A stretch of DNA of 64,000 nucleotides. It comes from Kiritimatiellia bacterium (GTDB lineage Bacteria > Verrucomicrobiota > Kiritimatiellia > RFP12 > UBA1067). Below the pieces are notes generated by a model. The model was given only the letters and a program-made list of their open reading frames with translations. It was not told the DNA's origin and searched no databases. The position numbers and the translations under genes were made by a program. How positions within the stretch are numbered: the stretch's first letter is position 1; each line of letters opens with the position of its first letter. This document shows, piece by piece, positions 1 to 64,000 of this stretch. The stretch is from positions 30,088-94,087 of the forward strand of contig JAZQGX010000291.1 in the NCBI GenBank assembly GCA_045540275.1. Reading direction: 5' to 3'.

Positions 1-52
1 CCCTTATAGGTGACGATAATGATCGATACGTCGCGCAAGCCAGTCTCGCTTT

Positions 53-2473
53 TCATGGCTGCCGATCTCCGCTGCGCAAAACACCCTCGGCAAAGCGAAC
101 CGCTTCCATCGCATCCGCCGCATACGCATCCGAACCGATCCTTCTGGCATACTCGGCATTGAGCACGGCACCGCCGACAACGACCTTGCAGCCAGGTGCC
201 TCTTTGCGCAATAAGGCAATCGTCTCCTCCATTGCCGGAACCGTCGTTGTCATCAGCGCACTCAATCCCACCAACGGAACCTTGTGCTTGACCACATAAT
301 CAACAATCTCACCCGCCGCCACATCCTTGCCGAGATCCGCCACCGCGAAGCCGTAGTTTTCCAGCATCATTTTGACAATGTTTTTTCCAATGTCATGAAT
401 ATCCCCCTTCACGGTGGCCACGACGATTTCAACATCCGCGCCTTCCGCCGAACCATTCCCGACCACCGCCGCCTTGATCTGCTCAAATGCGTGCTTCGCC
501 GCTTCGGCACTCATCAGCAGCTGCGGCAGATAAACGCGCTTTGCTTCAAAACCGGAGCCTACCGCATCCAGCGCCGGCACGATTTCACCGCGCACGATGT
601 CGATTGGAGCGACATTCTCCAAAAGCAACTTCGCGGCAAGTTCCGCCGCACGGTCACAGAGTCCGCATGCTATTGCGCCCCTCAGCGTCTTCGAATCGGC
701 GGACGCTGGCGATGCGACGCCCGGCGGCACCGTAACCGACGTCTCCTGAAACGACGAAGCCGCAGCGATGTATCCGGCGCAATTGGCATCCTTTGCCGCC
801 AGTGCCCGAAACGCATGGTAGGTCTTCATCATTGCCTGCGAGAACGGATTCATTATCGCCGCCGACAATCCCCGTTCTAGCGCCATGGCGAAAAACACCG
901 AATTGACAGTGTCGCGCGAAGGCAGTCCGAATGACACGTTCGAAACCCCGAGCGAGGTGCAGCAACCCAGTTCGTCGCGAATGCGAGAAAGAGCTCCGAG
1001 GGTGATTTCCGCCGCATGCGCGTCTGCACTGACCGCCATCGTCAGCGTGTCAAAAATTATATCCCTCCTGTCTATTCCGTAGCGCTTGGCGGTTTCCACG
1101 ATTCGGCGCGCGATTTCCACGCGACCCTCAACCGTCCCAGGTATCCCGTTCTCGTCGAGCGTCAATGCTATCACCGAGCCGCCGTATTTTTTCACCAGCG
1201 GGAACACCAACTCCATGCTCTCCTGTTTGCCGCTGACGGAATTTATCAGCGCTTTCCCGTTGTAGATGCGCAGCGCCCTCTCCATCGCCTCCGGAGAGGA
1301 GGTGTCGATCTGAAGCGGCACATCAACGACGTTCTGAAGTTCTCGCACCAGCAACTCAAGCACCTCGCCCTCGTCAATACCGGGCATTCCGGCATTCACG
1401 TCCAGCACCGCCGCACCGCAGGCGCACTGCCTGATTCCCTCGTCGAGAACATAGGCGACGTCACGTTCTGCCAATGCCTGCTTGAGCCGCTTCTTGCCCG
1501 TCGGATTGATTCGCTCCCCGATCAGTATCGGTTCATTGCCGAATTCAACCGTTCGCGTCCTTGAAGATATCACGGTCGAATTTTTCCGCGCCGCTTCGCA
1601 CGGCTTCAATCCGCCCACCGCCGCAACGGTTTTGCAGATAAACTCAGGCGAGCTCCCGCAGCAGCCCCCGACAATCCGCACGCCTTTTTCAACCGCTGTC
1701 TTGATTTCGGCGGCGAATTCTACGGGAGTGACATCAAAGATGGTTTTCCCGTTCTCCTCGCGCGGAAGCCCGGCGTTGGGCTTGAACAACACAGGACGCG
1801 ATGTACAGGCAAGGATCCTTTCAACCACGTTGCACAGCTCGCGTGGTCCAAGCGAACAGTTTGCGCCGATTGCATCGGCTCCCATCGCATCGAGCATCAC
1901 CGCCATCGCCTCCGGCGTACTGCCGTTCATCATGCGCCCGTCGCTTCCGTATGCGCAAGATACCAGCACCGGCAGAGAACTGTTCTCCTTCGCCGCCAGC
2001 AACGCCGCTTTCGTCTCAAGACTGTCGCCCATCGTCTCGATCAGTATCAGATCCGCTCCGCACGAAACCCCCAGCCGAACACTTTGCGCGAATATTTTGA
2101 CCGCCTCCTCAAAATCAAGGTCGCCGAAGGGCTTGAGCAGTTTTCCCGTAGGCCCGATATCCAGCGCCACGAATTTTTTCTGTCCTCCGGCCGAGGATTC
2201 GCGGGCTGCAAACGCATTAGCGAAAGCCGCCTCGACCGTCCGCCGCAAATCGCCTTTTGAATATTTGAGAAGGTTGGCCCCGAAGGTGTTGGTCCCAATC
2301 ACATTCGAGCCTGCATCGTAATAACGGCGATGAATGTCGATAACCACCTCGGGGCGGGACAAATTCCAGTTTTCCGGCATCTCACCCGGACGCAGTCCCG
2401 CCCGCTGCAGCATTGTACCCATCGCTCCATCCAATACGACCAACTCTTTTTTTAAAAAATCAGAAAACATCAT
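53..2473 (-). CDS. metH: Cobalamin-dependent methionine synthase, short form (Hcy-binding, pterin-binding and B12-binding modules; no activation domain)
   Basis: 806-aa ORF. It has N-terminal VLDGAMGTMLQ and a GGCCG zinc-site motif of the homocysteine S-methyltransferase module. The B12-binding DxHxxG (DIHDIGKN) and SALMTTT lie near the C-terminus. Confidence 0.9.
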   Translation of the reverse strand: MMFSDFLKKELVVLDGAMGTMLQRAGLRPGEMPENWNLSRPEVVIDIHRRYYDAGSNVIGTNTFGANLLKYSKGDLRRTVEAAFANAFAARESSAGGQKKFVALDIGPTGKLLKPFGDLDFEEAVKIFAQSVRLGVSCGADLILIETMGDSLETKAALLAAKENSSLPVLVSCAYGSDGRMMNGSTPEAMAVMLDAMGADAIGANCSLGPRELCNVVERILACTSRPVLFKPNAGLPREENGKTIFDVTPVEFAAEIKTAVEKGVRIVGGCCGSSPEFICKTVAAVGGLKPCEAARKNSTVISSRTRTVEFGNEPILIGERINPTGKKRLKQALAERDVAYVLDEGIRQCACGAAVLDVNAGMPGIDEGEVLELLVRELQNVVDVPLQIDTSSPEAMERALRIYNGKALINSVSGKQESMELVFPLVKKYGGSVIALTLDENGIPGTVEGRVEIARRIVETAKRYGIDRRDIIFDTLTMAVSADAHAAEITLGALSRIRDELGCCTSLGVSNVSFGLPSRDTVNSVFFAMALERGLSAAIMNPFSQAMMKTYHAFRALAAKDANCAGYIAAASSFQETSVTVPPGVASPASADSKTLRGAIACGLCDRAAELAAKLLLENVAPIDIVRGEIVPALDAVGSGFEAKRVYLPQLLMSAEAAKHAFEQIKAAVVGNGSAEGADVEIVVATVKGDIHDIGKNIVKMMLENYGFAVADLGKDVAAGEIVDYVVKHKVPLVGLSALMTTTVPAMEETIALLRKEAPGCKVVVGGAVLNAEYARRIGSDAYAADAMEAVRFAEGVLRSGDRQP

Positions 2474-2477
2474 ATCA

Positions 2478-3086
2478 CTATTCCTCTTTCGCGGCGCCGA
2501 TTATACCGGCCACCGCCGTAACAGATTTGGAAGGCGACATCGACATACTGTCATTCAAGGTCAACCCGATTGCCCGCGGGCAATCAAGAACTGAAAACAG
2601 CTCTTTCTGGAAGGCTAGCGGCAAATCCCCGTAGCCGGGACTGAATCTCGGGGTAAGCCGGAACTCCTGCGCCTGCCGCGCACAGAAAAAATCACACAAC
2701 GACTCAATCCGCTCGATTCCTATCGCCTGCAGCATCAATGCCCGCGACGGCGACACTCTCCCGTATTTCGAAATGAGCAGATCCATGCCGATGCCGAGCG
2801 TCGCCGAAAAAAGCAGGATCCCGTCGCACGGCTCGAGCAGACGCGCCAGCGATGACGAGACGACCGACAGGAGACCAAACTGGCACCGCGAACCGACGCA
2901 GCGACAAGGCAATCTGCGCCAACAGACCCGATAGGACAACACCGGCAGCGCCTCATCCAACGCGTCCTCAAGAAGCGCCCCGATCATGCCGGCGGAATCT
3001 GCGCTTCCGGCATAGCGAAGAATCGTTCTACGCTCCGGTGGGGGCGGCTCGAAAGTTGCGGTGTATAACGGCGTCGTATCCATCAT
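2478..3086 (-). CDS. Stand-alone methionine synthase activation (AdoMet-binding) domain protein
   Basis: 202-aa ORF between metF (4-nt overlap with the metF stop region) and metH (4-nt gap). Size and position fit the split-off reactivation module found beside short MetH. Assignment is by context and weak sequence recall. Confidence 0.6.
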   Translation of the reverse strand: MMDTTPLYTATFEPPPPERRTILRYAGSADSAGMIGALLEDALDEALPVLSYRVCWRRLPCRCVGSRCQFGLLSVVSSSLARLLEPCDGILLFSATLGIGMDLLISKYGRVSPSRALMLQAIGIERIESLCDFFCARQAQEFRLTPRFSPGYGDLPLAFQKELFSVLDCPRAIGLTLNDSMSMSPSKSVTAVAGIIGAAKEE

Positions 3087-3967
3087 TTCCCAATTATCTC
3101 GGAAACATTGCGCAGCACCGCGGCGGCGACATCCGGTTTGTTCATAGTGTAGACATGCACATTGGTTATGCCGTTGGCGTACAGATCGATAATCTGATCG
3201 GTGGCATACGCAATTCCCGCCTGCTTCATCGCTGCGGGGTTTGCCCCGAAACGATCGACCAGGCTCTTGAAACGTTGCGGCATAAATGAACCGGACAACT
3301 TGATTGCCCTCGCCACCTGATTAGCGTTGGTTATCGGCATAACTCCCGGCACCACCGGCACAGTGATTCCCGCTTCCCTGATTTTGTAGAGAAAGTTGTA
3401 TAGCAGATTGTTGTCGAAGAACATCTGTGTGGTGAGAAACGAGCAACCTGCGTCCACCTTCTCCTTCAAGTGCCGGATATCATCCTCTTGATTTGCGCTT
3501 TCGGGATGGATTTCAGGATAGCATGCCGCACCTATGCAAAATCCATGTCCGGACTCGACAAGTTCCCGAACCAGTTCTACCGCATGGAGGTATTCCCACT
3601 TTCCATGATCTGCCCCGATACCGCTATCGGGGATGTCGCCGCGTAGAGCCATCACGTTTTTCACCCCGCTGGCCGCAATCTCGGCGATGCGCTCGCCAAC
3701 CGTTCTGCGGCTTGATGAAACACAGGTCAGATGAGCCAGCGTCGGCACCGCATAACGCTCCTTGATGTTGCGTGCAATTTCCAGCGTATAGCGGCTTGTG
3801 CCACCACCTGCGCCGTAGGTCACGCTTACGAATGACGGCTCTAACGCTGCTATTGACTCGGTTGCACTTTTCACACTTTCAAAAACGCTTTCCGTTTTCG
3901 GAGGGAACACCTCAAACGAAAGCGACGGACGCCCTCGCGCCAGAATCTCGGAAATTTTCATGCTCAA
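3083..3967 (-). CDS. metF: 5,10-methylenetetrahydrofolate reductase
   Basis: 294-aa ORF with SFEVFPPKT near the N-terminus and overall MetF-like sequence. It is in an operon with metH. Confidence 0.9.
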   Translation of the reverse strand: MSMKISEILARGRPSLSFEVFPPKTESVFESVKSATESIAALEPSFVSVTYGAGGGTSRYTLEIARNIKERYAVPTLAHLTCVSSSRRTVGERIAEIAASGVKNVMALRGDIPDSGIGADHGKWEYLHAVELVRELVESGHGFCIGAACYPEIHPESANQEDDIRHLKEKVDAGCSFLTTQMFFDNNLLYNFLYKIREAGITVPVVPGVMPITNANQVARAIKLSGSFMPQRFKSLVDRFGANPAAMKQAGIAYATDQIIDLYANGITNVHVYTMNKPDVAAAVLRNVSEIIGK

Positions 3968-4272
3968 TACTCCATATCGCCGTCCGGGAACAGTTCATTG
4001 AGAATCTGTTCGGCCGGTGTATATGCCTTTTTCGAATTGTTGCACTCTTTGCAGCAGGGTACGCAATTTCCTCTGGTTGAGCGTCCACCCCGCGAAACCG
4101 GAATGACATGATCCAGCGTCAGTTCGCCGGGGGGAGTCGTCTTTCCGCAATAGTGGCACACCCCTTCAGCGATCCGATCTTTCCACCATTGCGTCTTTCT
4201 GAGTTCCCGGGCCTTCTCGCGTTCGCGTTTAACATGCTGGGAATCTGCGCATCCTTCCGTAAATTCACCCAT
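3964..4272 (-). CDS. Small HNH endonuclease-family protein
   Basis: CHYCG...LTLDHVIPVSRGG...NCVPCCKECNNSK forms an HNH/zinc-finger motif. I place the start at ATG 4272, because the ORF-track start at 4398 would overlap nadD by 134 nt. Confidence 0.7.
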   Translation of the reverse strand: MGEFTEGCADSQHVKREREKARELRKTQWWKDRIAEGVCHYCGKTTPPGELTLDHVIPVSRGGRSTRGNCVPCCKECNNSKKAYTPAEQILNELFPDGDMEY

Positions 4273-4792
4273 GGGACGTCTTCCTTTCTGCAAAAAATCT
4301 TTCAACTTCCGGCGGCACCATGCCGGCGATGGATTCCCCCGATTCGAGCCGTCTTCTGATTTCGGTGGACGATTCGGCCGTACGCGGAAATGCGACAAAA
4401 CGGCAAAGCCGTTTCAGTTCCCCCCAGTTCTTCCAGCGGGGCAACCCTTCGAGCGAATCTTCACCGATGATGAAAAATAGATTTGCCGATGGGTTTGCGT
4501 CCTTCACCGCTTTAACCGTATCAATCGCGTAGGAGACTCCACCCCGCTGCAATTCAATGTCCGACACTTCACACTTGGGCAGTACCGCAAATGAGCGACG
4601 AATTAGCTCGAGGCGGTCGTCGTCACTCAGCAGCGGACGGACGCCAATTTTAAAAGGGCTCTCCTTCGCGGGCACCACCATCAGACGGTCGAGGGAAAGT
4701 TCATCGATCGCACGGCGGGCGATTCCTACATGCCCCGAGTGCACCGGATTGAAACTTCCGCCGTAGATTCCTATTCTCATGACATTATTCAT
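4265..4792 (-). CDS. nadD: Nicotinate-nucleotide adenylyltransferase
   Basis: GIYGGSFNPVHSGH nucleotidyltransferase (H/T)xGH motif; length about 175 aa. Confidence 0.85.
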   Translation of the reverse strand: MNNVMRIGIYGGSFNPVHSGHVGIARRAIDELSLDRLMVVPAKESPFKIGVRPLLSDDDRLELIRRSFAVLPKCEVSDIELQRGGVSYAIDTVKAVKDANPSANLFFIIGEDSLEGLPRWKNWGELKRLCRFVAFPRTAESSTEIRRRLESGESIAGMVPPEVERFFAERKTSHG

Positions 4793-5279
4793 TCTTCGCT
4801 CTCTGAGCGATAATGTGGTTGAGCAGTGCGGTGCACCCCTCGTTCACATCGTTCCACGTCGCTTCGAAATCATGCGTGTACCAGGGGTCGGCAATACCGC
4901 GCTCCTTCCCCGCATATGAAAGCAGCAGTCTGACCTTCGGCAAATCTTCGGGATATACAAGTCGCTTGAGATCGGCGATGTTGTACGCATCCATACCGAT
5001 GAGGTAATCGTATTCCGAAGCCTTGCTCGCCGTAAGCAGCCATGCTGCCCGCGGCTCGTACGGCACGCCCTTGGAATCCAGCATCGCCCTCGTGCCGCGG
5101 TGGATGTCGCTGCCGATTTCATCGGTGTGCATCGCCGCCGACTCTATGCGTATTCCGCTCTCGCCGGCGGCGGCGGCAAGATGCTTCATGACGAATTCAG
5201 CCATCGGCGAGCGGCAAATGTTGCCGTGGCACACAAACAAAACGGCTGTCGGCCGCGGTTCCGTCGCGGACTTCTCCAT
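4785..5279 (-). CDS. Low-molecular-weight protein tyrosine phosphatase
   Basis: VLFVCHGNICRSPMAE contains the CX5R(S/T) P-loop, and the DP motif lies near the C-terminus (GIADPWY). Confidence 0.85.
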   Translation of the reverse strand: MEKSATEPRPTAVLFVCHGNICRSPMAEFVMKHLAAAAGESGIRIESAAMHTDEIGSDIHRGTRAMLDSKGVPYEPRAAWLLTASKASEYDYLIGMDAYNIADLKRLVYPEDLPKVRLLLSYAGKERGIADPWYTHDFEATWNDVNEGCTALLNHIIAQRAKNE

Positions 5280-8200
5280 TACTTCTCCTCCGTCTTAGGA
5301 TTTTTCACCCCGTAAATCAGCGCATAGTTCACCGGCACGACAATCATCGTCATCACCGTGGCGAAAGCTAGACCGCACATGATGGTCACCGCCATGGCTG
5401 CGTAAAACGCGTCTGCCACCAGCGGCATCATTCCCAAAATCGTGGTAAGCGACGCGTTGGCTACCGGACGCAACCGGGTCACGCCGGCCATCACCACCGC
5501 GCTGAATCCGTCAGTACCGCCGGCGATGAGCGAATTTATCTCGTCAATCAGCACGATGGCATTTTTAATCTGCATGCCGATCAGCGAAAGCAGGCCTAGT
5601 AGCGCCATGAATCCGAACGGCTGATTGAAACCGAGAAGTCCGGCGGCAACGCCGATCAGCACCAGCGGAAGCGTCATGAAAATCACCGACGCCTGACGCA
5701 CCGAGTTGAAAAGCGCAATGGTTATCAGAATCATCAGCCCGATTATCGGAGGAATTTTTCCTGCAAGTCCGGAGTTGGCATCGCACGAATTTTCGTATTC
5801 GCCGCCCCATTCGTAGGTAAATCCCGGGGGAAGCTCTCCGCCGATTTCTTCAAGCTTCGGCCGAATCCGCTTGAACGCCTCGCTCGCCGTCTCCCCCGAG
5901 GTGTTGCATTTCACCGTAATGCAGGGCAGGCGATTGCGCCGTTTGAGCCGAGCCTCCTCCGACGAATTTTCAAATCCAGAGATCGCCTGTGCAAGCGGAA
6001 CCGAGGCATTGAGCGTCCCGGACCACACCCACGCGCTGAGAATCGAATCGGGGTCGCGACGCTCGGCGTCGGGAGCGCGCAGAACGATCGGCAACGATTC
6101 GTCCTTCTCGTTGTATACCCCAACTTTGATTCCTTCAACCGCGTAGCGCAACGCCGCTGACACGTCGCTTCTTGTCAGACCGAGCTTGCGTGCGCGTTGC
6201 TCGGCGACGATCGGTTCGATGCGTTCAGCGCGATTGCGCCAGTCACTCTGGATTTCGGTGAGCCCCGAATCGGCGCGCATTGCGGCGGTCACGCGCTCGG
6301 CAAACATGCGGAGCACCCGGGGATCGGGTCCCATGATTCGCATCTGTATCTTCTGCGCATCGCCCGGCCCCAAAACAAAACGCTGGCAGTAGACCATCGC
6401 GTCCGGCACGGAGGTCTGCGCCACATCGTTGACTTTGCCCATCAGTTTTGAAATAAGCTTGTCGCTCTCGACATCGACGAACAGCACGCCGTATGCGCTG
6501 TTGGAATCCTCCGGTCCGAAGGTGAGCAGAAACCGCAACCCGCCGCTTCCCGCCACGGAGGTGATACCGGTGACTCCCTCGAACTTGCGTACTTCGTCCG
6601 CGAGAATTTCAAGCCGATTCTCCGTGGCGTGGATGGACGAACCTTCCGGCATCCAAAGATGCACCATAAACTGCGGGCGGGTGGAGTCGGGGAAGAAATT
6701 GCTCTTCACATGCCCGAACCCGATCACCGCCGCGACAAACATCATTCCCAGCACAAGCCAGGTGAGTCCGCGATGGACGATGCACCACTCGAGAAAACTC
6801 CTGTAGCAACGGAAGAACATCCCTCCGTACGGATCGGCAACGGTCTCCTCCGGTTTCGCGTTTTTGCCTTTTTTGAAAAACCAAACCGCTAGGAGCGGCG
6901 TAACCGTAATCGCCAGCAACCAGCTGGCAAGCAGCGACAGCATTAACACCAGAAAGAGCGACCGGCAATATTCGCCGGTCGAATCCTGCGACGCTCCGAT
7001 CGGTGCGAAAGACAAAACCGCGATCACCGTAGCTCCGAGCAGCGGCCATTGAGTCTGCTTGACGATGTCGCACGCCGCCTTCTTGAGATCCGCCCCCTTC
7101 TTCGCGGCAATCAGTACCGCTTCGGTAATGACGATGGCGTTATCAACGAGCATCCCCAGCGCGATGATAAACGCTCCGAGACTGATTCGCTCGAAAAGAA
7201 TCCCCATCATATTCATGAAGAAAACCGTGCCGAGCACGGTGAGTATCAACACCGCGCCGATAAGAACGCCGCTCTTCAGACCCATGGTCAACAGCAACAC
7301 GGCGATGACGATCGCGACCGACTCGACCAGGTTGACCACAAAACCGCCGACCGCCGCCTTGACCGAGGAAGCCTGATGCGAAATGACGCCGATTTCAATT
7401 CCGATTGGGGTCTCCGGCAATAGCTCCTTCATTCTCGCATCGATCGATTCTCCCATCGTGATGACATTGCCACCCTTCACCGTCGAAATGCCAAGCCCGA
7501 TGGCCGGGTGTCCGTTGTAGCGGACGAGACACGAAGGCGGATCGTCATAATCACGCCGGACCGTCATGATGTCCTTGAGGCGGATCGTACCGGTTTTACC
7601 GGCGCCGTCGGACACCGACAATATCAGATCCTCGTAATCTTTGACCGACTTAATCTTTCCGCGAGGATAGATGCGTATGTATTTTTCGCCGATGTTGACG
7701 TGTCCCGAATCGGACGCGGTATTCTGTCCGGAGACGACCGCGCTTATCATCGCCGGAGTTATGCCCAGCTGGGACATCTTCGAACGAGAAATCTCGAATG
7801 CGACGATTTCCTGCCTGTCTCCGAGCATCTCTATCTTTGCGACATCCTCGCACAGCAGAAGCTCGCGCTGGAGCAGTTTTGCATACTCTTTCAATTCCGC
7901 ATAGGTATACCCATCGCCGTAGACGGCGTAATACACGCCGTACACATCGCCATAGTCGTCGTACACCAGCGGCTCGCTGCAACCGGACGGGAGGGTGGAT
8001 CGCGCGTCGTTAACCTTGCGCCTCAACTCGTCCCAGATTTGGGGCAGGTCGTCTTTTGAATACCGGTCTTTGATGTCGACCTGGATGATCGACTTGCCGG
8101 GATAGGAGGTCGAGGTCACTCGCTTGAGCTGTCCCAACTGCTGGACGGCCACCTCTATTTTTTCGGTTACCTCCTCCGCCACTTCCACGGCGGTTGCTCC

Positions 8201-8356
8201 GGGATAGACGGTGATGATCTGGGCGCTTTTGATTGTGAACTCGGGGTCTTCAAGCCGGCCAAGCTTGAAATAGCTCATCGTGCCGGCCAGCGCCAGAGCA
8301 ACGGCGAGCGAAATGGTCACGGTCGCCTTGCGGATGCATACTTCGGCAATGTTCAT
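5279..8356 (-). CDS. RND family efflux transporter, inner-membrane permease (AcrB/HAE1-like)
   Basis: 1025-aa ORF with two large periplasmic loops and repeated hydrophobic blocks typical of 12-TM RND pumps. It sits immediately downstream of a membrane-fusion protein gene. Confidence 0.9.
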   Translation of the reverse strand: MNIAEVCIRKATVTISLAVALALAGTMSYFKLGRLEDPEFTIKSAQIITVYPGATAVEVAEEVTEKIEVAVQQLGQLKRVTSTSYPGKSIIQVDIKDRYSKDDLPQIWDELRRKVNDARSTLPSGCSEPLVYDDYGDVYGVYYAVYGDGYTYAELKEYAKLLQRELLLCEDVAKIEMLGDRQEIVAFEISRSKMSQLGITPAMISAVVSGQNTASDSGHVNIGEKYIRIYPRGKIKSVKDYEDLILSVSDGAGKTGTIRLKDIMTVRRDYDDPPSCLVRYNGHPAIGLGISTVKGGNVITMGESIDARMKELLPETPIGIEIGVISHQASSVKAAVGGFVVNLVESVAIVIAVLLLTMGLKSGVLIGAVLILTVLGTVFFMNMMGILFERISLGAFIIALGMLVDNAIVITEAVLIAAKKGADLKKAACDIVKQTQWPLLGATVIAVLSFAPIGASQDSTGEYCRSLFLVLMLSLLASWLLAITVTPLLAVWFFKKGKNAKPEETVADPYGGMFFRCYRSFLEWCIVHRGLTWLVLGMMFVAAVIGFGHVKSNFFPDSTRPQFMVHLWMPEGSSIHATENRLEILADEVRKFEGVTGITSVAGSGGLRFLLTFGPEDSNSAYGVLFVDVESDKLISKLMGKVNDVAQTSVPDAMVYCQRFVLGPGDAQKIQMRIMGPDPRVLRMFAERVTAAMRADSGLTEIQSDWRNRAERIEPIVAEQRARKLGLTRSDVSAALRYAVEGIKVGVYNEKDESLPIVLRAPDAERRDPDSILSAWVWSGTLNASVPLAQAISGFENSSEEARLKRRNRLPCITVKCNTSGETASEAFKRIRPKLEEIGGELPPGFTYEWGGEYENSCDANSGLAGKIPPIIGLMILITIALFNSVRQASVIFMTLPLVLIGVAAGLLGFNQPFGFMALLGLLSLIGMQIKNAIVLIDEINSLIAGGTDGFSAVVMAGVTRLRPVANASLTTILGMMPLVADAFYAAMAVTIMCGLAFATVMTMIVVPVNYALIYGVKNPKTEEK

Positions 8357-8359
8357 CGC

Positions 8360-9466
8360 TTACTCCTTGTACAGCGTGACCTTGCGGCCCTCAGAGAGCA
8401 CATTGACCCCAGCGGATGCGATGCGGTCTCCATCCTTGAGCCCTTCCAGAATCTCGATTTGCGCACCGACCCTTCGGCCAAGTTTAACCGCCTGTTTTTT
8501 CACCGCGAACACACCGTTTTCGCCGACGCTCTCCAGACGCCAGACAAACGCGCCGCCGTCAGCGGCGTTGCCCACGGAATCGGAGCTCACCCACGGTTTG
8601 GCTCCGGCCGAGGCAACATTGCAACCGTCGACGGTCAAAGTGGCCGACATCCCGGGCAGCAACCTTATCCCGGACGGACGCGCCATCACAAAAGTTGCAG
8701 TATAAGTCTGCGTGCGCGAGTCGGCCTGTGCGGTGAACTCTTCGAGTTTGGCCAGATATTTCTCCCTGGGAAAAGAATCGAATGTGATGTAATGCTTTCG
8801 CTCTTTGAACGGGGTGTTGCTCGGGTCGATGACCAACGACTCTGGCAGCGAAACATCAATCTTGATTGTTTCGATATTCTGAATGGTCAGCACTTTGGTG
8901 CCGGCCTGAACCATGTCATAGGTGGAAGGATAGGTGTCGGCCACCATCCCGTCGTAGGGGGCTTTGAGCACGGCATCTTCCAACGCCTTTTCCGCAATTT
9001 TAAGTTCGGCCTCCGCACGGGTGCGCTTGGCGACCGCCTCGGATATCTGCTCCTGCGACACCGCGCCGGCATGTGCCTTTGATGCATTGATGTTGCGCTG
9101 TTCGGTCAGTCGCGCCTGTTCGGCTGCGGCCTTTGCCTTGCTCAGCGCCTGCTCGAAATCACGCGTGTCGAGTGCGGCGACAACCTCGCCTTTTTTGACC
9201 CGCTGCCCGCGGTTCACCGGAAACTGCATGATTCGGCCGGAGACCACGAACGCCAGATCGACGCTGTCGTTTGCCTGAACGATACCGGGGAAGTGCAGTC
9301 GGGGCATCATTATCGAAGTCTTAACCAGCTCGCTGCGCAACGGGCGCACCGGCATCTCTTGAACCAGATTGTTTTTCTTCGCCGCCGGGATTAGCCATAT
9401 TGCAGCAATTGCTCCCGCCAAAATCGCGCCGCCTGCAAATTTCACCGCTGTTGATTTCATTGACAT
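8360..9466 (-). CDS. RND efflux membrane fusion (periplasmic adaptor) protein, HlyD family
   Basis: 368-aa ORF with an N-terminal anchor, a coiled-coil hairpin segment (AKAAAEQARLTEQ...AEAELKIAEKALEDA) and a lipoyl/beta-barrel-like sequence. There is a 3-nt gap to the RND permease gene. Confidence 0.85.
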   Translation of the reverse strand: MSMKSTAVKFAGGAILAGAIAAIWLIPAAKKNNLVQEMPVRPLRSELVKTSIMMPRLHFPGIVQANDSVDLAFVVSGRIMQFPVNRGQRVKKGEVVAALDTRDFEQALSKAKAAAEQARLTEQRNINASKAHAGAVSQEQISEAVAKRTRAEAELKIAEKALEDAVLKAPYDGMVADTYPSTYDMVQAGTKVLTIQNIETIKIDVSLPESLVIDPSNTPFKERKHYITFDSFPREKYLAKLEEFTAQADSRTQTYTATFVMARPSGIRLLPGMSATLTVDGCNVASAGAKPWVSSDSVGNAADGGAFVWRLESVGENGVFAVKKQAVKLGRRVGAQIEILEGLKDGDRIASAGVNVLSEGRKVTLYKE

Positions 9467-9501
9467 CGTCTCCTTTCTGACAAACCCGTTTTTCCTACAG
9501 C

Positions 9502-10530
9502 CTATTTTTCATCGGCGGCGAACGACCTGACCGCATCGGCCGCACACTTCAGCATAAGCTTGTACTGCATCGGAGTCGCATCAGTCTTCTCCTCTTTCGA
9601 CGGACCTGGAATGTATTTCAGCTCGGTGATATCGACATCGGGGAAAATGAATGCGGACCAGACGCAGGACTGGAGAAATTCGCCGGAGCGGTTCAGATGG
9701 ATGGAATCGCCATACGGGAGAAATCCTTTAACCGTGCCGTCCCGGTTGGTGTATTTTTTCCAGCGGACGGTACCGACCAGATCATCGAACTTGGATTCGG
9801 CGGGACAGAATTTTATCTGCTCGCTGATGTAAACTGGCGCGTAGGTCACGGGCAGGCGTTTGCGGTACAGCTCAATGGCATATCCGGTGGGGATTATGCG
9901 CAGTCCAAACTCTTTGCCGAGACGACGGTAGCAATCGGTCAGGCGTTTGTACATTCCGTCGCGGTCAAAACCCCATTTCGGTTTCTCGCGCGTACCGATG
10001 CGAAGATCATGGTTGCAGTACGACCAGGTTTGCTGAATGAGGATTTCCGCCTGCGGCGCATATTTTTTAATCGTGGCAATCAGTATGTCTGCATGGGGGC
10101 GGTAGGTTTCGTAGTTCCAACTGCCCGGGCTGGCCTGTTGGATGGTGACGTAATTCCATTTGTCGGCTTTGAGCATCTTGATTATGCCCGAACCGCTGCC
10201 CTTTGCGTCCGAGCGCATCGCGCGGTAGGCCGGAGTGTCTTCAGCCCTTGGCATTGCGGAATATGAAATGTCGATCCGATACGGGTGGTAGTCCGAATCC
10301 TGCTCTTCTTTTACGATGTTGTCGGCATGCCGTTCAAGTGTGCATCCACCTATGTACATTGACACCAAGTCGAGATCCTTCCCAAGCGACGATGCAATCG
10401 CCGGCATATACCTCATGTTGCAAATCGAAAATGAATTCCCGATCATCAGCACTTTTGTCGGGGTTGCACTTGCTGTTGCGCAGGCAAAAAAACACATGGC
10501 GAAGCATACTGCCGGAATTCCAGTTTTCAT
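9502..10530 (-). CDS. Secreted DUF4886-like (SGNH-hydrolase-fold) protein
   Basis: Signal peptide MKTGIPAVCFAMCFFACATASA followed by KVLMIGNSFS. The start is moved to ATG 10530, which has GAGG 8 nt upstream. Confidence 0.6.
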   Translation of the reverse strand: MKTGIPAVCFAMCFFACATASATPTKVLMIGNSFSICNMRYMPAIASSLGKDLDLVSMYIGGCTLERHADNIVKEEQDSDYHPYRIDISYSAMPRAEDTPAYRAMRSDAKGSGSGIIKMLKADKWNYVTIQQASPGSWNYETYRPHADILIATIKKYAPQAEILIQQTWSYCNHDLRIGTREKPKWGFDRDGMYKRLTDCYRRLGKEFGLRIIPTGYAIELYRKRLPVTYAPVYISEQIKFCPAESKFDDLVGTVRWKKYTNRDGTVKGFLPYGDSIHLNRSGEFLQSCVWSAFIFPDVDITELKYIPGPSKEEKTDATPMQYKLMLKCAADAVRSFAADEK

Positions 10531-10711
10531 CACATACCTCTTCTCTTTAATTTTACCCAGATAACAATGTATCCATTCTACCATTTACCACAAGCCGTTT
10601 CCATAAAAACATCTTTCCGGCGAGATATCGCTCCCGCCTCCAGCGGTCATGATTATTGCATGTTGACGGAAAACGGACGATATGGGACAATCATTGAAAA
10701 GGAAAATCGTT

Positions 10712-11476
10712 ATGAAAATCGAAAATCGTCTCTTCTCCAATTTAAACGCGGGTAAAATATCCATCGGCAGCGTCGTTACCATGAGTGACCTCATAGTCAG
10801 TGAATTGGCCGGCGATTGCGGCATGGACTTCGTCTGGATCGATGCTGAACACGCCCCTCATACCATCCAGGACGTCCAGCGTCATCTCATCGCACTGCGT
10901 GGCACCGGATGCGCGGGCTTAGTCCGCGTACGCGCGGACGACCCGATGCTGATCAAACCATATCTTGACATCGCTCCCGACGGCATCATCGTCCCGATGG
11001 TCAACACCCCCGAACAGGCCGAGATGGCCGTCGCCGCCTGCCGCTACCCCAAGACCGGCATTCGTGGATGTGGCGTGCGCCGCGCCGTGCGCTGGGGCGC
11101 GGAGGACTTTTTCGACTACGCCGCCTACTCCGAAAAATGGCCGTTGGTCATCTGTCAGATCGAGCACATCGAAGCGGTAAAAAATCTGGATGCGATTCTC
11201 AAGGTTCCCGGCGTGGATTCATTCTGCATAGGTCCTTGCGATCTGTCCGGCTCGATGGGGATACTCAACCGTTGCGACGATCCCGAACTCAACAAAGTCA
11301 TCGACGAGGTTGCCTTCAAAATCAAAAAAGCGGGTAAGTGGCTTGGAACGGCGGCCGGAGACTTCCCGCGCTGGAAGGAGCGCGGTGTCGATTGGTTCGC
11401 CGGTGTCAGCGACTGGGGCGCGATGGCCGCGGGCATTCGCTCATTCAAATCCGCCTGCGACGCAGTCCGCGGTTGA
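10712..11476 (+). CDS. HpcH/HpaI family 2-keto-3-deoxy-acid aldolase
   Basis: The N-terminus MKIENRLFSNLNAGKISIGS and the DFVWIDAEH motif are typical of HpcH/HpaI aldolases. The start is moved to ATG 10712, which has an AAGGAA purine tract upstream. Confidence 0.8.
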   Translation: MKIENRLFSNLNAGKISIGSVVTMSDLIVSELAGDCGMDFVWIDAEHAPHTIQDVQRHLIALRGTGCAGLVRVRADDPMLIKPYLDIAPDGIIVPMVNTPEQAEMAVAACRYPKTGIRGCGVRRAVRWGAEDFFDYAAYSEKWPLVICQIEHIEAVKNLDAILKVPGVDSFCIGPCDLSGSMGILNRCDDPELNKVIDEVAFKIKKAGKWLGTAAGDFPRWKERGVDWFAGVSDWGAMAAGIRSFKSACDAVRG

Positions 11477-11510
11477 AAAAAAAGAGCCCGGGGTTGGCAC
11501 CCTGGGCTCT
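11476..11510 (-). terminator. Rho-independent terminator after argJ (hairpin also follows the plus-strand aldolase gene)
   Basis: An 11-bp stem (AGAGCCCGGGG/CCCTGGGCTCT, one G-U pair) is preceded on the plus strand by A8, which gives a U8 tail on the minus strand. Confidence 0.55.
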
Positions 11511-11547
11511 TCAACTCCGCAATCCGCGGAAATCCGCATAGACGCCA

Positions 11548-12780
11548 TCAGGTGGTGTAATCGGCATTGATGTGGACATAGTCGAGCGACAGGTCGCAGG
11601 TGTAGACGGTCGCTTCGGCGTTCCCGAGACGGAGATTGACCGTGACTGTCAACTCGGGACCGGACAACTCCTTGGCAAGTTTCTCAAGCTGTTTCGCATC
11701 CGCCACCGCGCCGCGCCGGTATGCCCATGCCTTGCCGTAATAGACTTCCGCACGGCTGTCATCGACCATCGCCCCGGAATATCCTGCCGCCGCCAGCACC
11801 CGGCCCCAGTTTGGATCTTTGCCAAACCAGCTGGTTTTTGCAAGCGGGGATCTAGCTATTGCCTGAGCCGCTCGTTCTGCGTCGGACTGGGTCTTTGCGC
11901 CTTTGACGGTGACCATGACGAATTTCGTCGCCCCCTCGCCGTCGGCCGCCATCTGCTTGGTCAGCATGATGCATACCCTGGTCAACGCTTTTGCGAAATT
12001 TTCATATCGCTCATCCGCCTTGGTGATCTTGGCGTTTCCGGCCTTCCCGGATGCCATAACAAACACCGAGTCGTTGGTTGACATATCGCCGTCCACCACC
12101 AGCCGATTAAAGCTGACCGATACCGCCTTCGCCAATGCCCGGCGCAGCATTGACGGAGCAATGGCGGCATCGGTGGTAATGAAACCGAGCATCGTCGCCA
12201 TATTCGGGGCGATCATGCCCGATCCCTTGATCATGCCGCCTACGGTGACCGTTTTCCCGTCCAGCGAAAATCTGACCGCCGCCTGCTTCGGACGGGTATC
12301 CGTCGTCAACGTCGCCATGTTCGCCGCCAATCCAGCTTCAAGCGAATCGTCTAACTGCTGAGAAGCCAACTTGATTCCCGCCAGCAGACGATTCATCGGC
12401 AGACGGCGTCCGATTACGCCGGTGGACGCCACCATGACAAGAGCCTTGTCGATTCCCAGCGCCGCGGCCGTTGCGGCAGCGCTTTTTTCAGCGTCTTTCA
12501 GCCCTTCTTGCCCGGTGCAGGCATTGGCACAGCCGGAGTTTGCCACTATCGCCTGCACCTTGCCCGAAGCGGCAATGGGACGGTCGTAGATCACCGGGGC
12601 GGCCGCCACGGCATTGGTCGTGAACATTGCGGCGGTTGCACACGGCTCGTCGGCGACAAGCAGCATCACATCTTTGCGGTCCGCCTGTTTGATTTGTGCA
12701 GGCACACCGGCGGCACGAAATCCTTTCGCCGCCGTCACTCCGCCTGTTACAGCCCTAATGGGGCAGATACACGATTTCAT
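11548..12780 (-). CDS. argJ: Bifunctional ornithine acetyltransferase / N-acetylglutamate synthase
   Basis: 410-aa ORF with TLTTDT and the autoprocessing region PNMATMLGFITTDA. Confidence 0.9.
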   Translation of the reverse strand: MKSCICPIRAVTGGVTAAKGFRAAGVPAQIKQADRKDVMLLVADEPCATAAMFTTNAVAAAPVIYDRPIAASGKVQAIVANSGCANACTGQEGLKDAEKSAAATAAALGIDKALVMVASTGVIGRRLPMNRLLAGIKLASQQLDDSLEAGLAANMATLTTDTRPKQAAVRFSLDGKTVTVGGMIKGSGMIAPNMATMLGFITTDAAIAPSMLRRALAKAVSVSFNRLVVDGDMSTNDSVFVMASGKAGNAKITKADERYENFAKALTRVCIMLTKQMAADGEGATKFVMVTVKGAKTQSDAERAAQAIARSPLAKTSWFGKDPNWGRVLAAAGYSGAMVDDSRAEVYYGKAWAYRRGAVADAKQLEKLAKELSGPELTVTVNLRLGNAEATVYTCDLSLDYVHINADYTT

Positions 12781-13850
12781 TTCGACACCTCGCGCTTATT
12801 TTCATCTTCGCTAGATTCGGAAAATTTCATGTCGGGGAACAAGGGGCAGGTCACCGAGGCCTGACGAAGCAGCTTGCGATAGTAGTCGGCGGCCGCCGAG
12901 TTGCACTTGACCTTGCGCACGGCATCCATGATTTTCGCTCGGCTTATGGGAATGCTGGGCATAGAGATGCGGGCCAGATGCGCCGTCTCGGGGATGGCCG
13001 GTGTAGTTGCCGTCTTCTCCTTTGCCGGCGCTTTAGAAATCATCTTGTAGATGACATACCCTTTGCCATCGTTGATGACTTCACTCACCTCTCCCGCTTT
13101 CAGTTCAAACACCTTTTTCTCAATCATCTTGGGCAGACGGCGTCCATCGCGGACCACCTCGCCCATGTCTCCGCCGCTCGACGACTGGCGGTCGCGAGAA
13201 AAGGTTCTTGCCGCATCGGCGAAATCGGTCTTCCCCGACACGATCTGGTCCCGGATTTTCACCATTTCCGAACGGATCAGCGCATTTGTCGCATTGATGC
13301 TGCCGATCTGTTCTTCAAGCTCTTTCTTATCCACCTTGATGTTATGGTATATCTGCACATACAGCAGCTTGTCGATAATGATGCTGTCTTCATACTCTTG
13401 CCGCATCGCCTTCGGACCGACCGGCCCCTTGTTGAAGAACTCGTTGGTCGTCATGTTCTTTGAGGCGACCAGACGCTGAAGATTCTTCTCTCCCGCCGCC
13501 CGGTCGGTTGCAGATACCGCAATCTTCAGACGTTTTGCCTCGTTCAGCAAAACAGTTTTGAAAACAAAGGTGCTCACCGCCCGACGGCGATAGTGATTGA
13601 GCGCCTCGTCCATTTTATTGGCGGGTATCATCAGATGCTTGTTGTTTATCTCGTCCTGAAGCAGCCATCTCGCCTTTTTGTCCATGTCGTCCCACTTCAG
13701 ACTTGTGCCGTCCACCGTCGCGACAATCTGCTCGGGATCCGGCCCGGTCTCGACTTTTTTTTCTTCTGGTTCGCTTTTTGAACAGCCGACCGTAGCCAGC
13801 AACATGCCGATTGCCGGTACGGCGAATCTCGACCATAATTTGGTTTTCAT
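12777..13850 (-). CDS. Parvulin-type peptidyl-prolyl isomerase lipoprotein (SurA/PpiC-like)
   Basis: Lipobox LATVGCS. The C-terminal rotamase-like block is FADAARTFSRD...GGDMGEV...GEVSEVINDGKGYVIYK. Confidence 0.7.
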   Translation of the reverse strand: MKTKLWSRFAVPAIGMLLATVGCSKSEPEEKKVETGPDPEQIVATVDGTSLKWDDMDKKARWLLQDEINNKHLMIPANKMDEALNHYRRRAVSTFVFKTVLLNEAKRLKIAVSATDRAAGEKNLQRLVASKNMTTNEFFNKGPVGPKAMRQEYEDSIIIDKLLYVQIYHNIKVDKKELEEQIGSINATNALIRSEMVKIRDQIVSGKTDFADAARTFSRDRQSSSGGDMGEVVRDGRRLPKMIEKKVFELKAGEVSEVINDGKGYVIYKMISKAPAKEKTATTPAIPETAHLARISMPSIPISRAKIMDAVRKVKCNSAAADYYRKLLRQASVTCPLFPDMKFSESSEDENKREVSK

Positions 13851-15553
13851 AGTTTACTTCCTTTCAAAAATTTTTCCTTGGCGGAAAATGCGGACGCCAG
13901 CATTTCGGCGGCGTGTTTCTCCACCACGCTTGTCATTCCTCGCCCGCCCAGCATGCGGGCGATTTCGTCAATGCGCTCCTTCTCCCCGAGTCTTCGGACC
14001 GCGGTTCGGGTTCTCCCCGAGTCTTCGGATTTGGAAACCGAAAAATGCGTAGTGCCGAACACCGCAGTCTGCGGGAGGTGTGTTATGCAAATCACCTGAT
14101 GCCCGGCGGCGACGCGCGCCAATTTCAAACCGATGGCACTCCCGACCTCGCCGCCGATGTTGGAATCAATCTCGTCGAACACTAGCACCGGAATCGAATC
14201 GTGTGCGGAAAGCACGGTCTTGGCTGCCAGTGCCACACGCGCGATTTCGCCGCTAGAAGCGATCGCCTTCAGCGGACGCGCCGTCTCGCCGTTGTTGGGA
14301 GCGAACGAAAAATCAACCGCGTCAAGCCCCAGCGGCCCCGGTTCAATCCGCTTCATACCGACCCCGAACTCGCTTCTGGCGAATCCCAGGTCGCGCAACT
14401 CTCCGGTAATTTCGCGAGCGAGCCGCACCGCAGCCTTTGCCCTCGCCGCCGACAGCTTCTCGCCGCACTCCAACACTTTCTTCTCAAGCGCGCCAACCGA
14501 CGTTTTCAGCTCGTCCAGCCGGGCGGAGCGCGATTCCAATTCATCAAGGCGGCTTTTTTTCGCGGCGAAATTCTTAAGCACATCCTCCAGTGTCGGTCCA
14601 TACTTGCGCTTGAGCCGCTCGACCAATGTTACGCGCTCGTCCAGCGCCTGCAGATCCTCTTCAGCGCCATCGGCGGAACTGATGCGTCCGCGGATGGCGG
14701 AATACAACTCCTGCACTTGGAGAGTGATGCCGAGAGCGTCGTTTCGCCACGCTTCCGCATCGCGCAGTACGGATGACAGATCGGACAGATGGCGCTGAAC
14801 CTTGGTCATCAATTCAAAAACCGCGCCTTCGCCGTCGCTGAGCAGATTGCAAAGGGCGTTTCCGTCCTCAACTATGCGTTCGGCATTGGCCGCTTCATGA
14901 TGACGCTCGATGAGAGCTTCACCGTCGGCCTCGCTGAGGGCGGCGCGTTCAAGTTCGTCGACGGCATAGGAAAGCATCTCGATCTCGGCGGCGACCGTCG
15001 CCGGATCGCCGCAGAGCGACTCGATTTTTTTCTCCGCCGACCGCAACTCGTCGCGACAGGCGCGGTATTCATCGAGCAGCTTGCGGCAGGATCCGTAAGC
15101 ATCAAGAAAGCGGCATTGATAGTCGTTTGACAGCAACGACTGATGGTCGTACGGTCCGTGAATGTCAAGCAGCACCTCGCCGAGACGACGTAATGTCGTC
15201 GCGGACACCGAAACGTCGTTGACAAAGCATTTGCCTGCACCGGAAACATTGACGGTCCGTCTCACCAAAAGTGCTCCGTCATCAAGGCGGGGGATGTCCA
15301 GCTCATCCAATATCGCCTCGGCGGAGGATTGGGCAGATCCGGAAAGTTCGAACTCGGCCTCGACCGAAGACTGCTTTGCACCGTCGCGCACCGCGGATTT
15401 CTCGGCCCTTCCGCCAAGTACCAAACCGAGCGCCCCCATCAGCACGGATTTTCCGGCGCCGGTTTCACCGGTTATGATGTTAAGCGAAGCGCCAAACTCG
15501 ATTTCCACCGATTCGACAATTGCAAAATTGCATACGCGCAGCCGCTTGAGCAT
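13847..15553 (-). CDS. recN: DNA repair protein RecN
   Basis: MLKRLRVCNFAIVE...ITGETGAGKS Walker A, a long central coiled coil, a C-terminal signature/Walker B region (LVFDEIDSNIGG); 568 aa. Confidence 0.9.
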   Translation of the reverse strand: MLKRLRVCNFAIVESVEIEFGASLNIITGETGAGKSVLMGALGLVLGGRAEKSAVRDGAKQSSVEAEFELSGSAQSSAEAILDELDIPRLDDGALLVRRTVNVSGAGKCFVNDVSVSATTLRRLGEVLLDIHGPYDHQSLLSNDYQCRFLDAYGSCRKLLDEYRACRDELRSAEKKIESLCGDPATVAAEIEMLSYAVDELERAALSEADGEALIERHHEAANAERIVEDGNALCNLLSDGEGAVFELMTKVQRHLSDLSSVLRDAEAWRNDALGITLQVQELYSAIRGRISSADGAEEDLQALDERVTLVERLKRKYGPTLEDVLKNFAAKKSRLDELESRSARLDELKTSVGALEKKVLECGEKLSAARAKAAVRLAREITGELRDLGFARSEFGVGMKRIEPGPLGLDAVDFSFAPNNGETARPLKAIASSGEIARVALAAKTVLSAHDSIPVLVFDEIDSNIGGEVGSAIGLKLARVAAGHQVICITHLPQTAVFGTTHFSVSKSEDSGRTRTAVRRLGEKERIDEIARMLGGRGMTSVVEKHAAEMLASAFSAKEKFLKGSKL

Positions 15554-15570
15554 TTCTGCGTCCTTTCAGG

Positions 15571-16290
15571 TCAGGCAAAGCGACAGGCCTCGGGCAAATC
15601 GGCGGCCGTGAGGCGTGAACATAGCCCGCTGCATTCCGCGCCTTCGAGAATGAGGTCGCGGAACACCAGCACGTTATGAAAGTTAAGAGTCGGAATTGGA
15701 GTCCATGATTGCCAGTAAGGCTCGGAGCCCTCCTCGCAGCATGAAAACAGCGAACCAAGCCAGTTGCGCTCTTTTGGATCCAATTTACCCACATATTTTT
15801 CAAAGATGGAAAACGGTATGCGGCAGCGCAACTCCCAATCGGTGGGACCCGGCATCTCCTGCGGTACCAGCTGGGGGAGGGTGTGGATTATCTCGACCTT
15901 CGAGCAGAGCTCGTCTGGAAGACGAACCGCTTTCTTGAATCCGCCGGGTATACGGCTGGGATCTTCGATGTACATCAGAGTCAGCGAACCGCCGGCGTTC
16001 ATTTCAAAGTTGAAATATCCGCAACCGAGCTTGGGACGGACGAAAATTTCGCAACAGCTGTCGAGATGGACCGGCACTTGGAAACCGCGATGTCGAACCA
16101 CCACGCCACGGTCCTCGCGGACCACATAGCGGATATAAAGCGATGAATCATCGTGCAGGATGCGAAACTCCACCTTGGGACGATTTTTGCCGGATTCATG
16201 CCACACGCACGAAATATGACCTGAATCGGCTTTGGAAAAATCAACCTTGCTCAGAGCACATGGAGCGATCCGTCGGATGGTATAGCTCAT
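15571..16290 (-). CDS. Carbohydrate-binding family 9-like (DOMON-like) domain protein
   Basis: Weak recall-level similarity only. The start is moved to ATG 16290 (MSYTIRR) to avoid running into the upstream gene. Confidence 0.4.
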   Translation of the reverse strand: MSYTIRRIAPCALSKVDFSKADSGHISCVWHESGKNRPKVEFRILHDDSSLYIRYVVREDRGVVVRHRGFQVPVHLDSCCEIFVRPKLGCGYFNFEMNAGGSLTLMYIEDPSRIPGGFKKAVRLPDELCSKVEIIHTLPQLVPQEMPGPTDWELRCRIPFSIFEKYVGKLDPKERNWLGSLFSCCEEGSEPYWQSWTPIPTLNFHNVLVFRDLILEGAECSGLCSRLTAADLPEACRFA

Positions 16291-16301
16291 AAACTGACTC
16301 C

Positions 16302-16781
16302 TTATCCCTTGATGGCGAACGGCCATAAGTAAACCACGCAGATTGCCACGAGCATTCCGATCGCCATACCGGCAAACACTTCACGGCGCGTATGTCCAAG
16401 CAACTCTTTGAGTTTGATCTTGCGCAATTCCTTGTCCATCGCGGCGCCGCTCAGGAGCTGATTGAGGATCTTCGCCTGTTTGCCGGCGGCGCGTCTGACC
16501 ACCGCGGCGTCAAACATAGTGATTGAGGCGAAGCCGACCGCGACCATCGTCAGCGGGGAATCAAACCCCTCGGTCAGTCCGACGCTAGTGAGCAGCGCGC
16601 ACACGAGCGACGAGTGGGCGCTCGGCATTCCGCCGGTGCTGACCAAATACTGCAGATCCAACTTCCTGGTTTTGCAGAACGAGATGATCATCTTTATCAG
16701 CTGCGCTACGATCCACCCGAGGAAGGCCGACCAGAACCAAGGGGCGCAGAGCAGATTAAACAGATTCCAATCTTTAATCAT
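16302..16781 (-). CDS. Divergent PAP2-family membrane protein (DUF212 / acid phosphatase-vanadium haloperoxidase related)
   Basis: 159 aa with multiple TM segments and GGMPSAHSS...FDAAVVRR motifs. Confidence 0.75.
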   Translation of the reverse strand: MIKDWNLFNLLCAPWFWSAFLGWIVAQLIKMIISFCKTRKLDLQYLVSTGGMPSAHSSLVCALLTSVGLTEGFDSPLTMVAVGFASITMFDAAVVRRAAGKQAKILNQLLSGAAMDKELRKIKLKELLGHTRREVFAGMAIGMLVAICVVYLWPFAIKG

Positions 16782-16789
16782 TTACTTTA

Positions 16790-17896
16790 TCAACCTTGAG
16801 AATTGCGCAAAGGCATCAACACATAGAGGAATGGGATGGAGCACTTGATGACCGCGGGGCACTGACCGTCGGTCATCTCGAAAATGATGTCGTCGTCTTC
16901 CATCACGCGCAGCGGCTCCATAACGTATTCGGGGTTGAAAATGATAGTTATCTCCTTGCCAAGGTATTTGACCGGCAGAGTATCGCGGCCTTCTCCCTCG
17001 CCACCCGAATTCGTGCTGATGGTCAGCTGATTGGCGGTAAAGGTGAAGCGGAGCGGAGCGTCACGCTCCATTGTAACCGTGGCGACGCGCTTGATAGCAG
17101 CGAGAAACGCATCGCGGTCGATGACCACGCGTTCTTCGCACTGGCGCGGGATAACCTGTGCGAAATCGGGATAATGGCCGTCGATAAGCTTGGTGGCGAG
17201 TTCTTTACCGTCCCACGAGAAGACAGCCTGATTCTGTTTAGGGAAGATGCGTACATCGCCGTCGCCGTCCAGCATGCGGGTCAATTCGCTGACGGCCTTG
17301 CTCGGCAGTATAAGGTCGCGATCCTCGCCTTCGGGATAGTCGACTTCTTTTTCAACCAGCGCCAAACGGCGACCGTCAGTGCCGACCACGGTCAGCTTGC
17401 CGCTCTTGAAGGAGAGCAGCACGCCGTTGAGGACGCGGCGGGTTTCGTCCATGGAAACGGCATAGCTCGTTTTGCGAAGCATTTCGCGCAAGGTGTTTCG
17501 CGCAACGCAATAGCTGAACTCGCCCTCGGCCAAGGGGATGGGAGGGAAGTCGCGCGCCGGAAGACCAATGAACTTAAAGTATGACGAACCGCACTTGACA
17601 TTTGCCACGTCGTTGTCATCGACGTCGACTTCGACGATATCGTCGTTGAGTTCGCGGATAACGCCGACCAGGCGTTTGATGGGCAAAGTGGTCTGACCGG
17701 GAGCGTCGACTTCGGCTGGAAGTTCGATTGTGCTCTGTTCTGAAATATCAACATCGGTGGTGATGATGGATATGGTTTTCCCTTCCGCCTTGATAAGTGC
17801 ATTTTGAAGAATTTGCAGCATACCCTTACCGGTTACCACATTTTGTACTGTCTGCAAAGCTTCAAGGAAGCGGGAGCGAGTAATTGAAAATTTCAT
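16790..17896 (-). CDS. dnaN: DNA polymerase III beta sliding clamp
   Basis: 368 aa with a MKFSITRSRFLEALQTVQNVV-type N-terminus and three-domain length. No dnaA lies next to it. Confidence 0.9.
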   Translation of the reverse strand: MKFSITRSRFLEALQTVQNVVTGKGMLQILQNALIKAEGKTISIITTDVDISEQSTIELPAEVDAPGQTTLPIKRLVGVIRELNDDIVEVDVDDNDVANVKCGSSYFKFIGLPARDFPPIPLAEGEFSYCVARNTLREMLRKTSYAVSMDETRRVLNGVLLSFKSGKLTVVGTDGRRLALVEKEVDYPEGEDRDLILPSKAVSELTRMLDGDGDVRIFPKQNQAVFSWDGKELATKLIDGHYPDFAQVIPRQCEERVVIDRDAFLAAIKRVATVTMERDAPLRFTFTANQLTISTNSGGEGEGRDTLPVKYLGKEITIIFNPEYVMEPLRVMEDDDIIFEMTDGQCPAVIKCSIPFLYVLMPLRNSQG

Positions 17897-17989
17897 AAAG
17901 AACTCCTTGTTTTGAACGAATATTTTACCCTTTTCACCCGTATTTGGTCAATAGACGGGGATAAAAACCATCCCACCTCTATGAGTACA

Positions 17990-19882
17990 TCAATTTTCGT
18001 TCGAATGCAACCCGCCAGATCCAGCGGTGAACGATACTCCACCCTGCTCAATCGGCTGATTGCGCAACTTGGAGCAACTCCATATACAGACACCACAATG
18101 CACACACTTCTCACGGTCAAAAGCCGGTACGCCGCCTTCGCCGGGAGAAATCGCCTGCGCCGAACAAAGCTCAATACAGGTCTTCTCCTTGCACGAAGCG
18201 CACATTTCAGGATCGACAAAACGCACATGGTCGGCAAATCCGCCCGCCGCCTGCACCTTGCCGCCCTTGAACAACGCATCCTGCTGCGACATCAAAAGCG
18301 TTCCGTCAAACGGTATCTGCGGCCAGCCCGCAGCATCCATCACCGCATCGTGCAACGGCGCTTTGGCTTTGTCACAGGTACTCTTAATCTCTTCAAGCTT
18401 ATCCGCCGTAATCTTCTGGCCTACCAGCGATTCAAGCGGCAGCACTATCTTATCATTCTCCAGCCCCTTAACGTTGAGATTGAGCAGCCCCTTGGTCATG
18501 CCGGTCATGCCCGTTCCCATCATGCCGGTGAAAAATCCCTTCTGAAATCCGTCGCGGGCCTTGCGCGCAATCTCAAGCTCCTTGTTTTGAGCATCTGCAC
18601 GGCGGCGGGCGACATAATATTTCTCCAAATTCGCTTTGGAGAAGTCGGCGCCTTCCTTCCAGATTTCCACCACCGCCTCGGCCAACAGCACACCGGTACG
18701 CCAGGCTTCATCAACTCCGGAGTTGGTAAGCACATTGGTCGATCCCGACCCTTCGCCGATTCGCGCAAAGCCGTCTCCGCAAAGATGAGGCTCGCCGCGA
18801 ATTCCGCTTTCCAACAACGATTTCGCCCCCCACGAACGGAGCGTACCGCCCTCGATGTGCTGCCAGATGGACGGATGCATCATCCAGTGCTGCAGATAAC
18901 GATAAGCCGTGCGGACAGGGGAACGCCACCACGAAGGAACAAAGATGCCCATCGACGCCGTGCGATCCGGATACACATAGAAAAATCCGAAAATTTCCGG
19001 CTCGGGATACCCCAAGGTGTGGATTACCGTTCCCGGCTTCAATGTGCAACTCTCGGGAAGCTCGACCACCGCCTTCATGCCAACCGCCCAGTCATGCTGG
19101 CTATTTCCTTCCGGCAGACCAAACTTTTCATTCAAGGCACGCCCGACTGCACCAACCGGACCGTCACCGACAACCGTCAGAGGCGCAAGCATGTCCATTC
19201 CTGGCATATAGGCTCCCGGTTCTGGCTCGCCTTTCTTGTTCACCCCCTGATCCGCCATTCTTACGCCGATCACCTTGTCACCGTCATAAAGGGGCTCCGC
19301 CACCGGCGTATTCGGCCAAATCTGAACCAGACCACTCCCCATCAGATTCTGCCCAGCCCATGAAAGGAACTGCCCCATCGACATCGCCAGCCCCGGCTCC
19401 TTACGCAAAAACGGAGGAATGAACGGCAGCTCTGCCGCCTGCGGCCACTTTTTACCGAACGGCTTCAAGCACTTGAATGCGGCATCGACAAACTTGGTTC
19501 CCGCCGTGCGCTTGCTCGCCCCGAGATGGTCAAACTGATATATGACATGCTCCTCGCAGACATCGGAGGCATTGGGAATCTCTTGCGCAAGATCCTTTCC
19601 CGGGAAAGACGCCCGAATGGAACGAGCCGTCGTGACAATACCAGAAACGCCAAAACCGATATCATCAGCGCGCTCGTAACACATCACCTGCAAAGGACAG
19701 CCCGGCATCACCTTGCTTTCCAGCAACGGAGTTCCATCCTCCTTGCACGCCGGCATTCCATCCTCGCCAACCATCGCATTGGTCAGCGTGGTGAGAAAAC
19801 CGGCTGTCGCCGGACCGAATCCCACACATACGATATCCGCTTCCATCTGCTGCCGTTCTGTATCGTTCATGTCATTCTCCAT
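17990..19882 (-). CDS. Electron-transfer flavoprotein:quinone oxidoreductase-like flavoprotein with C-terminal 4Fe-4S ferredoxin domain
   Basis: N-terminal FAD fold DIVCVGFGPATAG, a C-terminal CVHCGVCIWSC cluster motif; 630 aa. Confidence 0.8.
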   Translation of the reverse strand: MENDMNDTERQQMEADIVCVGFGPATAGFLTTLTNAMVGEDGMPACKEDGTPLLESKVMPGCPLQVMCYERADDIGFGVSGIVTTARSIRASFPGKDLAQEIPNASDVCEEHVIYQFDHLGASKRTAGTKFVDAAFKCLKPFGKKWPQAAELPFIPPFLRKEPGLAMSMGQFLSWAGQNLMGSGLVQIWPNTPVAEPLYDGDKVIGVRMADQGVNKKGEPEPGAYMPGMDMLAPLTVVGDGPVGAVGRALNEKFGLPEGNSQHDWAVGMKAVVELPESCTLKPGTVIHTLGYPEPEIFGFFYVYPDRTASMGIFVPSWWRSPVRTAYRYLQHWMMHPSIWQHIEGGTLRSWGAKSLLESGIRGEPHLCGDGFARIGEGSGSTNVLTNSGVDEAWRTGVLLAEAVVEIWKEGADFSKANLEKYYVARRRADAQNKELEIARKARDGFQKGFFTGMMGTGMTGMTKGLLNLNVKGLENDKIVLPLESLVGQKITADKLEEIKSTCDKAKAPLHDAVMDAAGWPQIPFDGTLLMSQQDALFKGGKVQAAGGFADHVRFVDPEMCASCKEKTCIELCSAQAISPGEGGVPAFDREKCVHCGVCIWSCSKLRNQPIEQGGVSFTAGSGGLHSNEN

Positions 19883-19913
19883 TCTTTTGTGTTAAAACCC
19901 AAAAAACGTTCCA

Positions 19914-21206
19914 TCAATCGTCAATGCGCTCAATGCTCGCGCCAAGTCTGCGCAACTCCGTCTCCACCGACTCGTACCCGCGATCTATGCTGCCGGCATT
20001 GAGAATTTCGGTTTCACCCTTTGCGCACAGCGCCGCAATCAAAAGCGCCATACCAGCGCGTATGTCGGGGCTGGTAACCCGCGAGGCGTTGAGCTTGGTC
20101 GGCCCCGTCACTACAACCCGGTGCGGGTCGCACTGTACAATCCGCGCCCCCATGCCGATAAGGTGGTCGACAAAATACATCCGGCTTTCGAACATCTTCT
20201 CGAAAAACAGCGCCGTTCCCCTCGCCTGGGTCGCAAGAACAATCAACACGCTCAACAGATCCGACGGAAACATCGGCCACGGCCCGTCATCGATTTTTGG
20301 GATCGCATCGCCGAAGTCGTATGATGTCTTGAGCCGCTGCCGTCCGGGCAGACGCAATGACCGCTTTTCACGGTCGAAGGTCCACTTCACTCCAAATTTG
20401 CGGAACGGTTTTTCAAGCACCTCAAAATCAGAAACCGAAACCCCCTCCACGGTCAGCTCGCCGCCAGTCACCAATGCGGCAGTTATATAGCTGCCCGCAT
20501 CAATATAGTCTCCTCCGATTTCAACTTCCGCCCCGTGCAGCTTTTCCACTCCCTCCACCACCAGCAGATTGGTGCCAATCCCGGAAATCTTCGCCCCCAT
20601 GGAATTTAGCATATCGCAAAGATTGCAGACGTGCGGCTCGCATGCGCTGTTATAAAGTTCGGTGGTTCCGTGCGCCAGCACGGCGGCCATAATCAGATTC
20701 TCGGTGGCGGTAACGCTGGCCTCGTCAAGCAGAATGCGCGCCCCTTTCAAACCCGAAGGCGCGCGGAAATCGTAAGATCCTGACACCTTGACCGTCGCCC
20801 CCAGCGCCTTTAATCCGTCGATGTGGGTGTCGATGCGCCGATGTCCGATAACGTCCCCGCCCGGCGGGTATATCGTCGCGCGCGAGCAGCGGCCGAGGAG
20901 GGGTCCTGCGAAAAGTATCGACGTCCGGATTTTTCCGCACAGCGATTTAAGCAGGCGCGTGCTCTTCACGTGAGCAACTTTTATCCGCACCGAATGCGAC
21001 ATCTCATCCAAATCTACCTCGGCGCCGATTTTTCGCAACAGCTCGAGCATGGTGCGAACATCGGCGATAAGCGGCAGATTGCGCAACACCACCGCTTCGG
21101 AGGTAAGCAAGCACGCCGCAAGCATCGGCAGCGCCGCATTCTTGTTGCCCGGCACCCGGTGCAACCCTCCAACCGGTCTTCCTCCTCGTATGATCAAACG
21201 GGACAT
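19914..21206 (-). CDS. murA: UDP-N-acetylglucosamine 1-carboxyvinyltransferase
   Basis: 430 aa with N-terminal LIIRGG...VPGNKNAALPMLAACLL. Confidence 0.9.
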   Translation of the reverse strand: MSRLIIRGGRPVGGLHRVPGNKNAALPMLAACLLTSEAVVLRNLPLIADVRTMLELLRKIGAEVDLDEMSHSVRIKVAHVKSTRLLKSLCGKIRTSILFAGPLLGRCSRATIYPPGGDVIGHRRIDTHIDGLKALGATVKVSGSYDFRAPSGLKGARILLDEASVTATENLIMAAVLAHGTTELYNSACEPHVCNLCDMLNSMGAKISGIGTNLLVVEGVEKLHGAEVEIGGDYIDAGSYITAALVTGGELTVEGVSVSDFEVLEKPFRKFGVKWTFDREKRSLRLPGRQRLKTSYDFGDAIPKIDDGPWPMFPSDLLSVLIVLATQARGTALFFEKMFESRMYFVDHLIGMGARIVQCDPHRVVVTGPTKLNASRVTSPDIRAGMALLIAALCAKGETEILNAGSIDRGYESVETELRRLGASIERIDD

Positions 21207-21211
21207 GATTG

Positions 21212-23227
21212 TTAAATGCGGAAAAGCTCGCGAGCTCTGGATTCAACATTCTCCGGGGTAAAGCCGTATTCCGCCGCCAGTCGATTCGATGGGGCAGACG
21301 CGCCGAAATGATCGATGGTAATCAGCGTCGAGGCGCGGCAGCCGGACAGATATTTGTGCCAGCCGAACGAAGTGCCGGCTTCAATTGCCATTCTGCGCTG
21401 GCAGTTGACATCGATAATCCGCTCGCGGTATGCGCGATTCTGCTTTTCAAAGAGTTCCCAGCTGGGCATTGATACCACGCGAACGTTCTTGTCGGTCATA
21501 CGCTTGGCGGCGGCCAAAGCGATTTCTACTTCCGAACCGCTTGCCATCATTATCAAATCGGGAGTGCTCATGATGTCGCGGGTCTGCCAGAGAATGTAAG
21601 CACCCTTCTCGACATTTTCACACGATGTTACGCTGGCGCGGTCAATTACGGGCAGATTCTGCCTTGAGAGCAGCATCACCGTTGGACCTTTTTGGTTGCG
21701 CAATGCGATCTGCCAAGCCGCAGCCGTCTCATTGGCATCGGCAGGGCGCAGCACCGTCAGCCCCGGCATGCAGCGCAACGCCGCCAGATGCTCGATCGGC
21801 TCGTGGGTCGCGCCGTCTTCGCCGACATGAAAACTGTCGTGCGTAAAGATGTAAATCACCGGAAGACGCATCAGGCTCGCCAACCGCATCGCCGGACGGC
21901 AATAATCGCTGAATACCAAGAAGGTGGCGGCATAGGGACGGAAAAAGCCATGAGCGGCCAATCCATTGACAAAGCAGGACATCGCCAATTCACGGATTCC
22001 AAAATGGAAATTGCGTCCGCCGAATTTACCCGCTTCGATAAAATCGTATGCCTTGAGTATGGTGTTGTTTGACGGCCCCAAGTCGGCCGAGCCTCCAACC
22101 AGCTGCGGAATGCCCGCGGCAAGCGCGTTCATAATCTGACCGGACGCGCTTCTGGTGGCGATAGCTTTCTCCACCGGAAATCCGGGCATCATGCCGCCGA
22201 TATCCTCGGGCAGCCGGTCGTTGGCCATGCAATCCCAAAGCTGGGCCTTCTCCGGATGTGCCTTGCTCCATTCGGCGAAGTTGCGCTTCCATTTGTTGTG
22301 AACCCGCTTGCACTTAGAGAACCGTTCGGTGAACAATGCGCGAATTTCATCAGGCACATTGAATTCCGCCTCGGGCAGACCGAGATTTTTCTTGGCGAGC
22401 AACACCTCTTCCGCTCCCAAAGGCGCGCCATGCGAACTTGCCGAATCGCACTTGTTGGGCGAACCGTAGGCGATGTGCGTATTGCATATAATCATAACCG
22501 GACGACCGGTCAGCTTGAGCGCCTTGCGAATCGTCTTGTCGATCGAATCAATATCGTGGCCATCGGTTTCGAGCACGTGCCAGCCGTATGCCTTGAAGCG
22601 CATACGGTGATCGTCGCTCATCGACAGCCCGGTTCCGCCCTCGATGGTAATGCGGTTGCAGTCGTAAAAAACCACGAGCTTCTCGAGTGCAAGATGCCCC
22701 GCCAGCGATGCCGCTTCGTGGCTCACGCCCTCCTCCAGATCGCCGTCGCCGCAAAAAACCCAGGTGCGGTGATCGACAACCGGCGTCTCGCCCTCGACAT
22801 TGAAGCGTTCTGCCAGCATCCGTTCGGCGCAAGCCATGCCGACCGCCGCAGCCAACCCCTGTCCCAGCGGACCGGTAGTGATGTCAACGCTTGGGGCGAT
22901 GCCGAATTCAGGATGGCCGGGGGTTTTGCTTCCCCACTGCCGGAAAGCATGCAAATCTTCCAGTGAAATCGGGAAGCCTGCAAGATGCGCGAGCGAATAC
23001 TGCAATGCCGAAAGATGCCCGCCGCTCAAAACAAAGCGATCGCGGTCGCTCCAAGTCTGAGCGGTCGCGTCAACTTTGAGATATCTGAGCCAAAGCACCG
23101 TTGCGACATCGGCCAATCCCATTGCACCGCCGGGGTGTCCTGAATTGGCCTTTTGCACCATATCCATAACCAATCCGCGAACGGTATTGGCCGCTTTTGC
23201 ATACATCTGGCAAACTTCTTGATTCAT
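21212..23227 (-). CDS. tkt: Transketolase
   Basis: 671 aa with SGHPGGAMG and THDSFHVGEDGATHEPIEH motifs. Confidence 0.92.
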   Translation of the reverse strand: MNQEVCQMYAKAANTVRGLVMDMVQKANSGHPGGAMGLADVATVLWLRYLKVDATAQTWSDRDRFVLSGGHLSALQYSLAHLAGFPISLEDLHAFRQWGSKTPGHPEFGIAPSVDITTGPLGQGLAAAVGMACAERMLAERFNVEGETPVVDHRTWVFCGDGDLEEGVSHEAASLAGHLALEKLVVFYDCNRITIEGGTGLSMSDDHRMRFKAYGWHVLETDGHDIDSIDKTIRKALKLTGRPVMIICNTHIAYGSPNKCDSASSHGAPLGAEEVLLAKKNLGLPEAEFNVPDEIRALFTERFSKCKRVHNKWKRNFAEWSKAHPEKAQLWDCMANDRLPEDIGGMMPGFPVEKAIATRSASGQIMNALAAGIPQLVGGSADLGPSNNTILKAYDFIEAGKFGGRNFHFGIRELAMSCFVNGLAAHGFFRPYAATFLVFSDYCRPAMRLASLMRLPVIYIFTHDSFHVGEDGATHEPIEHLAALRCMPGLTVLRPADANETAAAWQIALRNQKGPTVMLLSRQNLPVIDRASVTSCENVEKGAYILWQTRDIMSTPDLIMMASGSEVEIALAAAKRMTDKNVRVVSMPSWELFEKQNRAYRERIIDVNCQRRMAIEAGTSFGWHKYLSGCRASTLITIDHFGASAPSNRLAAEYGFTPENVESRARELFRI

Positions 23228-23229
23228 GA

Positions 23230-23769
23230 TTACGATTCCTTGGGGGCGCCAGACGATTTGGTCGAACGGGGGCTCATAAGACAGCTGAACAAGCGTCCCA
23301 TGTGCTTCGGGGCCTGCTCCAGCACGGCGCAGTCGGCCAACATGTCAATCACCCGCTGAATAACGTCCTGTCCCAGATCCTTGTGTGCGTTTTCACGACC
23401 GCGATACTGCATCGTTACCCGCACCTTGTGACCGGCTTTCAAAAATTCGCTGATTTGACGGACTTTGTGTTCGAGATCGTTCGTTTCCACGCCCGGATGG
23501 AATTTGATTTCCTTGACCATCGCGGTTTTCTGGCTTTTGCGCGCCTGCTTGCGCTTGATGCTTTCCTCGTAACGGAATTTGCCGTAATCCATAATGCGGC
23601 AGACCGGAGGCACTGCATTAGGCGAAACCTCCACGAGGTCAAGCCCCTGCTGTTCCGCAAGGCGCTGGGCTTCCCGCGTCGGCATGACGCCGACCATCTG
23701 GCCATCGGCTCCGAGAACGCGAACCTCGGGAACGCGGATTTTAAAGTTCACACGTGTAAACGAAGCGAT
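23230..23769 (-). CDS. infC: Translation initiation factor IF-3 (probable non-canonical AUC start)
   Basis: LDLVEVSPNAVPPVCRIMDYGKFRYE is an IF-3 signature. The frame opens after a TGA at 23775-23773. GGAGG (23780-23776) lies 6 nt before ATC 23769, whereas the ORF-track GTG at 23751 is 24 nt from it. Confidence 0.85.
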   Translation of the reverse strand: MASFTRVNFKIRVPEVRVLGADGQMVGVMPTREAQRLAEQQGLDLVEVSPNAVPPVCRIMDYGKFRYEESIKRKQARKSQKTAMVKEIKFHPGVETNDLEHKVRQISEFLKAGHKVRVTMQYRGRENAHKDLGQDVIQRVIDMLADCAVLEQAPKHMGRLFSCLMSPRSTKSSGAPKES

Positions 23770-24052
23770 ATCTCACCTCCATTGTTAAACCGCCATTCAG
23801 CGGTTTTCGTCCTTTTGCTCTGAGTTAAAATCCAACTTTTTTCAAAATTGGAGCTTGGTAATACGAAACCTTCCGCTGCCACCCTTTCTTCAACAAAGGG
23901 TTTCAGCAAACATTTCATGCGAAAAGTATAGCCATTTTACACATTTTTATCAATGTCAAAAGTTTCAGCCCGGGCATCGGCGACACGGGGAAAACAGGCA
24001 TTGCGCCATGACGCATTTACGCGCCCGAACCGCCGACGGTTCCGTCTCTAAG

Positions 24053-25402
24053 CTAGGCCAGAGCTTTGAGAATCATTTCGGCCCATGTCATGGTGCGCTC
24101 GAACTGCTCCAGACCGTATGACTCGTTGGGCGCATGGATCCGGTCGCGTTCGGAGCCGAATCCCACCAGCAGCGGAGCTCCGCCCGATACACGGTGCAAC
24201 TCGCCGATGACGGGGATGGACGCCCCGTCCCAGACAAAGACGGAACCTCGCTCGTCGAGACGGTCCAACTCCTCCTTGGCAATCATGAAAAGCGGACTGC
24301 CCAGCGAGAGTCTGAAGCCCGGAGTGCCTATATGCACCTCGCCGACGGACGCCTTCATGCCCGGAGGACAATGCGATTCGATATGCGCCTTGACCGCCTC
24401 GAAAACCTGAGCAGGCGACTGGTTCGGTACCAGCCGGAGCGAAATCTTGGCGAATGCGCTATTGGGTATTACCGTCTTCGATCCGTCACCGCCATATCCT
24501 GAATGAATGCCGTTGACCTCGAGCGTCGGACGGAAGCACATACGCTCGCACATGGGCATCCTGCGTTCGCCGCCAAGGGGGGCAACCCCGGTTTCACGCT
24601 CATAACTCTCTGCGTCCAGCGCGCCGGCGGCGGCCAACTCGCGCTCCTCCTGCGAAGGAGCGCAAACCGCATCGTAAAATCCCTCGACGGCACACCCGCC
24701 ATCCTTGTCGTGGAACGAAGCGACCAGCTCGGCGATGCCCTGCGCGGGATTGGGCGCCACGCCCCCATGCGAGCCGGAGTGCAAATCGTGCGACGCCCCC
24801 TCCAGCGCGATGGTAAAATGCTGAACTCCGCGCAACCCCGCGACAATCGCCGGCCGCCCGTCCGGAGCCGCCGCGGTATCGCATACCAAAAGCACATCGG
24901 CGGCGAGTTTGGATTTGATGTCGGGCAGCATCTCAAGGAGCGATTCGCTCCCGCTTTCCTCCCCCCCCTCCAGCAGAATTTTGATATTTGGCAGCGCGGC
25001 GCCGGACTCTATCAGTTTTTTCATACCGCTCAGAAACGCAAAAAACTGACCTTTGTCATCTTGCGCTCCTCGCGCATAGACACGGCCGTCCTCTTTCAGC
25101 GTCGGTTCGAACGGAGGCGTCTGCCACTGGTCGAGCGGGTCTGGCGGCTGGACATCGTAATGCCCGTAAAACAAAACCGTGCGAGACGATCCGCTCCTGC
25201 GTTCGGCGAACACCACCGGTATGCCGGGTCTGCCCGATTCCAGAGCGCCGGAGAGCACTTCCGCTTCGAATCCGAGCTTTTTCAGATAGCGACGCAGCCA
25301 GGCCGCGCACCGCGCACAGTCAACGAGATGTTCCGGCTGAGCGCCGATGGTCGGCATCGCAAGCAGTTCGTAGTAATCCTTCAGTACTTCTTGTTCAATC
25401 AT
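24053..25402 (-). CDS. M20 family metallopeptidase (dipeptidase / ArgE-DapE-CPG2 type)
   Basis: 449 aa. The FYGHYDVQP and LLEGGEESGS metal-site motifs are typical of M20 dipeptidases. Confidence 0.8.
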   Translation of the reverse strand: MIEQEVLKDYYELLAMPTIGAQPEHLVDCARCAAWLRRYLKKLGFEAEVLSGALESGRPGIPVVFAERRSGSSRTVLFYGHYDVQPPDPLDQWQTPPFEPTLKEDGRVYARGAQDDKGQFFAFLSGMKKLIESGAALPNIKILLEGGEESGSESLLEMLPDIKSKLAADVLLVCDTAAAPDGRPAIVAGLRGVQHFTIALEGASHDLHSGSHGGVAPNPAQGIAELVASFHDKDGGCAVEGFYDAVCAPSQEERELAAAGALDAESYERETGVAPLGGERRMPMCERMCFRPTLEVNGIHSGYGGDGSKTVIPNSAFAKISLRLVPNQSPAQVFEAVKAHIESHCPPGMKASVGEVHIGTPGFRLSLGSPLFMIAKEELDRLDERGSVFVWDGASIPVIGELHRVSGGAPLLVGFGSERDRIHAPNESYGLEQFERTMTWAEMILKALA

Positions 25403-25427
25403 CTTTCCGCCTCCGATTCTGTAAATA

Positions 25428-26273
25428 TCACATGGTGCGCGAAACCAGTTTGAGCGCCAGCTCTTTCATGCACGGCGAAACGGACGGCAGCGCCCCGGAT
25501 GAAAGCGCCTTCAACGCAGCGGCGGTTTCCTCCTCGCACCAGGCTCTGGCCCCCGCTTCCGTCATCAACGCAAGACAGCTCGTTTCGTCGGCGCCGGATG
25601 CTCCCTGACCCTGTTTAGCGTCAAGCAGATCGTCTTCAATCTGAAACGCCACCCCAAGATGTTCGGAAAATTCCGTAATCGCCTGCAATGCAGCGGCACC
25701 GGCCCCGGCACAAATCGCCCCCATGCGACAGGCGCAGCGGAACAGATCGCCGGTCTTGTGCCTGAAGACGAAAAGCAGACGGTCTTTGTCGAGCGCACCG
25801 CCCTCCTTCAAGTCCTCCTCCTGTCCGCGCACCACTCCGTCGGCGGCATACGCCAACTCCTCCAGCAGCGCGCCGCGCACCTGCCGAGGGGCGTTGCAGA
25901 GCAATCCGAAGGCACGCGCCTGCAGAACGTCCCCCGCCAACACGGCCAGCGTTTCACCGTATTTTTTCCAGACCGAGGGTTTCCCGCGGCGCATTTCGTC
26001 GTTGTCCATGCACGGCAGATCGTCGTGTACGAGCGTATATGCGTGCAGGCATTCGATTGCGCAGGCGGCCGCCAGCGCATCGGACGGTTCGCCTCCCGCC
26101 GCTTCCGCCGAAGCGAGACAAAATACGGGACGCAGACGCTTGCCCCCCGATGAAATCGCCCAGATGGCGGCCTCATTCAACACTCCAGGACGTTCGCCTG
26201 AACCGGGAAGGTTGGCGGTCATGTAACTTTCCACCAGCTGCACAAAACCATTCACATATTGGTGCAAATCCAT
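25428..26273 (-). CDS. Polyprenyl (farnesyl/geranylgeranyl) diphosphate synthase
   Basis: First Asp-rich motif LVHDDLPCMDND and second motif FQIEDDLLD. Confidence 0.85.
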   Translation of the reverse strand: MDLHQYVNGFVQLVESYMTANLPGSGERPGVLNEAAIWAISSGGKRLRPVFCLASAEAAGGEPSDALAAACAIECLHAYTLVHDDLPCMDNDEMRRGKPSVWKKYGETLAVLAGDVLQARAFGLLCNAPRQVRGALLEELAYAADGVVRGQEEDLKEGGALDKDRLLFVFRHKTGDLFRCACRMGAICAGAGAAALQAITEFSEHLGVAFQIEDDLLDAKQGQGASGADETSCLALMTEAGARAWCEEETAAALKALSSGALPSVSPCMKELALKLVSRTM

Positions 26274-26293
26274 AGATGTTCCCCCGATGAAAA

Positions 26294-28315
26294 TCAGGCT
26301 TTTAAAAACTGGCGTGCCGATTCAAGCTGATTGTCGTCGCCAAGCAGATAGACCCTGTCGCCGCTCGAAATCACCTCGTCGGGTGTCGGATTGACGATCG
26401 ACCGCCCGTGCCGTTCGATGCCGACCACGCTCGCTCCGGTGGTGGCGCGAAGATTGAGGGTGCGGAGCGATTTTCCGCACACCGCTGCCGCCGCGCGGAT
26501 CTCAACCGAATCGGTATGGACATCCAGCAATTCCACCGTGCCCTCCTCCTTCGCCATCACCACGCGCAAAGTCTTGACCGCCTCTTTTCCCCATTGCTGG
26601 AATTTCGCCCAGCCCAAAATCCCAAGCAGAACCACAAAGAGCAGCACCAGCCAGCGTTCGAAACTGTCCTCCGGGAGCAGGGTGTTGCTGAAAAGCGTAA
26701 ACTCAAGATACAGCAGCGCCACCGCCGCCACCGACACAAAACCGGAAACCATCCTGGTGAAAGCCCTCGCCCAATTGGAATCCCATACCGCCTTTTCCGG
26801 AATCAGCCGTTCGGCAACCGCATCGCCGAGATTGCGGGCCGAATGGAAGTAAAATATCGAGCAGGGAACGTTCAACATCAGGGCGGCAACCCACAGCAGG
26901 GTTTTTTCATGCCCCCGGAATGCCGCGGGCAGCGATTTCAGAAAATTGGCGTCCGTGAGCAGCCCCGCCGCCATGTAGACAGCGGCCTGCAGCGCCAGCA
27001 CGACAGCGCACACGATCATACCGGCCCGGACCGATCCGTGGGCGGAAGGATTTTTCTCCGCCTGCTCGAAACGGGAAATCCACTCGCCGTAGGATTCAAG
27101 CGCGCGTTTCCACTTCTTCGGCGCGGCTCTGACCGCGAAATTGGAGATCGGCTCGGAAAGACGGATGACGACCGCGTTCAGCATGGTGGTCAACAGCGAC
27201 GTGCCGACCACCACGGGATAAAACATTCCGCCCTTGGGGAACACGTTGAGATTCTCGCCGAGAAATGCGATAATCAGCGCGAATTCGCCGATTTGCGCCA
27301 GTCCCATTCCGGTTTGCAACGAGTTCTTGAGATCGAGCCCCGAAAAGAGCGACATGACTGTGCAGTTAAGCGTCTTGCCGACGATGACCACCGCGGAAAG
27401 CATGATTATCTGCCAACGGTACATCCACAGTTGAGACGGGTCGATCATCAAGCCGATTGTCACAAAGAACACGGCGCTGAACATTGAACGCAGCGCAACG
27501 CTCTGCCGGTAGATGCGGCGGAGCATATTCGACCCGGCGGCGGTCATGCCCACCAGAAACGCGCCCAGCGCAACGCCATAGTCGAGTTTCAGAGAAACAA
27601 AGACGATCAGAAAGCAAAAACCGAGAATACACAGCAGCAGCGACTCGTCGTCGCGAAGGCGTCCGACCCAATTCATCGTACGCGGGATGAGCAGCATCCC
27701 GAAGATGGTCACGCAGATCACGAAGAGGCTCAAACCGCCAAGCGAGGTGGCGATCAGCGACATGTCCATCATCGCTCCGCCATTGCGGGCGATTCCGGTT
27801 ATCACCGCGATTACCGCAACGCACAGCAAATCCTCGGACATCGTCACGCCCATGACATATCCGGTGAATTTGCGTTGGGTCCAGCCGAGATCGGCGATTG
27901 TCTTCGCCAGCACGGTGGTAGCCGAATCGCAGATTGCAGCCCCAAGAAAGAGTGCGCTGACGGTGCCCATTCCAAAGAAATGCGTACCGACGAAGTGCCC
28001 CGCCCAAATCATCACGAGCGCATCAAACACCGCAACCGAAAGCGCTACCCGTCCAACCTTCTTGAGTTTAGCCAGACTGAATTCCAACCCGAGCGTGAAC
28101 ATCAGGAACATAACGCCCATCTGACCAAGAATATTGATGGTTGATTCCGCATCCTCGGTAATCAGCGATCCGCCCCAGGTATATCGTCCGAGAAACACGC
28201 CCGCCAGAATATAGCCTATCGCCCTCGGCCAGCCGAGCTTCCCGAACAAAACGGAAACGAACCCGACTGAAATCAGGATTACAGCCATGTTCTGAATAAA
28301 CGCCGTTGTATCCAT
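26294..28315 (-). CDS. CPA2-type cation:proton antiporter with C-terminal RCK/TrkA-C domain
   Basis: 673 aa. About 12 hydrophobic spans are followed by two further spans. The soluble C-terminal segment (GKSLRTLNLRATTGASVVGIERHG...GDRVYLLGD) is typical of TrkA-C. Confidence 0.8.
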   Translation of the reverse strand: MDTTAFIQNMAVILISVGFVSVLFGKLGWPRAIGYILAGVFLGRYTWGGSLITEDAESTINILGQMGVMFLMFTLGLEFSLAKLKKVGRVALSVAVFDALVMIWAGHFVGTHFFGMGTVSALFLGAAICDSATTVLAKTIADLGWTQRKFTGYVMGVTMSEDLLCVAVIAVITGIARNGGAMMDMSLIATSLGGLSLFVICVTIFGMLLIPRTMNWVGRLRDDESLLLCILGFCFLIVFVSLKLDYGVALGAFLVGMTAAGSNMLRRIYRQSVALRSMFSAVFFVTIGLMIDPSQLWMYRWQIIMLSAVVIVGKTLNCTVMSLFSGLDLKNSLQTGMGLAQIGEFALIIAFLGENLNVFPKGGMFYPVVVGTSLLTTMLNAVVIRLSEPISNFAVRAAPKKWKRALESYGEWISRFEQAEKNPSAHGSVRAGMIVCAVVLALQAAVYMAAGLLTDANFLKSLPAAFRGHEKTLLWVAALMLNVPCSIFYFHSARNLGDAVAERLIPEKAVWDSNWARAFTRMVSGFVSVAAVALLYLEFTLFSNTLLPEDSFERWLVLLFVVLLGILGWAKFQQWGKEAVKTLRVVMAKEEGTVELLDVHTDSVEIRAAAAVCGKSLRTLNLRATTGASVVGIERHGRSIVNPTPDEVISSGDRVYLLGDDNQLESARQFLKA

Positions 28316-29815
28316 TTATCCGCGATAATTTGGGGCTTCTTTGGTGATTGTGATATCGTGGGGACGAGCCTCGCGCTGACCGGCGGCGGTGACACGGTAG
28401 AACTTGCCGCGTTTGCGCAGCTCGTCGATGGTCTTGGTGCCGCAGTAGCCCAACGTTGCGCGCAATCCGCCGCAGAACTGGGTCATGATCGAGTGGACGT
28501 GCCCGGAATACGGAACCATGCCCTCGATTCCCTGCGGAACCAGATCGTCATCCGACTCGTTGTCCTGGAAGTAGCGTGCACGGCTGCCCTTGCCGTTTTT
28601 GAGCGCCGCCATCGAACCCATGCCGCGATACACGACGTACTGGCGGCCGTTGGCGTAGATTTTCTCGCCCGGAGATTCTTCCGTGCCGGCGAGCACCGAT
28701 CCCAGCATAACGCTGGATGCGCCGGCCACAATCGCCTTTGGAACATCGCCGGAGAGCTTGATGCCGCCGTCGGCGATCACGGGAATGCGCCCTTTCAGCG
28801 CCTTCGCCGCATTGTAAACGGCGGTAAGCTGGGGAATGCCGACACCGCAGACGACACGCGTGGTGCATATCGATCCGGGACCGATGCCAACCTTGACCGC
28901 GTGAGCGCCGGCCTTGGCAAGCGCCAACGCCGCCTCGCCGGTTGCGATATTGCCGGCGATGACATCGACATCGGGATAATGCTTGACGATCCACGAGGTC
29001 ATATCCATGATTCCCTTGGAGTGACCGTGTGCGGAATCGACCACCACCACGTCAACGCCGGCATCGGCGAGACGCTCCATGCGTCCGTAGTCGCCCTTGC
29101 CGCCGGAAACGGAGGCCGCCACGCGCAGGCGGAATTTCGAATCACGGTTGTAGGTGGGATTCTTGTTTTCAATAAGCTGCTGCACATCGGTATAGGAGTA
29201 TAAACCGGTCACCCGTCCGCTCTTGTCGACCAGAGGCAGCTTGCCGATCTTGTTCGCGCGCATGATTTCGTATGCTTTTTTGAGCGAGGTGCCGGGCTTG
29301 GCGGTGATGGGGTCCTTCTGCATCACATCGCACAATTTGGCGGCATTCATCGGGGCAAAGCGCATATCGCTGGACGTTATCATGCCGACCAGGCGGTCCT
29401 GATCGTCGAGAACGGGGAACCCGTTGAACTTAAGTCCCATGCGTTTCTTCTCGGAGCGCAGGAACGAGATGTCGTCGTTGGCATGGAAGCAGACGGGACG
29501 GGCGATCAGTCCGTTAAGGTGGTTTTTCACACGCGCTACTTGAGCGGCCTGATCGACATCGTCAAGATTCTTGTGGATTACGCCGATACCGCCGGCCAGA
29601 GCCATCGCAATCGCCATGGGAGCCTCCGTGACCGTATCCATCGCAGCGGAGATAAAGGGTATCTTCATGGTTTGGCGCAATGTGAGCTGAGTTTCCAGCG
29701 AAGCATCGTCCGGAAGAAAATCCGCATATTGTGTAACCAAAGTCACATCGTCGAAAGTCAGTCCCTCGAACGGAAAATTGTCCATAAAAGATTCTACGCT
29801 GGCATTAAGGTACAT
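28316..29815 (-). CDS. guaB: IMP dehydrogenase
   Basis: 499 aa with a CBS pair insert and the active-site loop [12 protein letters not shown]. Confidence 0.92.
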
Positions 29816-29895
29816 AAAAACTCCTTATTAACTCTTTTGCCCATTGTTATATACTACTTTATCGCGGCTTTGGCAAGAAAAAACCTCGTGCCCGA

Positions 29896-30417
29896 TCAAT
29901 AACCGTCAGGCAGGGAAATTTCCGTCAATCCGCACCCGCCTAAAATCCCGTTCAAATCGCGCAGATTCCATACCCTGTTTTCAATGCAGAAGCGAAATGC
30001 AATATCCTCCGGCTCGCGATCGGAGAACGCAAATCCCGCCGAACGCAACAACCGGTCGGCCTCGTCCAGCGTCAACTGCAAGCCAATGGCAAACTGCATC
30101 GCAATGCGCTTGGAAACCCGATCCCTGCCACCGCCGGCGAGATGAAAATAAGAGCGGCGATCCACCCCGGCACGCCTGCAAACGAATAAACAATCCCCCG
30201 CACACTTGTCCTTTATCAACCGCTTCAACGATCCGGCGAAGGAATCGTTCCCGGGACGATTTGAATGGCGTGTCACAAAACGGGAAGAACCATCTAGACG
30301 GCACGACCCGGGACGCACACTGCACATTACCGCAGACACTCCCGCCGAGACCGCCACCTTTCCGGCACGGACGGGAGAAGACACTTTCGAATCAAACAGA
30401 TATTTCAAGATATTCAT
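29896..30417 (-). CDS. Hypothetical protein with HTH-like C-terminal half
   Basis: The segment ...RRAGVDRRSYFHLAGGG...AMQFAIGLQLTLDEADRLLRSAGFAFSD resembles short XRE-like HTH modules. The true start is uncertain. It is divergent from the XRE/ImmA gene. Confidence 0.4.
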   Translation of the reverse strand: MNILKYLFDSKVSSPVRAGKVAVSAGVSAVMCSVRPGSCRLDGSSRFVTRHSNRPGNDSFAGSLKRLIKDKCAGDCLFVCRRAGVDRRSYFHLAGGGRDRVSKRIAMQFAIGLQLTLDEADRLLRSAGFAFSDREPEDIAFRFCIENRVWNLRDLNGILGGCGLTEISLPDGY

Positions 30418-30557
30418 ACAACAAACCTCTCACGTTTCTTGATGCAGATCACGCTCTGCGCATCGTCTTTCGCTGCTTTTATTATATGCCCGCACTTCGT
30501 GCCGTGACAACGGCTAAAATGCAATTATTTTCACGATAATTTTACATTCTGTTTTTG

Positions 30558-30575
30558 ATATGTATATTTACATAT
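30558..30575. promoter_or_regulatory. Candidate operator palindrome in the divergent promoter region
   Basis: ATATGTA-tatt-TACATAT is a perfect 7-bp inverted repeat about 40 nt upstream of the XRE/ImmA start. It is followed by TGGTATACT (30600-30608), an extended -10-like element only 8 nt before the ATG. Confidence 0.3.
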
Positions 30576-30616
30576 TTTGCTTTCCCTTCTCCGTCGACGG
30601 TGGTATACTTCCCGTC

Positions 30617-31798
30617 ATGGAAAGCAGCAATAGTCAAGTCAAAGCCGGAGAAGAATTCAAACTCGGCGCGCTGATAAAGGCGTGGCGGCGAAAGCGCAAT
30701 CTCATTCAAAAAGAACTGGCTGCCGCCGTAGACATGGACGCAACGCAGATGTGGGGCATCGAGAACGACCGCAACAGTCCTTCCATCCGCACCGTCTGCC
30801 GCATCGCAGAAGCACTTGGCATCACCCTTCACGAACTGACAGCTCCGCCGCCGGGAAGCGACAGCGCCACGCCTCAGGACAACGCGGAAGCGCCTGCCGC
30901 AGGTTCCGGCATTTTGTCGGTGCCGGGCAGCGACTTTCTCCCTATCATCCGGCGCAAAGAGAAAAACGATCCGCTCACACGCGACCTGGCCAGACGGCTA
31001 GAACGGCAATTGCGCACAATATGCGAATTGGAGCGGGGCTTCCAGACGGAAGGATCGACCACGCTTCCATTCAGTTTTCCATTCGCAAAAAACTCGGCGG
31101 GGGCGACTCAACTTGCCAACGCAATCCGCTCTCACTGCGACATCGGATCGGCGATCGTGCGCGATGTGCGTTCCATCTTCGAAATTCACGGATTGAGGAT
31201 TGTCGAAACCAAACTGCCGGAAGGCACCGAAGCGCTGAGCTTCTATCAGCGGGAGTGCCGCAAATTTACGGTATTTCTCGACGAACACCTGCGCAAACGC
31301 CCCTGGCGGCGCGATTTCACGCTGCTTTCCGAAATCGGCTGGTGCTTCCTGTTCATCTCATGCGGATGCCGCAACCTCGCGCCACGCCACCTTTACAAGA
31401 GGTTCGTCCACGAGTTCGCCGCCTCCTTCCTGCTGCCCGAGAGCTCGGTCCGTTCTGCCGTATACGCCTTGCACCTCAGTCCCGACGACTGGACGTTTGA
31501 ACTACTGCTGAGAATGAAAAACCGTTTTGGAGTTTCTGCGGAAATGTTCAACATCCGGATGAAAGAACTGGGGCTCGTATCACGCCGTCTCAACCGCACC
31601 TTTTCAGAACTGATCAAGCGCCACTACCGGGAAACGGGTTTCGGCGAACCGAAGTGCGAAGAGAATTTCATCGACAATCGCATCGGCGACCTGCAGGCAA
31701 GAGCCAGTGCCCTGACTCACGCCGGGCGCATGGCGACGAAACGTCATTTACCTACACAAAAACGCGAGAAGACCGCATCCAGCACATCTTCGTCATAG
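30617..31798 (+). CDS. XRE-family HTH fused to ImmA/IrrE-like (DUF955) domain with degenerate zinc motif
   Basis: The N-terminal block LGALIKAWRRKRNLIQKELAAAVDMDATQMWGIENDR is a Cro/C1 HTH. The central block has VHEFAASFLLPE where ImmA proteins carry HExxH. The start is moved to ATG 30617. The 3' end overlaps convergent mnmE by 55 nt. Confidence 0.65.
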   Translation: MESSNSQVKAGEEFKLGALIKAWRRKRNLIQKELAAAVDMDATQMWGIENDRNSPSIRTVCRIAEALGITLHELTAPPPGSDSATPQDNAEAPAAGSGILSVPGSDFLPIIRRKEKNDPLTRDLARRLERQLRTICELERGFQTEGSTTLPFSFPFAKNSAGATQLANAIRSHCDIGSAIVRDVRSIFEIHGLRIVETKLPEGTEALSFYQRECRKFTVFLDEHLRKRPWRRDFTLLSEIGWCFLFISCGCRNLAPRHLYKRFVHEFAASFLLPESSVRSAVYALHLSPDDWTFELLLRMKNRFGVSAEMFNIRMKELGLVSRRLNRTFSELIKRHYRETGFGEPKCEENFIDNRIGDLQARASALTHAGRMATKRHLPTQKREKTASSTSSS

Positions 31799-33108
31799 AC
31801 ACGCCCGAGCATCCTGCCGAGCGCGGAGACCGCATCGCGCAAACGGGCCGCGGCAATTACGAACAATTCCGGTCCTCCATCAAGAAGTTGCAGCGACTCC
31901 TCGCATGCGGCCAGCGCACTGCGCAGTTCGCGCTCTTGCCGTATTGACGAAAAAAGACCGTCAAACCGTTCAAGGTCCAATCCCAGCATCTGCACCATGA
32001 GATCTTTCAGCGCATCCATCCCCGCTCCGGTCATGGACGAGACGGCCAGTTCCGCTCCGTGATTCAAAAAGCCTCCGGAAGCCGCATCCAGCTTGGTGGC
32101 GACCTTCAACACCGGAGCGTCGACCTTACCCGGATCAATCCATCCGGCGTCAGGATCACTGCCATCGACAAGCGAAACGATCAAATCGGCACGTTCGATG
32201 AAATTTCGTGCCCGGCTAATCCCCTCGGCTTCGATTTCGTCATCTCCGGTGCGTATGCCGGCGGTATCGACCAGGCGAACCGCGATTCCGCGAAGCAAAA
32301 AACCCTCTTCTATCGCATCTCGCGTCGTTCCGGGTCTGGAGTTTACGATTGCGCGGTTCTGTCCAAGCAGCGCATTCATCAAGGACGACTTTCCGGCGTT
32401 CGGCGCACCGCAAAGAACTATCAGCGCCCCCTCGGTGGCAATGCGTCCCTCCCGGCACGAATGCAGTTTTTCCCGCAGCTGTTCTATCTCAGACAGAAGG
32501 CGCTTTTTATAATCTTCGGTCCACGCTTCAGGAACTTCGCTCTCGTCAAAATCCAGCGTGTGCTCGATATCGGCCTCCAATTCAACCAGCTTCCGGTATC
32601 GTTCACCGATCCATGCTCCGGTCGCGCCGTCAAGCTGCGTCCGCGCGTTTCTGGCGGCGATTGCCGATTTCGCCGAGATAAAGGAGGCGACCGCCTCGGC
32701 CTGAGTCAGATCAAGTTTGCCGTTCAAAAATGCCCGCAAGGTGAATTCGCCAGGTTCCGCCTGCCGGGCGCCGGCGGAAAGAACCGCCTCCAGCAGAAGG
32801 CGCGAAGGCTCGGCACCGCCATGCCCTTGAATCTCCGCCACATCCTCTCCGGTGTAGCTGTGCGGTGCGCGAAAGACTAGCACAATCGCATCGTCGATAG
32901 TCTCGCCGTTTGCCGGATCGACAATACCCGTATGGAAAAACGTCCCGCCCGGACGGGCCGAGGCCGGCTTTTTCCCGGAGGGGAGCAGCCGGTCTGCAAC
33001 CGCAAGCGCATCAGGGCCCGAGATGCGGACCGCGCTGATTCCGGCGGGTCCGGCCGCCGTTGATATCGCCGCTATCGTATCGCTCGCTTTGTCGTGAGAC
33101 GCGCCCAT
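31744..33108 (-). CDS. mnmE: tRNA modification GTPase MnmE (TrmE)
   Basis: TIAAISTAAG N-terminus, G1 motif GAPNAGKSSLMNAL, and a C-terminal CVGK tetrapeptide. The start is moved to ATG 33108. Confidence 0.9.
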   Translation of the reverse strand: MGASHDKASDTIAAISTAAGPAGISAVRISGPDALAVADRLLPSGKKPASARPGGTFFHTGIVDPANGETIDDAIVLVFRAPHSYTGEDVAEIQGHGGAEPSRLLLEAVLSAGARQAEPGEFTLRAFLNGKLDLTQAEAVASFISAKSAIAARNARTQLDGATGAWIGERYRKLVELEADIEHTLDFDESEVPEAWTEDYKKRLLSEIEQLREKLHSCREGRIATEGALIVLCGAPNAGKSSLMNALLGQNRAIVNSRPGTTRDAIEEGFLLRGIAVRLVDTAGIRTGDDEIEAEGISRARNFIERADLIVSLVDGSDPDAGWIDPGKVDAPVLKVATKLDAASGGFLNHGAELAVSSMTGAGMDALKDLMVQMLGLDLERFDGLFSSIRQERELRSALAACEESLQLLDGGPELFVIAAARLRDAVSALGRMLGRVYDEDVLDAVFSRFCVGK

Positions 33109-33109
33109 C

Positions 33110-34306
33110 TCAGAGCATGTGCCCCATCTTTTCTTTTTTCGTATCGAGATATTTTGCATCGAACGGATTGGCCGGGACTACAATCGGCACCCGCTCGACA
33201 ATCTCCAGCCCATAACCTTCTAGACCGGCGATTTTCCGCGGATTGTTGGTCATGAGCCGGATTTTCGACAAACCAAGATCGGAGAGAATCTGCGCACCGA
33301 TTCCATAATCGCGCAAGTCCGGAGCAAAGCCCAGCTTGATGTTGGCCTCGACCGTATCAAAGCCGCGCTCCTGCAGCTTGTACGCATGGAGCTTGTTTTC
33401 CAATCCGATGCCGCGACCCTCCTGCCGCATATAGAGAAGACACCCCCGCCCCTCTTCGGCTATCATGCGCATCGCCTGATGTAGCTGATTGCCGCAATCG
33501 CAGCGGCACGACCCAAAGACATCGCCCGTAAAACACTCGCTGTGCACGCGCACCAATGCCGGCTCGTCAATCCGCAGATCGCCCTTGGTAAGAGCAAGAT
33601 GCTCCAGCCCGTCGGGGCGCGACTTGTACATCGTCAGCTTAAAGTGTCCGTATGCCGTAGGCAGATCGACCGCTTCGACCTTATCGATAAGCCGGTCGTT
33701 GCGGCGGCGGTACGCAATCAAATCGGCGATGCTGATCAGCTTGAGTCCGTGTTTGGCGACAAAAGCGCGCATGTCATCCATGCGGGCCATCGTTCCGTCG
33801 TCATTCATGATTTCGCAGCAGAGACCACACTCCTTCAATCCGGCCAGACGCAACAGATCCACGGTAGCTTCGGTGTGCCCCGCACGCTGCAACACGCCGC
33901 CCGGGCGCGCCTTCAGCGGAAACATGTGGCCAGGACGACGGAAATCAGAGGGATTGACGCCCTCCGAAACGCACTTCAGCGCAGTTATGGAACGCTCTTC
34001 GGCGGAAACGCCGGTAGTGGTGGAGCGGTGATCGATTGAAATCGTAAAAGCAGTACCGTGATTGTCAGTGTTGTTGTCGACCATCTGCGGCAGATCCAAA
34101 CGCGAGGTGAATTCATCCGACATCGGCATGCAGATCAGCCCTTTGGCATAGGTGGCCATGAAATTCACGTTTTCGGTAGTGGCGAATTCCGCCGCGCAAA
34201 TGACATCGCCCTCGTTCTCACGATTCGCGTCATCGGTAACACAAACAATCCCACCTTGGCGAAGCACTTCAAGCGCTTCGTCGATGGTGTTGAAAAAATC
34301 ATCCAT
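33110..34306 (-). CDS. ribBA: Bifunctional 3,4-dihydroxy-2-butanone-4-phosphate synthase / GTP cyclohydrolase II
   Basis: 398 aa. It has the DHBP synthase block [10 protein letters not shown] and the GCH II zinc site [21 protein letters not shown]. Confidence 0.92.
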
Positions 34307-34311
34307 TGCCT

Positions 34312-35889
34312 TTACTCCGTTTCCGGGGATTCGGTTTGGGGAACCTGCGCCCCGTCATCACACTGGGAAGGAGCATTGCCATCGGCAGGTTCGCCGGGTG
34401 CTGAAACTTCTTCTTGCACCGCTTCCGCAGCAGGCGTCTCATCCGTGACGACCTCCGTCGCCACAGGAGCTTCCGCCGGCGAATTCTCCAATGAGTCGCT
34501 CTTGGCGCGAGAACGGGCGGAAACATTGAAATATGGATTTTCCGCGGGTGCGCTCAAGGTGTCGTTGTAGAAATGGACAACATGTCCCTTTTCAACCAGC
34601 CAAGAAAGCTGCAGGAGAATTTCATCGCTCTTCACCTGTCCGTCCGAAGCGAGCTTGTCGATAAGAGCCTGCCTGGTGCAACCGGGGTTATCGTTGATGA
34701 ACGCAAGGATATCATGCAGGATGGGAACCGTCTTTCCTCCGTCGAGAACCACCGGTTTTGCAAACTGCACAAACTCCGGACCGCGCGCGTCATTTACGCG
34801 GAAGATGGCCAGCGAACGGTGGCGAAACGCGCCGCGCAATGCGAAAAACAGCGAGATAGGACGATTCTTTTCGCTGTTGAACGCATGGTTGCACGAATGG
34901 AAAAGCGCACGGCTCGGGGTCTTCAGCGCCACTGGTAACGAACAGACGACATGGCGTGAATGCCCGATATTCGACGAAATTATCTCGCGAACCATTATCG
35001 ATTCCGCCGCCTCGCGGTCCATCGGCTTGCTCTCGACGCCATCGGACGCTTCTGCGGATTGCAGCTTGCGCGTGTACACCTTCTTGTGCGTGCACTGCTG
35101 GCGCCAAGCCTCGATAGCCTCGGGATCGCGGATCATTTCAATCTTTGAACGGTACTGCTCCTCACTCATCGAGGAGAATCGCGTTCTGAGCATTTCACGA
35201 ACTTTCACACCGTAGCTGTGGTGGTTGGGCGGTCCGAGATATTCACCGCTCAAACCACATTTGGCGACACAGACGAACTGTCCTTCGGGAGCGGGGCACT
35301 CGACTTCTTCCTCGGTAAAGAAATCGCAAAGATGCGCGGAAAGAATGTGATTGTGGATTTCCGCTTCGGTAAGTGCCGGCATACCGCAGACTTTGCACTG
35401 GAAGAGAGGAAGTTCCTCTCCCTTCAGCGGCTCAAGACGGAGCTGGCAGGAAGCGGGCTTGTCAAGAAACAGCGCAGCCAAATCACGCAACGGAAATGCG
35501 CAGTGCGAAGTTTGAATACGGCGCATTATCGCCCCGAGCGCCTTCTGCTCGGGAAGTACACGCACCTCCAACGGAAGGCGCGGCACAAACTCGCGGCGCG
35601 GGCGATCGCGATTAGGACGCGACGAGGGAGCCGCCGCCCCGCGATCCTTGCCATGGCGCGGCGCCTGCTTGCGGAGGTGGCGGTTGTCGCGAACGTCCCT
35701 GGCCTTGTCAGAGGATGCTCCGCGGGTCGGTCTCTCGCTGCGGCCACGATCGTCCGCCGTCGACTGCTCGCGTGAAGACTCAATGTTAACCGATGCCTCC
35801 GCACGAGCCCAGCTCGGTGCGAAATCCAACTCAAAGGAGGACATTTCCGTTGCCCCGCCTGCTTGCTTCGCTTCGTTTTCTTGATTCAT
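34312..35889 (-). CDS. Hypothetical protein (basic disordered N-terminus, C2H2-like zinc motif, acidic C-terminal tail)
   Basis: 525-aa ORF packed tightly between ribBA and a terminator. It carries [22 protein letters not shown], and I recognise no family. Confidence 0.5.
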
Positions 35890-35953
35890 AATGAGGATAT
35901 TCTACCACCTGCCGATGTCATGGTCAAACATCGTTTTAGGCATTTGCATTGGG

Positions 35954-35989
35954 AAAAAGTGACTGGCAGCACCCCGCCAGTCACTTTTT
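35954..35989 (-). terminator. Bidirectional rho-independent terminator
   Basis: A 9-bp stem GTGACTGGC/GCCAGTCAC with an 8-nt loop is flanked by A5 and T5. It lies 11 nt downstream of the oxidoreductase stop. Confidence 0.65.
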
Positions 35990-35999
35990 CGGTATGAGC

Positions 36000-37244
36000 T
36001 TACAGTTCAGGGATGGCAAGACGCTCGCCGTCTTTTACCGCCGACATGTGCGCATAGATTCCTGCGACCGTGGTATTCAGCGCAGTGTAGACATCAACGC
36101 ACGGCTGGTGGTCTTTGACCAGAATCGAACGGATGAAATCATCGGTCAAATATCCGTGAGAACCGCCGTGTCCGCCGCCGGGCATTCCCGGCGGAAGCTT
36201 GGGACGGCTGAGTGTCATCTTGCTGACCTCATCCTTGAACCAGCCCCTATAGCCGCCCTTTTCGGGGATGTAGCATCCCTTCTGGCCCCAAATGCGTCCA
36301 TCCTCGCCCGAATAGCTGGGAGTATCCCAATGGACGAGCATACGCGACGCAGACCCATCTTCGCACTGGAACATCGCATATTCACTGCCGAATGGATTGT
36401 TGTCGTAGCGGTTTTTGCTGTAACGGCCGACCATCAGCGACTTGACGCCGGTGCAGGACACCTTGACAAAACGCTTGTGGGTGACGCAGGTGTAATACCC
36501 GTTGGAGTGCGTGGGGTAATACTGCGGCGGCAATCCTTCGCGCCAGCCATTGTAGCTGCCGTGAGCGGCCTTCGCGTTGAAATTGGGCTTGGAATTGCTG
36601 GAGTGGAAGTACTCGCCTTCGGTGTAGGTGATGTTACCCAGCATTCCGGCCTCGTAAAGCTTGCGCATCGCATAGCAGGAGGCGCGGAACGCGGAGGTTT
36701 CGTTCATGTAGTATATCCTGCCGTTGCGTTTGACCGCGTCGATCAATTTGGGGACATAATCGAGCTGCTCCTTGCCGAGCAACGCGGGGACGGCACTGGC
36801 GACATGCAGACCGTGTTCAAGAGCCATGATTGCCAACTGCACGTGGCTTGCGGCATCGGTAGCGATGTATACGCAGTCGAGCTTGTCGGCGGCGGCATTC
36901 TTGATCATCTCTTCGCAGCTGTTGTAGACCTTGGTCTCTTTGTTGCCGACGCGCTTCATCAGGCGGTCGCGGTTTTTCGGGACGACATCGCAGCAGGCAG
37001 CGACCACTGCATTGGGGTGATTCTGCCAGCCAAATGCCGAGCCGAAAGAGCACACTCCCTCGCCGGCGATGCCGACACGGACCTTTTTGTCGGAGAAAGG
37101 CGTCCAGGCTTTATTGGCGGTTTTTCCATCGCCCCCGTCCTTCAGGCCCCAAATTTCTTTTTTCTGTGCTTCCACCCCTTTGGCTGTCATCGCCGCCAAC
37201 ATCGCCAGCGATCCGCCAAGAAAGCTTTTACGTGACATTTCCAT
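36000..37244 (-). CDS. Gfo/Idh/MocA family oxidoreductase with Tat-like signal
   Basis: SRKSFLGGSLAMLAAMTA signal and a Rossmann block VRVGIAGEG. The start is set at ATG 37244, 6 nt after GGAGG. Confidence 0.8.
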   Translation of the reverse strand: MEMSRKSFLGGSLAMLAAMTAKGVEAQKKEIWGLKDGGDGKTANKAWTPFSDKKVRVGIAGEGVCSFGSAFGWQNHPNAVVAACCDVVPKNRDRLMKRVGNKETKVYNSCEEMIKNAAADKLDCVYIATDAASHVQLAIMALEHGLHVASAVPALLGKEQLDYVPKLIDAVKRNGRIYYMNETSAFRASCYAMRKLYEAGMLGNITYTEGEYFHSSNSKPNFNAKAAHGSYNGWREGLPPQYYPTHSNGYYTCVTHKRFVKVSCTGVKSLMVGRYSKNRYDNNPFGSEYAMFQCEDGSASRMLVHWDTPSYSGEDGRIWGQKGCYIPEKGGYRGWFKDEVSKMTLSRPKLPPGMPGGGHGGSHGYLTDDFIRSILVKDHQPCVDVYTALNTTVAGIYAHMSAVKDGERLAIPEL

Positions 37245-37515
37245 AAACATCCTCCTTTTGTTTTCCCTGTTTAAATGCTCAAGGCACACCCTCAACCATT
37301 TTCAACCAATATACCACACCCCCTTTTTAAAAGCAAGGAACTGGCAACTATTATACGCTGGGCGATATCCTTCATCCCATTCTTGCCCTACCGAGAACCA
37401 GCGCCTTTCGCCTCGGCCACGAGGTCAAGAGTCGCCTGCCACCTGTCATTCACAAGACGGCGAAGATTGCCAAGGCGCGACGGCTCTAGCAGGAGCTCGC
37501 AGCTTGCCTGACTGA

Positions 37516-37857
37516 TTACACCCACCGTCCGTTGGTAGTCCCAGAGTTCACGGATATAGTATAAATCCGATAATCCTGCAAAGCCGTATGGATAATACCT
37601 TCCAATCCAACAACATCATCAGTCTTTATGCCTAAATGAAAGTCAAAGTTTTCGTAGACCGCCGTATTCAGCGAACCCAGGCGACTCGTAAAATCCTTCG
37701 CATTGCCGATCTTCACGGCCTTAACCATCTTACCCCTAAAAATACCCTTCGCCTTAACAAGCTTTAGGCACTCGTTCGTGACAACATATACATAGCCCGC
37801 TTTGGGCTTAAATTTAAGGTTCGTTTTCATAACCGACGTTTTCTTTGTTTTATCCAT
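37516..37857 (-). CDS. T5orf172 / MUG113 (GIY-YIG superfamily) domain protein, possibly C-terminally truncated
   Basis: AGYVYVVTNE...VKIGNAKDFTSRLGSLNT...GLEGIIHTAL core. The ATG overlaps the stop of the upstream gene (TAATG). Confidence 0.6.
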   Translation of the reverse strand: MDKTKKTSVMKTNLKFKPKAGYVYVVTNECLKLVKAKGIFRGKMVKAVKIGNAKDFTSRLGSLNTAVYENFDFHLGIKTDDVVGLEGIIHTALQDYRIYTISVNSGTTNGRWV

Positions 37858-38999
37858 TACGACTCTTCTTTCCTTACTAAATCTGCTACACCCGGCATCT
37901 TAAAGGAATGTTCACCTTTCAATAGCCCAGTATCCGATCGACTGAAAAGTGCTTGCATGACTATCTGTTTCACTTGGTCATCGCATTTCACATCCCCATC
38001 ACGTAAAAGTGCCAAAAACACATTCGTCAATTGAAAGCGTTCGCGATAGTCCCGTGAAAGGTGAAAACAACTTATTGCCAACTTGGTAAATAAATGCAGT
38101 AGATACCCAGCCATAGACGTAGCGGCTATCAAAATAAGACTCGCTCTAATTGTCGATAGACTGAGCTTATTTTCGTTTAAAATTACTATTGTATCAGTCT
38201 GAAATAATAGCCAAAGTAAGGCACCTATTGCACCCCCTCCCAACACTAATGACAAAGCTAACAATCCCCATCCCCAACCTAAATAAAACCTTGAAAGATT
38301 CTTCCAATGCTGTGCAGGTCCCTCAAGTTGCAACTTCTTTGAATAAGCTTCTTCCAAGGCCGCCATTTTATGTTCCGCTATACTTAGCTTTTTCTCAAAC
38401 TGCGATTTCCGTAGTTCATAATCTCTGTCAATCTTTTCTGCTGAATCAGTCAATTCTTCTATACGTCTCTTATAATCATTGATCTTCTCTGTAAGATCTT
38501 CCGGACACGCAAAATATTTAGCGACCCTTGCCGCCTGACACGCTAATGTTGTTGGATTTGACGTAAAAGTTACTGCCTTATATGGATAACCAAGAACCCG
38601 AATTGTTATTAAACAATATTCTAAAAAAAACTGTTGACTCAATTTTTGCTGTCTTAATTCACTTATATATCGACCAAGCCGTGACTGAGAATCGACACAT
38701 GAATTAATACCATTCGCATTAACTGCCCATTCTTGCAAAAGCTTCTTAACATCAGACAATGCGCCAGGTTCAATACGACCTTCTTTTGCTTCTTTGGTAA
38801 CATTCTCAAGTTTACTCAAAACCGTTTTATATCTATTAGCAATCGTATTTTCCACATTAGTCCATGCCGCAATCTCTTCTTGCACATGGTTTCGCAACCC
38901 GCCCAAATCCGGAAATGTCACTTCTCGCCCATCCGGCAACAGACTAAATATACTATCTTTATCTGGAATAATGTAATCTTCTGTCGGCTGTATCGCCAT
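37857..38999 (-). CDS. Hypothetical coiled-coil protein with two C-terminal transmembrane segments
   Basis: 380-aa ORF with GGGAG upstream. It has a charged heptad-like stretch (KINDYKRRIEELTDSAEKIDRDYELRKSQFEKKL) and two hydrophobic spans. I recognise no family with confidence. Confidence 0.6.
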   Translation of the reverse strand: MAIQPTEDYIIPDKDSIFSLLPDGREVTFPDLGGLRNHVQEEIAAWTNVENTIANRYKTVLSKLENVTKEAKEGRIEPGALSDVKKLLQEWAVNANGINSCVDSQSRLGRYISELRQQKLSQQFFLEYCLITIRVLGYPYKAVTFTSNPTTLACQAARVAKYFACPEDLTEKINDYKRRIEELTDSAEKIDRDYELRKSQFEKKLSIAEHKMAALEEAYSKKLQLEGPAQHWKNLSRFYLGWGWGLLALSLVLGGGAIGALLWLLFQTDTIVILNENKLSLSTIRASLILIAATSMAGYLLHLFTKLAISCFHLSRDYRERFQLTNVFLALLRDGDVKCDDQVKQIVMQALFSRSDTGLLKGEHSFKMPGVADLVRKEES

Positions 39000-39091
39000 A
39001 TTCTATACTCCCTTTTCTCTTTAAGAAAATTCTAAAACAATTGTATTACATCCATCTTTGCGTGATTTAAAATTATCAATTTAGTTGGCCT

Positions 39092-39487
39092 CTATCCTAC
39101 GAGAACAGAACGATGCCCCTGTTTCAACACCTGACTACCTTGACCATTGACAATGCACTTTCTAATAGCAGCATTACGCAATTCAAGACGACATGCCCCT
39201 TCATGATACCATGAATCTTTATACCAAACCACGTCAATTCCGCATGAATCCAACACCATGCGCATTTGTGATACCAAATCTAGATCCTCCACATGCGGAT
39301 GTGAAACAAAAATTCTTTCCCTTGTCGTTCTATCTATAAATGTCTCACAATGATCTAACAAAGGAAATTTAAATGGAAACTTTTTCCATTGAGGAAAAGA
39401 ATTGCCGTCTTTACCTGTCAAATAACGAATAGGATCCGTCAATTTGCCACGTGTGCACTTGTAATTTTTAGGAACATCAATCAGCAT
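39092..39487 (-). CDS. Hypothetical 131-aa protein
   Basis: AT-rich ORF with GAGG 7 nt upstream, on the same strand as its neighbours with 92-nt spacers on both sides. I recognise no motif. Confidence 0.45.
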   Translation of the reverse strand: MLIDVPKNYKCTRGKLTDPIRYLTGKDGNSFPQWKKFPFKFPLLDHCETFIDRTTRERIFVSHPHVEDLDLVSQMRMVLDSCGIDVVWYKDSWYHEGACRLELRNAAIRKCIVNGQGSQVLKQGHRSVLVG

Positions 39488-39579
39488 TAGCTACCTCACT
39501 TTCAAAATTTATTATTAATCATCTAACCATGACCTTGGAATCAAACAGTATTGTTTCTTATACCACCAATTACCCATAC

Positions 39580-40617
39580 TTAACCTCCAACCATGTAATC
39601 AGCGATTTCACTTTCATTGACAAAATACAAGTTACCCCTTGTCCTTGTGCATGCAACATAAAACTTATTAAGTGTTGATGCCGCGAGCATATTGAGGCGT
39701 CCTTTTTGAAACAAGCCAAATGTTTTCTTATTTAGAACAACACACACATTATCAAACGAGAGCCCCTTACATTGCCCCCAATTGGCACTTCGGCACGAAT
39801 ATTGCCTATGTTCCTTAAAAAAGAGTTTCATTATAGAGTCACTATTCATTATCCTTTGAATGTCTTCCGTGGCTGTCAGCAATGCAGGATCGTCAACATC
39901 AGTTCTGCATGAGAATGATCCTATGTCAATTCCAATCTTCTCATGTACAAAATCACAAACTACGGCAGGACATCTATAGCTTTTTGACAATGTTGACCTA
40001 TCTATCTGATAATGCTTTGCCAACGCTGTCTGATATGACATAAAATCCTTGTGCAGATTCTTATTCTTTGTACCATCTCTACTTGTATCATAAGTATGTT
40101 GAAAGAAATCCCCTGTTAGTACCACATCTACATCAGTCGATCCTAACATCTCAATAAAGTCAAAATCATATCCAGCAAAATCTTGGACTTCATCTATTAA
40201 GATTTCATCAAAAAACTTCGTCAACCGATTCTTAATCTTATCTCTGCCAACATAATTGAGAACAAAGTCAAATGCCCGTGCATGGAATACTTCGCCGCTT
40301 TGAGAGACATATCTTGAGACTCCTTTGTCAAATCTTGACAAGGGGCCTTGCGGAAATATCAATCTCGTAATAATTGGAGCTGTCGATATTTCAAATGGTT
40401 TTAATAAGAATCTAAACACAAATGAAAACCACGTAGAAATCATAATGTTGTCAGGTATGCGGCCAAACTTTCTGACTACTGCGGTGGTCAGATTCTCCGC
40501 ATTATTGTCTGTATAAGTCAATAACAGCGTACGCTTAGCCAAAGACAAGGAATCAACGAGCATTGTCGTTTTCCCTGCACCGGCAACAGCAAATATGGCT
40601 TTTTTTACATAAGCCAC
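39580..40617 (-). CDS. Compact UvrD/PcrA-like SF1 helicase (GajB-like)
   Basis: Walker A AVAGAGKTT, motif II LIDEVQDF, then SYRCP and VACTRTRGNLYF. The GTG start overlaps the OLD gene stop by 13 nt. Confidence 0.7.
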   Translation of the reverse strand: MAYVKKAIFAVAGAGKTTMLVDSLSLAKRTLLLTYTDNNAENLTTAVVRKFGRIPDNIMISTWFSFVFRFLLKPFEISTAPIITRLIFPQGPLSRFDKGVSRYVSQSGEVFHARAFDFVLNYVGRDKIKNRLTKFFDEILIDEVQDFAGYDFDFIEMLGSTDVDVVLTGDFFQHTYDTSRDGTKNKNLHKDFMSYQTALAKHYQIDRSTLSKSYRCPAVVCDFVHEKIGIDIGSFSCRTDVDDPALLTATEDIQRIMNSDSIMKLFFKEHRQYSCRSANWGQCKGLSFDNVCVVLNKKTFGLFQKGRLNMLAASTLNKFYVACTRTRGNLYFVNESEIADYMVGG

Positions 40618-42119
40618 TCTATAGCCTCCCTAATATACTGTGGAACGTTAAGTTTTACACCTGACGATAGAATCTGATACGCAGCTTCCGCTTTATGCTC
40701 TAACATGTAATCCAATGCTGATTCATGTTCATGGAAAAGCCTATCAAGAGCATCTTTATTATCATTGTACAGACACACCTCAAAAGTATATCTTTCTGCT
40801 GAAGAATCTGAGAATACCTTTCTATCATTATCCTGTAAATCAGGATACCAACACTGTGGCTTACGGTCATTATCTCGAACAGCCGCAACTTTGATATTTA
40901 ATATTTTTCCTACTTCTAAATATCGGCGGAATGACAAGTTGTTCAAAGCCATTATCCAAACGCCACCTGTATCGGAGTCTAATCCTTTTACTGTGTTAAC
41001 AAATCGATCCATTAAAATATATTCTGCCGCCCCTTCAACCAACAAAACTTTCTTTGAAAGAACAAATTGCAAAAGATTGTCATTTGGAGCTTTCATAAAG
41101 AACTCACCCGTTGCTTTGGAAAGTCCTGTTAAAGATTGAATCTTCCCATTGACAAAGAAAGTATTCTGAAGCCCCAGCCTCGAAGTAATATAACTACTAT
41201 GAGTCACAATAAATATCTGTCGATCAGCAGCTCTCTCTTTAATCTTTGAGATAAGCCGCCTTAAATTGTAATGGCTCAAATGATTTTCTGGTTCCTCAAT
41301 GGATAGAATACTAATATCATCAACGTTTTTATCCAGCGCACTATCCGTCTTGCATATACTTATTCTTCCCTCGCCCTGATTAAGCAATCTGATTCCATTC
41401 TCTTTAATATCTAAATAAGATTCCAGATCTCCCGTAACGATTACATTTTTATCGACTGCAGGTTGTGGCAAGGGAAAACTCGCGATATGTTGCCTAAAAT
41501 CATACTGCGTAGACACTCGATTATTGTCCTCAACTGCATTCTTATACGTGCGCTCAACAACATATCGCAGTGTCTTTGCCGTATTAATTGCAGTATTGTC
41601 AATATACAACGATTTACAAGGTTTTATATATCCAGAATAGCTCTCATCCGAAAAAGTTGTAAAACTTGTCTTGTAAAATTCAAATGGAAACTCAATCGCC
41701 TTTTTCTCGCGAATACACGCTAATATATCTGCTTCAAAATCTTGATTTGGAGCACATATCATCTTAATACCAAATAATGGCCGATTACGCCCGTCTAAAT
41801 ACTTTTCCCCGTTGTATCGACTTGTTTTGGGAGTGTCGGGCATCTCGAAAAACAATTCAACTCGCATAATTGGGAGGTTCTCTAATGTTGGATGCCCCAT
41901 CCACTTTAAAACCGCATTCGCATTTAGCAAATTCTCTAATCCTATGGCCGCTACTCTTGTCACACTGCCACAAAGCACCATATCAAGGGCTTGAAGTATT
42001 GAACTCTTTCCTGCTCCATTATTGCCAACAAATATATTCATCTCTTTGTTGCAACAAATAGTTTCGTCTTCAAATATCTTGAAATTAACAAGACGGATTT
42101 TTTGCAAATAAATGTCCAT
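40605..42119 (-). CDS. OLD-family ATPase/TOPRIM nuclease (GajA-like)
   Basis: LVNFKIF...GNNGAGKSSILQAL Walker A; SIEEPENHLS; TOPRIM LLVEGAAEYIL and AAVRDNDRK. The start is set at ATG 42119. Confidence 0.75.
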   Translation of the reverse strand: MDIYLQKIRLVNFKIFEDETICCNKEMNIFVGNNGAGKSSILQALDMVLCGSVTRVAAIGLENLLNANAVLKWMGHPTLENLPIMRVELFFEMPDTPKTSRYNGEKYLDGRNRPLFGIKMICAPNQDFEADILACIREKKAIEFPFEFYKTSFTTFSDESYSGYIKPCKSLYIDNTAINTAKTLRYVVERTYKNAVEDNNRVSTQYDFRQHIASFPLPQPAVDKNVIVTGDLESYLDIKENGIRLLNQGEGRISICKTDSALDKNVDDISILSIEEPENHLSHYNLRRLISKIKERAADRQIFIVTHSSYITSRLGLQNTFFVNGKIQSLTGLSKATGEFFMKAPNDNLLQFVLSKKVLLVEGAAEYILMDRFVNTVKGLDSDTGGVWIMALNNLSFRRYLEVGKILNIKVAAVRDNDRKPQCWYPDLQDNDRKVFSDSSAERYTFEVCLYNDNKDALDRLFHEHESALDYMLEHKAEAAYQILSSGVKLNVPQYIREAIEWLM

Positions 42120-42161
42120 AAACACTACCTTTACTACTCATACGACAGACGACTTCACCTA

Positions 42162-42599
42162 TTAACACACCGCACTCTTTCGTCTGTGGGAGGCGTCGAG
42201 GGTGTGGATGGTTTTGGTGACGTAGGCGGTTTCTGGTTTGGTGAGTTTGAAGAGCGTGCAAAGCTGTGTGTTGATGTCGCGGGTAAAATCAAGCAGACCA
42301 TCAGCCGTCTTCCATTCGTGAAACCAAGGCACTTCCTTTGCAAGCGTGGTTAACGCTTCATCGGTCATCAAGAACAAGAAGCGGACAATATTCGACTGGC
42401 AAAATTTCATAAAGTTTTCCGCCTCTGTCTTCGTCTTGAGCATTCCCAATGCCACACGTGAACGCCCAAAGGCGGAATGGTTATCTAACAGTTCAAGCTG
42501 CCAATCTCGCTTCTGTCCTCCCGCGTTTGCACAGGGCGAAGCAACATCCGCGAATGGCTCTTTGGTTTCGGGTTGTTTTAGCATCACCATACTCCTCAA
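42162..42599 (-). pseudogene. C-terminal fragment of a type II/IIG restriction-modification (Eco57I-like methyltransferase) protein
   Basis: KTKTEAENFMKFCQSNIVRFLFLMT...VPWFHEW...LCTLFKLTKPETAYVTKTI resembles the conserved tail of adenine-methylase/R-M fusion proteins. No catalytic N-terminal part is present. Confidence 0.45.
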
Positions 42600-42601
42600 T
42601 T

Positions 42602-43564
42602 CTATACGGTCTTATATGGCCCAATAAACTTGTCGCCGTTGAAATGAACCATGTGCGTAGGATTATCAGCGACCCAAACTTCAGTCTCCCATGCAACATC
42701 CGGCGCGAATCGTGCGAACGTCCGTTTGTCTGGGAATGCCGATATGAAGACCTTGTCAGCATGGACAGACGCAAACAATTCGGACAATTCTATGTATCGT
42801 TTAGAATCGACAGGGCCGTGTGAAGTCACGGATTCAACAAGCACAAGCCAGTTCTTTTCTTCCTGCCAGAGTATCACATCAGGCATCTTACCATGCACTT
42901 CCACACTGAAGCCGAGTCGTGCGGATAGAGCATCGTCAAAGAACCCCCATTTTTCACCTGTATCACCAATGTAAACCAACGTAGAACCGGGAATAAAACG
43001 CGGTGCCATGTCCTCAATTATAGCACGGATAAGTTCATTGTGTTTACCCGGCGAAAGCGAAACTTGCAAATCCTTGCGTATCTTTACCTTAACCATATCC
43101 ATCAACCGTTCTTTTGCATATTGCGCGGTTAGCGTTGAAGCCATACTCTTGAATGCTGCTAATTTTCCTGTCCAATCCCGGCTCCCATATGCCTTTATCA
43201 CGTCAAGTGCTGCCGGTGAAATCTGATACACCGCCTTTGGACTGTTCGTTGGACGGTCTGGCATGTCAGGATTATAGAGTGCAATTCCAGCCTGAACCAT
43301 TTGATGCATACTGAGCCGCCTAAATGTCTCTCGTGTGTTGGGCGCGTAATCCTTGCCGTAATATTCCCGTGCAAAATCCATCATTGGCGTAATCCCGACG
43401 AGTGGAGATCCCGCTTCTCCCCATGCCTTGTCTGGCGTGATGTTCAACAATGCAAGAAGACAATACGCCGTCCGTTCGTTTATCTGAGCACGTGGCAGTC
43501 CGAATTGCCCGAGGATGTCTATAGCCTCTACAATTCTTTTTTCTACCTGATTGTCAGTTCTCAT
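42602..43564 (-). CDS. BsuBI/PstI-family type II restriction endonuclease
   Basis: The N-terminal block AIDILGQFGLPRAQINERTAYCLLALL...YAPNTRETFRR...NPDMPDRPTNSPKAVYQI recalls the BsuBI/PstI REase family. The start is set at ATG 43564 and overlaps the methylase stop by 11 nt. Confidence 0.75.
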   Translation of the reverse strand: MRTDNQVEKRIVEAIDILGQFGLPRAQINERTAYCLLALLNITPDKAWGEAGSPLVGITPMMDFAREYYGKDYAPNTRETFRRLSMHQMVQAGIALYNPDMPDRPTNSPKAVYQISPAALDVIKAYGSRDWTGKLAAFKSMASTLTAQYAKERLMDMVKVKIRKDLQVSLSPGKHNELIRAIIEDMAPRFIPGSTLVYIGDTGEKWGFFDDALSARLGFSVEVHGKMPDVILWQEEKNWLVLVESVTSHGPVDSKRYIELSELFASVHADKVFISAFPDKRTFARFAPDVAWETEVWVADNPTHMVHFNGDKFIGPYKTV

Positions 43565-45167
43565 TTGCGACCTCCTTGGCAATGTTATCAAAAATTTCCT
43601 GTGCCCATTCATTTTTAATGAACCCAAGTCGACGCCCCATGCTCTTTAGTTGTTCAACCGAAGGATACGGCAAATTGCGAAGATCAGTCGCGTTCACTTG
43701 AGTATGGCCACTAAAGAGACGAAATTTTTCATCGATCCATGTGGTGTTAAGCCACACGATCAGTCCATAAGCAATGTCTTTATCAAGACCATGCTTATCT
43801 TGCATAAAAACGTTTAAATGGTTCTCAAACGCGATCTTCGGTAATGCAAAATCTGATGGCACAATCAGCGATGCGACAATACGCCGATCTTCCTCCTTTG
43901 CAGAGAAACGCTTTACCGCAACATAATAACCAGACGGAGAAACCATCTTTTCCGTTGCTTTGGACAACTTGAGTGCATTCGGCTTTTTTGAATCTACTGG
44001 CCAGCAAACACGATTGTTTCGAAAGTGCACTGGATAAAGCAACGGCACACAATCTGGCTCTATATCCTTGCAAAGAGAATCCTTCGTTCGAAAATCCACG
44101 ACAGCGCCAGTAGAAACATGCAGTCCAAGGCCTCCTAAAGTCGTGCGGAACGCATCAAACCTACTGTCGGCAATCTTTTCGTCCCCATAGGGAATATTTA
44201 TGTAATGCTCCGAGTCTTCACTTGACACTATTGCATCAAACGGATATGTTTGCACCTTTATGTCTTGAAACGAACCGTCTGTTGAATGGCTGACGATAAC
44301 ATTGCCCTGCGGACTATTCTTTCTAAGTAACACTATGATGTTCTCTTGTAATACCGACTCGTCCTTGAATGCAGTGTTACGACTTTCAAAAAGATGTATA
44401 CGTTCAATCGCACAACGGTCAAGCATGAATTGTCGAAATGGTTTGTAATAAGTGCCGTTACAAAAACTGCGCGGGACAATCGCGACAATATGACCACCAT
44501 CGACCGTCGCAACAATAGCCGCACCCATGAATGCGGTATAAAGATTGACCGTCTCAAGGCCAAATGCACGCGCCGCTTTGCGCTCTTTTGATTCCGCACG
44601 AATCTTTTTATACGGCGGATTCATAATTACGTGCGTGTAACGCGGTAAATCACCGTTCTGACTTTCATTTGTGATGCTACCCAAGAAATCTCCAGATATG
44701 ACATTTGCTTCGCCGCCAATGCAATCAAGCGCCTTCTCCAGATTTGAGCGCAATTCTCCGACAAGATTTCCGTCGATCTCGTATGCGTCAACACTGACTT
44801 TGCCAACATGCCACTTCTCCGCTGTGATACGCTCAGCCAATGCACACGACAATATACCAATACCGGCGCCAGGATCAAGTATCTTGATTTCTTGTCTGTC
44901 TTCTTTTGGAAAGAGCGCTGCCATAAAGTCTGCTATATGGCCCGGCGTAAAGTATTGGCCCAACTCCTGCTTAACAGCCCTCGGCGTATCCGCCGCATGG
45001 CTCATTCTACGACGTTCCATCTCTTCACGCAAAGGCCGCACATCTGAAACTGCTAATGCAACAACACACAGAACAGTCCCACCTATATTCCGTGGCGACT
45101 TAGAAATTAGATGAAGCCTTTTGCCTTCGCGTGTTGCGACATGAAGCGTTTTTGCCGGACTCAACAT
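43554..45167 (-). CDS. N6-adenine DNA methyltransferase (gamma-class, Eco57I/PstI-type)
   Basis: Motif I ILDPGAGIGIL, motif IV VIMNPPYKK, QYFTP near the N-terminus, and a GAAGGA purine tract 9 nt before the ATG. Confidence 0.85.
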   Translation of the reverse strand: MLSPAKTLHVATREGKRLHLISKSPRNIGGTVLCVVALAVSDVRPLREEMERRRMSHAADTPRAVKQELGQYFTPGHIADFMAALFPKEDRQEIKILDPGAGIGILSCALAERITAEKWHVGKVSVDAYEIDGNLVGELRSNLEKALDCIGGEANVISGDFLGSITNESQNGDLPRYTHVIMNPPYKKIRAESKERKAARAFGLETVNLYTAFMGAAIVATVDGGHIVAIVPRSFCNGTYYKPFRQFMLDRCAIERIHLFESRNTAFKDESVLQENIIVLLRKNSPQGNVIVSHSTDGSFQDIKVQTYPFDAIVSSEDSEHYINIPYGDEKIADSRFDAFRTTLGGLGLHVSTGAVVDFRTKDSLCKDIEPDCVPLLYPVHFRNNRVCWPVDSKKPNALKLSKATEKMVSPSGYYVAVKRFSAKEEDRRIVASLIVPSDFALPKIAFENHLNVFMQDKHGLDKDIAYGLIVWLNTTWIDEKFRLFSGHTQVNATDLRNLPYPSVEQLKSMGRRLGFIKNEWAQEIFDNIAKEVANEN

Positions 45168-45197
45168 ATCATTTTTCCTTCTTTACCATTAGAGGGC

Positions 45198-45299
45198 TTA
45201 TACCACAACATCATAGTCCTCAACAAGCCTGTTTATTTCCTTGTCTACAAAGATTTTAAGACTGTGTGTCTGCGACTTCCCAATAATCTGCTCAATCAT
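45198..45299 (-). CDS. 33-aa ORF translationally coupled to the upstream gene
   Basis: ATGATTGA overlap with the stop of the 144-aa ORF. The peptide is MIEQIIGKSQTHSLKIFVDKEINRLVEDYDVVV. It is below the ORF-track length cut-off and no family is recognised. Confidence 0.3.
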   Translation of the reverse strand: MIEQIIGKSQTHSLKIFVDKEINRLVEDYDVVV

Positions 45300-45726
45300 T
45301 TTTAGATTCTCCTTCGATCTTCTCGGTTAAAGTGTTATCCTGCAAAGCATGCTCAATAGTTGCAAAGACTTCGGCTATGTCTCTCTTACGCTTAACTTTG
45401 GATGGATTGGCAAATGCGGCAAGAGCCTCGCGCCGGTACTTGTTCATGCGCCGCACGAGCGCCACAAACCCCTTGTAGCTTTCGCTGTCTTTTGCCGCCT
45501 CCAGTGAAGTGTATACTTCACCAACCTCACGCGGAAAGTCGCTCGTGAATGACATCTTCCCATCCATCGTTCGCGTAACCATGAGGCGATAGCCGTGAAT
45601 ATTCTCGTAGTAGGCACTTATGCTTTCATCAATGCTAAAACCGCTTGGAAAAATACGCATCGCCCCAGTATTCACTTCATACCGGTGCGCTATCTCGTAA
45701 TGCACCTCGTCAAGCCGTATCCTCAT
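45292..45726 (-). CDS. Hypothetical 144-aa protein
   Basis: ORF whose ATG 45726 overlaps (ATGA) the stop of a 44-aa leader ORF. I recognise no motif. Confidence 0.45.
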   Translation of the reverse strand: MRIRLDEVHYEIAHRYEVNTGAMRIFPSGFSIDESISAYYENIHGYRLMVTRTMDGKMSFTSDFPREVGEVYTSLEAAKDSESYKGFVALVRRMNKYRREALAAFANPSKVKRKRDIAEVFATIEHALQDNTLTEKIEGESKND

Positions 45727-45857
45727 GACGCCACCTTTCCACATTCGCGATCAGGCCCCGTCAAGCGGTCCTTCAGCAAAACCGCAAGAACCTCTTCCGG
45801 AACGTGCCATTCCAGAATGTCTGATTGAATGCGGTTTTTTGTCATTGCGCTTGTCAT
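45723..45857 (-). CDS. 44-aa leader ORF (MTSAMTKNRIQSDILEWHVPEEVLAVLLKDRLTG...)
   Basis: It starts 25 nt downstream of an extended -10 (TGGTATAAT). Its first 16 codons are duplicated at 47288. It may be an N-terminal gene remnant. Confidence 0.3.
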   Translation of the reverse strand: MTSAMTKNRIQSDILEWHVPEEVLAVLLKDRLTGPDRECGKVAS

Positions 45858-45891
45858 GATTTTATTATTTGATATGAGAATATTATACCAA
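45806..45891. repeat. 86-bp direct repeat, copy A (promoter plus leader start)
   Basis: About 92% identical (7 mismatches by eye) to 47237-47322. Confidence 0.85.
45882..45890 (-). promoter_or_regulatory. Extended -10 promoter element TGGTATAAT
   Basis: Perfect TGnTATAAT on the minus strand, overlapping the Fic stop codon and lying upstream of the leader/R-M gene chain. Confidence 0.45.
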
Positions 45892-47040
45892 CTGCTCTCC
45901 GCGCGTAAAACGCTTCCCCTTCGCGGTGAGCCGGTACTTCTGCGTGGGCGAGCGCGGCGAATTGGGCTGCGTCATCTCGACAAGCCCGAGCTTCAAAGCC
46001 GGTGCGAGGTAGTAATCTGAAAACGTGACACGATCCTTTATCCCGATCGCCTTCATGACCTTCGCACGAGACATTTCGCCTTCAAGCGACTCGATGAGTC
46101 GTCGCACGGCACGCGAAAGTGCTATTGATCTTCTTGCAGGGGCCACCTCGTTACTTGCAGGGGCTGCCACTGTCTTACTTATAGGGGCTTTCGCGCCGCT
46201 TGTAGGGGTTGAGTCCTCTCTCCACCCCCCTACAAGCAGATAGCGGCTTTGCAGGTTGTTTTCCTCACCCATGAGGGCGTTCCGGAAGAAACGTTCAAGG
46301 TACTCGGTCGTCTCTTCGATGCCCTTCGGAATGTTGGAGTAGTTGGCGCGAACCAGGGCATTACGGAAATAGTATGAGTTCTCGTAGAAAATGTCATTAT
46401 CGACTTCGAATCCAAGGGTACGCAGGTATTTCATGGCGAACACCGAGGTCGTCCGTGTGTTTCCCTCGCCGAATGGATGTATCTGCCAGACACCCGAAAT
46501 GAACCTGGAGAAATGGCGTACCACCTCATCCATGGAAACGCTCGCGTATGAAAATTTCTTTTCTTCCGAGAAGTCAAAGGCCATCGTCTCGACAAGGCGG
46601 AAGCAGCTGGCGTACTGGACTGTATCACCCTTCAGAACCCATTCGTTTTTGGTGATGTTGTAGTCGCGTATTGTTCCCGCATGCTTGTAGATTCCGTCGA
46701 AAAGCCTGCGGTGTATGGAAACAAGCTGCTCGGGCGAGAACGAGAACGTCGGCTCGGCGAGTATTCCCGTGATGCGCTGCGAAACGATATCCGCCTCATC
46801 GGTGCGCGTCTTCGCGGCCTCCGCGCGAACGGCCTTGGACTTGTAGTATTCGCCGATGATCTTCCCGGCCTCGGCGATGGTAATCTCGCCTTCGATGTTT
46901 CGCCGCGCGGTTTCGACGAGATAGGCCGAAGGCGTGAGGCCGTCGACTTTCTGGAGCCCTATCGCCGCCCGCCAGAGTCCGGCGAGTTCCGCTTTCCCGG
47001 GCTCCTTCGCCCGCAGATACTCGGAAAGGTCGTCACTCAC
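45883..47040 (-). CDS. Fic/DOC family protein with C-terminal winged-helix-like domain
   Basis: Fic motif HPFGEGNTRT. The probable GTG start at 47040 overlaps the stop of the upstream mini-ORF (GTGA). The ORF-track ATG at 47091 is an alternative. Confidence 0.85.
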   Translation of the reverse strand: MSDDLSEYLRAKEPGKAELAGLWRAAIGLQKVDGLTPSAYLVETARRNIEGEITIAEAGKIIGEYYKSKAVRAEAAKTRTDEADIVSQRITGILAEPTFSFSPEQLVSIHRRLFDGIYKHAGTIRDYNITKNEWVLKGDTVQYASCFRLVETMAFDFSEEKKFSYASVSMDEVVRHFSRFISGVWQIHPFGEGNTRTTSVFAMKYLRTLGFEVDNDIFYENSYYFRNALVRANYSNIPKGIEETTEYLERFFRNALMGEENNLQSRYLLVGGWREDSTPTSGAKAPISKTVAAPASNEVAPARRSIALSRAVRRLIESLEGEMSRAKVMKAIGIKDRVTFSDYYLAPALKLGLVEMTQPNSPRSPTQKYRLTAKGKRFTRGEQLV

Positions 47041-47165
47041 TTCGCGTCTCCGAGTTTTTTGGTTTCCATCGTAACATGGCCACAATCCCACTTCGCCAAT
47101 ATCGCAGGAGTTATGTACTGCAACTTGACGTCTTCTTCAGTCATATCTGATTTTTCTAAAACCAT
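47037..47165 (-). pseudogene. 42-aa mini-ORF resembling the N-terminus of type I restriction R-subunit-like proteins
   Basis: MVLEKSDMTEEDVKLQYITPAILAKWD matches the (S/T)E(A/E)Dt+..I.PaL...GW opening of the HsdR_N-type domain, and the rest of such a gene is absent. It is preceded by a second TGGTATAAT. Confidence 0.4.
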
Positions 47166-47195
47166 AAAAAGCTTTTCTCCTTCATCTCCTGCGAT

Positions 47196-47204
47196 ATTAT
47201 ACCA
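47196..47204 (-). promoter_or_regulatory. Extended -10 promoter element TGGTATAAT
   Basis: Perfect TGnTATAAT on the minus strand, about 30 nt upstream of the mini-ORF ATG. Confidence 0.4.
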
Positions 47205-47236
47205 GAATCAAACCGACAGCCTCTCTTTCGGGAAAG

Positions 47237-47322
47237 GCCGTTCCAGAATGTCTGATTGGATGCGGTTTCTTGTCATTACGCTTGTCATGATTTTAGCATT
47301 TGATATGCGAATATTATACCAA
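47237..47322. repeat. 86-bp direct repeat, copy B (promoter plus leader start)
   Basis: About 92% identical to 45806-45891. It contains TGGTATAAT (47313-47321) and a 26-aa ORF, MTSVMTRNRIQSDILERPFPKERLSV. Confidence 0.85.
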
Positions 47323-47374
47323 ATATCTCAGATTTTATGCACAAAAAAAGGCGCAAAAACGGCATTACAAGGAG

Positions 47375-47401
47375 AAAAAGCGAAGCCTAAAAACACTTCG
47401 C
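47375..47401 (-). terminator. Possible rho-independent terminator downstream of the hisHF/guaA remnant
   Basis: GCGAAG/CTTCGC 6-bp stem with a 10-nt loop, followed on the minus strand by TTTTT. Confidence 0.35.
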
Positions 47402-47547
47402 CTTTTAGGAGAAATAGAACTATATCCGGCAACTTCTGCTGGGGCTAAAAACGCCCCGAAAGGTCTGCCGGCATATTACCCCAAAAATTTCAATATATCC
47501 TTCTCTTTTCATAGGACTGATATAAACCACCCGGCATCAACCTGTCG

Positions 47548-47665
47548 TCATTCCCACTCAATCGTGGCCGGAGGCTTGGAGGAAATGTCGTAGACGACGC
47601 GGTTTATGCCGTGCGATCAGCTGCGTGTACTGAGAACCATAGTCGAGAATAATGATCTTATCCAT
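47548..47665 (-). pseudogene. guaA: GMP synthase remnant: first ~19 codons joined out of frame to last ~19 codons
   Basis: The minus strand reads MDKIIILDYGSQYTQLIAR, the glutamine amidotransferase N-terminus. In another frame it then reads INRVVYDISSKPPATIEWE-stop, the canonical GuaA C-terminus. About 1.4 kb is missing. Confidence 0.8.
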
Positions 47666-47690
47666 AAGGAAGGGTTTTGAGAGTTTGCAT

Positions 47691-48461
47691 TTACCAAGAC
47701 ATGCGGGTCGGGATGCCAGAGGAACGCATGGCCGACTTGATGTCCGCGATCGTATAATCCCCCGTGTGGATCATGCCCGCGACGATCGCCGCATCCGCAT
47801 GCGCATCGTTGAAAACCGTGACGAAATGTTCGGGGGTCCCGGCACCGCCGGAGGCGACAACCGGCACGGACACCGCATCGGCGATAAGCTTGGTTATCTC
47901 CAGCTCGAAACCGCCGCGGGTCCCGTCCGCATCGACGGAATTGACCACGATTTCGCCGGCGCCGAGTTCCACCGCGCGTTTCGCCCACTCGACCGCATCC
48001 ATTCCCGTCAGCTCGCGGAAACCGCAGGTCGTAATCTCATAACCCGACGGGCATTTACCGCTCTTGACCGGATCCATCCCCAGCACAATGCATTGCGCTC
48101 CGAACGCCTTCGCGCCCTCGGCGATGATGGCGGGATTGCGCACCGCAAGCGAATTCACCGACACCTTCTCGGCGCCGGCGAGAATCACTCTCTCCATGTC
48201 GGCGAGCTTACTGATTCCGCCGCCGACCGCAAACGGTATCCGAACCGCCCGCGCCACGGCCTCGACCATGCCGATGTCTATCGGACGGTGCTCCGCCGAT
48301 GCCGTGATGTCATAGAACACAAGTTCGTCGGCGCCGCCCTCGGAATACCTAATCGCCATCTCGACCGGATCCCCAAGATCGACGTTGTTCTTGAATTTTA
48401 TGCCTTTCGTCACACGTCCCCTGATGACGTCGAGGCAGGGGATGATACGCTTGGTCAACAT
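47691..48461 (-). CDS. hisF: Imidazole glycerol phosphate synthase, cyclase subunit
   Basis: MLTKRIIPCLDV N-terminus with an overall HisF barrel sequence. The start is moved to ATG 48461. Confidence 0.92.
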   Translation of the reverse strand: MLTKRIIPCLDVIRGRVTKGIKFKNNVDLGDPVEMAIRYSEGGADELVFYDITASAEHRPIDIGMVEAVARAVRIPFAVGGGISKLADMERVILAGAEKVSVNSLAVRNPAIIAEGAKAFGAQCIVLGMDPVKSGKCPSGYEITTCGFRELTGMDAVEWAKRAVELGAGEIVVNSVDADGTRGGFELEITKLIADAVSVPVVASGGAGTPEHFVTVFNDAHADAAIVAGMIHTGDYTIADIKSAMRSSGIPTRMSW

Positions 48462-49045
48462 GCAAGCCACTCCTTCAGAAGAGCGAGCCCGACACGGCCA
48501 GATTTCTCGGGATGAAACTGACAAGCCCACAGATTGCCGCGTTTCACCATCGCCGTGAACTCGACGCCCGCGTATTCGCTCACGCCCACAGTCTCCAGAA
48601 CGATCTCGGCGTAATATGAATGCACGAAATAGAACTCCTTCATCTGTCCATCTTTCCCCGTCGCCTTTTCGTGGACCTGATTCCAGCCTATTTCAGGAAT
48701 CTTGAACCCCGCCCTGTCCGGGAAACGGCGGACCCGTCCCTTGAAGACGCCGAGCGTATCGATGCCACCGTTCTCCTCGGAATGCTCGAAGAGAATCTGC
48801 ATGCCGAGACAGATGCCGAGGAACGGACGCCCCGAAAGCGCGGCGGAACGGACCGCATCGATCAGTCCTGTCCTCTTCAGGTTCTCCATCGCGCTCTTCG
48901 CCGCGCCGACCCCGGGGAACACTACACGGTCGGCGGCGGCGATGACTGCGGGATCATCCGTCACTGCCGCCGCCTCCCCGATCGCCGCGAACGCGAGCCG
49001 TACGCTCGTGAGATTCCCCGCCCGGTAGTCAACTATCGCCGTCAT
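48455..49045 (-). CDS. hisH: Imidazole glycerol phosphate synthase, glutamine amidotransferase subunit
   Basis: IVDYRAGNL, FPGVGAA, catalytic GICLGMQ, and C-terminal QFHPEKS. The start is moved to ATG 49045. Confidence 0.9.
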   Translation of the reverse strand: MTAIVDYRAGNLTSVRLAFAAIGEAAAVTDDPAVIAAADRVVFPGVGAAKSAMENLKRTGLIDAVRSAALSGRPFLGICLGMQILFEHSEENGGIDTLGVFKGRVRRFPDRAGFKIPEIGWNQVHEKATGKDGQMKEFYFVHSYYAEIVLETVGVSEYAGVEFTAMVKRGNLWACQFHPEKSGRVGLALLKEWLAC

Positions 49046-49209
49046 CGCACAACCCCCGCCTTCCTGAGCTTGTAGCACATCATCCGCGGCGAGACCCCGA
49101 GCTCTCGTCCTGCCGCACTTTGATTCCCGTTGTGGACATCGCGTTCCCTGGCGACCGCAGAGGCGATTTCCTTCAAAACCGATATTTCCGATGAGAGCTC
49201 AAACTTCAT
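49042..49209 (-). CDS. 55-aa Fis-type HTH protein (or C-terminal remnant of an NtrC-type activator)
   Basis: It is not in the ORF track because it is under 60 aa. The product MKFELSSEISVLKEIASAVARERDVHNGNQSAAGRELGVSPRMMCYKLRKAGVVR carries the GNQS.AA..LG.S...L.YKL+K Fis/NtrC HTH signature. Its stop overlaps the hisH ATG (ATGA). Confidence 0.6.
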   Translation of the reverse strand: MKFELSSEISVLKEIASAVARERDVHNGNQSAAGRELGVSPRMMCYKLRKAGVVR

Positions 49210-49261
49210 ATCAGAGATTATAGCAAATTACGTGCCAAACCTCAGCATGGAATTTCAAAAG

Positions 49262-49276
49262 ATGTAATTATTACAT
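49262..49276. promoter_or_regulatory. 15-bp perfect palindrome ATGTAAT-T-ATTACAT
   Basis: Located 53 nt upstream of the Fis-type ORF start; a candidate operator. Confidence 0.3.
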
Positions 49277-49287
49277 TATATTTCCAG

Positions 49288-49542
49288 TCAATACGTATGA
49301 CGGAAGGACCAAAACGGAAGCCGTTTATGACCTCGTCGCAGATGAGAAGTGATATTCCTGGAGTGGACGAACGCAACGTCCATCAACACGGCATCGCCGC
49401 CGCCGGATGTATAGTCCTTCGCAGCTTCGAACGAGAGTTCCTCAACCCGCCATGTCTCGACCGCGAACACGGCGGACGCGGCGAATAACACTGCCGCGAT
49501 TATGCATCCAACCTCAAATCCACCAGCTAACATCAAAAACAA
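49288..49542 (-). pseudogene. Possible N-terminal fragment of a secreted DUF5060-type glycoside-hydrolase-associated protein
   Basis: A hydrophobic signal-like N-terminus is followed by VETWRVEELSFEAAKDYTSGGGDAVLMDVAFVHS, which resembles the start of DUF5060 domains. The ORF stops after 84 aa. Confidence 0.3.
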
Positions 49543-49600
49543 CCAACTCGTAACACAAGCTCCTTTTCTTTCATATCTTTAGGTTAGAATATCACTAGAA

Positions 49601-49633
49601 ACCCAAACAAAAGCCCGAATTCGTTTCTCGGGC
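49601..49633 (-). terminator. Rho-independent terminator closing the adhE-hydrogenase cluster
   Basis: GCCCGA/TCGGGC stem with a 9-nt loop, followed on the minus strand by TTTTGTTTGGGTTT. It lies 26 nt after the hydrogenase-like gene stop. Confidence 0.6.
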
Positions 49634-49658
49634 TTGAACTCAGAACTCCAACTACCCG

Positions 49659-51071
49659 CTACGATAGCGAGCAAGGGCCATTCACACATCCGCCTGGGCA
49701 GGCCATCACCTCGAGGAAGTTAGCGGGGAGCTTACCCGAAGCGTAGAGCTTAAGCATAGCGCAGGTCTTGCGGTCAATGCCGTTGATCTGCTTCGCGGCA
49801 AGCTGAAAGCCCGGCAACATAGCCGTGGCCTCGGCAAGAACCGCCTCGGTAACGCCGCAGCTGCGCGCGAAATTGCGGGCTGTCGCGGCGGGGGGACGCC
49901 CAATCGGATGGGGCTCGCAGGCTAGCACGTCAATCCTGCGGCCGGCAAGAATCGCGCCCAACTCTTCGAACGAAAGGACAAAATCGACACCCTTGCGGCG
50001 GGCTTCGCTGCGCTTTGCAACGCAAGGCCCGATAAAGACCGTCTTGGCGCAGGGGTCGGCCTCACGTGCCATTTCATGGGTATAGACCATCGGACTGGGC
50101 GTGAGAGAAACTTTGTCAATCAGTTCAGGCAGGTGCTTGCCGACGAGATTCACGTAAGCGGGACAGCACGAAGTCGTCATAAAGGTCTTCGAATCCTGCT
50201 CCATACGCTCGAGAAATTCCGCGGTCTCATGCTCAGTCGTTTTCTCGGCTCCGAGCGCAACTTCGATAACATCGGAAAATCCGGCCTTTGCGCATGCGGC
50301 AAGAAGCTGCTCGACCGTTCCGGGGAACTGACGGTCCGCCGCAGGCGCAACCATCGCCACGAGTTTTTCGCCGCGCTTCATCGCCAAGAGTACCGAAACG
50401 ATTTGGGAGCGCTCCATGACTGCACCGAACGGACACGACATAAAGCATTTGCCGCAGAAGATGCACTTTGAAAAATCAATCTCGGCGACTCCGCGCTCGT
50501 TCTTACGGATCGCGCCGACGGGACAAGCCTCTTCGCAGGGCACCGTCGTTTTAACAATCGCGTTATAGGGACACGCCGAAATGCACTTACCGCACTTAAC
50601 GCACTTGGAGCTATCAATCTGAGAGCGTCCGTTCGTCACCGTTATCGCATTCTTCGGACAGCTGTAGACACAAGGTCTCGCGAAGCATCCGCGGCAGTTG
50701 GACGTCGACACGACACGCGCATCGGGACAGCCGCTACACGCCGGCGCACAGACGGAAAGAGGCGCCACCTTTCGCTCAAACTCCCTGTCTTCGCTGATCT
50801 CGCGAGGCTCGCCGCCAATAATCTCGTCTAAATATTCACTAAGCGTCTTGGCTTCATCGGTCTCCTCCTCGGCAGAAATACCTAAGAGCGCCATGAGTCT
50901 ATACTTTAATACCGCGCGATCATGATAGATGCAGCAGCGCGAAGCGTCTGAATCTTTAGGTCGCAGTCTTATCGGAATCTGATCGATTTCCTCTCTGAGA
51001 ACCCCGTCGTCGAAGGCGCGAACAAGACGGATCAAAAGTTCGCGACGAATGTAGGTAGCGCCGTTAATCAT
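49659..51071 (-). CDS. [FeFe]-hydrogenase-like protein with N-terminal ferredoxin-type clusters
   Basis: H-cluster motifs TSCCPAYV (L1), FIGPCVAKRSE (L2, Met replaced by Gly) and EVMACPGGCVNG (L3). Two CxxCxxCxxxCP ferredoxin motifs are also present. Confidence 0.85.
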   Translation of the reverse strand: MINGATYIRRELLIRLVRAFDDGVLREEIDQIPIRLRPKDSDASRCCIYHDRAVLKYRLMALLGISAEEETDEAKTLSEYLDEIIGGEPREISEDREFERKVAPLSVCAPACSGCPDARVVSTSNCRGCFARPCVYSCPKNAITVTNGRSQIDSSKCVKCGKCISACPYNAIVKTTVPCEEACPVGAIRKNERGVAEIDFSKCIFCGKCFMSCPFGAVMERSQIVSVLLAMKRGEKLVAMVAPAADRQFPGTVEQLLAACAKAGFSDVIEVALGAEKTTEHETAEFLERMEQDSKTFMTTSCCPAYVNLVGKHLPELIDKVSLTPSPMVYTHEMAREADPCAKTVFIGPCVAKRSEARRKGVDFVLSFEELGAILAGRRIDVLACEPHPIGRPPAATARNFARSCGVTEAVLAEATAMLPGFQLAAKQINGIDRKTCAMLKLYASGKLPANFLEVMACPGGCVNGPCSLS

Positions 51072-51073
51072 GA

Positions 51074-51337
51074 TTATTCGGCACCCTCGACCAGCTGATT
51101 GAGGCGGGCGAGAATCTTCTCGACAGAAGCGTTGCCCATAATCTCAGTTTCGTTGAACATCACATAAGGAGCGCCGCCGAGGTGATCGCGGTCGCAGAGG
51201 CCGAGACACGTCCTCGCCTGAATATCAACCTTGTCCTTCAAATTCTCAGGAAGCTCCTCCTCGATATTCATCAACTTTGCGGCGCCCAGAAGATAGCAGG
51301 CAGTACCGCAGCAGATTTCAACTTTAATTTTTTCCAT
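51074..51337 (-). CDS. Thioredoxin-like [2Fe-2S] ferredoxin
   Basis: 87 aa with CCGTAC...CLGLCD cysteine spacing (NuoE/HndA-like). Confidence 0.7.
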   Translation of the reverse strand: MEKIKVEICCGTACYLLGAAKLMNIEEELPENLKDKVDIQARTCLGLCDRDHLGGAPYVMFNETEIMGNASVEKILARLNQLVEGAE

Positions 51338-51373
51338 AACTGAATTTCCTTGATTGGTTTTTGTAAATATGCC

Positions 51374-52561
51374 CTAGTAATAGTATACCACAACGTCCTT
51401 GCGATAGTTTCGCTCCAGCGCCTGCTGCATATGGCGGATTACCGAACGGCGCAGCTCAAGTTCCTGGGGAATTCCGGGATCCTGATGCGATTCGTTAACC
51501 TTAGTGCCGATGACAAATTCGATGCGGTCGTGGCGTATCATGCGCTCAAGTATCATCTTCACCGCCTGCGGCTCACCCTCGGGAGAGCGCATCTCTTCAA
51601 TCGCCGACAAAACGCGCGAAAGAGTAAGAATACCTTCTGTCACAATACCGATACCATCAATATTGCCAACAGGCGGCAGACCACCGCTCTTACGGATATC
51701 AGATAGAGAAACCCTTACCTTCACTCCCAATTCACGCTCGATAATATTAGTTGAAGTCCCTCCGCAGATTACCGTATGATCAGCTCCCAATAGAGCCTGA
51801 CGCGCATACTCGGCATCATTCTCCCGATAATACGGAGGACCGGTCAAAACCCGCATTACGCGCGGATGGCGCAAGTAGGCTACAACACAGCTGATATCGT
51901 CCTTACAGCCGCCAGGAGCGATGTAACGCGCTTCTCGCGCTATCGCCATAGACAAATCACGCGCTGAAATTTCGCCGTCCGCCTCGATACGGCGCTTGGC
52001 GAATTCCATCACACCGGAACGACGCCAACCGAATTTCATATCGCGCCTCTGACCAAGTCCCGCCTGAGTAACTCCGTCAGAGCACATAATTATTCTATCG
52101 CCCGGGCGAAAATCAGCCTCGCACTCGCGCACCTCGCGGTCGGGCCAGTGGGCCGAGACGACCATCTCATCCTTCAAAGGCTTTATTTCTGTCGTGCCGC
52201 GTAAATGAATATAACCGGGATTCCCCATCTCAGTAATCTTGGCGCGACCGCCAAGTCGGAAGTCAAAAAGCGAGAACGTTGCATAACCGATTTTACGCAC
52301 TTCGCAGACTGGTAGCGAGTCCATGATTATTTCGGCCGCTTCGAGCGTCGGGATGTTCGACTCAAGAAACTTAATCGCCATCGATGTGGTCATGTTCGCC
52401 AAAACATGGGCCTTAACACCACTACCAAGACCGTCCGAAAGCGCGGCGAGGTGACGATTCTCGCGCTCAACCGTAAGAAAGCGCACATCATCACCGCACG
52501 CGGCCTGGCCAGTCTTGGTAAACTGCGCGGCCTCCATCTCTATGAAGAGAGAATCAGCCAT
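51374..52561 (-). CDS. PP2C/SpoIIE-family serine phosphatase with extra C-terminal domain
   Basis: TKTGQAACGDDVRF...ALSDGLGSGVKA...IIMCSDGV metal-binding Asp motifs. It overlaps the upstream gene by 8 nt. Confidence 0.8.
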   Translation of the reverse strand: MADSLFIEMEAAQFTKTGQAACGDDVRFLTVERENRHLAALSDGLGSGVKAHVLANMTTSMAIKFLESNIPTLEAAEIIMDSLPVCEVRKIGYATFSLFDFRLGGRAKITEMGNPGYIHLRGTTEIKPLKDEMVVSAHWPDREVRECEADFRPGDRIIMCSDGVTQAGLGQRRDMKFGWRRSGVMEFAKRRIEADGEISARDLSMAIAREARYIAPGGCKDDISCVVAYLRHPRVMRVLTGPPYYRENDAEYARQALLGADHTVICGGTSTNIIERELGVKVRVSLSDIRKSGGLPPVGNIDGIGIVTEGILTLSRVLSAIEEMRSPEGEPQAVKMILERMIRHDRIEFVIGTKVNESHQDPGIPQELELRRSVIRHMQQALERNYRKDVVVYYY

Positions 52562-54299
52562 TCAAGTAATCCCCGTTGTCAGACTCGCGAAGACGAACAC
52601 CCTTAGTCTGGGACTCATAAGCGCCTGCAATTTCGTTGAGCATTACCTCGGTCTCGGCGATATGCTCACCGAAAAGTCGCGCCACCTGCTGAACCGTATA
52701 GACATTCTTGCGGATAACCTCGCGCGCCTTCGCGGCGATCTCTTCGCGGCGACCTTCGTTCTGGGTAACGTCTTGGACAACAGCACCGGCAAATTCTCCG
52801 CGGGCAATCGAAAAAACGCTTAAGTTGATGATACGGCCGCGCCACTGCTGACGATATTTAACAATTTCACTGCCGTGACCAACGGCGCTTGCAAAAAGGT
52901 CAGCGAACTCAGGCAAGAACGACTCGACGTTGAGCCCCTCTAAATTACCGAGCGCGTCAAATTCTTCTAAGGCCCCCGCAAGTTCTGCGAAAAGCCTATT
53001 GCACTCGCGAATGGCACCCTTATTATCGACGATAACAACGCCAGCTGGAATATAGCGGATAAGAGCGTTGGAGGTTCTTTCGAAATTGCGCTTAAGCCAT
53101 GTGTGGCACATGGCCTCTTCAGCCTTACCCGCCAAGAGCGCCTTGGCGAACTCGCGGCATGTCGAATATCCGCACGCGCCGCAGTTAACCTCATCATTTT
53201 TGGAAATCTTTCCGACGCGGGCGAGAGCCGAGCGCATAAGCTGCTCATCAGGCTCGTCTTCGACAACAGGCGTTGCGGGATAAGCCGAAACTCCGCAGTG
53301 CGAAAAACAGCGCCCGGCGCTCGTGCGGATGGGGCTTACGACATCCGTCTCAATTATCGTAGTAAGCGACGAACCTTCAGGAGGCATCGCAGGACCGTTT
53401 ATGCATCCGCCAGGACAAGCGAGCACTTCAATAAAAATCTTGCGGCCGCCCATCTTTTCGGCAATCGTCGCAGGATCGACACCATAAAACAGGCGTCTTA
53501 AATTATCAAGCCCGGAAACGGAAATATAACGAACAGCATCGGAGGCGTCGCGAAGAGTATCGTTCATGCCGCCTTCAACAGAATAGAATCGCCCTTCTTC
53601 GGCGAAACCCATCGCCGGCTCAAGCGTCTCTTTCAAGGAAATATTCTTATCTTCCAAAAGTCTTTCAAGCGCAGGGAAAATAAGCGCGAGAGAAAGTTCG
53701 CTAGAATACGAATCGGCCTCGGTCTTTTTAGCCGCGCAGGGCCCGAAAAAGACAACCTTCGATTCGGCTCCGAACTTCTCCTTAAGCTGACGGCAATGGG
53801 CGCGAACGGGCGAAGGCAGCGGCGAAATAAACGGCGCGAACTTCGGCAAGTACTTCCGGATCATATCGACCGCCGCGGGACATGCGCTCGAAATAACGAG
53901 CGGAGACGACGTCTGAGCGAGAAGTCGCGAAACGTGAGCGCTTACCGATTCGGCGCCGTGCGCCGTTTCGCTTACTCCCGCGAAACCGGCGCGAACCAAT
54001 GCCGCAGTTAACTGCTCAATCTTCACACCCTTAAAATAACCGGTAAAACTCGGAGCGATTGAAGCGTAGACTTTAGCGCCCGAAGAGAGCATATCCTTAA
54101 GTCTAGCCAAATCGCTCCGAATTTTCTTGGCATGAGCGGGACACACCTTAACACATTCACCGCACGAGACGCAGGCCTCGGGGATAACGCTCGCCTTACC
54201 GCCGATTATGCGGATCGCCTTTACGGGGCAATGACGGACGCACTTGTAACAATCCTGACAGCCGTTTTCAGTCGTGTAAACCGGTGAAGTCTTCTGCAT
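52554..54299 (-). CDS. Sensory-type [FeFe]-hydrogenase (HydS/HfsB-like) with C-terminal Cys-rich linker and PAS domain
   Basis: In L1, ISSACPAAV, the proton-relay Cys is replaced by Ala. L2 is FFGPCAAKKTE and L3 is EVLACPGGCINGP. These are followed by NCGACGYSTCREFA and a PAS-like block (IPAGVVIVDNKGAIRECNRLFAEL). Confidence 0.85.
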   Translation of the reverse strand: MQKTSPVYTTENGCQDCYKCVRHCPVKAIRIIGGKASVIPEACVSCGECVKVCPAHAKKIRSDLARLKDMLSSGAKVYASIAPSFTGYFKGVKIEQLTAALVRAGFAGVSETAHGAESVSAHVSRLLAQTSSPLVISSACPAAVDMIRKYLPKFAPFISPLPSPVRAHCRQLKEKFGAESKVVFFGPCAAKKTEADSYSSELSLALIFPALERLLEDKNISLKETLEPAMGFAEEGRFYSVEGGMNDTLRDASDAVRYISVSGLDNLRRLFYGVDPATIAEKMGGRKIFIEVLACPGGCINGPAMPPEGSSLTTIIETDVVSPIRTSAGRCFSHCGVSAYPATPVVEDEPDEQLMRSALARVGKISKNDEVNCGACGYSTCREFAKALLAGKAEEAMCHTWLKRNFERTSNALIRYIPAGVVIVDNKGAIRECNRLFAELAGALEEFDALGNLEGLNVESFLPEFADLFASAVGHGSEIVKYRQQWRGRIINLSVFSIARGEFAGAVVQDVTQNEGRREEIAAKAREVIRKNVYTVQQVARLFGEHIAETEVMLNEIAGAYESQTKGVRLRESDNGDYLNG

Positions 54300-54308
54300 A
54301 TCGCTCCT

Positions 54309-54566
54309 TTAGCGTGAAGCCGGGAATAATTCTTCAAGCAAATCGGTCATAACGCCCGCGTCAACCTGGGTATGAACCTTATCGTTGACGATAACTATCG
54401 GGCCCGCGGCGCAGTTGCCGGTGCAGAGGCTCGCGCCCAAGACCACATCAACTTCGTCGCGGAGACCGCGCGCGGCGAGAAACTTCTCGCACAATTCGAC
54501 ATTTTTCTCGTTGCCGCGCGCAAAACATGAACTGCCCATGCAGATCGTAATTGTAGGCCTACTCAT
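54309..54566 (-). CDS. Thioredoxin-like [2Fe-2S] ferredoxin
   Basis: 85 aa with CMGSSC...CTGNC spacing; a paralogue of 51074-51337. Confidence 0.7.
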   Translation of the reverse strand: MSRPTITICMGSSCFARGNEKNVELCEKFLAARGLRDEVDVVLGASLCTGNCAAGPIVIVNDKVHTQVDAGVMTDLLEELFPASR

Positions 54567-55374
54567 AATCGACTACGCTAGCCCAGTGAAGGAGAAGCTC
54601 GTGATTCTTGGCGCTCTGCTCCTTGGAGGATTCAGCCGCCGCGACGATCGGAAGATACTTCTGAACATCGGCGATCTTAACCTTAAGAGCTTCGCACGCG
54701 AGAGCCATATACTTCTCGGCGGCGGCGACATGGCCGGAGAGCCAGAAGAGAAGGTACGTGCGAGCGACGTCGGCAAGAGGATCGCCAAGTCTTACGTGGC
54801 TCCAGTCGATAACGCGCCAATCACCGTTCGGGGTGATGATGACATTCGTCGGATTAAAATCGCCGTGGCAGAGCGCCTTGCCGCGAGGCATCGACTGAAG
54901 CCTCATGTGAAGATCGTAGCGCGTCTCCTTCGGTAGAGCCGAGGCGGAAATCTGCTTGTCGAGCTTATCGGCGAGGTTGCCCATGCGCTCGGAAGTCTTG
55001 GAGAAGATTTCGCACTGAATGGCGACAAACTCCTTCAAGTAGCGCATAAGATTTTTCTTGTCACCGGCCATCGTCTCGGCGAGAGTCTTGCCCTCAATCC
55101 ACTCGCGGCGGATGCACCAGTGATCGCGGATCTTAAGAACTTCAAGAACCTTCGCGACGGGAAGTCCGGTCTCGGCTGCGCGGGCCTCGTTCATCGCCTC
55201 GTTAAGAATGGCGCTGACCTTGTAACTGGGCCCGAAAATCTTAAGGACGCTGTCCTTGTCTTTCGTCACAACCTTGTCGGTACGCTCAAGAAGAACATTG
55301 GCGGCCTTCTTAACAACAACCTTCTTGGCGGTCGCCTTAGGCGCGCACTTTTTAGTCTCTGTTTTCTTTTTCAT
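54559..55374 (-). CDS. Aminoglycoside-phosphotransferase-fold (APH/ChoK-like) protein kinase
   Basis: Catalytic loop CHGDFNPTNVII and metal-binding VIDWSHVRLGDP. It has a lysine-rich N-terminus. Confidence 0.7.
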   Translation of the reverse strand: MKKKTETKKCAPKATAKKVVVKKAANVLLERTDKVVTKDKDSVLKIFGPSYKVSAILNEAMNEARAAETGLPVAKVLEVLKIRDHWCIRREWIEGKTLAETMAGDKKNLMRYLKEFVAIQCEIFSKTSERMGNLADKLDKQISASALPKETRYDLHMRLQSMPRGKALCHGDFNPTNVIITPNGDWRVIDWSHVRLGDPLADVARTYLLFWLSGHVAAAEKYMALACEALKVKIADVQKYLPIVAAAESSKEQSAKNHELLLHWASVVDYE

Positions 55375-55411
55375 TTTAAATCTCCTTATTAATCTTTTTT
55401 CTAATCATTTG

Positions 55412-55460
55412 GAGCTGAGAGCTTGGAGCTGAAAGCTTGGAGCTTGGAGCTTAGAGCTTA
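55412..55460. repeat. Seven tandem copies of a 7-nt unit (GAGCTKR)
   Basis: The units are gagctga gagcttg gagctga aagcttg gagcttg gagctta gagctta. The last unit contains the adhE TAA stop. The array fills the adhE-kinase spacer. Confidence 0.9.
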
Positions 55461-58094
55461 GACATTCTTATGCTTACCATAGTAGGCGTTAAGATACATC
55501 TGCTTGATTTCCTTCATCATCGGATAACGCGGATTGGCGCCCGTGCACTGATCGTCGAAAGCCTGCTCGGTCATTTCGTCGAGACGTGCGAGGAAGTCCT
55601 CCTCATTCGGGACGTAATCGCGGATCGTGGGCTTGATGCCGACGCGCGCCTTGAGATCCCTGATGGCGGTGATGAAGTTCTCAAACTGCTCGGCCTTGTT
55701 GCGGCCGCGAATGCCGAGAGCCGTGGCGATTTCGAGGTACCGCTCAAGACCGTGAGGATGGCCGTACTGAGAGAACGTGCCCATCTTGCGCGGCACGGGA
55801 TCGGCGTTGAAGCGAAGCACTTCTTCCATCATAAGCGCGTTGGCGATACCGTGAGGAATGTGGTGGAACGCACCGAGCTTGTGAGCCATCGAGTGCATTA
55901 CGCCGAGGAACGCATTGGCGAAAGCCATACCGGCGATCGTGGCGGCGTTGGCCATCTTCTCACGGGCGACGGGATCGGCGCGCTTTTCAACGGCCGCGTC
56001 ATAGCAGGCGGGGAGATACGTGAAGATCGTCTGGAGCGCACGAATGGCAAGACCGTCGGTATAGTCCGTCGCGAGCATCGAAGCGTAAGCCTCGAGAGCG
56101 TGGGAGACAGCGTCGATACCCGAGGCGCTCGTAAGGCCGGGAGGCGCGGACATCTGCATATCGGCGTCGACAATCGCCATCGTAGGCATAAGCTCGTAGT
56201 CGGCGAGAGGATACTTGGTCCCCGTCGTTTCGTCGGTGATGACGGCGAACGGAGTTACTTCGGAGCCTGTGCCGGCCGAAGTCGGGATGCAGACGAACGA
56301 CGCCTTAACACCCATCTTCGGGAAGCGATAGACGCGCTTGCGGATATCCATGAAGCGCATCGCCATATCGTTGAAGTCGGCCTCGGGGTGTTCATAGAGA
56401 ACCCACATGATCTTCGCCGCGTCCATCGCGCTTCCGCCGCCAACGGCGATGATGACGTCGGGATTGAAGCCGGCCATCAGCTTGGCGCCCTCCTTAGCGC
56501 AAGCGAGCGTCGGATCAGGCGCAACGTTCGAGAAAGTCGTGAACATGATGCCCTGGGCCGCGAGAGACTTCTCAATCGGCTTGGTGTAGCCGTTGGCGTA
56601 GAGGAAGGTGTCGGTTACGATGAACGCTCGCTTCTTCTGCATTTCTTCACCGAGTTCACGCAGCGCGAGCGAGAGGCAGCCTTTCTTCTGGTAGATTTTC
56701 TCCGGCGCGCGGAACCACAACATGTTTTCTCTTCTCATAGCAACCGTCTTGATATTGATAAGATGTTTAACGCCTACGTTCTCCGAAACGGAATTCCCGC
56801 CCCAGCTGCCGCAACCGAGAGTGAGCGACGGGGCGAGCTGGAAGTTGTAGATATCGCCGATGCCGCCCTGCGAGCTCGGGGTATTGACGAGAATGCGGCA
56901 GGTTTTCATGCGGGAAGCGAACTCGGCGACCTTTTCCTTTTCGTTGATCTCGTCGAGATAGATGGAGCTCGTGTGGCCGTAGCCGCCATCGGCGACGAGT
57001 TTCTCCGCCTTCTGGAAGGCGTCCTCGATATCCTTGGCGCGATACATCGCAAGCACGGAAGAGAGCTTTTCGTGGGCGAACTCTTCGGAGAGTTCAACGC
57101 TCTCGACTTCACCAATAAGAATCTTCGCGTCGTCGTCGACCTTAAATCCGGCGAGCGCGGCAATCGTGACCGGCTTCTGGCCGACGATCTTGGCGTTAAG
57201 AGCGCCGTTGATGAGAATCGTCTTGCGGGTCTTCTCGAGCTCGGCGTTGCTGAGGAGGTGGCAGCCCATCTTGCGGAAAAGAGCCTTGACCTCGTCGTAG
57301 ACGCTGTCGAGAACGATCACGCTCTGCTCCGAGGCGCAGATCATACCGTTGTCGAAAGTCTTGGAGTGGATGATCGAGCTGACGGCGAGAGTCAAGTCGG
57401 CCGTCTCGTCGATGATGGCGGGGGTATTGCCGGCACCGACGCCGAGAGCGGGAGTACCCGAGCTGTAGGCGGCCTTGACCATGCCGGGTCCGCCAGTTGC
57501 GAGAATAAGATCGCTCTCCTTCATGAGGAGGTTCGTCTTGGGGAGCGACGGAGCGTCGATCCAGCCGATGATCTCCTTGGGTGCACCAGCTTCGACGGCT
57601 GCGTCGAGAACGATCTTCGCCGCGGCAATCGTCGCGTTCTTCGCACGCGGGTGGGGGCTGATGACGACGCCGTTGCGGGTCTTAAGAGCGATAAGGGTCT
57701 TGAAGATGGCGGTCGAAGTCGGGTTTGTCGTAGGAATGACAGCTCCGATAACGCCGACAGGCTCGGCGATCTTCTCAATACCGGCGGCCTCGTCGCGGTC
57801 GATCACTCCGCAGGTTTTGACATCCTTGAAAGCGTTGTAGATAAATTCGCTGGCGTAGTGGTTCTTGATGATCTTATCTTCTACAACGCCCATACCGGTT
57901 TCTTCGACAGCCTGCTTCGCGAGCGGGATTCGGGCGCGGTTGGCGGCGAGTGAAGCCGCCTTGAAGATCTCATCTACCTTTTCCTGAGAATATGTCGCGT
58001 AGATTTTCTGCGCCGCTCTAACGCGCGCAATGGTTTCCTGAAGTTCCGCGAGTCCGTCGTCCTGAACGGGAGCGGGAATGTTTGCGCTTTGCAT
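55458..58094 (-). CDS. adhE: Bifunctional acetaldehyde-CoA / alcohol dehydrogenase
   Basis: 878 aa. The N-terminal ALDH half has an active-site region, and the C-terminal iron-ADH half has GGGSAMDAAK and His-rich metal motifs. Confidence 0.95.
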   Translation of the reverse strand: MQSANIPAPVQDDGLAELQETIARVRAAQKIYATYSQEKVDEIFKAASLAANRARIPLAKQAVEETGMGVVEDKIIKNHYASEFIYNAFKDVKTCGVIDRDEAAGIEKIAEPVGVIGAVIPTTNPTSTAIFKTLIALKTRNGVVISPHPRAKNATIAAAKIVLDAAVEAGAPKEIIGWIDAPSLPKTNLLMKESDLILATGGPGMVKAAYSSGTPALGVGAGNTPAIIDETADLTLAVSSIIHSKTFDNGMICASEQSVIVLDSVYDEVKALFRKMGCHLLSNAELEKTRKTILINGALNAKIVGQKPVTIAALAGFKVDDDAKILIGEVESVELSEEFAHEKLSSVLAMYRAKDIEDAFQKAEKLVADGGYGHTSSIYLDEINEKEKVAEFASRMKTCRILVNTPSSQGGIGDIYNFQLAPSLTLGCGSWGGNSVSENVGVKHLINIKTVAMRRENMLWFRAPEKIYQKKGCLSLALRELGEEMQKKRAFIVTDTFLYANGYTKPIEKSLAAQGIMFTTFSNVAPDPTLACAKEGAKLMAGFNPDVIIAVGGGSAMDAAKIMWVLYEHPEADFNDMAMRFMDIRKRVYRFPKMGVKASFVCIPTSAGTGSEVTPFAVITDETTGTKYPLADYELMPTMAIVDADMQMSAPPGLTSASGIDAVSHALEAYASMLATDYTDGLAIRALQTIFTYLPACYDAAVEKRADPVAREKMANAATIAGMAFANAFLGVMHSMAHKLGAFHHIPHGIANALMMEEVLRFNADPVPRKMGTFSQYGHPHGLERYLEIATALGIRGRNKAEQFENFITAIRDLKARVGIKPTIRDYVPNEEDFLARLDEMTEQAFDDQCTGANPRYPMMKEIKQMYLNAYYGKHKNV

Positions 58095-58155
58095 TTTCTT
58101 TATCTTTCCTCTTTTTTACTGTCCGAAGAACCCTTCTTCAGACGAATTGGCGCGT

Positions 58156-58184
58156 AGTATAGCACTTTTTATATCGGTAATCAA
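58156..58184 (-). promoter_or_regulatory. Sigma-70-like promoter for adhE
   Basis: On the minus strand, TTGATT, then 17 nt, then TATACT, about 60 nt upstream of the adhE ATG. An adjacent 19-bp palindrome lies at 58191-58209. Confidence 0.45.
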
Positions 58185-59008
58185 GTAGCGATATTAAAAT
58201 ATTTAATATTTTTTTATCATTGACAAACACACGCTTAATTCACGCATCTAATTCACGTATCATCTCTGCAAGACTATTGAATAGTGCAGTTGTTTTAATG
58301 TTGCCAGTGCATCAAAACACATCGCAAGTCATTTCTTCTAAACCTTCTAACCTCCAACCAACTCCCAACACTTCCCCATTCCTCATTGGTATTGAAAACT
58401 GGTACTGGCAACACTTTCACATCCTGTCCACCGTAGCCTTGGCGAAGGTGGATGGCAACATTCCCTAGCGTCCACAAATCAACACTCATCTCCACAAATC
58501 TGATTTATGAGAATTGGTGTCACTTTGTGGATAAGATTTTCGTGCCCCTCTACATCACTTCATCTGCACACGGAATGTAAACATAAAAAATAGGTCGTTT
58601 GATGGCTCGCGCTAAGTTCGCCAAGTCCGCGAAGTTTTTGCGGCGGAGCTGCAACAAAAGCTGTTGTGGCGGCGACACTAAAACGCCGCACAAGTGGTGC
58701 TACACGAAAAAGGTTGGAAAGTTTAGTAGATTTTGAAGGTTTAGGGGTAGTTCGTATTCGAGAACCATTCCCAGTTCCCTATTCCCCGTTCCCCTCATTT
58801 TCGTGTTATTTCGTGACGGCGAAGCCGTTTCGTGTTTGCGGCAGGTGACGCCCCCCCGATAGGGTGAATCGGAGATGGACGCACAGCCGAGGCGAAGCCT
58901 CAAGGTGTGTGCGGACAACTACGATTCAATCGCGCATTGCCACGATTCGTCACCGCCGCAGATTTTGTGGTCGCGCAGAGCGCACAAACGGCGCGAGGTG
59001 CGCGAAAC

Positions 59009-59036
59009 AAAAAAGCCCACCGTTGGTGAGCTTTTT
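59009..59036 (-). terminator. Rho-independent terminator after the 59-64 kb operon
   Basis: Hairpin AGCCCACC-gtt-GGTGAGCT with one mismatch, flanked by an A-run and T5. On the minus strand it is followed by TTTTTTGT. It lies about 55 nt after the stop at 59089. Confidence 0.5.
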
Positions 59037-59088
59037 AATTAATGTTGCAAATAAAACGCAATCCCGCTTTCAGATGTTTTATACTGAA

Positions 59089-59700
59089 CTAAAAGACTTC
59101 TAATTCCATAGGGGGTTCGACACCAAGAATATCAAATAACATTTCACAATCTGTCGGCGACAAATTATTAGCTTTAGCCAACATCAATTCCTCTTGCCAA
59201 TCAGGTGAAATACGTAGATACTTGCGAGCATAAAAATCGAACTTGATATATGCAAGAAAGTAATGAAATACCCCACGATCTTCTACCATCAATGCTGCAT
59301 TGACATATTCAATGGCTTTTTTAATATTCGCCATAGGAGTAAGAAATGCTTTCTTGCCCTTCAGCAACGAAACTGCAGCATAGAAGGATGCTTCAGGATT
59401 GTCTAAATTCTCTTCTATTGCTTCCTCAAACCGTTGCAATGCCTTGTCGTAGAGTTTCAGCTTGAGATAGCATCCGCCGATGGTGAATTTCATGTCGGCG
59501 GCAAGTTCTGGCGACACGCCGTCCCTCAAGTCTTTATCCAGCGCACGTGACAACTTGTTGAGCGAAGGCAAGTCCTGTGCATATACGCTGTTGAAACTTG
59601 TAATAACAATTGCCTTGCCACAACAAGGACACTCTGACATGGCTGGCGCAAGTGCCTCACAACATCCGCTACACTTCATGTCAACGACTTTTACTGCCAT
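59089..59700 (-). CDS. Zinc-ribbon protein with TPR-like helical repeats
   Basis: N-terminal CSGCC...CPCCG zinc ribbon, followed by helical repeats (GGCYLKLKLYDKALQRFEEAIEENLDNPEASFYAAVSLL). Confidence 0.55.
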   Translation of the reverse strand: MAVKVVDMKCSGCCEALAPAMSECPCCGKAIVITSFNSVYAQDLPSLNKLSRALDKDLRDGVSPELAADMKFTIGGCYLKLKLYDKALQRFEEAIEENLDNPEASFYAAVSLLKGKKAFLTPMANIKKAIEYVNAALMVEDRGVFHYFLAYIKFDFYARKYLRISPDWQEELMLAKANNLSPTDCEMLFDILGVEPPMELEVF

Positions 59701-59736
59701 TTTATACTGCCTTTCTTTGTTTGTTGTTTACGTCAA

Positions 59737-60426
59737 TTACTTGTAAAGCGCTATTTGTCGTTCACGTTCGCGAACGAGATCAATACCTTCCCCGGCAATG
59801 GTTTCCAGACTCTTAGGATCTCCGTTCCCAATAGCAGATTCTATGTTCGCGACATGCGAACGTATCTGGTCTTCAAGCATGGAGACCTGGGGGATTGTCC
59901 GTATGGACGCGCCAAAGACCGCATCGCGAAAACGCTCTATGCTTCGTCGCATATCCCTCGACGGCACACGTTGCATGGCAAGTTCAAGCCTACCAACGCA
60001 ATCCTTTATGAAGAATGCGTCACGTCGATTACGCTGTTCGTTTGCCTCCGTATGAGACTCCGCATTCATCAGCAACAAATAATGGAAAATATAAAATCCG
60101 ATAATGATGGCATGAACAATAACAGGGAAAGTGATGGTGGAATTGTTTATAAGAATCAATATCACACCCCAAATCAAAGACGCCGTGAAATAACCGTACG
60201 CGACCATCATCTTCGGATAGACATGCACAACGCTCCCGCTTGAATCAAATCGGTTGAAGGAAAGCGAAGACACGCAGAACAACAGATATGACAGGTGGAT
60301 TCCTACATACGACACCCATCTCGCAGGCGTATGGTTCTCGATCATGTTGAAATACAAAACGTTGAACACCAATATTACAACGAGATAGAGCGCAATTTTC
60401 GCGATTGAATTCTTTTGCATTTTCAA
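59737..60426 (-). CDS. Hypothetical membrane protein (about 4 TM) with helical cytoplasmic C-terminal domain
   Basis: Four hydrophobic spans in the first 125 aa are followed by a charged helical tail. I recognise no family. Confidence 0.55.
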   Translation of the reverse strand: MKMQKNSIAKIALYLVVILVFNVLYFNMIENHTPARWVSYVGIHLSYLLFCVSSLSFNRFDSSGSVVHVYPKMMVAYGYFTASLIWGVILILINNSTITFPVIVHAIIIGFYIFHYLLLMNAESHTEANEQRNRRDAFFIKDCVGRLELAMQRVPSRDMRRSIERFRDAVFGASIRTIPQVSMLEDQIRSHVANIESAIGNGDPKSLETIAGEGIDLVRERERQIALYK

Positions 60427-60437
60427 CTCCTTTCCTG

Positions 60438-61694
60438 TCAGCAGACCTTAGTTCCGCAGTTCGGGCAGAACTTGAATCCGGCCGGGACATTCGCTCCACA
60501 GCCTGAACACGTAGCACTCTGCGGCAGAGGCTGTCCGCAATTCCCACAGAATTTCCCACTTCCGGCAATCTCGCCGCAATGCGGACACACGGTTTGTGGA
60601 GCAGATGCAGACGCGGGAGTTGCCGTCTGCTGCGGCGATGCCTTGGGGGCGAAACGCGATGGTCCAGAAGGAAAAGATGGCGGTTGTTGCTGCGAGGGAG
60701 CTTGCATAGGCGAGAACATGGCGGCAGCCATGTTGCCCATCACGCCACCAGCAACCATCCCCATGCCCAATCCCGCACCAGTTGCCGCAATGCCACCTGC
60801 ACCGGGGTTATTCACCATGTCTCTCATTATGTCCCGTGCTTGTATTCTCTGCCAATGTTCCCCTTGTATATTTATCTGCTGCATCTCACCAAGTGCCTTT
60901 TCTGCCATCTCCATCTGGTGAAGGCCAAAAGAAGCACGCCTCTTTTTGTAATCCTTGAACTCATCGGTTTCAAGAACATTCAATGTCGTCAGGTAAAAGT
61001 TCTCAAGGAGCATCCCGAATTTTCTAAATCCGTCGTCAAGAATGGTTTCTAATTTTTTGGCAATGTCAGGAAGGAACTTCTGCACGCCAAAAATGCCATT
61101 TTCCACACTTTCTATTACGGCTGCTATGTTGCTCTTTACGAAAGCATCCAGTTGAGGACGGATGACCTCCTTATTTACTTCTTCCTTAGTCCGAGGCTGA
61201 TCCCATCTTATTGCCGTTCCTTGAGAGTCCTTTGACAAGAAAAGCTTGGGGTCTTGAATGCTTACTGTATAATTTGCCTGTGCCTGAAGTTCTACGGGAA
61301 CATTTATAAAATCTCCACCCGGAAGAAATGGCGGCATGTGCATTTCCACTGGAATGGGAGTCTGTGTTCCCCACCGAAGATTTGTCATTGGCTTTTTGTT
61401 GATAAAGAAAACCGTATACTTGTATGAGTTCTCTCCTCCGGAGAAAGACGCACGCAATCTGTCAAGAAAAGGATAGTTGCTGGTCGTAAGCGTGTAACGC
61501 CCCCCCGAAAACGATTCAACCAGTTTCCCATTATCGAGAAGCAAGGCGACATCATCCTCGTTTACCTGCAAGATACTGCCGTTGCGGAAATCCTCAGTTG
61601 GATGCCGCCATATCGGATATGCTCCAGTTCCCTGCTCACGTGCAATGACTTGATATGCGTTGTGAAGGTTTTTTATGCTTGAGAAGAGTCCCAT
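60438..61694 (-). CDS. SPFH-domain protein (COG4260 / YdjI-like) with C-terminal double zinc ribbon
   Basis: The N-terminus MGLFSSIK...IWRHP...NGSILQVNEDDVALLLDNGK is typical of the 'virion core protein-like' SPFH family. A Gly/Met/Pro-rich linker precedes CPHCG...CGNCG and CSGCG...CPNCG. Confidence 0.8.
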   Translation of the reverse strand: MGLFSSIKNLHNAYQVIAREQGTGAYPIWRHPTEDFRNGSILQVNEDDVALLLDNGKLVESFSGGRYTLTTSNYPFLDRLRASFSGGENSYKYTVFFINKKPMTNLRWGTQTPIPVEMHMPPFLPGGDFINVPVELQAQANYTVSIQDPKLFLSKDSQGTAIRWDQPRTKEEVNKEVIRPQLDAFVKSNIAAVIESVENGIFGVQKFLPDIAKKLETILDDGFRKFGMLLENFYLTTLNVLETDEFKDYKKRRASFGLHQMEMAEKALGEMQQINIQGEHWQRIQARDIMRDMVNNPGAGGIAATGAGLGMGMVAGGVMGNMAAAMFSPMQAPSQQQPPSFPSGPSRFAPKASPQQTATPASASAPQTVCPHCGEIAGSGKFCGNCGQPLPQSATCSGCGANVPAGFKFCPNCGTKVC

Positions 61695-61728
61695 CTCGTT
61701 TCCCTTTCTGTCTGTTGACCGTTAAAAG

Positions 61729-63513
61729 TCATCTTTCGTTTACCCGTTGCCTAAACCATGCATCAGCCACAGCGTCGCGTTGACCTGGACGATCGTTTGC
61801 CTCCATGCTCGGATCGGTCGGCGGCGGAACATCACCGGAACCCATGCCCGCTCCATTATCAGACGCTTCCGCGAGTCTGTCTTTCAACCCGCCGCCTGAG
61901 GTGCCATCGTCTGACGCCTCCTTGTAATCACCTAGCTTGTCGGTGTCTGGCACGACAATCTGGCGCGCGCCGCCTTCACATTCCACGACATCCGTTCCAT
62001 CGGAATCTCTAGCAGGGGCCACATCACTGACATACGCCGTTGTCGGCTCTTCGACTTCGCGATGCGAAACCGTGTCGGCAGAGCGTTCTCCAATCACGGA
62101 ACCATCCTCTGGGTTCCTTTCATATTCAGGCAGCGCGTATTTATCTTTGACAGCATCCTCATCTATGTTTCCAGACTCATCCATTACACCCTGTTTTTTC
62201 AATTCGTCATCAGTCGTGTAATAATTGCTTCCCTCGTTGAAACGGTGGTCGCTATCCTCAACCCTTGCCAATTCTGTCCCCTCGTCCAATGTAACCTTCT
62301 CCCATCCCTCGCCGGAGGATATAGTATCCATTGCTTTGTCATATAATTCACGGTGTCGGTCATCGTCTTGCCCAGCTTCGGCCACATCATTTTTCATCAA
62401 GTCGTCATACATCTCATTGGCGACCTGAGCTTCACGATAAACCTCGTCAGTGACTTCTTCCGATGGTTCTACAAGCGATTCGAACTTCCCCGAATCATTC
62501 TCCTCCCTCTCGTCATTTGATTCTGGCGGCATTTCCGTCTCCTCCAAGGCCGCCGCATCTTCTGTCGCCAATTCTTCTTGGGGGGAGGCATCAACGGACT
62601 CGTCCAACGGTTCTGCAGTTTCGTCATCAGCAGATTCTTGCGTTTCTTGTGACTCCGACTCCTGCTCTGCCTGCTCTTGCGCCTCCCGTGCTTCACGGTC
62701 GGCTTGTTCCTGCGCCTCGCGCTCCGCCGCCTCCGCCTTGGCCTGTTCTTCTTCTGCCTCTCGCAGGGCTTCTTCGCCCGCCTTCTCCGCCTCGAGCGCG
62801 GCGCGTTCCGCATCTTCGCTGGCCGATTCCGCTTCCTTCGCCTGCTCTGCCGCCGCCTCTGCCGCCTGTTCTGAGACTTCCTGCGCTTGTTCGGATGCCG
62901 CGTCTGCCGCACCCGCAGCATCGCCTGCAGCATCAGCAAGCGCTTGTGCGTCACTTGCAGCATCCTTGGCCTCGTTCACCGCGGCATCCACGGCGGCGGC
63001 ATCCGTCATATCAACATCTTTAAGCCGTTCCACCGCCTGCTCTGCATCTCGCGCCGCCGCCGCATCGTCCGCCGTGTCGGAAGCCGCATCGGCCTTCTCG
63101 TCAGTCGCATCCTCGACTTTCTCGGCCTCTTCAACCGCCTCTTCGGCAGCAGCTACATCCTCTTCAATCGCCGCCTCTTCCTCCTGAACCTCTTTCTGAA
63201 AATCTTCCGCTATCGCATCTTCCGATGCCCCGTCTTCAATCGGTGCGTCATCGTCTGCCGACACATCCTCCGCAAGCGGCTCAGACTCTGCGGCGCCATC
63301 ATCAGACCAGGAGTCAGACATGTCGGAGCTCTCTTCGCTCAACTCGGAAAATGAATCTTGTGAATCGTCATACGAAGCGTCAGATGAAGAATCCGAGAAA
63401 AAGTCGCCTGAAGAGTCGGACGAGGTGGCAGATGAAAAATCAGAAGAGCTATCCGACGACACATCGGATGAGGTGTCAACACTTGAAGAGCTGTCGTCCG
63501 TATCGTCGCACAT
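61729..63513 (-). CDS. Hyper-acidic low-complexity protein with globular C-terminal domain
   Basis: 594-aa ORF with AGGAGG 9 nt upstream and a 3-nt gap to the upstream ORF. It has a Ser/Asp-rich region, then an Ala/Glu-rich region, then about 200 aa of ordinary-complexity sequence. Confidence 0.65.
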   Translation of the reverse strand: MCDDTDDSSSSVDTSSDVSSDSSSDFSSATSSDSSGDFFSDSSSDASYDDSQDSFSELSEESSDMSDSWSDDGAAESEPLAEDVSADDDAPIEDGASEDAIAEDFQKEVQEEEAAIEEDVAAAEEAVEEAEKVEDATDEKADAASDTADDAAAARDAEQAVERLKDVDMTDAAAVDAAVNEAKDAASDAQALADAAGDAAGAADAASEQAQEVSEQAAEAAAEQAKEAESASEDAERAALEAEKAGEEALREAEEEQAKAEAAEREAQEQADREAREAQEQAEQESESQETQESADDETAEPLDESVDASPQEELATEDAAALEETEMPPESNDEREENDSGKFESLVEPSEEVTDEVYREAQVANEMYDDLMKNDVAEAGQDDDRHRELYDKAMDTISSGEGWEKVTLDEGTELARVEDSDHRFNEGSNYYTTDDELKKQGVMDESGNIDEDAVKDKYALPEYERNPEDGSVIGERSADTVSHREVEEPTTAYVSDVAPARDSDGTDVVECEGGARQIVVPDTDKLGDYKEASDDGTSGGGLKDRLAEASDNGAGMGSGDVPPPTDPSMEANDRPGQRDAVADAWFRQRVNER

Positions 63514-63516
63514 GGG

Positions 63517-64000
63517 TTACACCCTCCTTTCTAGCGTTGCACGTATCGTTGCATCTGAAAGTTTTATGGAGGTTTCGTATTTGATCTTTCGCAAAAAATG
63601 CATCCTTGCGCATTTCGCAAGCGGCTTCGTAAGCGGTTCATCATTTAACTCTGCGGCAATCAGCCGGGAGATATGGGAGTACACGTCCCTCAATTTCTTC
63701 TGTTCACTCGTTTGCAACGTGAAGTTGCGGGAATAGATGCGCCTTGCGATTTCACGGGCAAGGGCACGGCAGCTGAAGTCGCATCTGCCTCCGCACTCCG
63801 CCGCATACGCACACTCGGGGTACGGCATGAGCATCTTCTCCTTACCGTTCCAATAGGTCGTGCGTTCCTTGATGGATTCGTCTGAGAGGGAAATCGAAAT
63901 GTTGTTGGCCGCTCGATAGTCCTCGGTCTTTACCTCTTCTGGCTCTTCAAGACGGTCGAAGAAAAGCATAGCCTCGCCAGGACGCAGACGCGCCAAGCGT
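63517..64000 (-). CDS. C-terminal part of a larger protein, possibly a HerA/FtsK-like NTPase (5' end outside the window)
   Basis: The frame stays open to the window edge. GEAMLFFDRLEEPEEVKTEDY resembles the post-Walker-B region of DUF87/HerA-type ATPases. It is followed by a Cys-rich segment, PECAYAAECGGRCDFSC. Confidence 0.4.
   Translation of the reverse strand, partial: RLARLRPGEAMLFFDRLEEPEEVKTEDYRAANNISISLSDESIKERTTYWNGKEKMLMPYPECAYAAECGGRCDFSCRALAREIARRIYSRNFTLQTSEQKKLRDVYSHISRLIAAELNDEPLTKPLAKCARMHFLRKIKYETSIKLSDATIRATLERRV

Follow-up and report, generated by a model that had tools for sequence, protein, structure and literature searches.

The mechanism of the lactococcal abortive infection protein AbiZ is only partly established. 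AbiZ is listed as a single-gene Abi system of Lactococcus, which causes premature lysis together with the holin, and has been reported to lack detectable fold relatives (PMC13064643). Proteins with T5orf172-type nuclease domains have been described in other settings; SNIPE joins a TM segment, DUF4041 and a GIY-YIG nuclease in one protein, and its catalytic Glu is required, since the E414A change abolishes defence (bioRxiv 10.1101/2025.11.03.685801), while in phages T5orf172 homing-endonuclease genes are located at the boundaries of genetic exchange (Barth, Dunham and Seed 2023, PMC10448857). PDC-S57, a PADLOC family of the same type, is a computational candidate of which no mention was found in the literature searched.

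The region 37516-39487 of our window (the whole stretch of 64,000 nucleotides that was analysed, from a Kiritimatiellia bacterium) most likely forms the far end of a defence island of ~10 kb, low in GC and gained by horizontal transfer, with boundaries at about 37.56 and 47.5 kb and with a guaA remnant at the locus; in the island the order is Fic/PDC-S72, a 150-aa ORF, a Type II R-M pair, a 145-aa ORF, Gabija, a 131-aa gene, an AbiZ-like gene and a T5orf172 remnant (Table 1). An initial annotation of this DNA had placed three AT-rich ORFs on the same strand after an OLD/UvrD pair, within a defence island; this was borne out by their coordinates, by a GC content of 39.4-41.8% across the three ORFs vs 53-60% in the flanking host DNA, and by PADLOC matches of the pair to GajA (2.2e-85, model positions 2-531 of 532) and GajB (5.1e-55, model positions 4-356 of 369). 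The Shine-Dalgarno sites described as good are present for the 131-aa start (GAGG) and the 380-aa start (AAGGGAG), but the 113-aa start has as its ribosome-binding site a purine-rich stretch only; the TAATG in which the 380-aa stop overlaps the 113-aa start was confirmed at 37855-37859. Gaps of 92 nt separate the same-strand genes downstream of GajB, with no predicted terminator between genes, and a promoter and terminator scan gave counts no better than those of shuffled sequence.

Table 1. Features of the distal part of the defence island, in window coordinates.
Feature	Position	Strand	Basis or remark
Short-type Gabija pair (GajA 40605-42125; GajB 39580-40617)	39580-42125	minus	directly upstream of the three ORFs
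131-aa gene	39092-39487	minus	low-GC ORF, 39.4% GC
380-aa gene (AbiZ-like)	37857-38999	minus	low-GC ORF, 39.6% GC
N-terminal soluble domain, AbiZ-like (residues 1-165)	38505-38999	minus	outside the DUF6161 and AbiZ profile matches
Predicted transmembrane hairpin, AbiZ-like (residues 243-267, 286-304)	38088-38273	minus	Kyte-Doolittle
Nearly invariant C-terminal motif HLSRDYRERFQLTNVFLALL...FSRSDTGLLKG	37905-38087	minus	alignment across homologues
113-aa ORF (T5orf172 remnant)	37516-37857	minus	41.8% GC over 37559-37857, the T5orf172-homologous part
5' remnant of T5orf172/PDC-S57-type nuclease gene, codons 1-100	37558-37857	minus	homology to full-length proteins
Non-homologous tail, 13 codons and stop	37516-37557	minus	created by truncation, breakpoint 37557-37559

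The three ORFs are not products of chance, given the number of homologues of the 380-aa protein (~180) and of the 131-aa protein (31), and since the 113-aa product shares 90% identity with residues 1-100 of full-length proteins (the 328-aa protein of locus L006). In the search for an empty site, the 431-aa flanking gene called in the ORF list was not on record, and a RibBA look-up yielded one contig, which ends before the island.

The 380-aa product, previously regarded as uncharacterised, matches Pfam DUF6161 (E 2.5e-32, 112.6 bits with a gathering cut-off of 27; residues 168-364 on profile positions 19-214 of 216) and the PADLOC AbiZ model PDLC02354 (1.7e-22, profile positions 197-384 of 398), and its sequence identifies it as an intact membrane protein of the AbiZ family. 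As a lactococcal reference we used a DUF6161 protein encoded ~2.4 kb from abiA on the lactococcal plasmid pUCCL629C (L063), which matches the full AbiZ model at 2.6e-166. BLASTP gave 27% identity over 227 aa (E 3e-18), in an alignment spanning the coiled coil, both TM helices and the C-terminal motif, the same parts in which the protein resembles AbiZ of Lactococcus lactis pTR2030-type plasmids; the latter is also similar in size (432 aa) and likewise located among other defence genes. Just the C-terminal ~55% of the protein aligns with AbiZ/DUF6161, whereas residues 1-165 are unrelated to lactococcal AbiZ and had no match in any library searched.

The two hydrophobic spans noted earlier were recovered by Kyte-Doolittle analysis (maxima of 2.17 and 1.72 in a 19-residue window), and both align with the hydrophobic region of lactococcal AbiZ, in agreement with two C-terminal TM helices; long helices were predicted by AF2 at residues 169-266 and 281-333. 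Columns of the C-terminal motif are invariant among homologues of 40-85% identity, and the motif also aligns with lactococcal AbiZ. As reported for AbiZ, no fold relatives were detected: the AF2 model (pLDDT 72, pTM 0.32) had no Foldseek match at E <= 0.001 in PDB or BFVD, and PDB profile searches returned nothing below E 0.07; NCBIfam and PHROGs gave no match either.

The AbiZ-like gene is here under purifying selection. All nine full-length homologues compared are intact, and the overall dN/dS, as computed for seven of them, is 0.16-0.25, whatever the state of T5orf172. Values over residues 1-165 were 0.20-0.41 vs 0.03-0.14 for the C-terminal part (residues 236-380), and the more variable N-terminal domain is a candidate sensing region. 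Unlike lactococcal AbiZ, the protein belongs to a high-GC Gram-negative-type gut or rumen bacterium, and its relatives were found in MAGs of Lentisphaerota, Kiritimatiellia and Bacteroidales, not in Firmicutes. Viral contigs held no relative of the AbiZ-like or T5orf172 genes, thus giving no support to a phage-borne origin, and the plasmid search returned distant DUF6161 and GIY-YIG relatives only.

In the 113-aa ORF, the initial annotation had recognised a T5orf172/MUG113 core with its C-terminal end missing, and the Pfam thresholds were indeed passed for both families (T5orf172, 25.4 bits with a cut-off of 20; MUG113, 28.7 bits with a cut-off of 22.3), the T5orf172 profile being covered at positions 1-74 of 101 compared to 1-98 of 101 in full-length relatives. 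Similarly, the ORF corresponds to the N-terminal third of the PDC-S57 models (1.9e-8, positions 4-72 of 212), whereas full-length relatives (319-337 aa, or ~250 aa in short forms; gene of ~960-1010 nt) match nearly the entire model (1.6e-33, positions 4-207 of 212). Matches obtained by blastn from 40+ related loci all end at 37557-37559, the nucleotide identity of the remnant reaching 97.7% (to L025); past this breakpoint the GC content rises to 53.6% (37296-37558), and the sequence of this segment matches none of the fetched loci. Full-length homologues continue at the breakpoint with RDGDxTEFFAC, while the remnant lacks TEFF and the ~220 C-terminal residues. The conserved TEFF motif presumably marks the position of the catalytic glutamate in T5orf172-type nucleases, and the region corresponding to the catalytic Glu of SNIPE is likewise missing.

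Homology to the full-length proteins therefore covers 100 of the 113 residues, and marks the ORF as a pseudogene remnant carrying the first 100 codons of a T5orf172 gene; that it might be a decayed fragment with a disrupted fold had been anticipated as the outcome speaking against a functional unit. The remnant is probably inactive as a nuclease, because it has lost the C-terminal domain and, TEFF included, all that remained of the nuclease domain. Homologues elsewhere have lesions at 10 or more other positions (residues 50, 52, 74, 78, 85, 88, 123, 147 and 150, and an internal deletion joining 39 to 160), and no sequence common to the breakpoints of different truncated copies was found; since these truncations differ in position and tail, they point to random decay and not to a selected short form. 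The junction in the window is known from one assembly, and a misassembly at this multi-context gene could conceivably account for it instead of a true truncation.

The TAATG junction is shared by the window, L001, L005, L030-32, L038, L048 and L071, and the sequence around it, GAGTCGTAATGGATGAAAC, is conserved in every locus with both genes, at AbiZ-like identities down to 62%; the two genes have thus been inherited together, and may have worked as a unit until decay set in. The ancestral form of the 380-aa clade had a translationally coupled T5orf172 gene, a further difference from lactococcal AbiZ. Among these relatives T5orf172 is full length solely in L005-L010/L013 and L030-32/L038, and intact pairs, such as the one at L006 4933-7127, occur in at least two upstream contexts, Qat + HNH (L005-L010, L013) and HsdR (L032, L038). 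AbiZ-like genes without T5orf172 are found in L002-4 and L014-16, those of L002 and L014 being nested in the tree among T5orf172-bearing ones, and the distant homologues of L015, L016 and the plasmids L063 and L064 have no T5orf172 neighbour. Eight distinct arrangements were found other than via the T5orf172 search (the window and seven seeded with DUF6161); T5orf172 was intact in one of them, truncated in three and absent from four, the AbiZ-like gene being intact in all.

A scan seeded with T5orf172 placed this gene, at 84-98% nucleotide identity, downstream of no fewer than eight unrelated gene types (DUF6161, the 131-aa gene, a 290-aa ORF, an AAA ATPase, RhuM, HsdR, a 491-aa ORF and a resolvase), and the conserved DNA block consists of the T5orf172 ORF and ~60-200 bp downstream. 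The gene contexts of T5orf172 are therefore promiscuous, and a specific pairing with the AbiZ-like gene is not supported in either direction; the coupling noted earlier does recur, in that relatives carry the same TAATG junction, but the pairing is non-specific and AbiZ-like genes also occur alone. A 46-aa acidic ORF almost always follows T5orf172. Its alignment varies at third codon positions in 40 of 47 columns, vs 24 and 19 at the other positions, which argues that it is protein-coding; the element with this ORF in L005 matched no Rfam family.

The 131-aa gene is intact, belongs to a rare orphan family and recurs as a 3' trailer of diverse defence operons, following pAgo-SIR2, a MORC-like ATPase, a Type ISP R-M enzyme and an AAA ATPase at other loci and Gabija here. 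Its homologues share 59-89% identity and are, in 29 of 31 cases, exactly 131 aa long; only 17 representatives of the family were found among 1.84 billion proteins. Residues D45/H46/E48, E57 and D91/S92/W93 are invariant, and T5orf172 comes after the 131-aa gene at loci with pAgo-SIR2 and with the MORC-like gene. The protein had no match in Pfam, PADLOC, NCBIfam or PHROG, its AF2 model (mean pLDDT 84) had none in PDB or BFVD at E <= 0.001, and plasmids held no relative. PDB profile searches gave no hit under E 0.07 for this protein either; one to the nicking endonuclease N.BspD6I (E 0.66) was not significant and was rejected. The gene may have an accessory or regulatory role, or one in defence by itself.

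Altogether, we consider it probable that the three ORFs are an AbiZ-like protein, the front third of a dead nuclease gene and a small conserved protein, and that they do not constitute a new system. The initial annotation had proposed instead a split membrane-anchored sensor plus nuclease-like effector, which did not hold for the window, as the ORFs are separate modules and the AbiZ-like gene stays intact without T5orf172. A related proposal, that the AbiZ-like and T5orf172 genes form a genuine two-gene system in which a membrane sensor or anchor licenses a GIY-YIG-type nuclease, the copy in the window having decayed, seems to us unlikely; it draws on the 1-nt stop/start overlap kept in all loci with both genes and on the intact pairs in more than one upstream context, but is difficult to reconcile with a single intact arrangement among eight, all of which have an unbroken AbiZ-like gene under purifying selection, with one T5orf172 gene behind so many unrelated gene types, and with a lactococcal AbiZ that works alone. 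Phrased as a split analogue of SNIPE/PD-lambda-1, with a non-functional or partly functional copy in the window, the same proposal is equally doubtful. Defence by a membrane-tethered nuclease is shown by SNIPE (bioRxiv 10.1101/2025.11.03.685801), a membrane element beside a T5orf172-type nuclease is the common theme, and the nuclease domain of the full-length partner matches the nuclease part of the PADLOC PD-Lambda-1 models, if weakly (1.1e-5). However, membrane element and nuclease are here separate polypeptides, the nuclease is truncated, none of the three proteins matches DUF4041, neither the 380-aa nor the 113-aa protein matches PD-Lambda-1, and the TM hairpin of the 380-aa protein is C-terminal and not N-terminal. 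A function for the truncated 113-aa product in its own right, such as regulation by DNA binding or a dominant-negative effect, maintained through translational coupling to the AbiZ-like gene, is very improbable: although the ORF is open for 113 codons, starts at the AbiZ-like stop and retains the GYVYVV and KIGNAKD motifs, its tail after residue 100 is unrelated and made by the breakpoint, the many other truncations have differing tails, and the homologue search found no protein identical to the 113-aa form.

An accessory role to Gabija, by which the 131-aa, AbiZ-like and T5orf172 genes would extend or regulate GajA/GajB, had also been suggested, and their position immediately after GajB in a shared orientation, at intervals of 92 nt in which no terminator was predicted, would suit it. 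Nevertheless, we found no such link and give it hardly any weight: at all other loci examined the three gene types occur without GajA/GajB, and GajB adjoins the 131-aa gene solely in L065 and L066, which are contigs of the same island. Neighbours elsewhere are instead Qat, pAgo-SIR2, Type I and Type ISP R-M, a MORC-like ATPase and an AbiO/Nhi-like gene. A different proposal takes T5orf172 and the 46-aa ORF as the module that ends hypervariable defence arrays in PVC-group bacteria and Bacteroidales of gut and rumen, with the AbiZ-like gene, the 131-aa gene, pAgo-SIR2, Qat, R-M and Gabija as swap cassettes; we regard it as improbable, if worth stating. The two could be a toxin-antidote-like pair, or could behave like a homing endonuclease, marking the boundary of cassette swaps and promoting it. 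The truncated T5orf172 copies, that of the window included, would then be scars, a deletion removing the partner would be tolerated only if the nuclease were also killed, and the conserved AbiZ-like/T5orf172 junction would reflect a once-functional membrane and nuclease pair. As with the phage homing genes, T5orf172 sits where conserved DNA meets variable DNA, its first ~14 codons containing the point at which conservation begins, and has variable upstream neighbours; in contrast to them, it is located in defence islands of bacterial chromosomes, and no T5orf172 copies were found in viral contigs.

Under the preferred reading of three separate genes, the AbiZ-like gene is most likely the only active one, an autonomous abortive-infection module; a single-gene effector role is suggested because the protein is homologous to lactococcal AbiZ, whose phenotype is known, while function is predicted here. 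The AbiZ-like protein would impair the membrane late in infection, probably in concert with the phage holin, and early lysis of the cell harbouring it would leave few finished virions to be released. The trigger may differ from that of lactococcal AbiZ, since neither a relative nor a structure match is known for the 165 N-terminal residues.

What appeared to be a novelty of three genes thus resolves into a gene of a known Abi family, a pseudogene and an orphan gene, and a false call of a new system is avoided. Relatives of AbiZ can now be assigned to Lentisphaerota, Kiritimatiellia and Bacteroidales of gut and rumen, all distant from Lactococcus. Two leads emerge, namely the very rare 131-aa family, whose genes come after many unrelated systems, and a T5orf172 gene common to many arrays and repeatedly eroded. 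If AbiZ-like genes act alone here, the intact pairs found in relatives would be better suited than this locus to the idea of a split membrane-nuclease system.

Over residues ~168-364 the 380-aa protein has two family matches: Pfam DUF6161 (2.5e-32; 112.6 bits, the cut-off being 27) and AbiZ in PADLOC (1.7e-22). Among plasmids, tblastn picked out a DUF6161 protein encoded on the lactococcal dairy plasmid pUCCL629C, ~2.4 kb from an abiA gene; it matches the whole length of the AbiZ model (2.6e-166) and is 27% identical to the window protein along a 227-residue alignment (E 3e-18) that takes in the coiled coil, both transmembrane helices and the C-terminal motif. Hydropathy analysis placed the two hydrophobic spans reported in the initial annotation at residues 243-267 and 286-304. 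On these alignments the protein is an AbiZ-family member, a link that is not widely noted for proteins of this type. AbiZ is a lactococcal abortive-infection system made of one gene, thought to permeabilise the membrane with the phage holin and so cause premature lysis, and has no known fold relatives (review PMC13064643). The AF2 model of the 380-aa protein is all-helical (pLDDT 72) and, in a likeness to AbiZ, a PDB search returned no match.

About 180 homologues of the AbiZ-like gene were found (36-93% identity, mostly 368-402 aa); compared with the 402-aa forms, the window protein is 22 coiled-coil residues short and otherwise complete. Nei-Gojobori dN/dS against six relatives was 0.16-0.25 for the whole gene; the first 165 residues gave 0.20-0.41, the transmembrane and C-terminal part 0.03-0.14. 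The gene is intact and under selection, a pattern that fits a conserved membrane effector with a faster-evolving head, possibly a sensing region.

The 113-aa ORF, which overlaps the AbiZ-like gene through TAATG as originally described, scores above the Pfam cut-offs of both MUG113 and T5orf172, with only 1-74/101 of the profile covered. In related contigs (L005-L010, L013, L030-32, L038) a 328-aa T5orf172 gene follows the AbiZ-like gene with the same 1-nt overlap. With residues 1-100 of that protein the 113-aa product shares 90% identity; beyond them it diverges, ending ...LQDYRIYT|ISVNSGTTNGRWV* in place of the ...LQDYRITT|RDGDLTEFFACQLDEV... of full-length proteins. DNA matches from >40 related loci all end at window 37557-37559, past which GC climbs to 53.6%. 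Full-length relatives cover 1-98/101 of the T5orf172 profile and 4-207/212 of the PADLOC defence candidate PDC-S57 (1.6e-33). Because homology ends at residue 100 and the relatives are near-complete, the window copy has lost the conserved TEFF motif, the remaining nuclease domain and about 220 more residues. In GIY-YIG enzymes the conserved glutamate of the TEFF-motif region binds a metal ion. The predicted catalytic glutamate of SNIPE, a related nuclease, is essential (E414A; bioRxiv 10.1101/2025.11.03.685801). The ORF is a truncated gene, a pseudogene remnant with its junction seen in one assembly only, and we infer that its product would be catalytically dead.

DNA identity between the remnant and related locus L025 is 97.7%, whereas the neighbouring 131-aa genes are only 72% identical; this difference points to recent recombination breaking near codon 10-12 of T5orf172. 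One arm of a 16-nt inverted repeat (ACTATATCCGTGAACT / ACTATATCCGGCAACT) begins exactly where T5orf172 is cut off, and the other arm lies close to the left island edge; such repeats are about as frequent in the region as chance predicts, so that the placement of this one alone, spotted post hoc, is suggestive.

That the AbiZ-like and T5orf172 genes form a dedicated two-gene system would agree with the junction GAGTCGTAATGGATGAAAC, kept in every locus with both genes down to 62% AbiZ-like identity, and with intact pairs downstream of Qat+HNH operons and of Type I R-M operons alike; the recurring pair is indeed real in relatives. Nevertheless, among eight distinct arrangements (the window and seven DUF6161-seeded ones, none found via the T5orf172 search), every AbiZ-like gene is intact, while T5orf172 is intact in one (Qat context), truncated in three (at residue 100 in the window, 150 in L001 and 50 in L071) and absent from four (L002, L014, L015, L016). 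In a neighbour-joining tree the AbiZ-like copies lacking T5orf172 are nested within those bearing it, which implies secondary loss. Moreover, in a T5orf172-seeded scan of JGI metagenomes the gene immediately preceding T5orf172 (66-92% protein identity) was of eight or more unrelated kinds (DUF6161, the 131-aa gene, a 290-aa ORF, AAA ATPase, RhuM, HsdR, a 491-aa ORF and resolvase). What stays conserved across contexts is no more than the T5orf172 ORF itself, starting at about codon 6-14, and 60-200 bp past its end. In homologues of the 113-aa ORF, ten or more further sites are damaged (residues 50, 52, 74, 78, 85, 88, 123, 147, 150 and an internal deletion). Because of these varied upstream genes, the small conserved block, the scattered lesions and the mixed state of T5orf172, we regard a dedicated system as improbable; T5orf172 is rather a promiscuous, often eroded module with no dedicated partnership to the AbiZ-like gene.

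In related loci a conserved acidic 46-aa ORF (MAMPQRDDTIEAIKRLDALLEYAVMHGDEEEAERIREELRRLTDEV) comes directly behind T5orf172 and recurs behind later cassettes, at times as a 5' fragment only. Variation at third codon positions marks it as protein-coding; an Rfam search gave no match, and it was not found in the window. It could be a T5orf172 partner or a repeated recombination substrate. At either end of the ~11-kb island of L071 (Type I R-M, Fic, AbiZ-like gene, 72-aa T5orf172 remnant) stand copies of a 23-bp tandem repeat, AATCATATGATAATCGATTTGAA.

The 131-aa gene has 31 homologues, 29 of them exactly 131 aa (59-89% identity) and the most distant 123 aa. Only 17 representatives, every one small and stand-alone, occur in 1.84 billion proteins; the gene is intact, conserved and extremely rare. 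Its product had no family match in Pfam, PADLOC, NCBIfam or PHROGs, and its confident AF2 model (pLDDT 84) no fold match in the PDB or BFVD. Elsewhere it lies directly behind pAgo(Piwi)-SIR2, a DUF4062 + HATPase_c_3 (MORC-like) pair or an AAA ATPase, and a Type ISP R-M gene overlaps, at its end, the 123-aa relative (43% identical); downstream come full-length T5orf172, an AbiO/Nhi-like gene, a Y1 transposase or a HIRAN protein. Gabija adjoins it in this island only. In defence arrays the gene behaves like a module of its own. In L072 the closest relative (89% identity) precedes an AbiO/Nhi-like helicase-nuclease (PADLOC 7e-145) rather than an AbiZ-like gene or T5orf172.

The low-GC island (about 37.56 to 47.5 kb) runs Fic (PDC-S72, 3e-128), 150-aa ORF, Eco57I-type methylase, BsuBI/PstI-type endonuclease, 145-aa ORF, GajA, GajB, 131-aa gene, AbiZ-like gene and T5orf172 remnant, between the hisF/hisH cluster and a 431-aa gene, whose product we take from its sequence to be a Gfo/Idh/MocA-type oxidoreductase. 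The defence-island setting, the ORF positions and the AT-richness (~39-42% GC against 53-60% in the host background) were correctly described, as was the OLD/UvrD pair immediately upstream (GajA 2.2e-85, model 2-531/532; GajB 5.1e-55, 4-356/369); good Shine-Dalgarno sites precede the 131- and 380-aa genes, but the 113-aa ORF has a purine-rich stretch only. Relatives are found in Lentisphaerota (Ca. Spyradenecus), Kiritimatiellia and Bacteroidales MAGs from gut and rumen, and a search of viral contigs found none for the AbiZ-like or T5orf172 proteins. The 145-aa ORF (Pfam, PADLOC, PHROGs) and the 150-aa ORF (PADLOC, PHROGs) had no significant match, and may be orphan defence-island genes or remnants. 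A direct repeat (85% identity) with TATAAT-like motifs on either side of the Fic gene may represent a leader or promoter that was duplicated. Immediately to the left of the island lies what we take, by its likeness to GuaA sequences, to be a guaA (GMP synthase) remnant: one frame gives the N-terminus, MDKIIILDYGSQYTQLIAR, the next the canonical C-terminus, RVVYDISSKPPATIEWE*, nearly the whole gene between being deleted. A further dip in GC (to 44-49%) suggests that the window has one more acquired segment.

Positions of features in the window and in related loci
Feature	Locus	Position	Strand	Basis
113-aa ORF	window	37516-37857	-	ORF call
AbiZ-like gene, 380 aa	window	37857-38999	-	ORF call
131-aa gene	window	39092-39487	-	ORF call
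TAATG overlap	window	37855-37859		
16-nt inverted repeat	window	37545-37560 / 47419-47434		
T5orf172 remnant / L025 match	window / L025	37557-37822 / 6437-6702		
145-aa ORF	window	42162-42599	-	
150-aa ORF	window	45292-45744	-	
113-nt direct repeat	window	45779-45891 / 47210-47322		
Presumed guaA remnant	window	47548-47665	-	
Reduced-GC stretch	window	58000-62000		
46-aa ORF	L005	9861-10080; partial 8226-8259, 10872-10933		
46-aa ORF	L025	7418-7607		
46-aa ORF	L017	7419-7624		
46-aa ORF	L029	5997-6140		
46-aa ORF	L031	1920-2109		
46-aa ORF	L056, L070	several copies		
23-bp tandem repeat	L071	954-1135 (8 copies, left); 12101-12135 (about 1.6, right)		
131-aa relative, AbiO/Nhi-like gene	L072	586-2085		

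The initial annotation had proposed a split membrane sensor with a nuclease-like effector. Its island, its gene pair and the missing C-terminus stand; the sensor/nuclease system does not, because the membrane protein is a member of a known family that acts by itself, and the nuclease gene here is a pseudogene remnant, the decayed fragment that the annotation itself had named as counting against its reading. We consider it likely that the locus, with a truncation junction drawn from this one assembly, holds an autonomous AbiZ-like gene, which would act as a lone abortive-infection gene, with a small orphan, the 131-aa gene, on one side and a presumably dead T5orf172 fragment on the other.

Follow-up and report, generated by a model that had tools for sequence, protein, structure and literature searches.

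A mobile cassette pairing a HerA-superfamily ATPase and an acidic-leader protein with an SPFH membrane module

Introduction

The 64,000-nucleotide stretch of Kiritimatiellia DNA analysed here (the window) ends in five co-directional genes, A to E, which raise the question of what kind of system they form. The initial annotation had read them as a PspA-less, rearranged relative of the ydjGHI membrane-stress module, joined to an NTPase-like gene and to a possible toxin-like acidic protein, and had been unable to match the combination to a described system. Our comparisons again yielded no match, and we found no published description of a HerA-acidic-leader-SPFH cassette in the literature. Here we show that the window contains the last 4.9 kb (3′ end) of a single copy of a cassette that is mobile, crosses phylum boundaries and is composed of two separable modules. 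The first is a dyad, formed by an ATPase of about 895 aa from the HerA/FtsK superfamily and by the product of a gene starting within about 30 nt of its stop codon, a protein that combines a long polyanionic N-terminal leader with a swappable C-terminal effector domain. The second is membrane-associated, and comprises a soluble SPFH protein (C), a four-transmembrane (4-TM) protein (D), a zinc-ribbon-TPR protein (E) and a transmembrane (TM) protein, F1. The unit spans at least six genes here and seven in its commonest form, and is organised around the invariant HerA-acidic protein dyad rather than around membrane-stress repair. The cassette is widespread, horizontally transferred and apparently undescribed, and it may constitute a new bacterial way of handling or delivering toxins.

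Locus organization and distribution

The five minus-strand ORFs are separated by 3, 34, 11 and 36 nt, exactly as in the ORF list and as first described (Table 1). A is open at its 5′ end, and the TTG at 63996 that is listed as its start is an edge artefact. A hairpin with a T-run had been reported to close the set, and a folding computation assigns it a 12-bp stem followed by UUUUUU, with −17.4 kcal/mol and z = −2.5; its sequence is kept in sister locus L001, and it is missing from the output of a simple consensus terminator scan. The gap to adhE (55458-58094), put at about 1 kb, measures 994 nt, and no transfer genes were seen in the window between the cassette and adhE. The module has a GC content of 50.6 %, lower than the 54.1 % of the remaining window sequence and the 58 % of adhE; the AT-richness ascribed to the whole set holds for E (43 %), D (45 %) and C (49 %), but not for B (56 %).

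Table 1. Positions of the cassette features in the window
Feature	Positions	Strand	Basis or remarks
Gene A, 3′ end (predicted HerA/DUF87 ATPase, last 160 codons of ~898)	63517..64000	-	Open at 5′ end; rest lies past the window edge
Gene B (acidic protein, 594 aa)	61729-63513	-	ORF list
B leader, residues 1 to ~330, starting MCDDTDDSSSSVDTSSD	62524..63513	-	Polyanionic; Ser/Asp-rich, then Ala/Glu-rich
B globular cargo domain, residues ~345-535	61909..62481	-	Motifs GTELA[RK]V, YYTTD, LP, SHR, [VI]AP, GGG[RT]Q.[VI][VI]PDT
B C-terminal tail (GGGLKDRLAEAS ... QRDAVADAW) and stop codon	61729..61908	-	Conserved in PVC-clade cargo proteins
Gene C (SPFH, 418 aa)	60438-61694	-	ORF list, Pfam
Gene D (4-TM protein, 229 aa)	59737-60426	-	ORF list, AF2 model
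Gene E (zinc ribbon and TPR, 203 aa)	59089-59700	-	ORF list, Pfam
Intrinsic-terminator-like hairpin and U-run	59010-59036	-	~50 nt past the E stop codon

The intact six-gene cassette, of which the window set is the 3′ part, is found in three related Kiritimatiellae/Victivallales MAGs, and gene order and content are conserved in loci L001-L003. Since A to E recur in order in dozens of independent contigs, their association is more than chance. All co-occurrence figures come from 90 loci, the best matches to a single HerA clade, and hold for that clade alone: an SPFH gene occurs in all 40 HerA loci with at least 5 kb downstream, the 4-TM family of D in 37 of 40, the highly conserved family of E (F3) in 52 loci and F1 or F8 in 49/53, while the next gene after HerA encodes a hyper-acidic protein with a common N-terminal signature in 73/80, bearing out the co-occurrence across genomes that had been suggested for checking.

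We found 1,889 homologs of the ATPase, with full-length identities of about 60 % and members in Oscillospiraceae, Paludibacter, Planctomycetes, Opitutaceae and Spirochaetia; the groups represented are Bacillota, Bacteroidota, Planctomycetota, Verrucomicrobiota and Spirochaetia. The ATPase is present on more than 541 metagenome contigs, but on just one IMG/VR contig. Many copies of the cassette are flanked by integrase, HTH, resolvase, relaxase and MobC genes. Defence-island neighbours include Wadjet-like genes (L001), a NACHT protein (L082) and a Fic protein with an OLD-like ATPase (L171). On a Priestia megaterium plasmid, a HerA-like gene with 34 % identity precedes one for a 1,135-aa acidic tandem-repeat protein, and no SPFH set is present. 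Of the two modules the dyad is the older, as also suggested by the NCBIfam 'serine-rich protein' model and by locus L173 (see below). The membrane module occurs with no HerA gene in L168-170 and Phascolarctobacterium.

The ATPase and the acidic protein

Judging from its sequence, A is the 3′ end of a gene for a HerA/DUF87-family ATPase of the HerA/FtsK superfamily with a single P-loop, which narrows down the NTPase-like assignment made initially. Its product is 75-76 % identical to the C-termini of the 898-aa ORFs in L001-L003, which match DUF87 (2.5e-11), the PADLOC HerA models (1e-16 to 1e-08) and mad8 (1e-18 to 1e-20). The best NCBIfam match of the ATPase is the DNA-translocating ATPase CedD, at 86 bits and far below the curated cut-off of 600; it also matches 'anti-phage-associated helicase HerA', again below curated cut-offs, and in the NCBIfam 'serine-rich protein' model the HerA-matching region covers positions 731-1098 of 1163. 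Beyond the HerA core, the protein has an N-terminal extra region of ~390 aa and a C-terminal domain of ~130 aa, which is encoded in the window and, with a pI of about 9, is the sole basic domain of the protein when charge is computed by domain. The Cys-rich segment noticed in the partial ORF belongs to this domain, with C796, C802, C806 and C863 unchanged across 13 homologs drawn from several phyla. Reading of the sequences, without a prediction tool, revealed no TM segment or signal peptide in the ATPase or in the cargo proteins.

The start codon of B lies 3 nt past the stop of A, and the corresponding genes overlap by 4 nt in L001 and L003. B contains 31 % D+E, with a net charge of −143 and a pI of 4.05, and its leader carries a net charge of −15 to −26 per 66 residues; the leader signature M-x-[DE]-[DE]-[FY]-x-E-[ST]-V-D-T-S-S-D is common across loci. 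No Pfam match and no recognised toxin domain were found for the cargo domain, for which an exhaustive HMMER search returned eight relatives that could be aligned. Two of these, P0149 and P0150, bear acidic leaders, and P0149 is located between HerA and SPFH-DZR in L175. A third, P0155, belongs to another HerA-like locus, L173, where a 1,062-aa HerA-like protein with an internal Ser/Thr-rich stretch has a lipoprotein, TM proteins and this protein as neighbours. The cargo domain of B differs from that of L001 and L003, and the core of B is not alignable with theirs; the tail is 41-50 % identical to that of their B proteins over the last 60-74 residues (BLASTP), is matched by P0151, P0154 and P0156 (HMMER), and resembles GGLKxxLxxA motifs that are also present in L173 proteins.

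The suggestion that the acidic protein is toxin-like applies to the slot, which bears toxin domains in sister loci, but not to any recognised domain of the window copy. A census of cargo C-termini gave 13 HExxH peptidase-like, 7 TNT (NADase), 4 C39-like, 2 Gln_amidase, 1 WHH and 1 colicin DNase domains; papain-like domains and a leader-bearing GH-E nuclease also occur in sister loci. Several leader-bearing cargo proteins may share one locus (e.g. L110, L118, L140). Small ORFs often lie 3′ of the effector, in families that shift with the type of cargo, and Imm33 (8.7e-18) is among the ORFs between cargo and downstream genes; there is no ORF between the TNT-bearing cargo and SPFH in L141-146, and no immunity gene in the window, L001 or L003.

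The membrane module

The identification of C as an SPFH protein of YdjI architecture (Ravi 2024, PMC11237479) stands: it combines Band_7_1 (PF13421, 1.3e-22), a linker rich in Gly, Ala and Met, and a double zinc ribbon at its C-terminus (PF12773, 3.3e-09), and is 51-65 % identical to its orthologs in L001-L003. SHOCT takes the place of this zinc ribbon in most other clades. C is soluble, with no membrane anchor of its own.

An AF2 model of D, built from a 23-sequence alignment (pLDDT 75.9), predicts four TM helices and a cytoplasmic helical bundle, with helices at residues 3-28, 34-55, 66-92 and 99-153 followed by the C-terminal bundle. D is 68-81 % identical to its counterparts in L001-L003, and conserved polar TM residues of the family include N22, H32, W37 and H44. 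The protein has no Pfam match, and a Foldseek search of the model against PDB returned nothing below E = 0.1 and no hint of a channel fold.

E carries the second of the two zinc ribbons that had been noticed, an N-terminal CxxC...CxxC, followed by a TPR domain with Pfam matches below gathering cut-offs (5.7e-05) and an LcrH/SycD match of 1.1e-05. It is 81-88 % identical to its counterparts in L001-L003, and is the first gene of the cassette in most clades and the last in the window. F1 lies further upstream, outside the window, and a TM-fused YidD-like protein is added in most clades.

The ydjGHI reading applies to the SPFH protein only. D was rejected as a YdjH, which has a TPM domain, given a probability of 0.4 % against the TPM family in hhalign, and E as a YdjG, since a 33-column zinc ribbon is all that it has in common with the YdjG-like family (hhalign). 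The replacement of E and F1 in some sister loci by F8, a YdjG-like family (hhalign probability 99.1 %), indicates that a distant evolutionary link to ydjGHI modules exists.

Interpretation and alternatives

Our leading interpretation, to which we assign a probability of roughly 45 %, is that a HerA ring takes hold of the polyanionic leader and passes the effector on to a membrane platform organised by SPFH, possibly for export. The hexameric ATPase, which normally grips polyanionic DNA in its pore, would recognise and thread the DNA-like acidic leader, with the basic Cys-cluster domain as a candidate docking site and E as a putative chaperone or adaptor. Soluble YdjI is brought to the membrane by YdjG and YdjH (PMC8581546); by analogy, C would be recruited by D and F1, and could organise the membrane site at which effectors are translocated or released for use against competitors. 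No outer-membrane component was seen in the loci, and monoderm and diderm hosts share one gene set, so that an intracellular or inner-membrane function fits better than a complete secretion machine. Solved HerA relatives, all of which act on DNA or scaffold intracellular defence effectors, count against this reading, as do the cargo proteins and ATPase with no signal peptide or TM segment on sequence reading, the window cargo without a recognisable toxin domain, the missing immunity gene in the window, L001 and L003, the TNT-bearing cargo of L141-146 with no ORF before SPFH, and the fold search on D.

The main alternative, possible and on balance unlikely, is that the cassette works inside the cell against phages or plasmids by abortive infection, as a HerA-effector system akin to SIR2-HerA and DUF4297-HerA. 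Its effector would sit inactive on the HerA ring while the acidic leader, mimicking DNA, occupied the pore or docked on it as a pseudo-substrate; incoming DNA, detected at the membrane where the SPFH/4-TM platform is located, would displace the leader, and the freed NADase, nuclease or protease would kill or arrest the cell. The matches to PADLOC HerA, mad8 and the NCBIfam anti-phage helicase point in this direction, together with the mobile, island-like contexts (L001, L082, L171), the gene set shared by monoderms and diderms, the copies without an immunity gene, and an exchange of NADase and nuclease effectors beside a HerA/DUF87 ATPase that mirrors the pairing of HerA with SIR2 or a nuclease (PMC9503650). 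PADLOC, however, lacks models for B to E, and the cassette ATPase is distant from those of the known systems, which do not share its N- and C-terminal extensions and have no counterpart of its four to five membrane-associated partners (SPFH, 4-TM, zinc-ribbon-TPR, F1, YidD-like). Its effectors are not SIR2 or DUF4297, and bear a long polyanionic leader. The candidate immunity ORFs after many of them, including a bona fide Imm33, are a usual feature of delivered polymorphic toxins and not one of abortive-infection effectors; the sharing of one ATPase among several leader-bearing cargo proteins recalls a machine with multiple substrates; and TNT/Ntox40, Gln deamidase, WHH, GH-E and colicin DNase are catalogued in secreted polymorphic toxins (PMC3482391).

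Two further readings appear improbable. An integrative mobilisable element might use the ATPase, docked at the membrane, to translocate DNA in the manner of TraB, FtsK or the Ced DNA-transfer ATPases, with the acidic protein as a DNA mimic (e.g. an anti-restriction protein or decoy) made or transferred with the DNA. Extreme negative charge is a hallmark of DNA-mimic proteins, relaxase, MobC, integrase and resolvase genes adjoin many copies, L168 has a gene for a T4SS coupling protein close to its reduced module, and CedD is the best NCBIfam match. Yet that match falls far short of its cut-off, toxin and immunity domains are unexpected in the slot of an anti-restriction decoy, the integrase family F7 is absent nearby in 18/33 loci with at least 4.5 kb upstream, and the window is devoid of transfer genes from the cassette to adhE. 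Slightly less probable still is the rearranged ydjGHI-type module for envelope surveillance or repair, with ATPase and acidic protein as add-ons. As in B. subtilis pspA-ydjGHI (samGHI), the genes for small membrane and zinc-ribbon proteins have as neighbour one for a soluble SPFH (Band_7_1) protein that ends in a zinc ribbon, a true YdjG-like protein (F8) occurs in some sister loci, and the membrane module stands alone in L168-170 and Phascolarctobacterium. The PspA-less character noted initially was upheld in every locus with Pfam-annotated genes, and itself argues against a stress module, as does the absence of a TPM/YdjH homolog, D being an unrelated 4-TM protein that matches nothing. Moreover, YdjG consists of two zinc ribbons, an NTF2-like domain and a TM segment, unlike E; within the HerA clade every SPFH set is accompanied by the ATPase-cargo dyad (40/40); and a mobile cassette coupled to a HerA ATPase and polymorphic effectors is unlike a housekeeping stress operon.

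The proposed leader-engaging HerA pump also has a parallel in polymorphic toxin systems (Zhang et al. 2012, PMC3482391), such as the T7SS LXG toxins driven by FtsK-like EssC. These share with the cassette a conserved N-terminus with swappable C-terminal toxins (TNT/Ntox40, Gln deamidase, WHH, GH-E and colicin DNase), adjacent small candidate immunity ORFs (Imm33), several cargo per locus and an FtsK/HerA-superfamily ATPase encoded nearby. The cassette differs in its low-complexity polyanionic leader, in place of WXG/LXG, PAAR, VENN or similar N-termini, in an ATPase with a single P-loop domain, no FHA and no TM segment on sequence reading, in lacking WXG100, EsaA/EssA/EssB-type or other known secretion components, and in a window copy with no recognised toxin or immunity gene. 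SPFH-NfeD operons (e.g. YqiK/YuaG with YuaF) are set apart by the anchorless C and by D, with its all-helical model (four TM helices and a bundle) and no Pfam match; as in the cassette, their SPFH gene directly adjoins that of a small multi-pass membrane partner.

Organization and distribution of the locus

The five minus-strand ORFs listed in the initial annotation (A to E) and the 3-, 34-, 11- and 36-nt spacers between them were reproduced exactly by ORF listing. The hairpin and T-run closing the set were confirmed as a 12-bp hairpin with a U-run, and the non-coding gap of about 1 kb to adhE measures 994 nt. The reported AT-richness applies to E, D and C (43-49% GC; window, 54%) but not to B (56% GC). 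The window contains no tRNA genes, an Rfam search of 57900-64000 returned nothing credible, and exact-protein lookup found no record of an identical protein C.

Coordinates of the features discussed in the window and in the compared loci
Feature	Sequence	Coordinates	Strand	Remarks
ORFs A to E	window	59089-64000	minus	
A, 3' end of ATPase gene	window		minus	open at window edge
Hairpin with U-run	window	59010-59036		
Conserved non-coding element	window	58460-58612		~150 nt; 480-630 nt downstream of E
Perfect DnaA-box nonamer, TTATCCACA	window	58526-58534	minus	sole instance in window
Antisense ORF inside B	window	62450-63187	plus	
Equivalent of non-coding element	L001	12963-13117		
JetD_C/MksE-type genes	L001	703-4186		directly upstream of cassette
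~35-aa cargo module	L082	~14700-15000		
YdjG-like gene F8	L141	6567-7790		
Priestia HerA-like and acidic genes	L167	7596-14069		
Reduced version	L168	7471-11327		
Reduced version	L013	10001-12464		
Operon with M48 peptidase and HerA-like ATPase	L173	132-8828		

Using protein C as a query against species-representative genomes, we found three close loci in Kiritimatiellae and Victivallales MAGs from ruminant gut (L001, L002 and L003). All three retain the five genes in unchanged order, with identities to the window of 76% for A, 51-65% for C, 68-81% for D and 81-88% for E, and the flanking genes differ in each of the four genomes. The full-length orthologs reveal that A encodes just the last 160 residues of a protein of 898 aa, and give substance to its earlier description as a partial NTPase-like ORF, identifying a HerA/DUF87 P-loop ATPase (DUF87, 2.5e-11). 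These orthologs also match the PADLOC HerA models (2.3e-16) and mad8, the HerA structure 4d2i in the PDB (2.1e-08), CedD and HerA in NCBIfam with scores far under the cut-offs, and FtsK_SpoIIIE at 1e-04, under the cut-off of that model; the closest solved relative is Sulfolobus HerA. The ATPase has a single P-loop domain (residues ~390-760), and no TM segment was seen on reading the sequence by eye. A sixth conserved gene, F1, lies ahead of it and encodes an N-terminal TM segment followed by a further domain.

A total of 1,889 ATPase homologs were identified at E <= 1e-5, with full-length identities of about 60% in Oscillospiraceae, Faecousia, Paludibacter, Planctomycetes, Opitutaceae and Spirochaetia. 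The core (residues ~404-760) is nearly invariant in an alignment of 13 sequences, and the gene is present on >541 metagenome contigs from gut, rumen and termite gut.

A conserved and mobile gene cassette

ORFs were called and clustered in 90 loci, the best matches to one HerA clade, and the co-occurrence figures describe that clade. The cassette opens, in some loci only, with a tyrosine integrase and an HTH gene, and proceeds through the zinc-ribbon-TPR protein (F3, equivalent to E), the TM protein F1, a TM-fused YidD-like protein (F5; PF01809, 6.1e-15), HerA, one or more acidic proteins, one or more small ORFs and the SPFH protein (F2, equivalent to C) to the 4-TM protein (F4, equivalent to D). 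The window clade is a permuted variant, with E moved to the 3' end and the YidD-like gene absent.

Scored only in loci with enough sequence, HerA is accompanied by the SPFH gene in 40 of 40 assessable loci, by the 4-TM gene in 37 of 40 and by F1 or the YdjG-like gene F8 in 49 of 53, and it is followed immediately by an acidic gene in 73 of 80. The neighborhood comparison proposed in the initial annotation hence yields near-total co-occurrence of the SPFH, 4-TM and acidic genes in HerA-clade loci. Within the analyzed clade the SPFH and 4-TM partners are obligatory, and the dyad formed by the ATPase and its polyanionic cargo is invariant, its two genes being adjacent or overlapping: the gene after HerA begins at most ~30 nt past the HerA stop in nearly all loci, with a 4-nt overlap in both L001 and L003. 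The cassette is mobile, and relaxase, MobC, integrase and resolvase genes lie beside many of its copies. In L001, a sheep-rectum Kiritimatiellae MAG, the genes directly upstream match JetD_C/DUF2399, DUF2397 and DUF2398/MksE and constitute a predicted Wadjet- or condensin-like anti-plasmid system; because these Wadjet-like genes adjoin the cassette, its setting there looks like a defense island.

Acidic cargo proteins

Cargo proteins from different loci open with a common signature, M-x-[DE]-[DE]-[FY]-x-E-[ST]-V-D-T-S-S-D, followed by a polyanionic leader of 100-450 residues containing 25-60% D+E and often made up of tandem repeats. A Pfam census of the C-terminal domains of 64 cargo proteins identified HExxH peptidase-like domains (DUF6782, SprT-like) in 13 of them, TNT in seven, Peptidase_C39_2-like in four, Gln_amidase in two, and WHH and colicin DNase in one each. 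ORFs lying between the cargo and SPFH genes include an Imm33 protein (8.7e-18) and a second leader-bearing protein ending in a GH-E nuclease; some loci encode two or three leader-bearing proteins, and the small-ORF families F11, F15, F19 and F21 vary in step with cargo type. The toxin domains are swappable and are often accompanied by small ORFs that are candidate immunity genes. The cargo layout is, judging from these sequence features, the architecture of polymorphic toxin-immunity systems. Many long cargo proteins (family F6) also carry, between leader and toxin domain, one or two copies of a ~35-aa module without a Pfam match, YMNxHNYGxDDFAxYSQDPxWRxLxxxxFPDYELP, as in L082, L161 and L097.

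The window cargo, B, comprises 594 aa, with 31% D+E, a net charge of -143 and a pI of 4.05, and begins with MCDDTDDSSSSVDTSSD. Conservation with L001 and L003 extends over its leader and last ~60 residues but not over residues ~345-535, which have no Pfam match. A word-indexed homolog search with the C-terminus of B returned no relatives; an exhaustive search did recover some, and these show that the segment is a real recurring domain. P0149, 69% identical to it, is located between HerA and SPFH-DZR in L175, P0150 carries it in tandem with the L001-type domain, and it is also present in P0152, P0153 and, in the different HerA-like locus L173, P0155. Since the domain recurs in HerA-linked loci, the window copy belongs to the cassette family, with a candidate cargo domain that lacks a recognized toxin match.

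The suggestion that B is a toxin-like protein is therefore borne out in part: sister cargo proteins bear toxin domains, but B contains no recognized one. Assignment of its C-terminus to the TNT NADases, to which it bears a by-eye similarity in motif order, was rejected because every test was negative: B has no TNT match in Pfam, BLASTP against a TNT-bearing cargo protein was empty, a jackhmmer TNT profile did not recover B, and hhalign of the B domain with TNT gave a probability of 0.5%. A single-sequence AF2 model of the C-terminus (pLDDT 51) was too low in confidence for use. No immunity gene follows B; the SPFH gene comes next, 34 nt downstream.

The SPFH protein and its membrane partners

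Protein C combines Band_7_1 (PF13421, 1.3e-22) and DZR (3.3e-09), which upholds its annotation as a YdjI-type protein, described in PMC11237479 as a Band_7_1 SPFH protein with a C-terminal zinc ribbon. The two products said to carry zinc ribbons do so, as a double zinc ribbon in C and as CxxC...CxxC followed by TPR in E. The set is also PspA-less, with no PspA match in the five products or among the annotated neighbors of sister loci. The proposed link to ydjGHI is thus real for the SPFH protein and distant for the module, but does not amount to membership. Distant SPFH-DZR genes often adjoin genes for a YdjG-like zinc-ribbon protein and a YdjH-like TPM-domain protein (TPM_phosphatase, 4.4e-30), in agreement with PMC11237479 and PMC8581546. 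Equating the 4-TM protein with YdjH and the zinc-ribbon protein with YdjG was rejected on the basis of hhalign and Pfam: D has no Pfam match and its family aligns to the TPM family with a probability of 0.4%, and a 33-column zinc ribbon is the only part of the E family that aligns to YdjG-like proteins. YdjG combines a pair of zinc ribbons with an NTF2-like domain and a TM segment, whereas E has a zinc ribbon followed by TPR and lacks a TM segment. D likewise differs from the partner in SPFH-NfeD pairs, having no NfeD Pfam match and an all-helical model.

The AF2 model of D, built with 23 homologs (pLDDT 76), predicts four TM helices together with one very long helix and, on the cytoplasmic side, a bundle of three helices, with conserved Asn, His and Trp within the TM helices; Foldseek searches of the PDB retrieved only generic helical bundles and GPCRs (E > 0.1). 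A genuinely YdjG-like protein, F8 (~407 aa; hhalign 99.1% over 235 columns), is absent from the window and stands in for E and F1 in some HerA loci (17 loci). Its C-terminal 2-TM region is SLATT_1-like, at 28.6 bits against a Pfam cut-off of 26.3. In CBASS-type systems, SLATT_1 domains are predicted to serve as pore-forming effectors.

Separable modules

The HerA-acidic protein dyad can stand alone. On plasmid pN447-3.1 of Priestia megaterium (NZ_CP064271.1), a 963-aa HerA-like gene (34% identical) precedes the gene for a 1,135-aa acidic protein that consists of ~25 repeats (SEKLDDLEQKETDQLTDTDTELQDD...) plus a helical C-terminus. The two products are annotated as hypothetical, and the SPFH set is absent from this locus. 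Coming from a cultured organism, this copy offers a possible experimental entry point. The membrane set can also stand alone, in reduced loci (L168-170) where F1-like, SPFH-DZR, 4-TM and zinc-ribbon-TPR genes occur with ~560 nt in place of HerA and the acidic gene; a reduced version is found in L013 as well, and Phascolarctobacterium has a trio of SPFH, E-like and F1-like genes. A T4SS coupling-protein gene lies close to the reduced locus in L168.

The L173 operon encodes an M48 peptidase, a 1,062-aa HerA-like ATPase with an internal Ser/Thr-rich stretch and the shared IPFLVIEPAK motif, a 629-aa protein whose C-terminus contains TM segments, a coiled-coil lipoprotein of 410 aa, and two smaller proteins of 173 and 275 aa, the larger of which bears the B domain. 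GGLKxxLxxA motifs recur in this locus, as in the tail of B.

Relationship to described systems

The cassette is related to known HerA-effector and polymorphic-toxin conflict systems, and the initial view that it corresponds to no described system stands, as PADLOC, PHROGs, NCBIfam and Pfam name individual domains only. Full-text searches of literature not behind a paywall, including searches on ydjGHI and PSP, yielded no description of the gene combination. A known defense system was rejected because PADLOC matched the ATPase and no other cassette product. Orthologs of A have the predicted HerA-family hexameric ATPase of the SIR2-HerA and DUF4297-HerA systems, but B has no PADLOC or Pfam match and sister cargo proteins lack SIR2 and DUF4297. 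A prophage module was likewise discarded, with nothing structural in PHROGs, no close phage record containing the ATPase, and the ATPase in just one of 2.9 million IMG/VR contigs. The conserved N-terminus and variable C-terminal toxin of polymorphic toxins recur in the cassette family, according to the leader signature and toxin census, and in the window protein the leader is joined to a shuffled C-terminal domain, though not to a recognized toxin. Polymorphic toxins have an immunity gene directly downstream; the window lacks one, and sister loci have small ORFs, including Imm33. The trafficking modes catalogued in PMC3482391 include neither an acidic leader nor such an ATPase. Type VII secretion relies on EssC/EccC, a multi-domain ATPase with TM and FHA regions, in contrast to the single P-loop of the cassette ATPase, and no WXG/LXG families occur in any annotated neighborhood.

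Proposed mechanism and alternative explanations

We favor, with a probability of roughly 0.45, a mechanism of export. The ring ATPase would engage the DNA-like acidic leader, which may dock on the C-terminal Cys-cluster domain encoded in the window, the sole basic part of the ATPase, and would then deliver the effector at an SPFH-organized membrane site anchored by D and F1. Such recruitment of the SPFH protein would mirror that of YdjI, which is brought to the membrane by YdjG and YdjH (PMC8581546). It is a more tentative proposition that the cassette is an unrecognized protein-translocation machine with a categorically new mechanism, a DNA-pump-type HerA threading a DNA-mimicking leader, and we are equally hesitant about its corollary, that gut bacteria, monoderm and diderm alike, export or inject polymorphic toxins via an SPFH-organized membrane platform.

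The main rival is abortive infection inside the cell, by a HerA-effector system whose leader would serve as a DNA-mimic pseudo-substrate. It is supported by three observations: monoderms and diderms have the same gene set, no outer-membrane part is seen, and the solved HerA relatives are without exception DNA-directed. Candidate immunity ORFs and the occurrence of multiple cargo proteins argue against it, and we consider it less likely than export. A role in DNA transfer is considerably less probable, and one purely in membrane stress slightly less so again.

Should the favored reading be correct, a mobile cassette that is both very common and highly conserved among bacteria of gut, rumen and termite gut (~1,900 ATPase homologs, ~60% identical, in at least five phyla) has so far gone undescribed. 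It would newly connect a HerA/FtsK-type ring ATPase, toxins with a polyanionic DNA-like leader and a flotillin-like SPFH scaffold, offering the testable hypothesis of a nucleic-acid pump acting on protein, a new role for Band_7_1/YdjI proteins, a poorly understood family, and a new source of microbiome toxin-immunity pairs. Even if the role of the system lies in intracellular defense, regulation by a DNA-mimic leader that acts as a pseudo-substrate of HerA would be new in principle.

Additional features of the window

The non-coding element downstream of E is 87% identical to sequence at the equivalent position in L001, and the stretch between terminator and element is unrelated in the two. 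Besides the DnaA box, it contains two TCCACAAAT repeats; it has no Rfam match, and could be a cassette end, a regulatory site or a small RNA. Antisense ORFs inside B reach 245 aa. Long antisense ORFs in this low-complexity acidic gene are compositional shadows, and because of the same effect a simple ORF caller overlooked the cargo genes of three loci, L002, L083 and L085.
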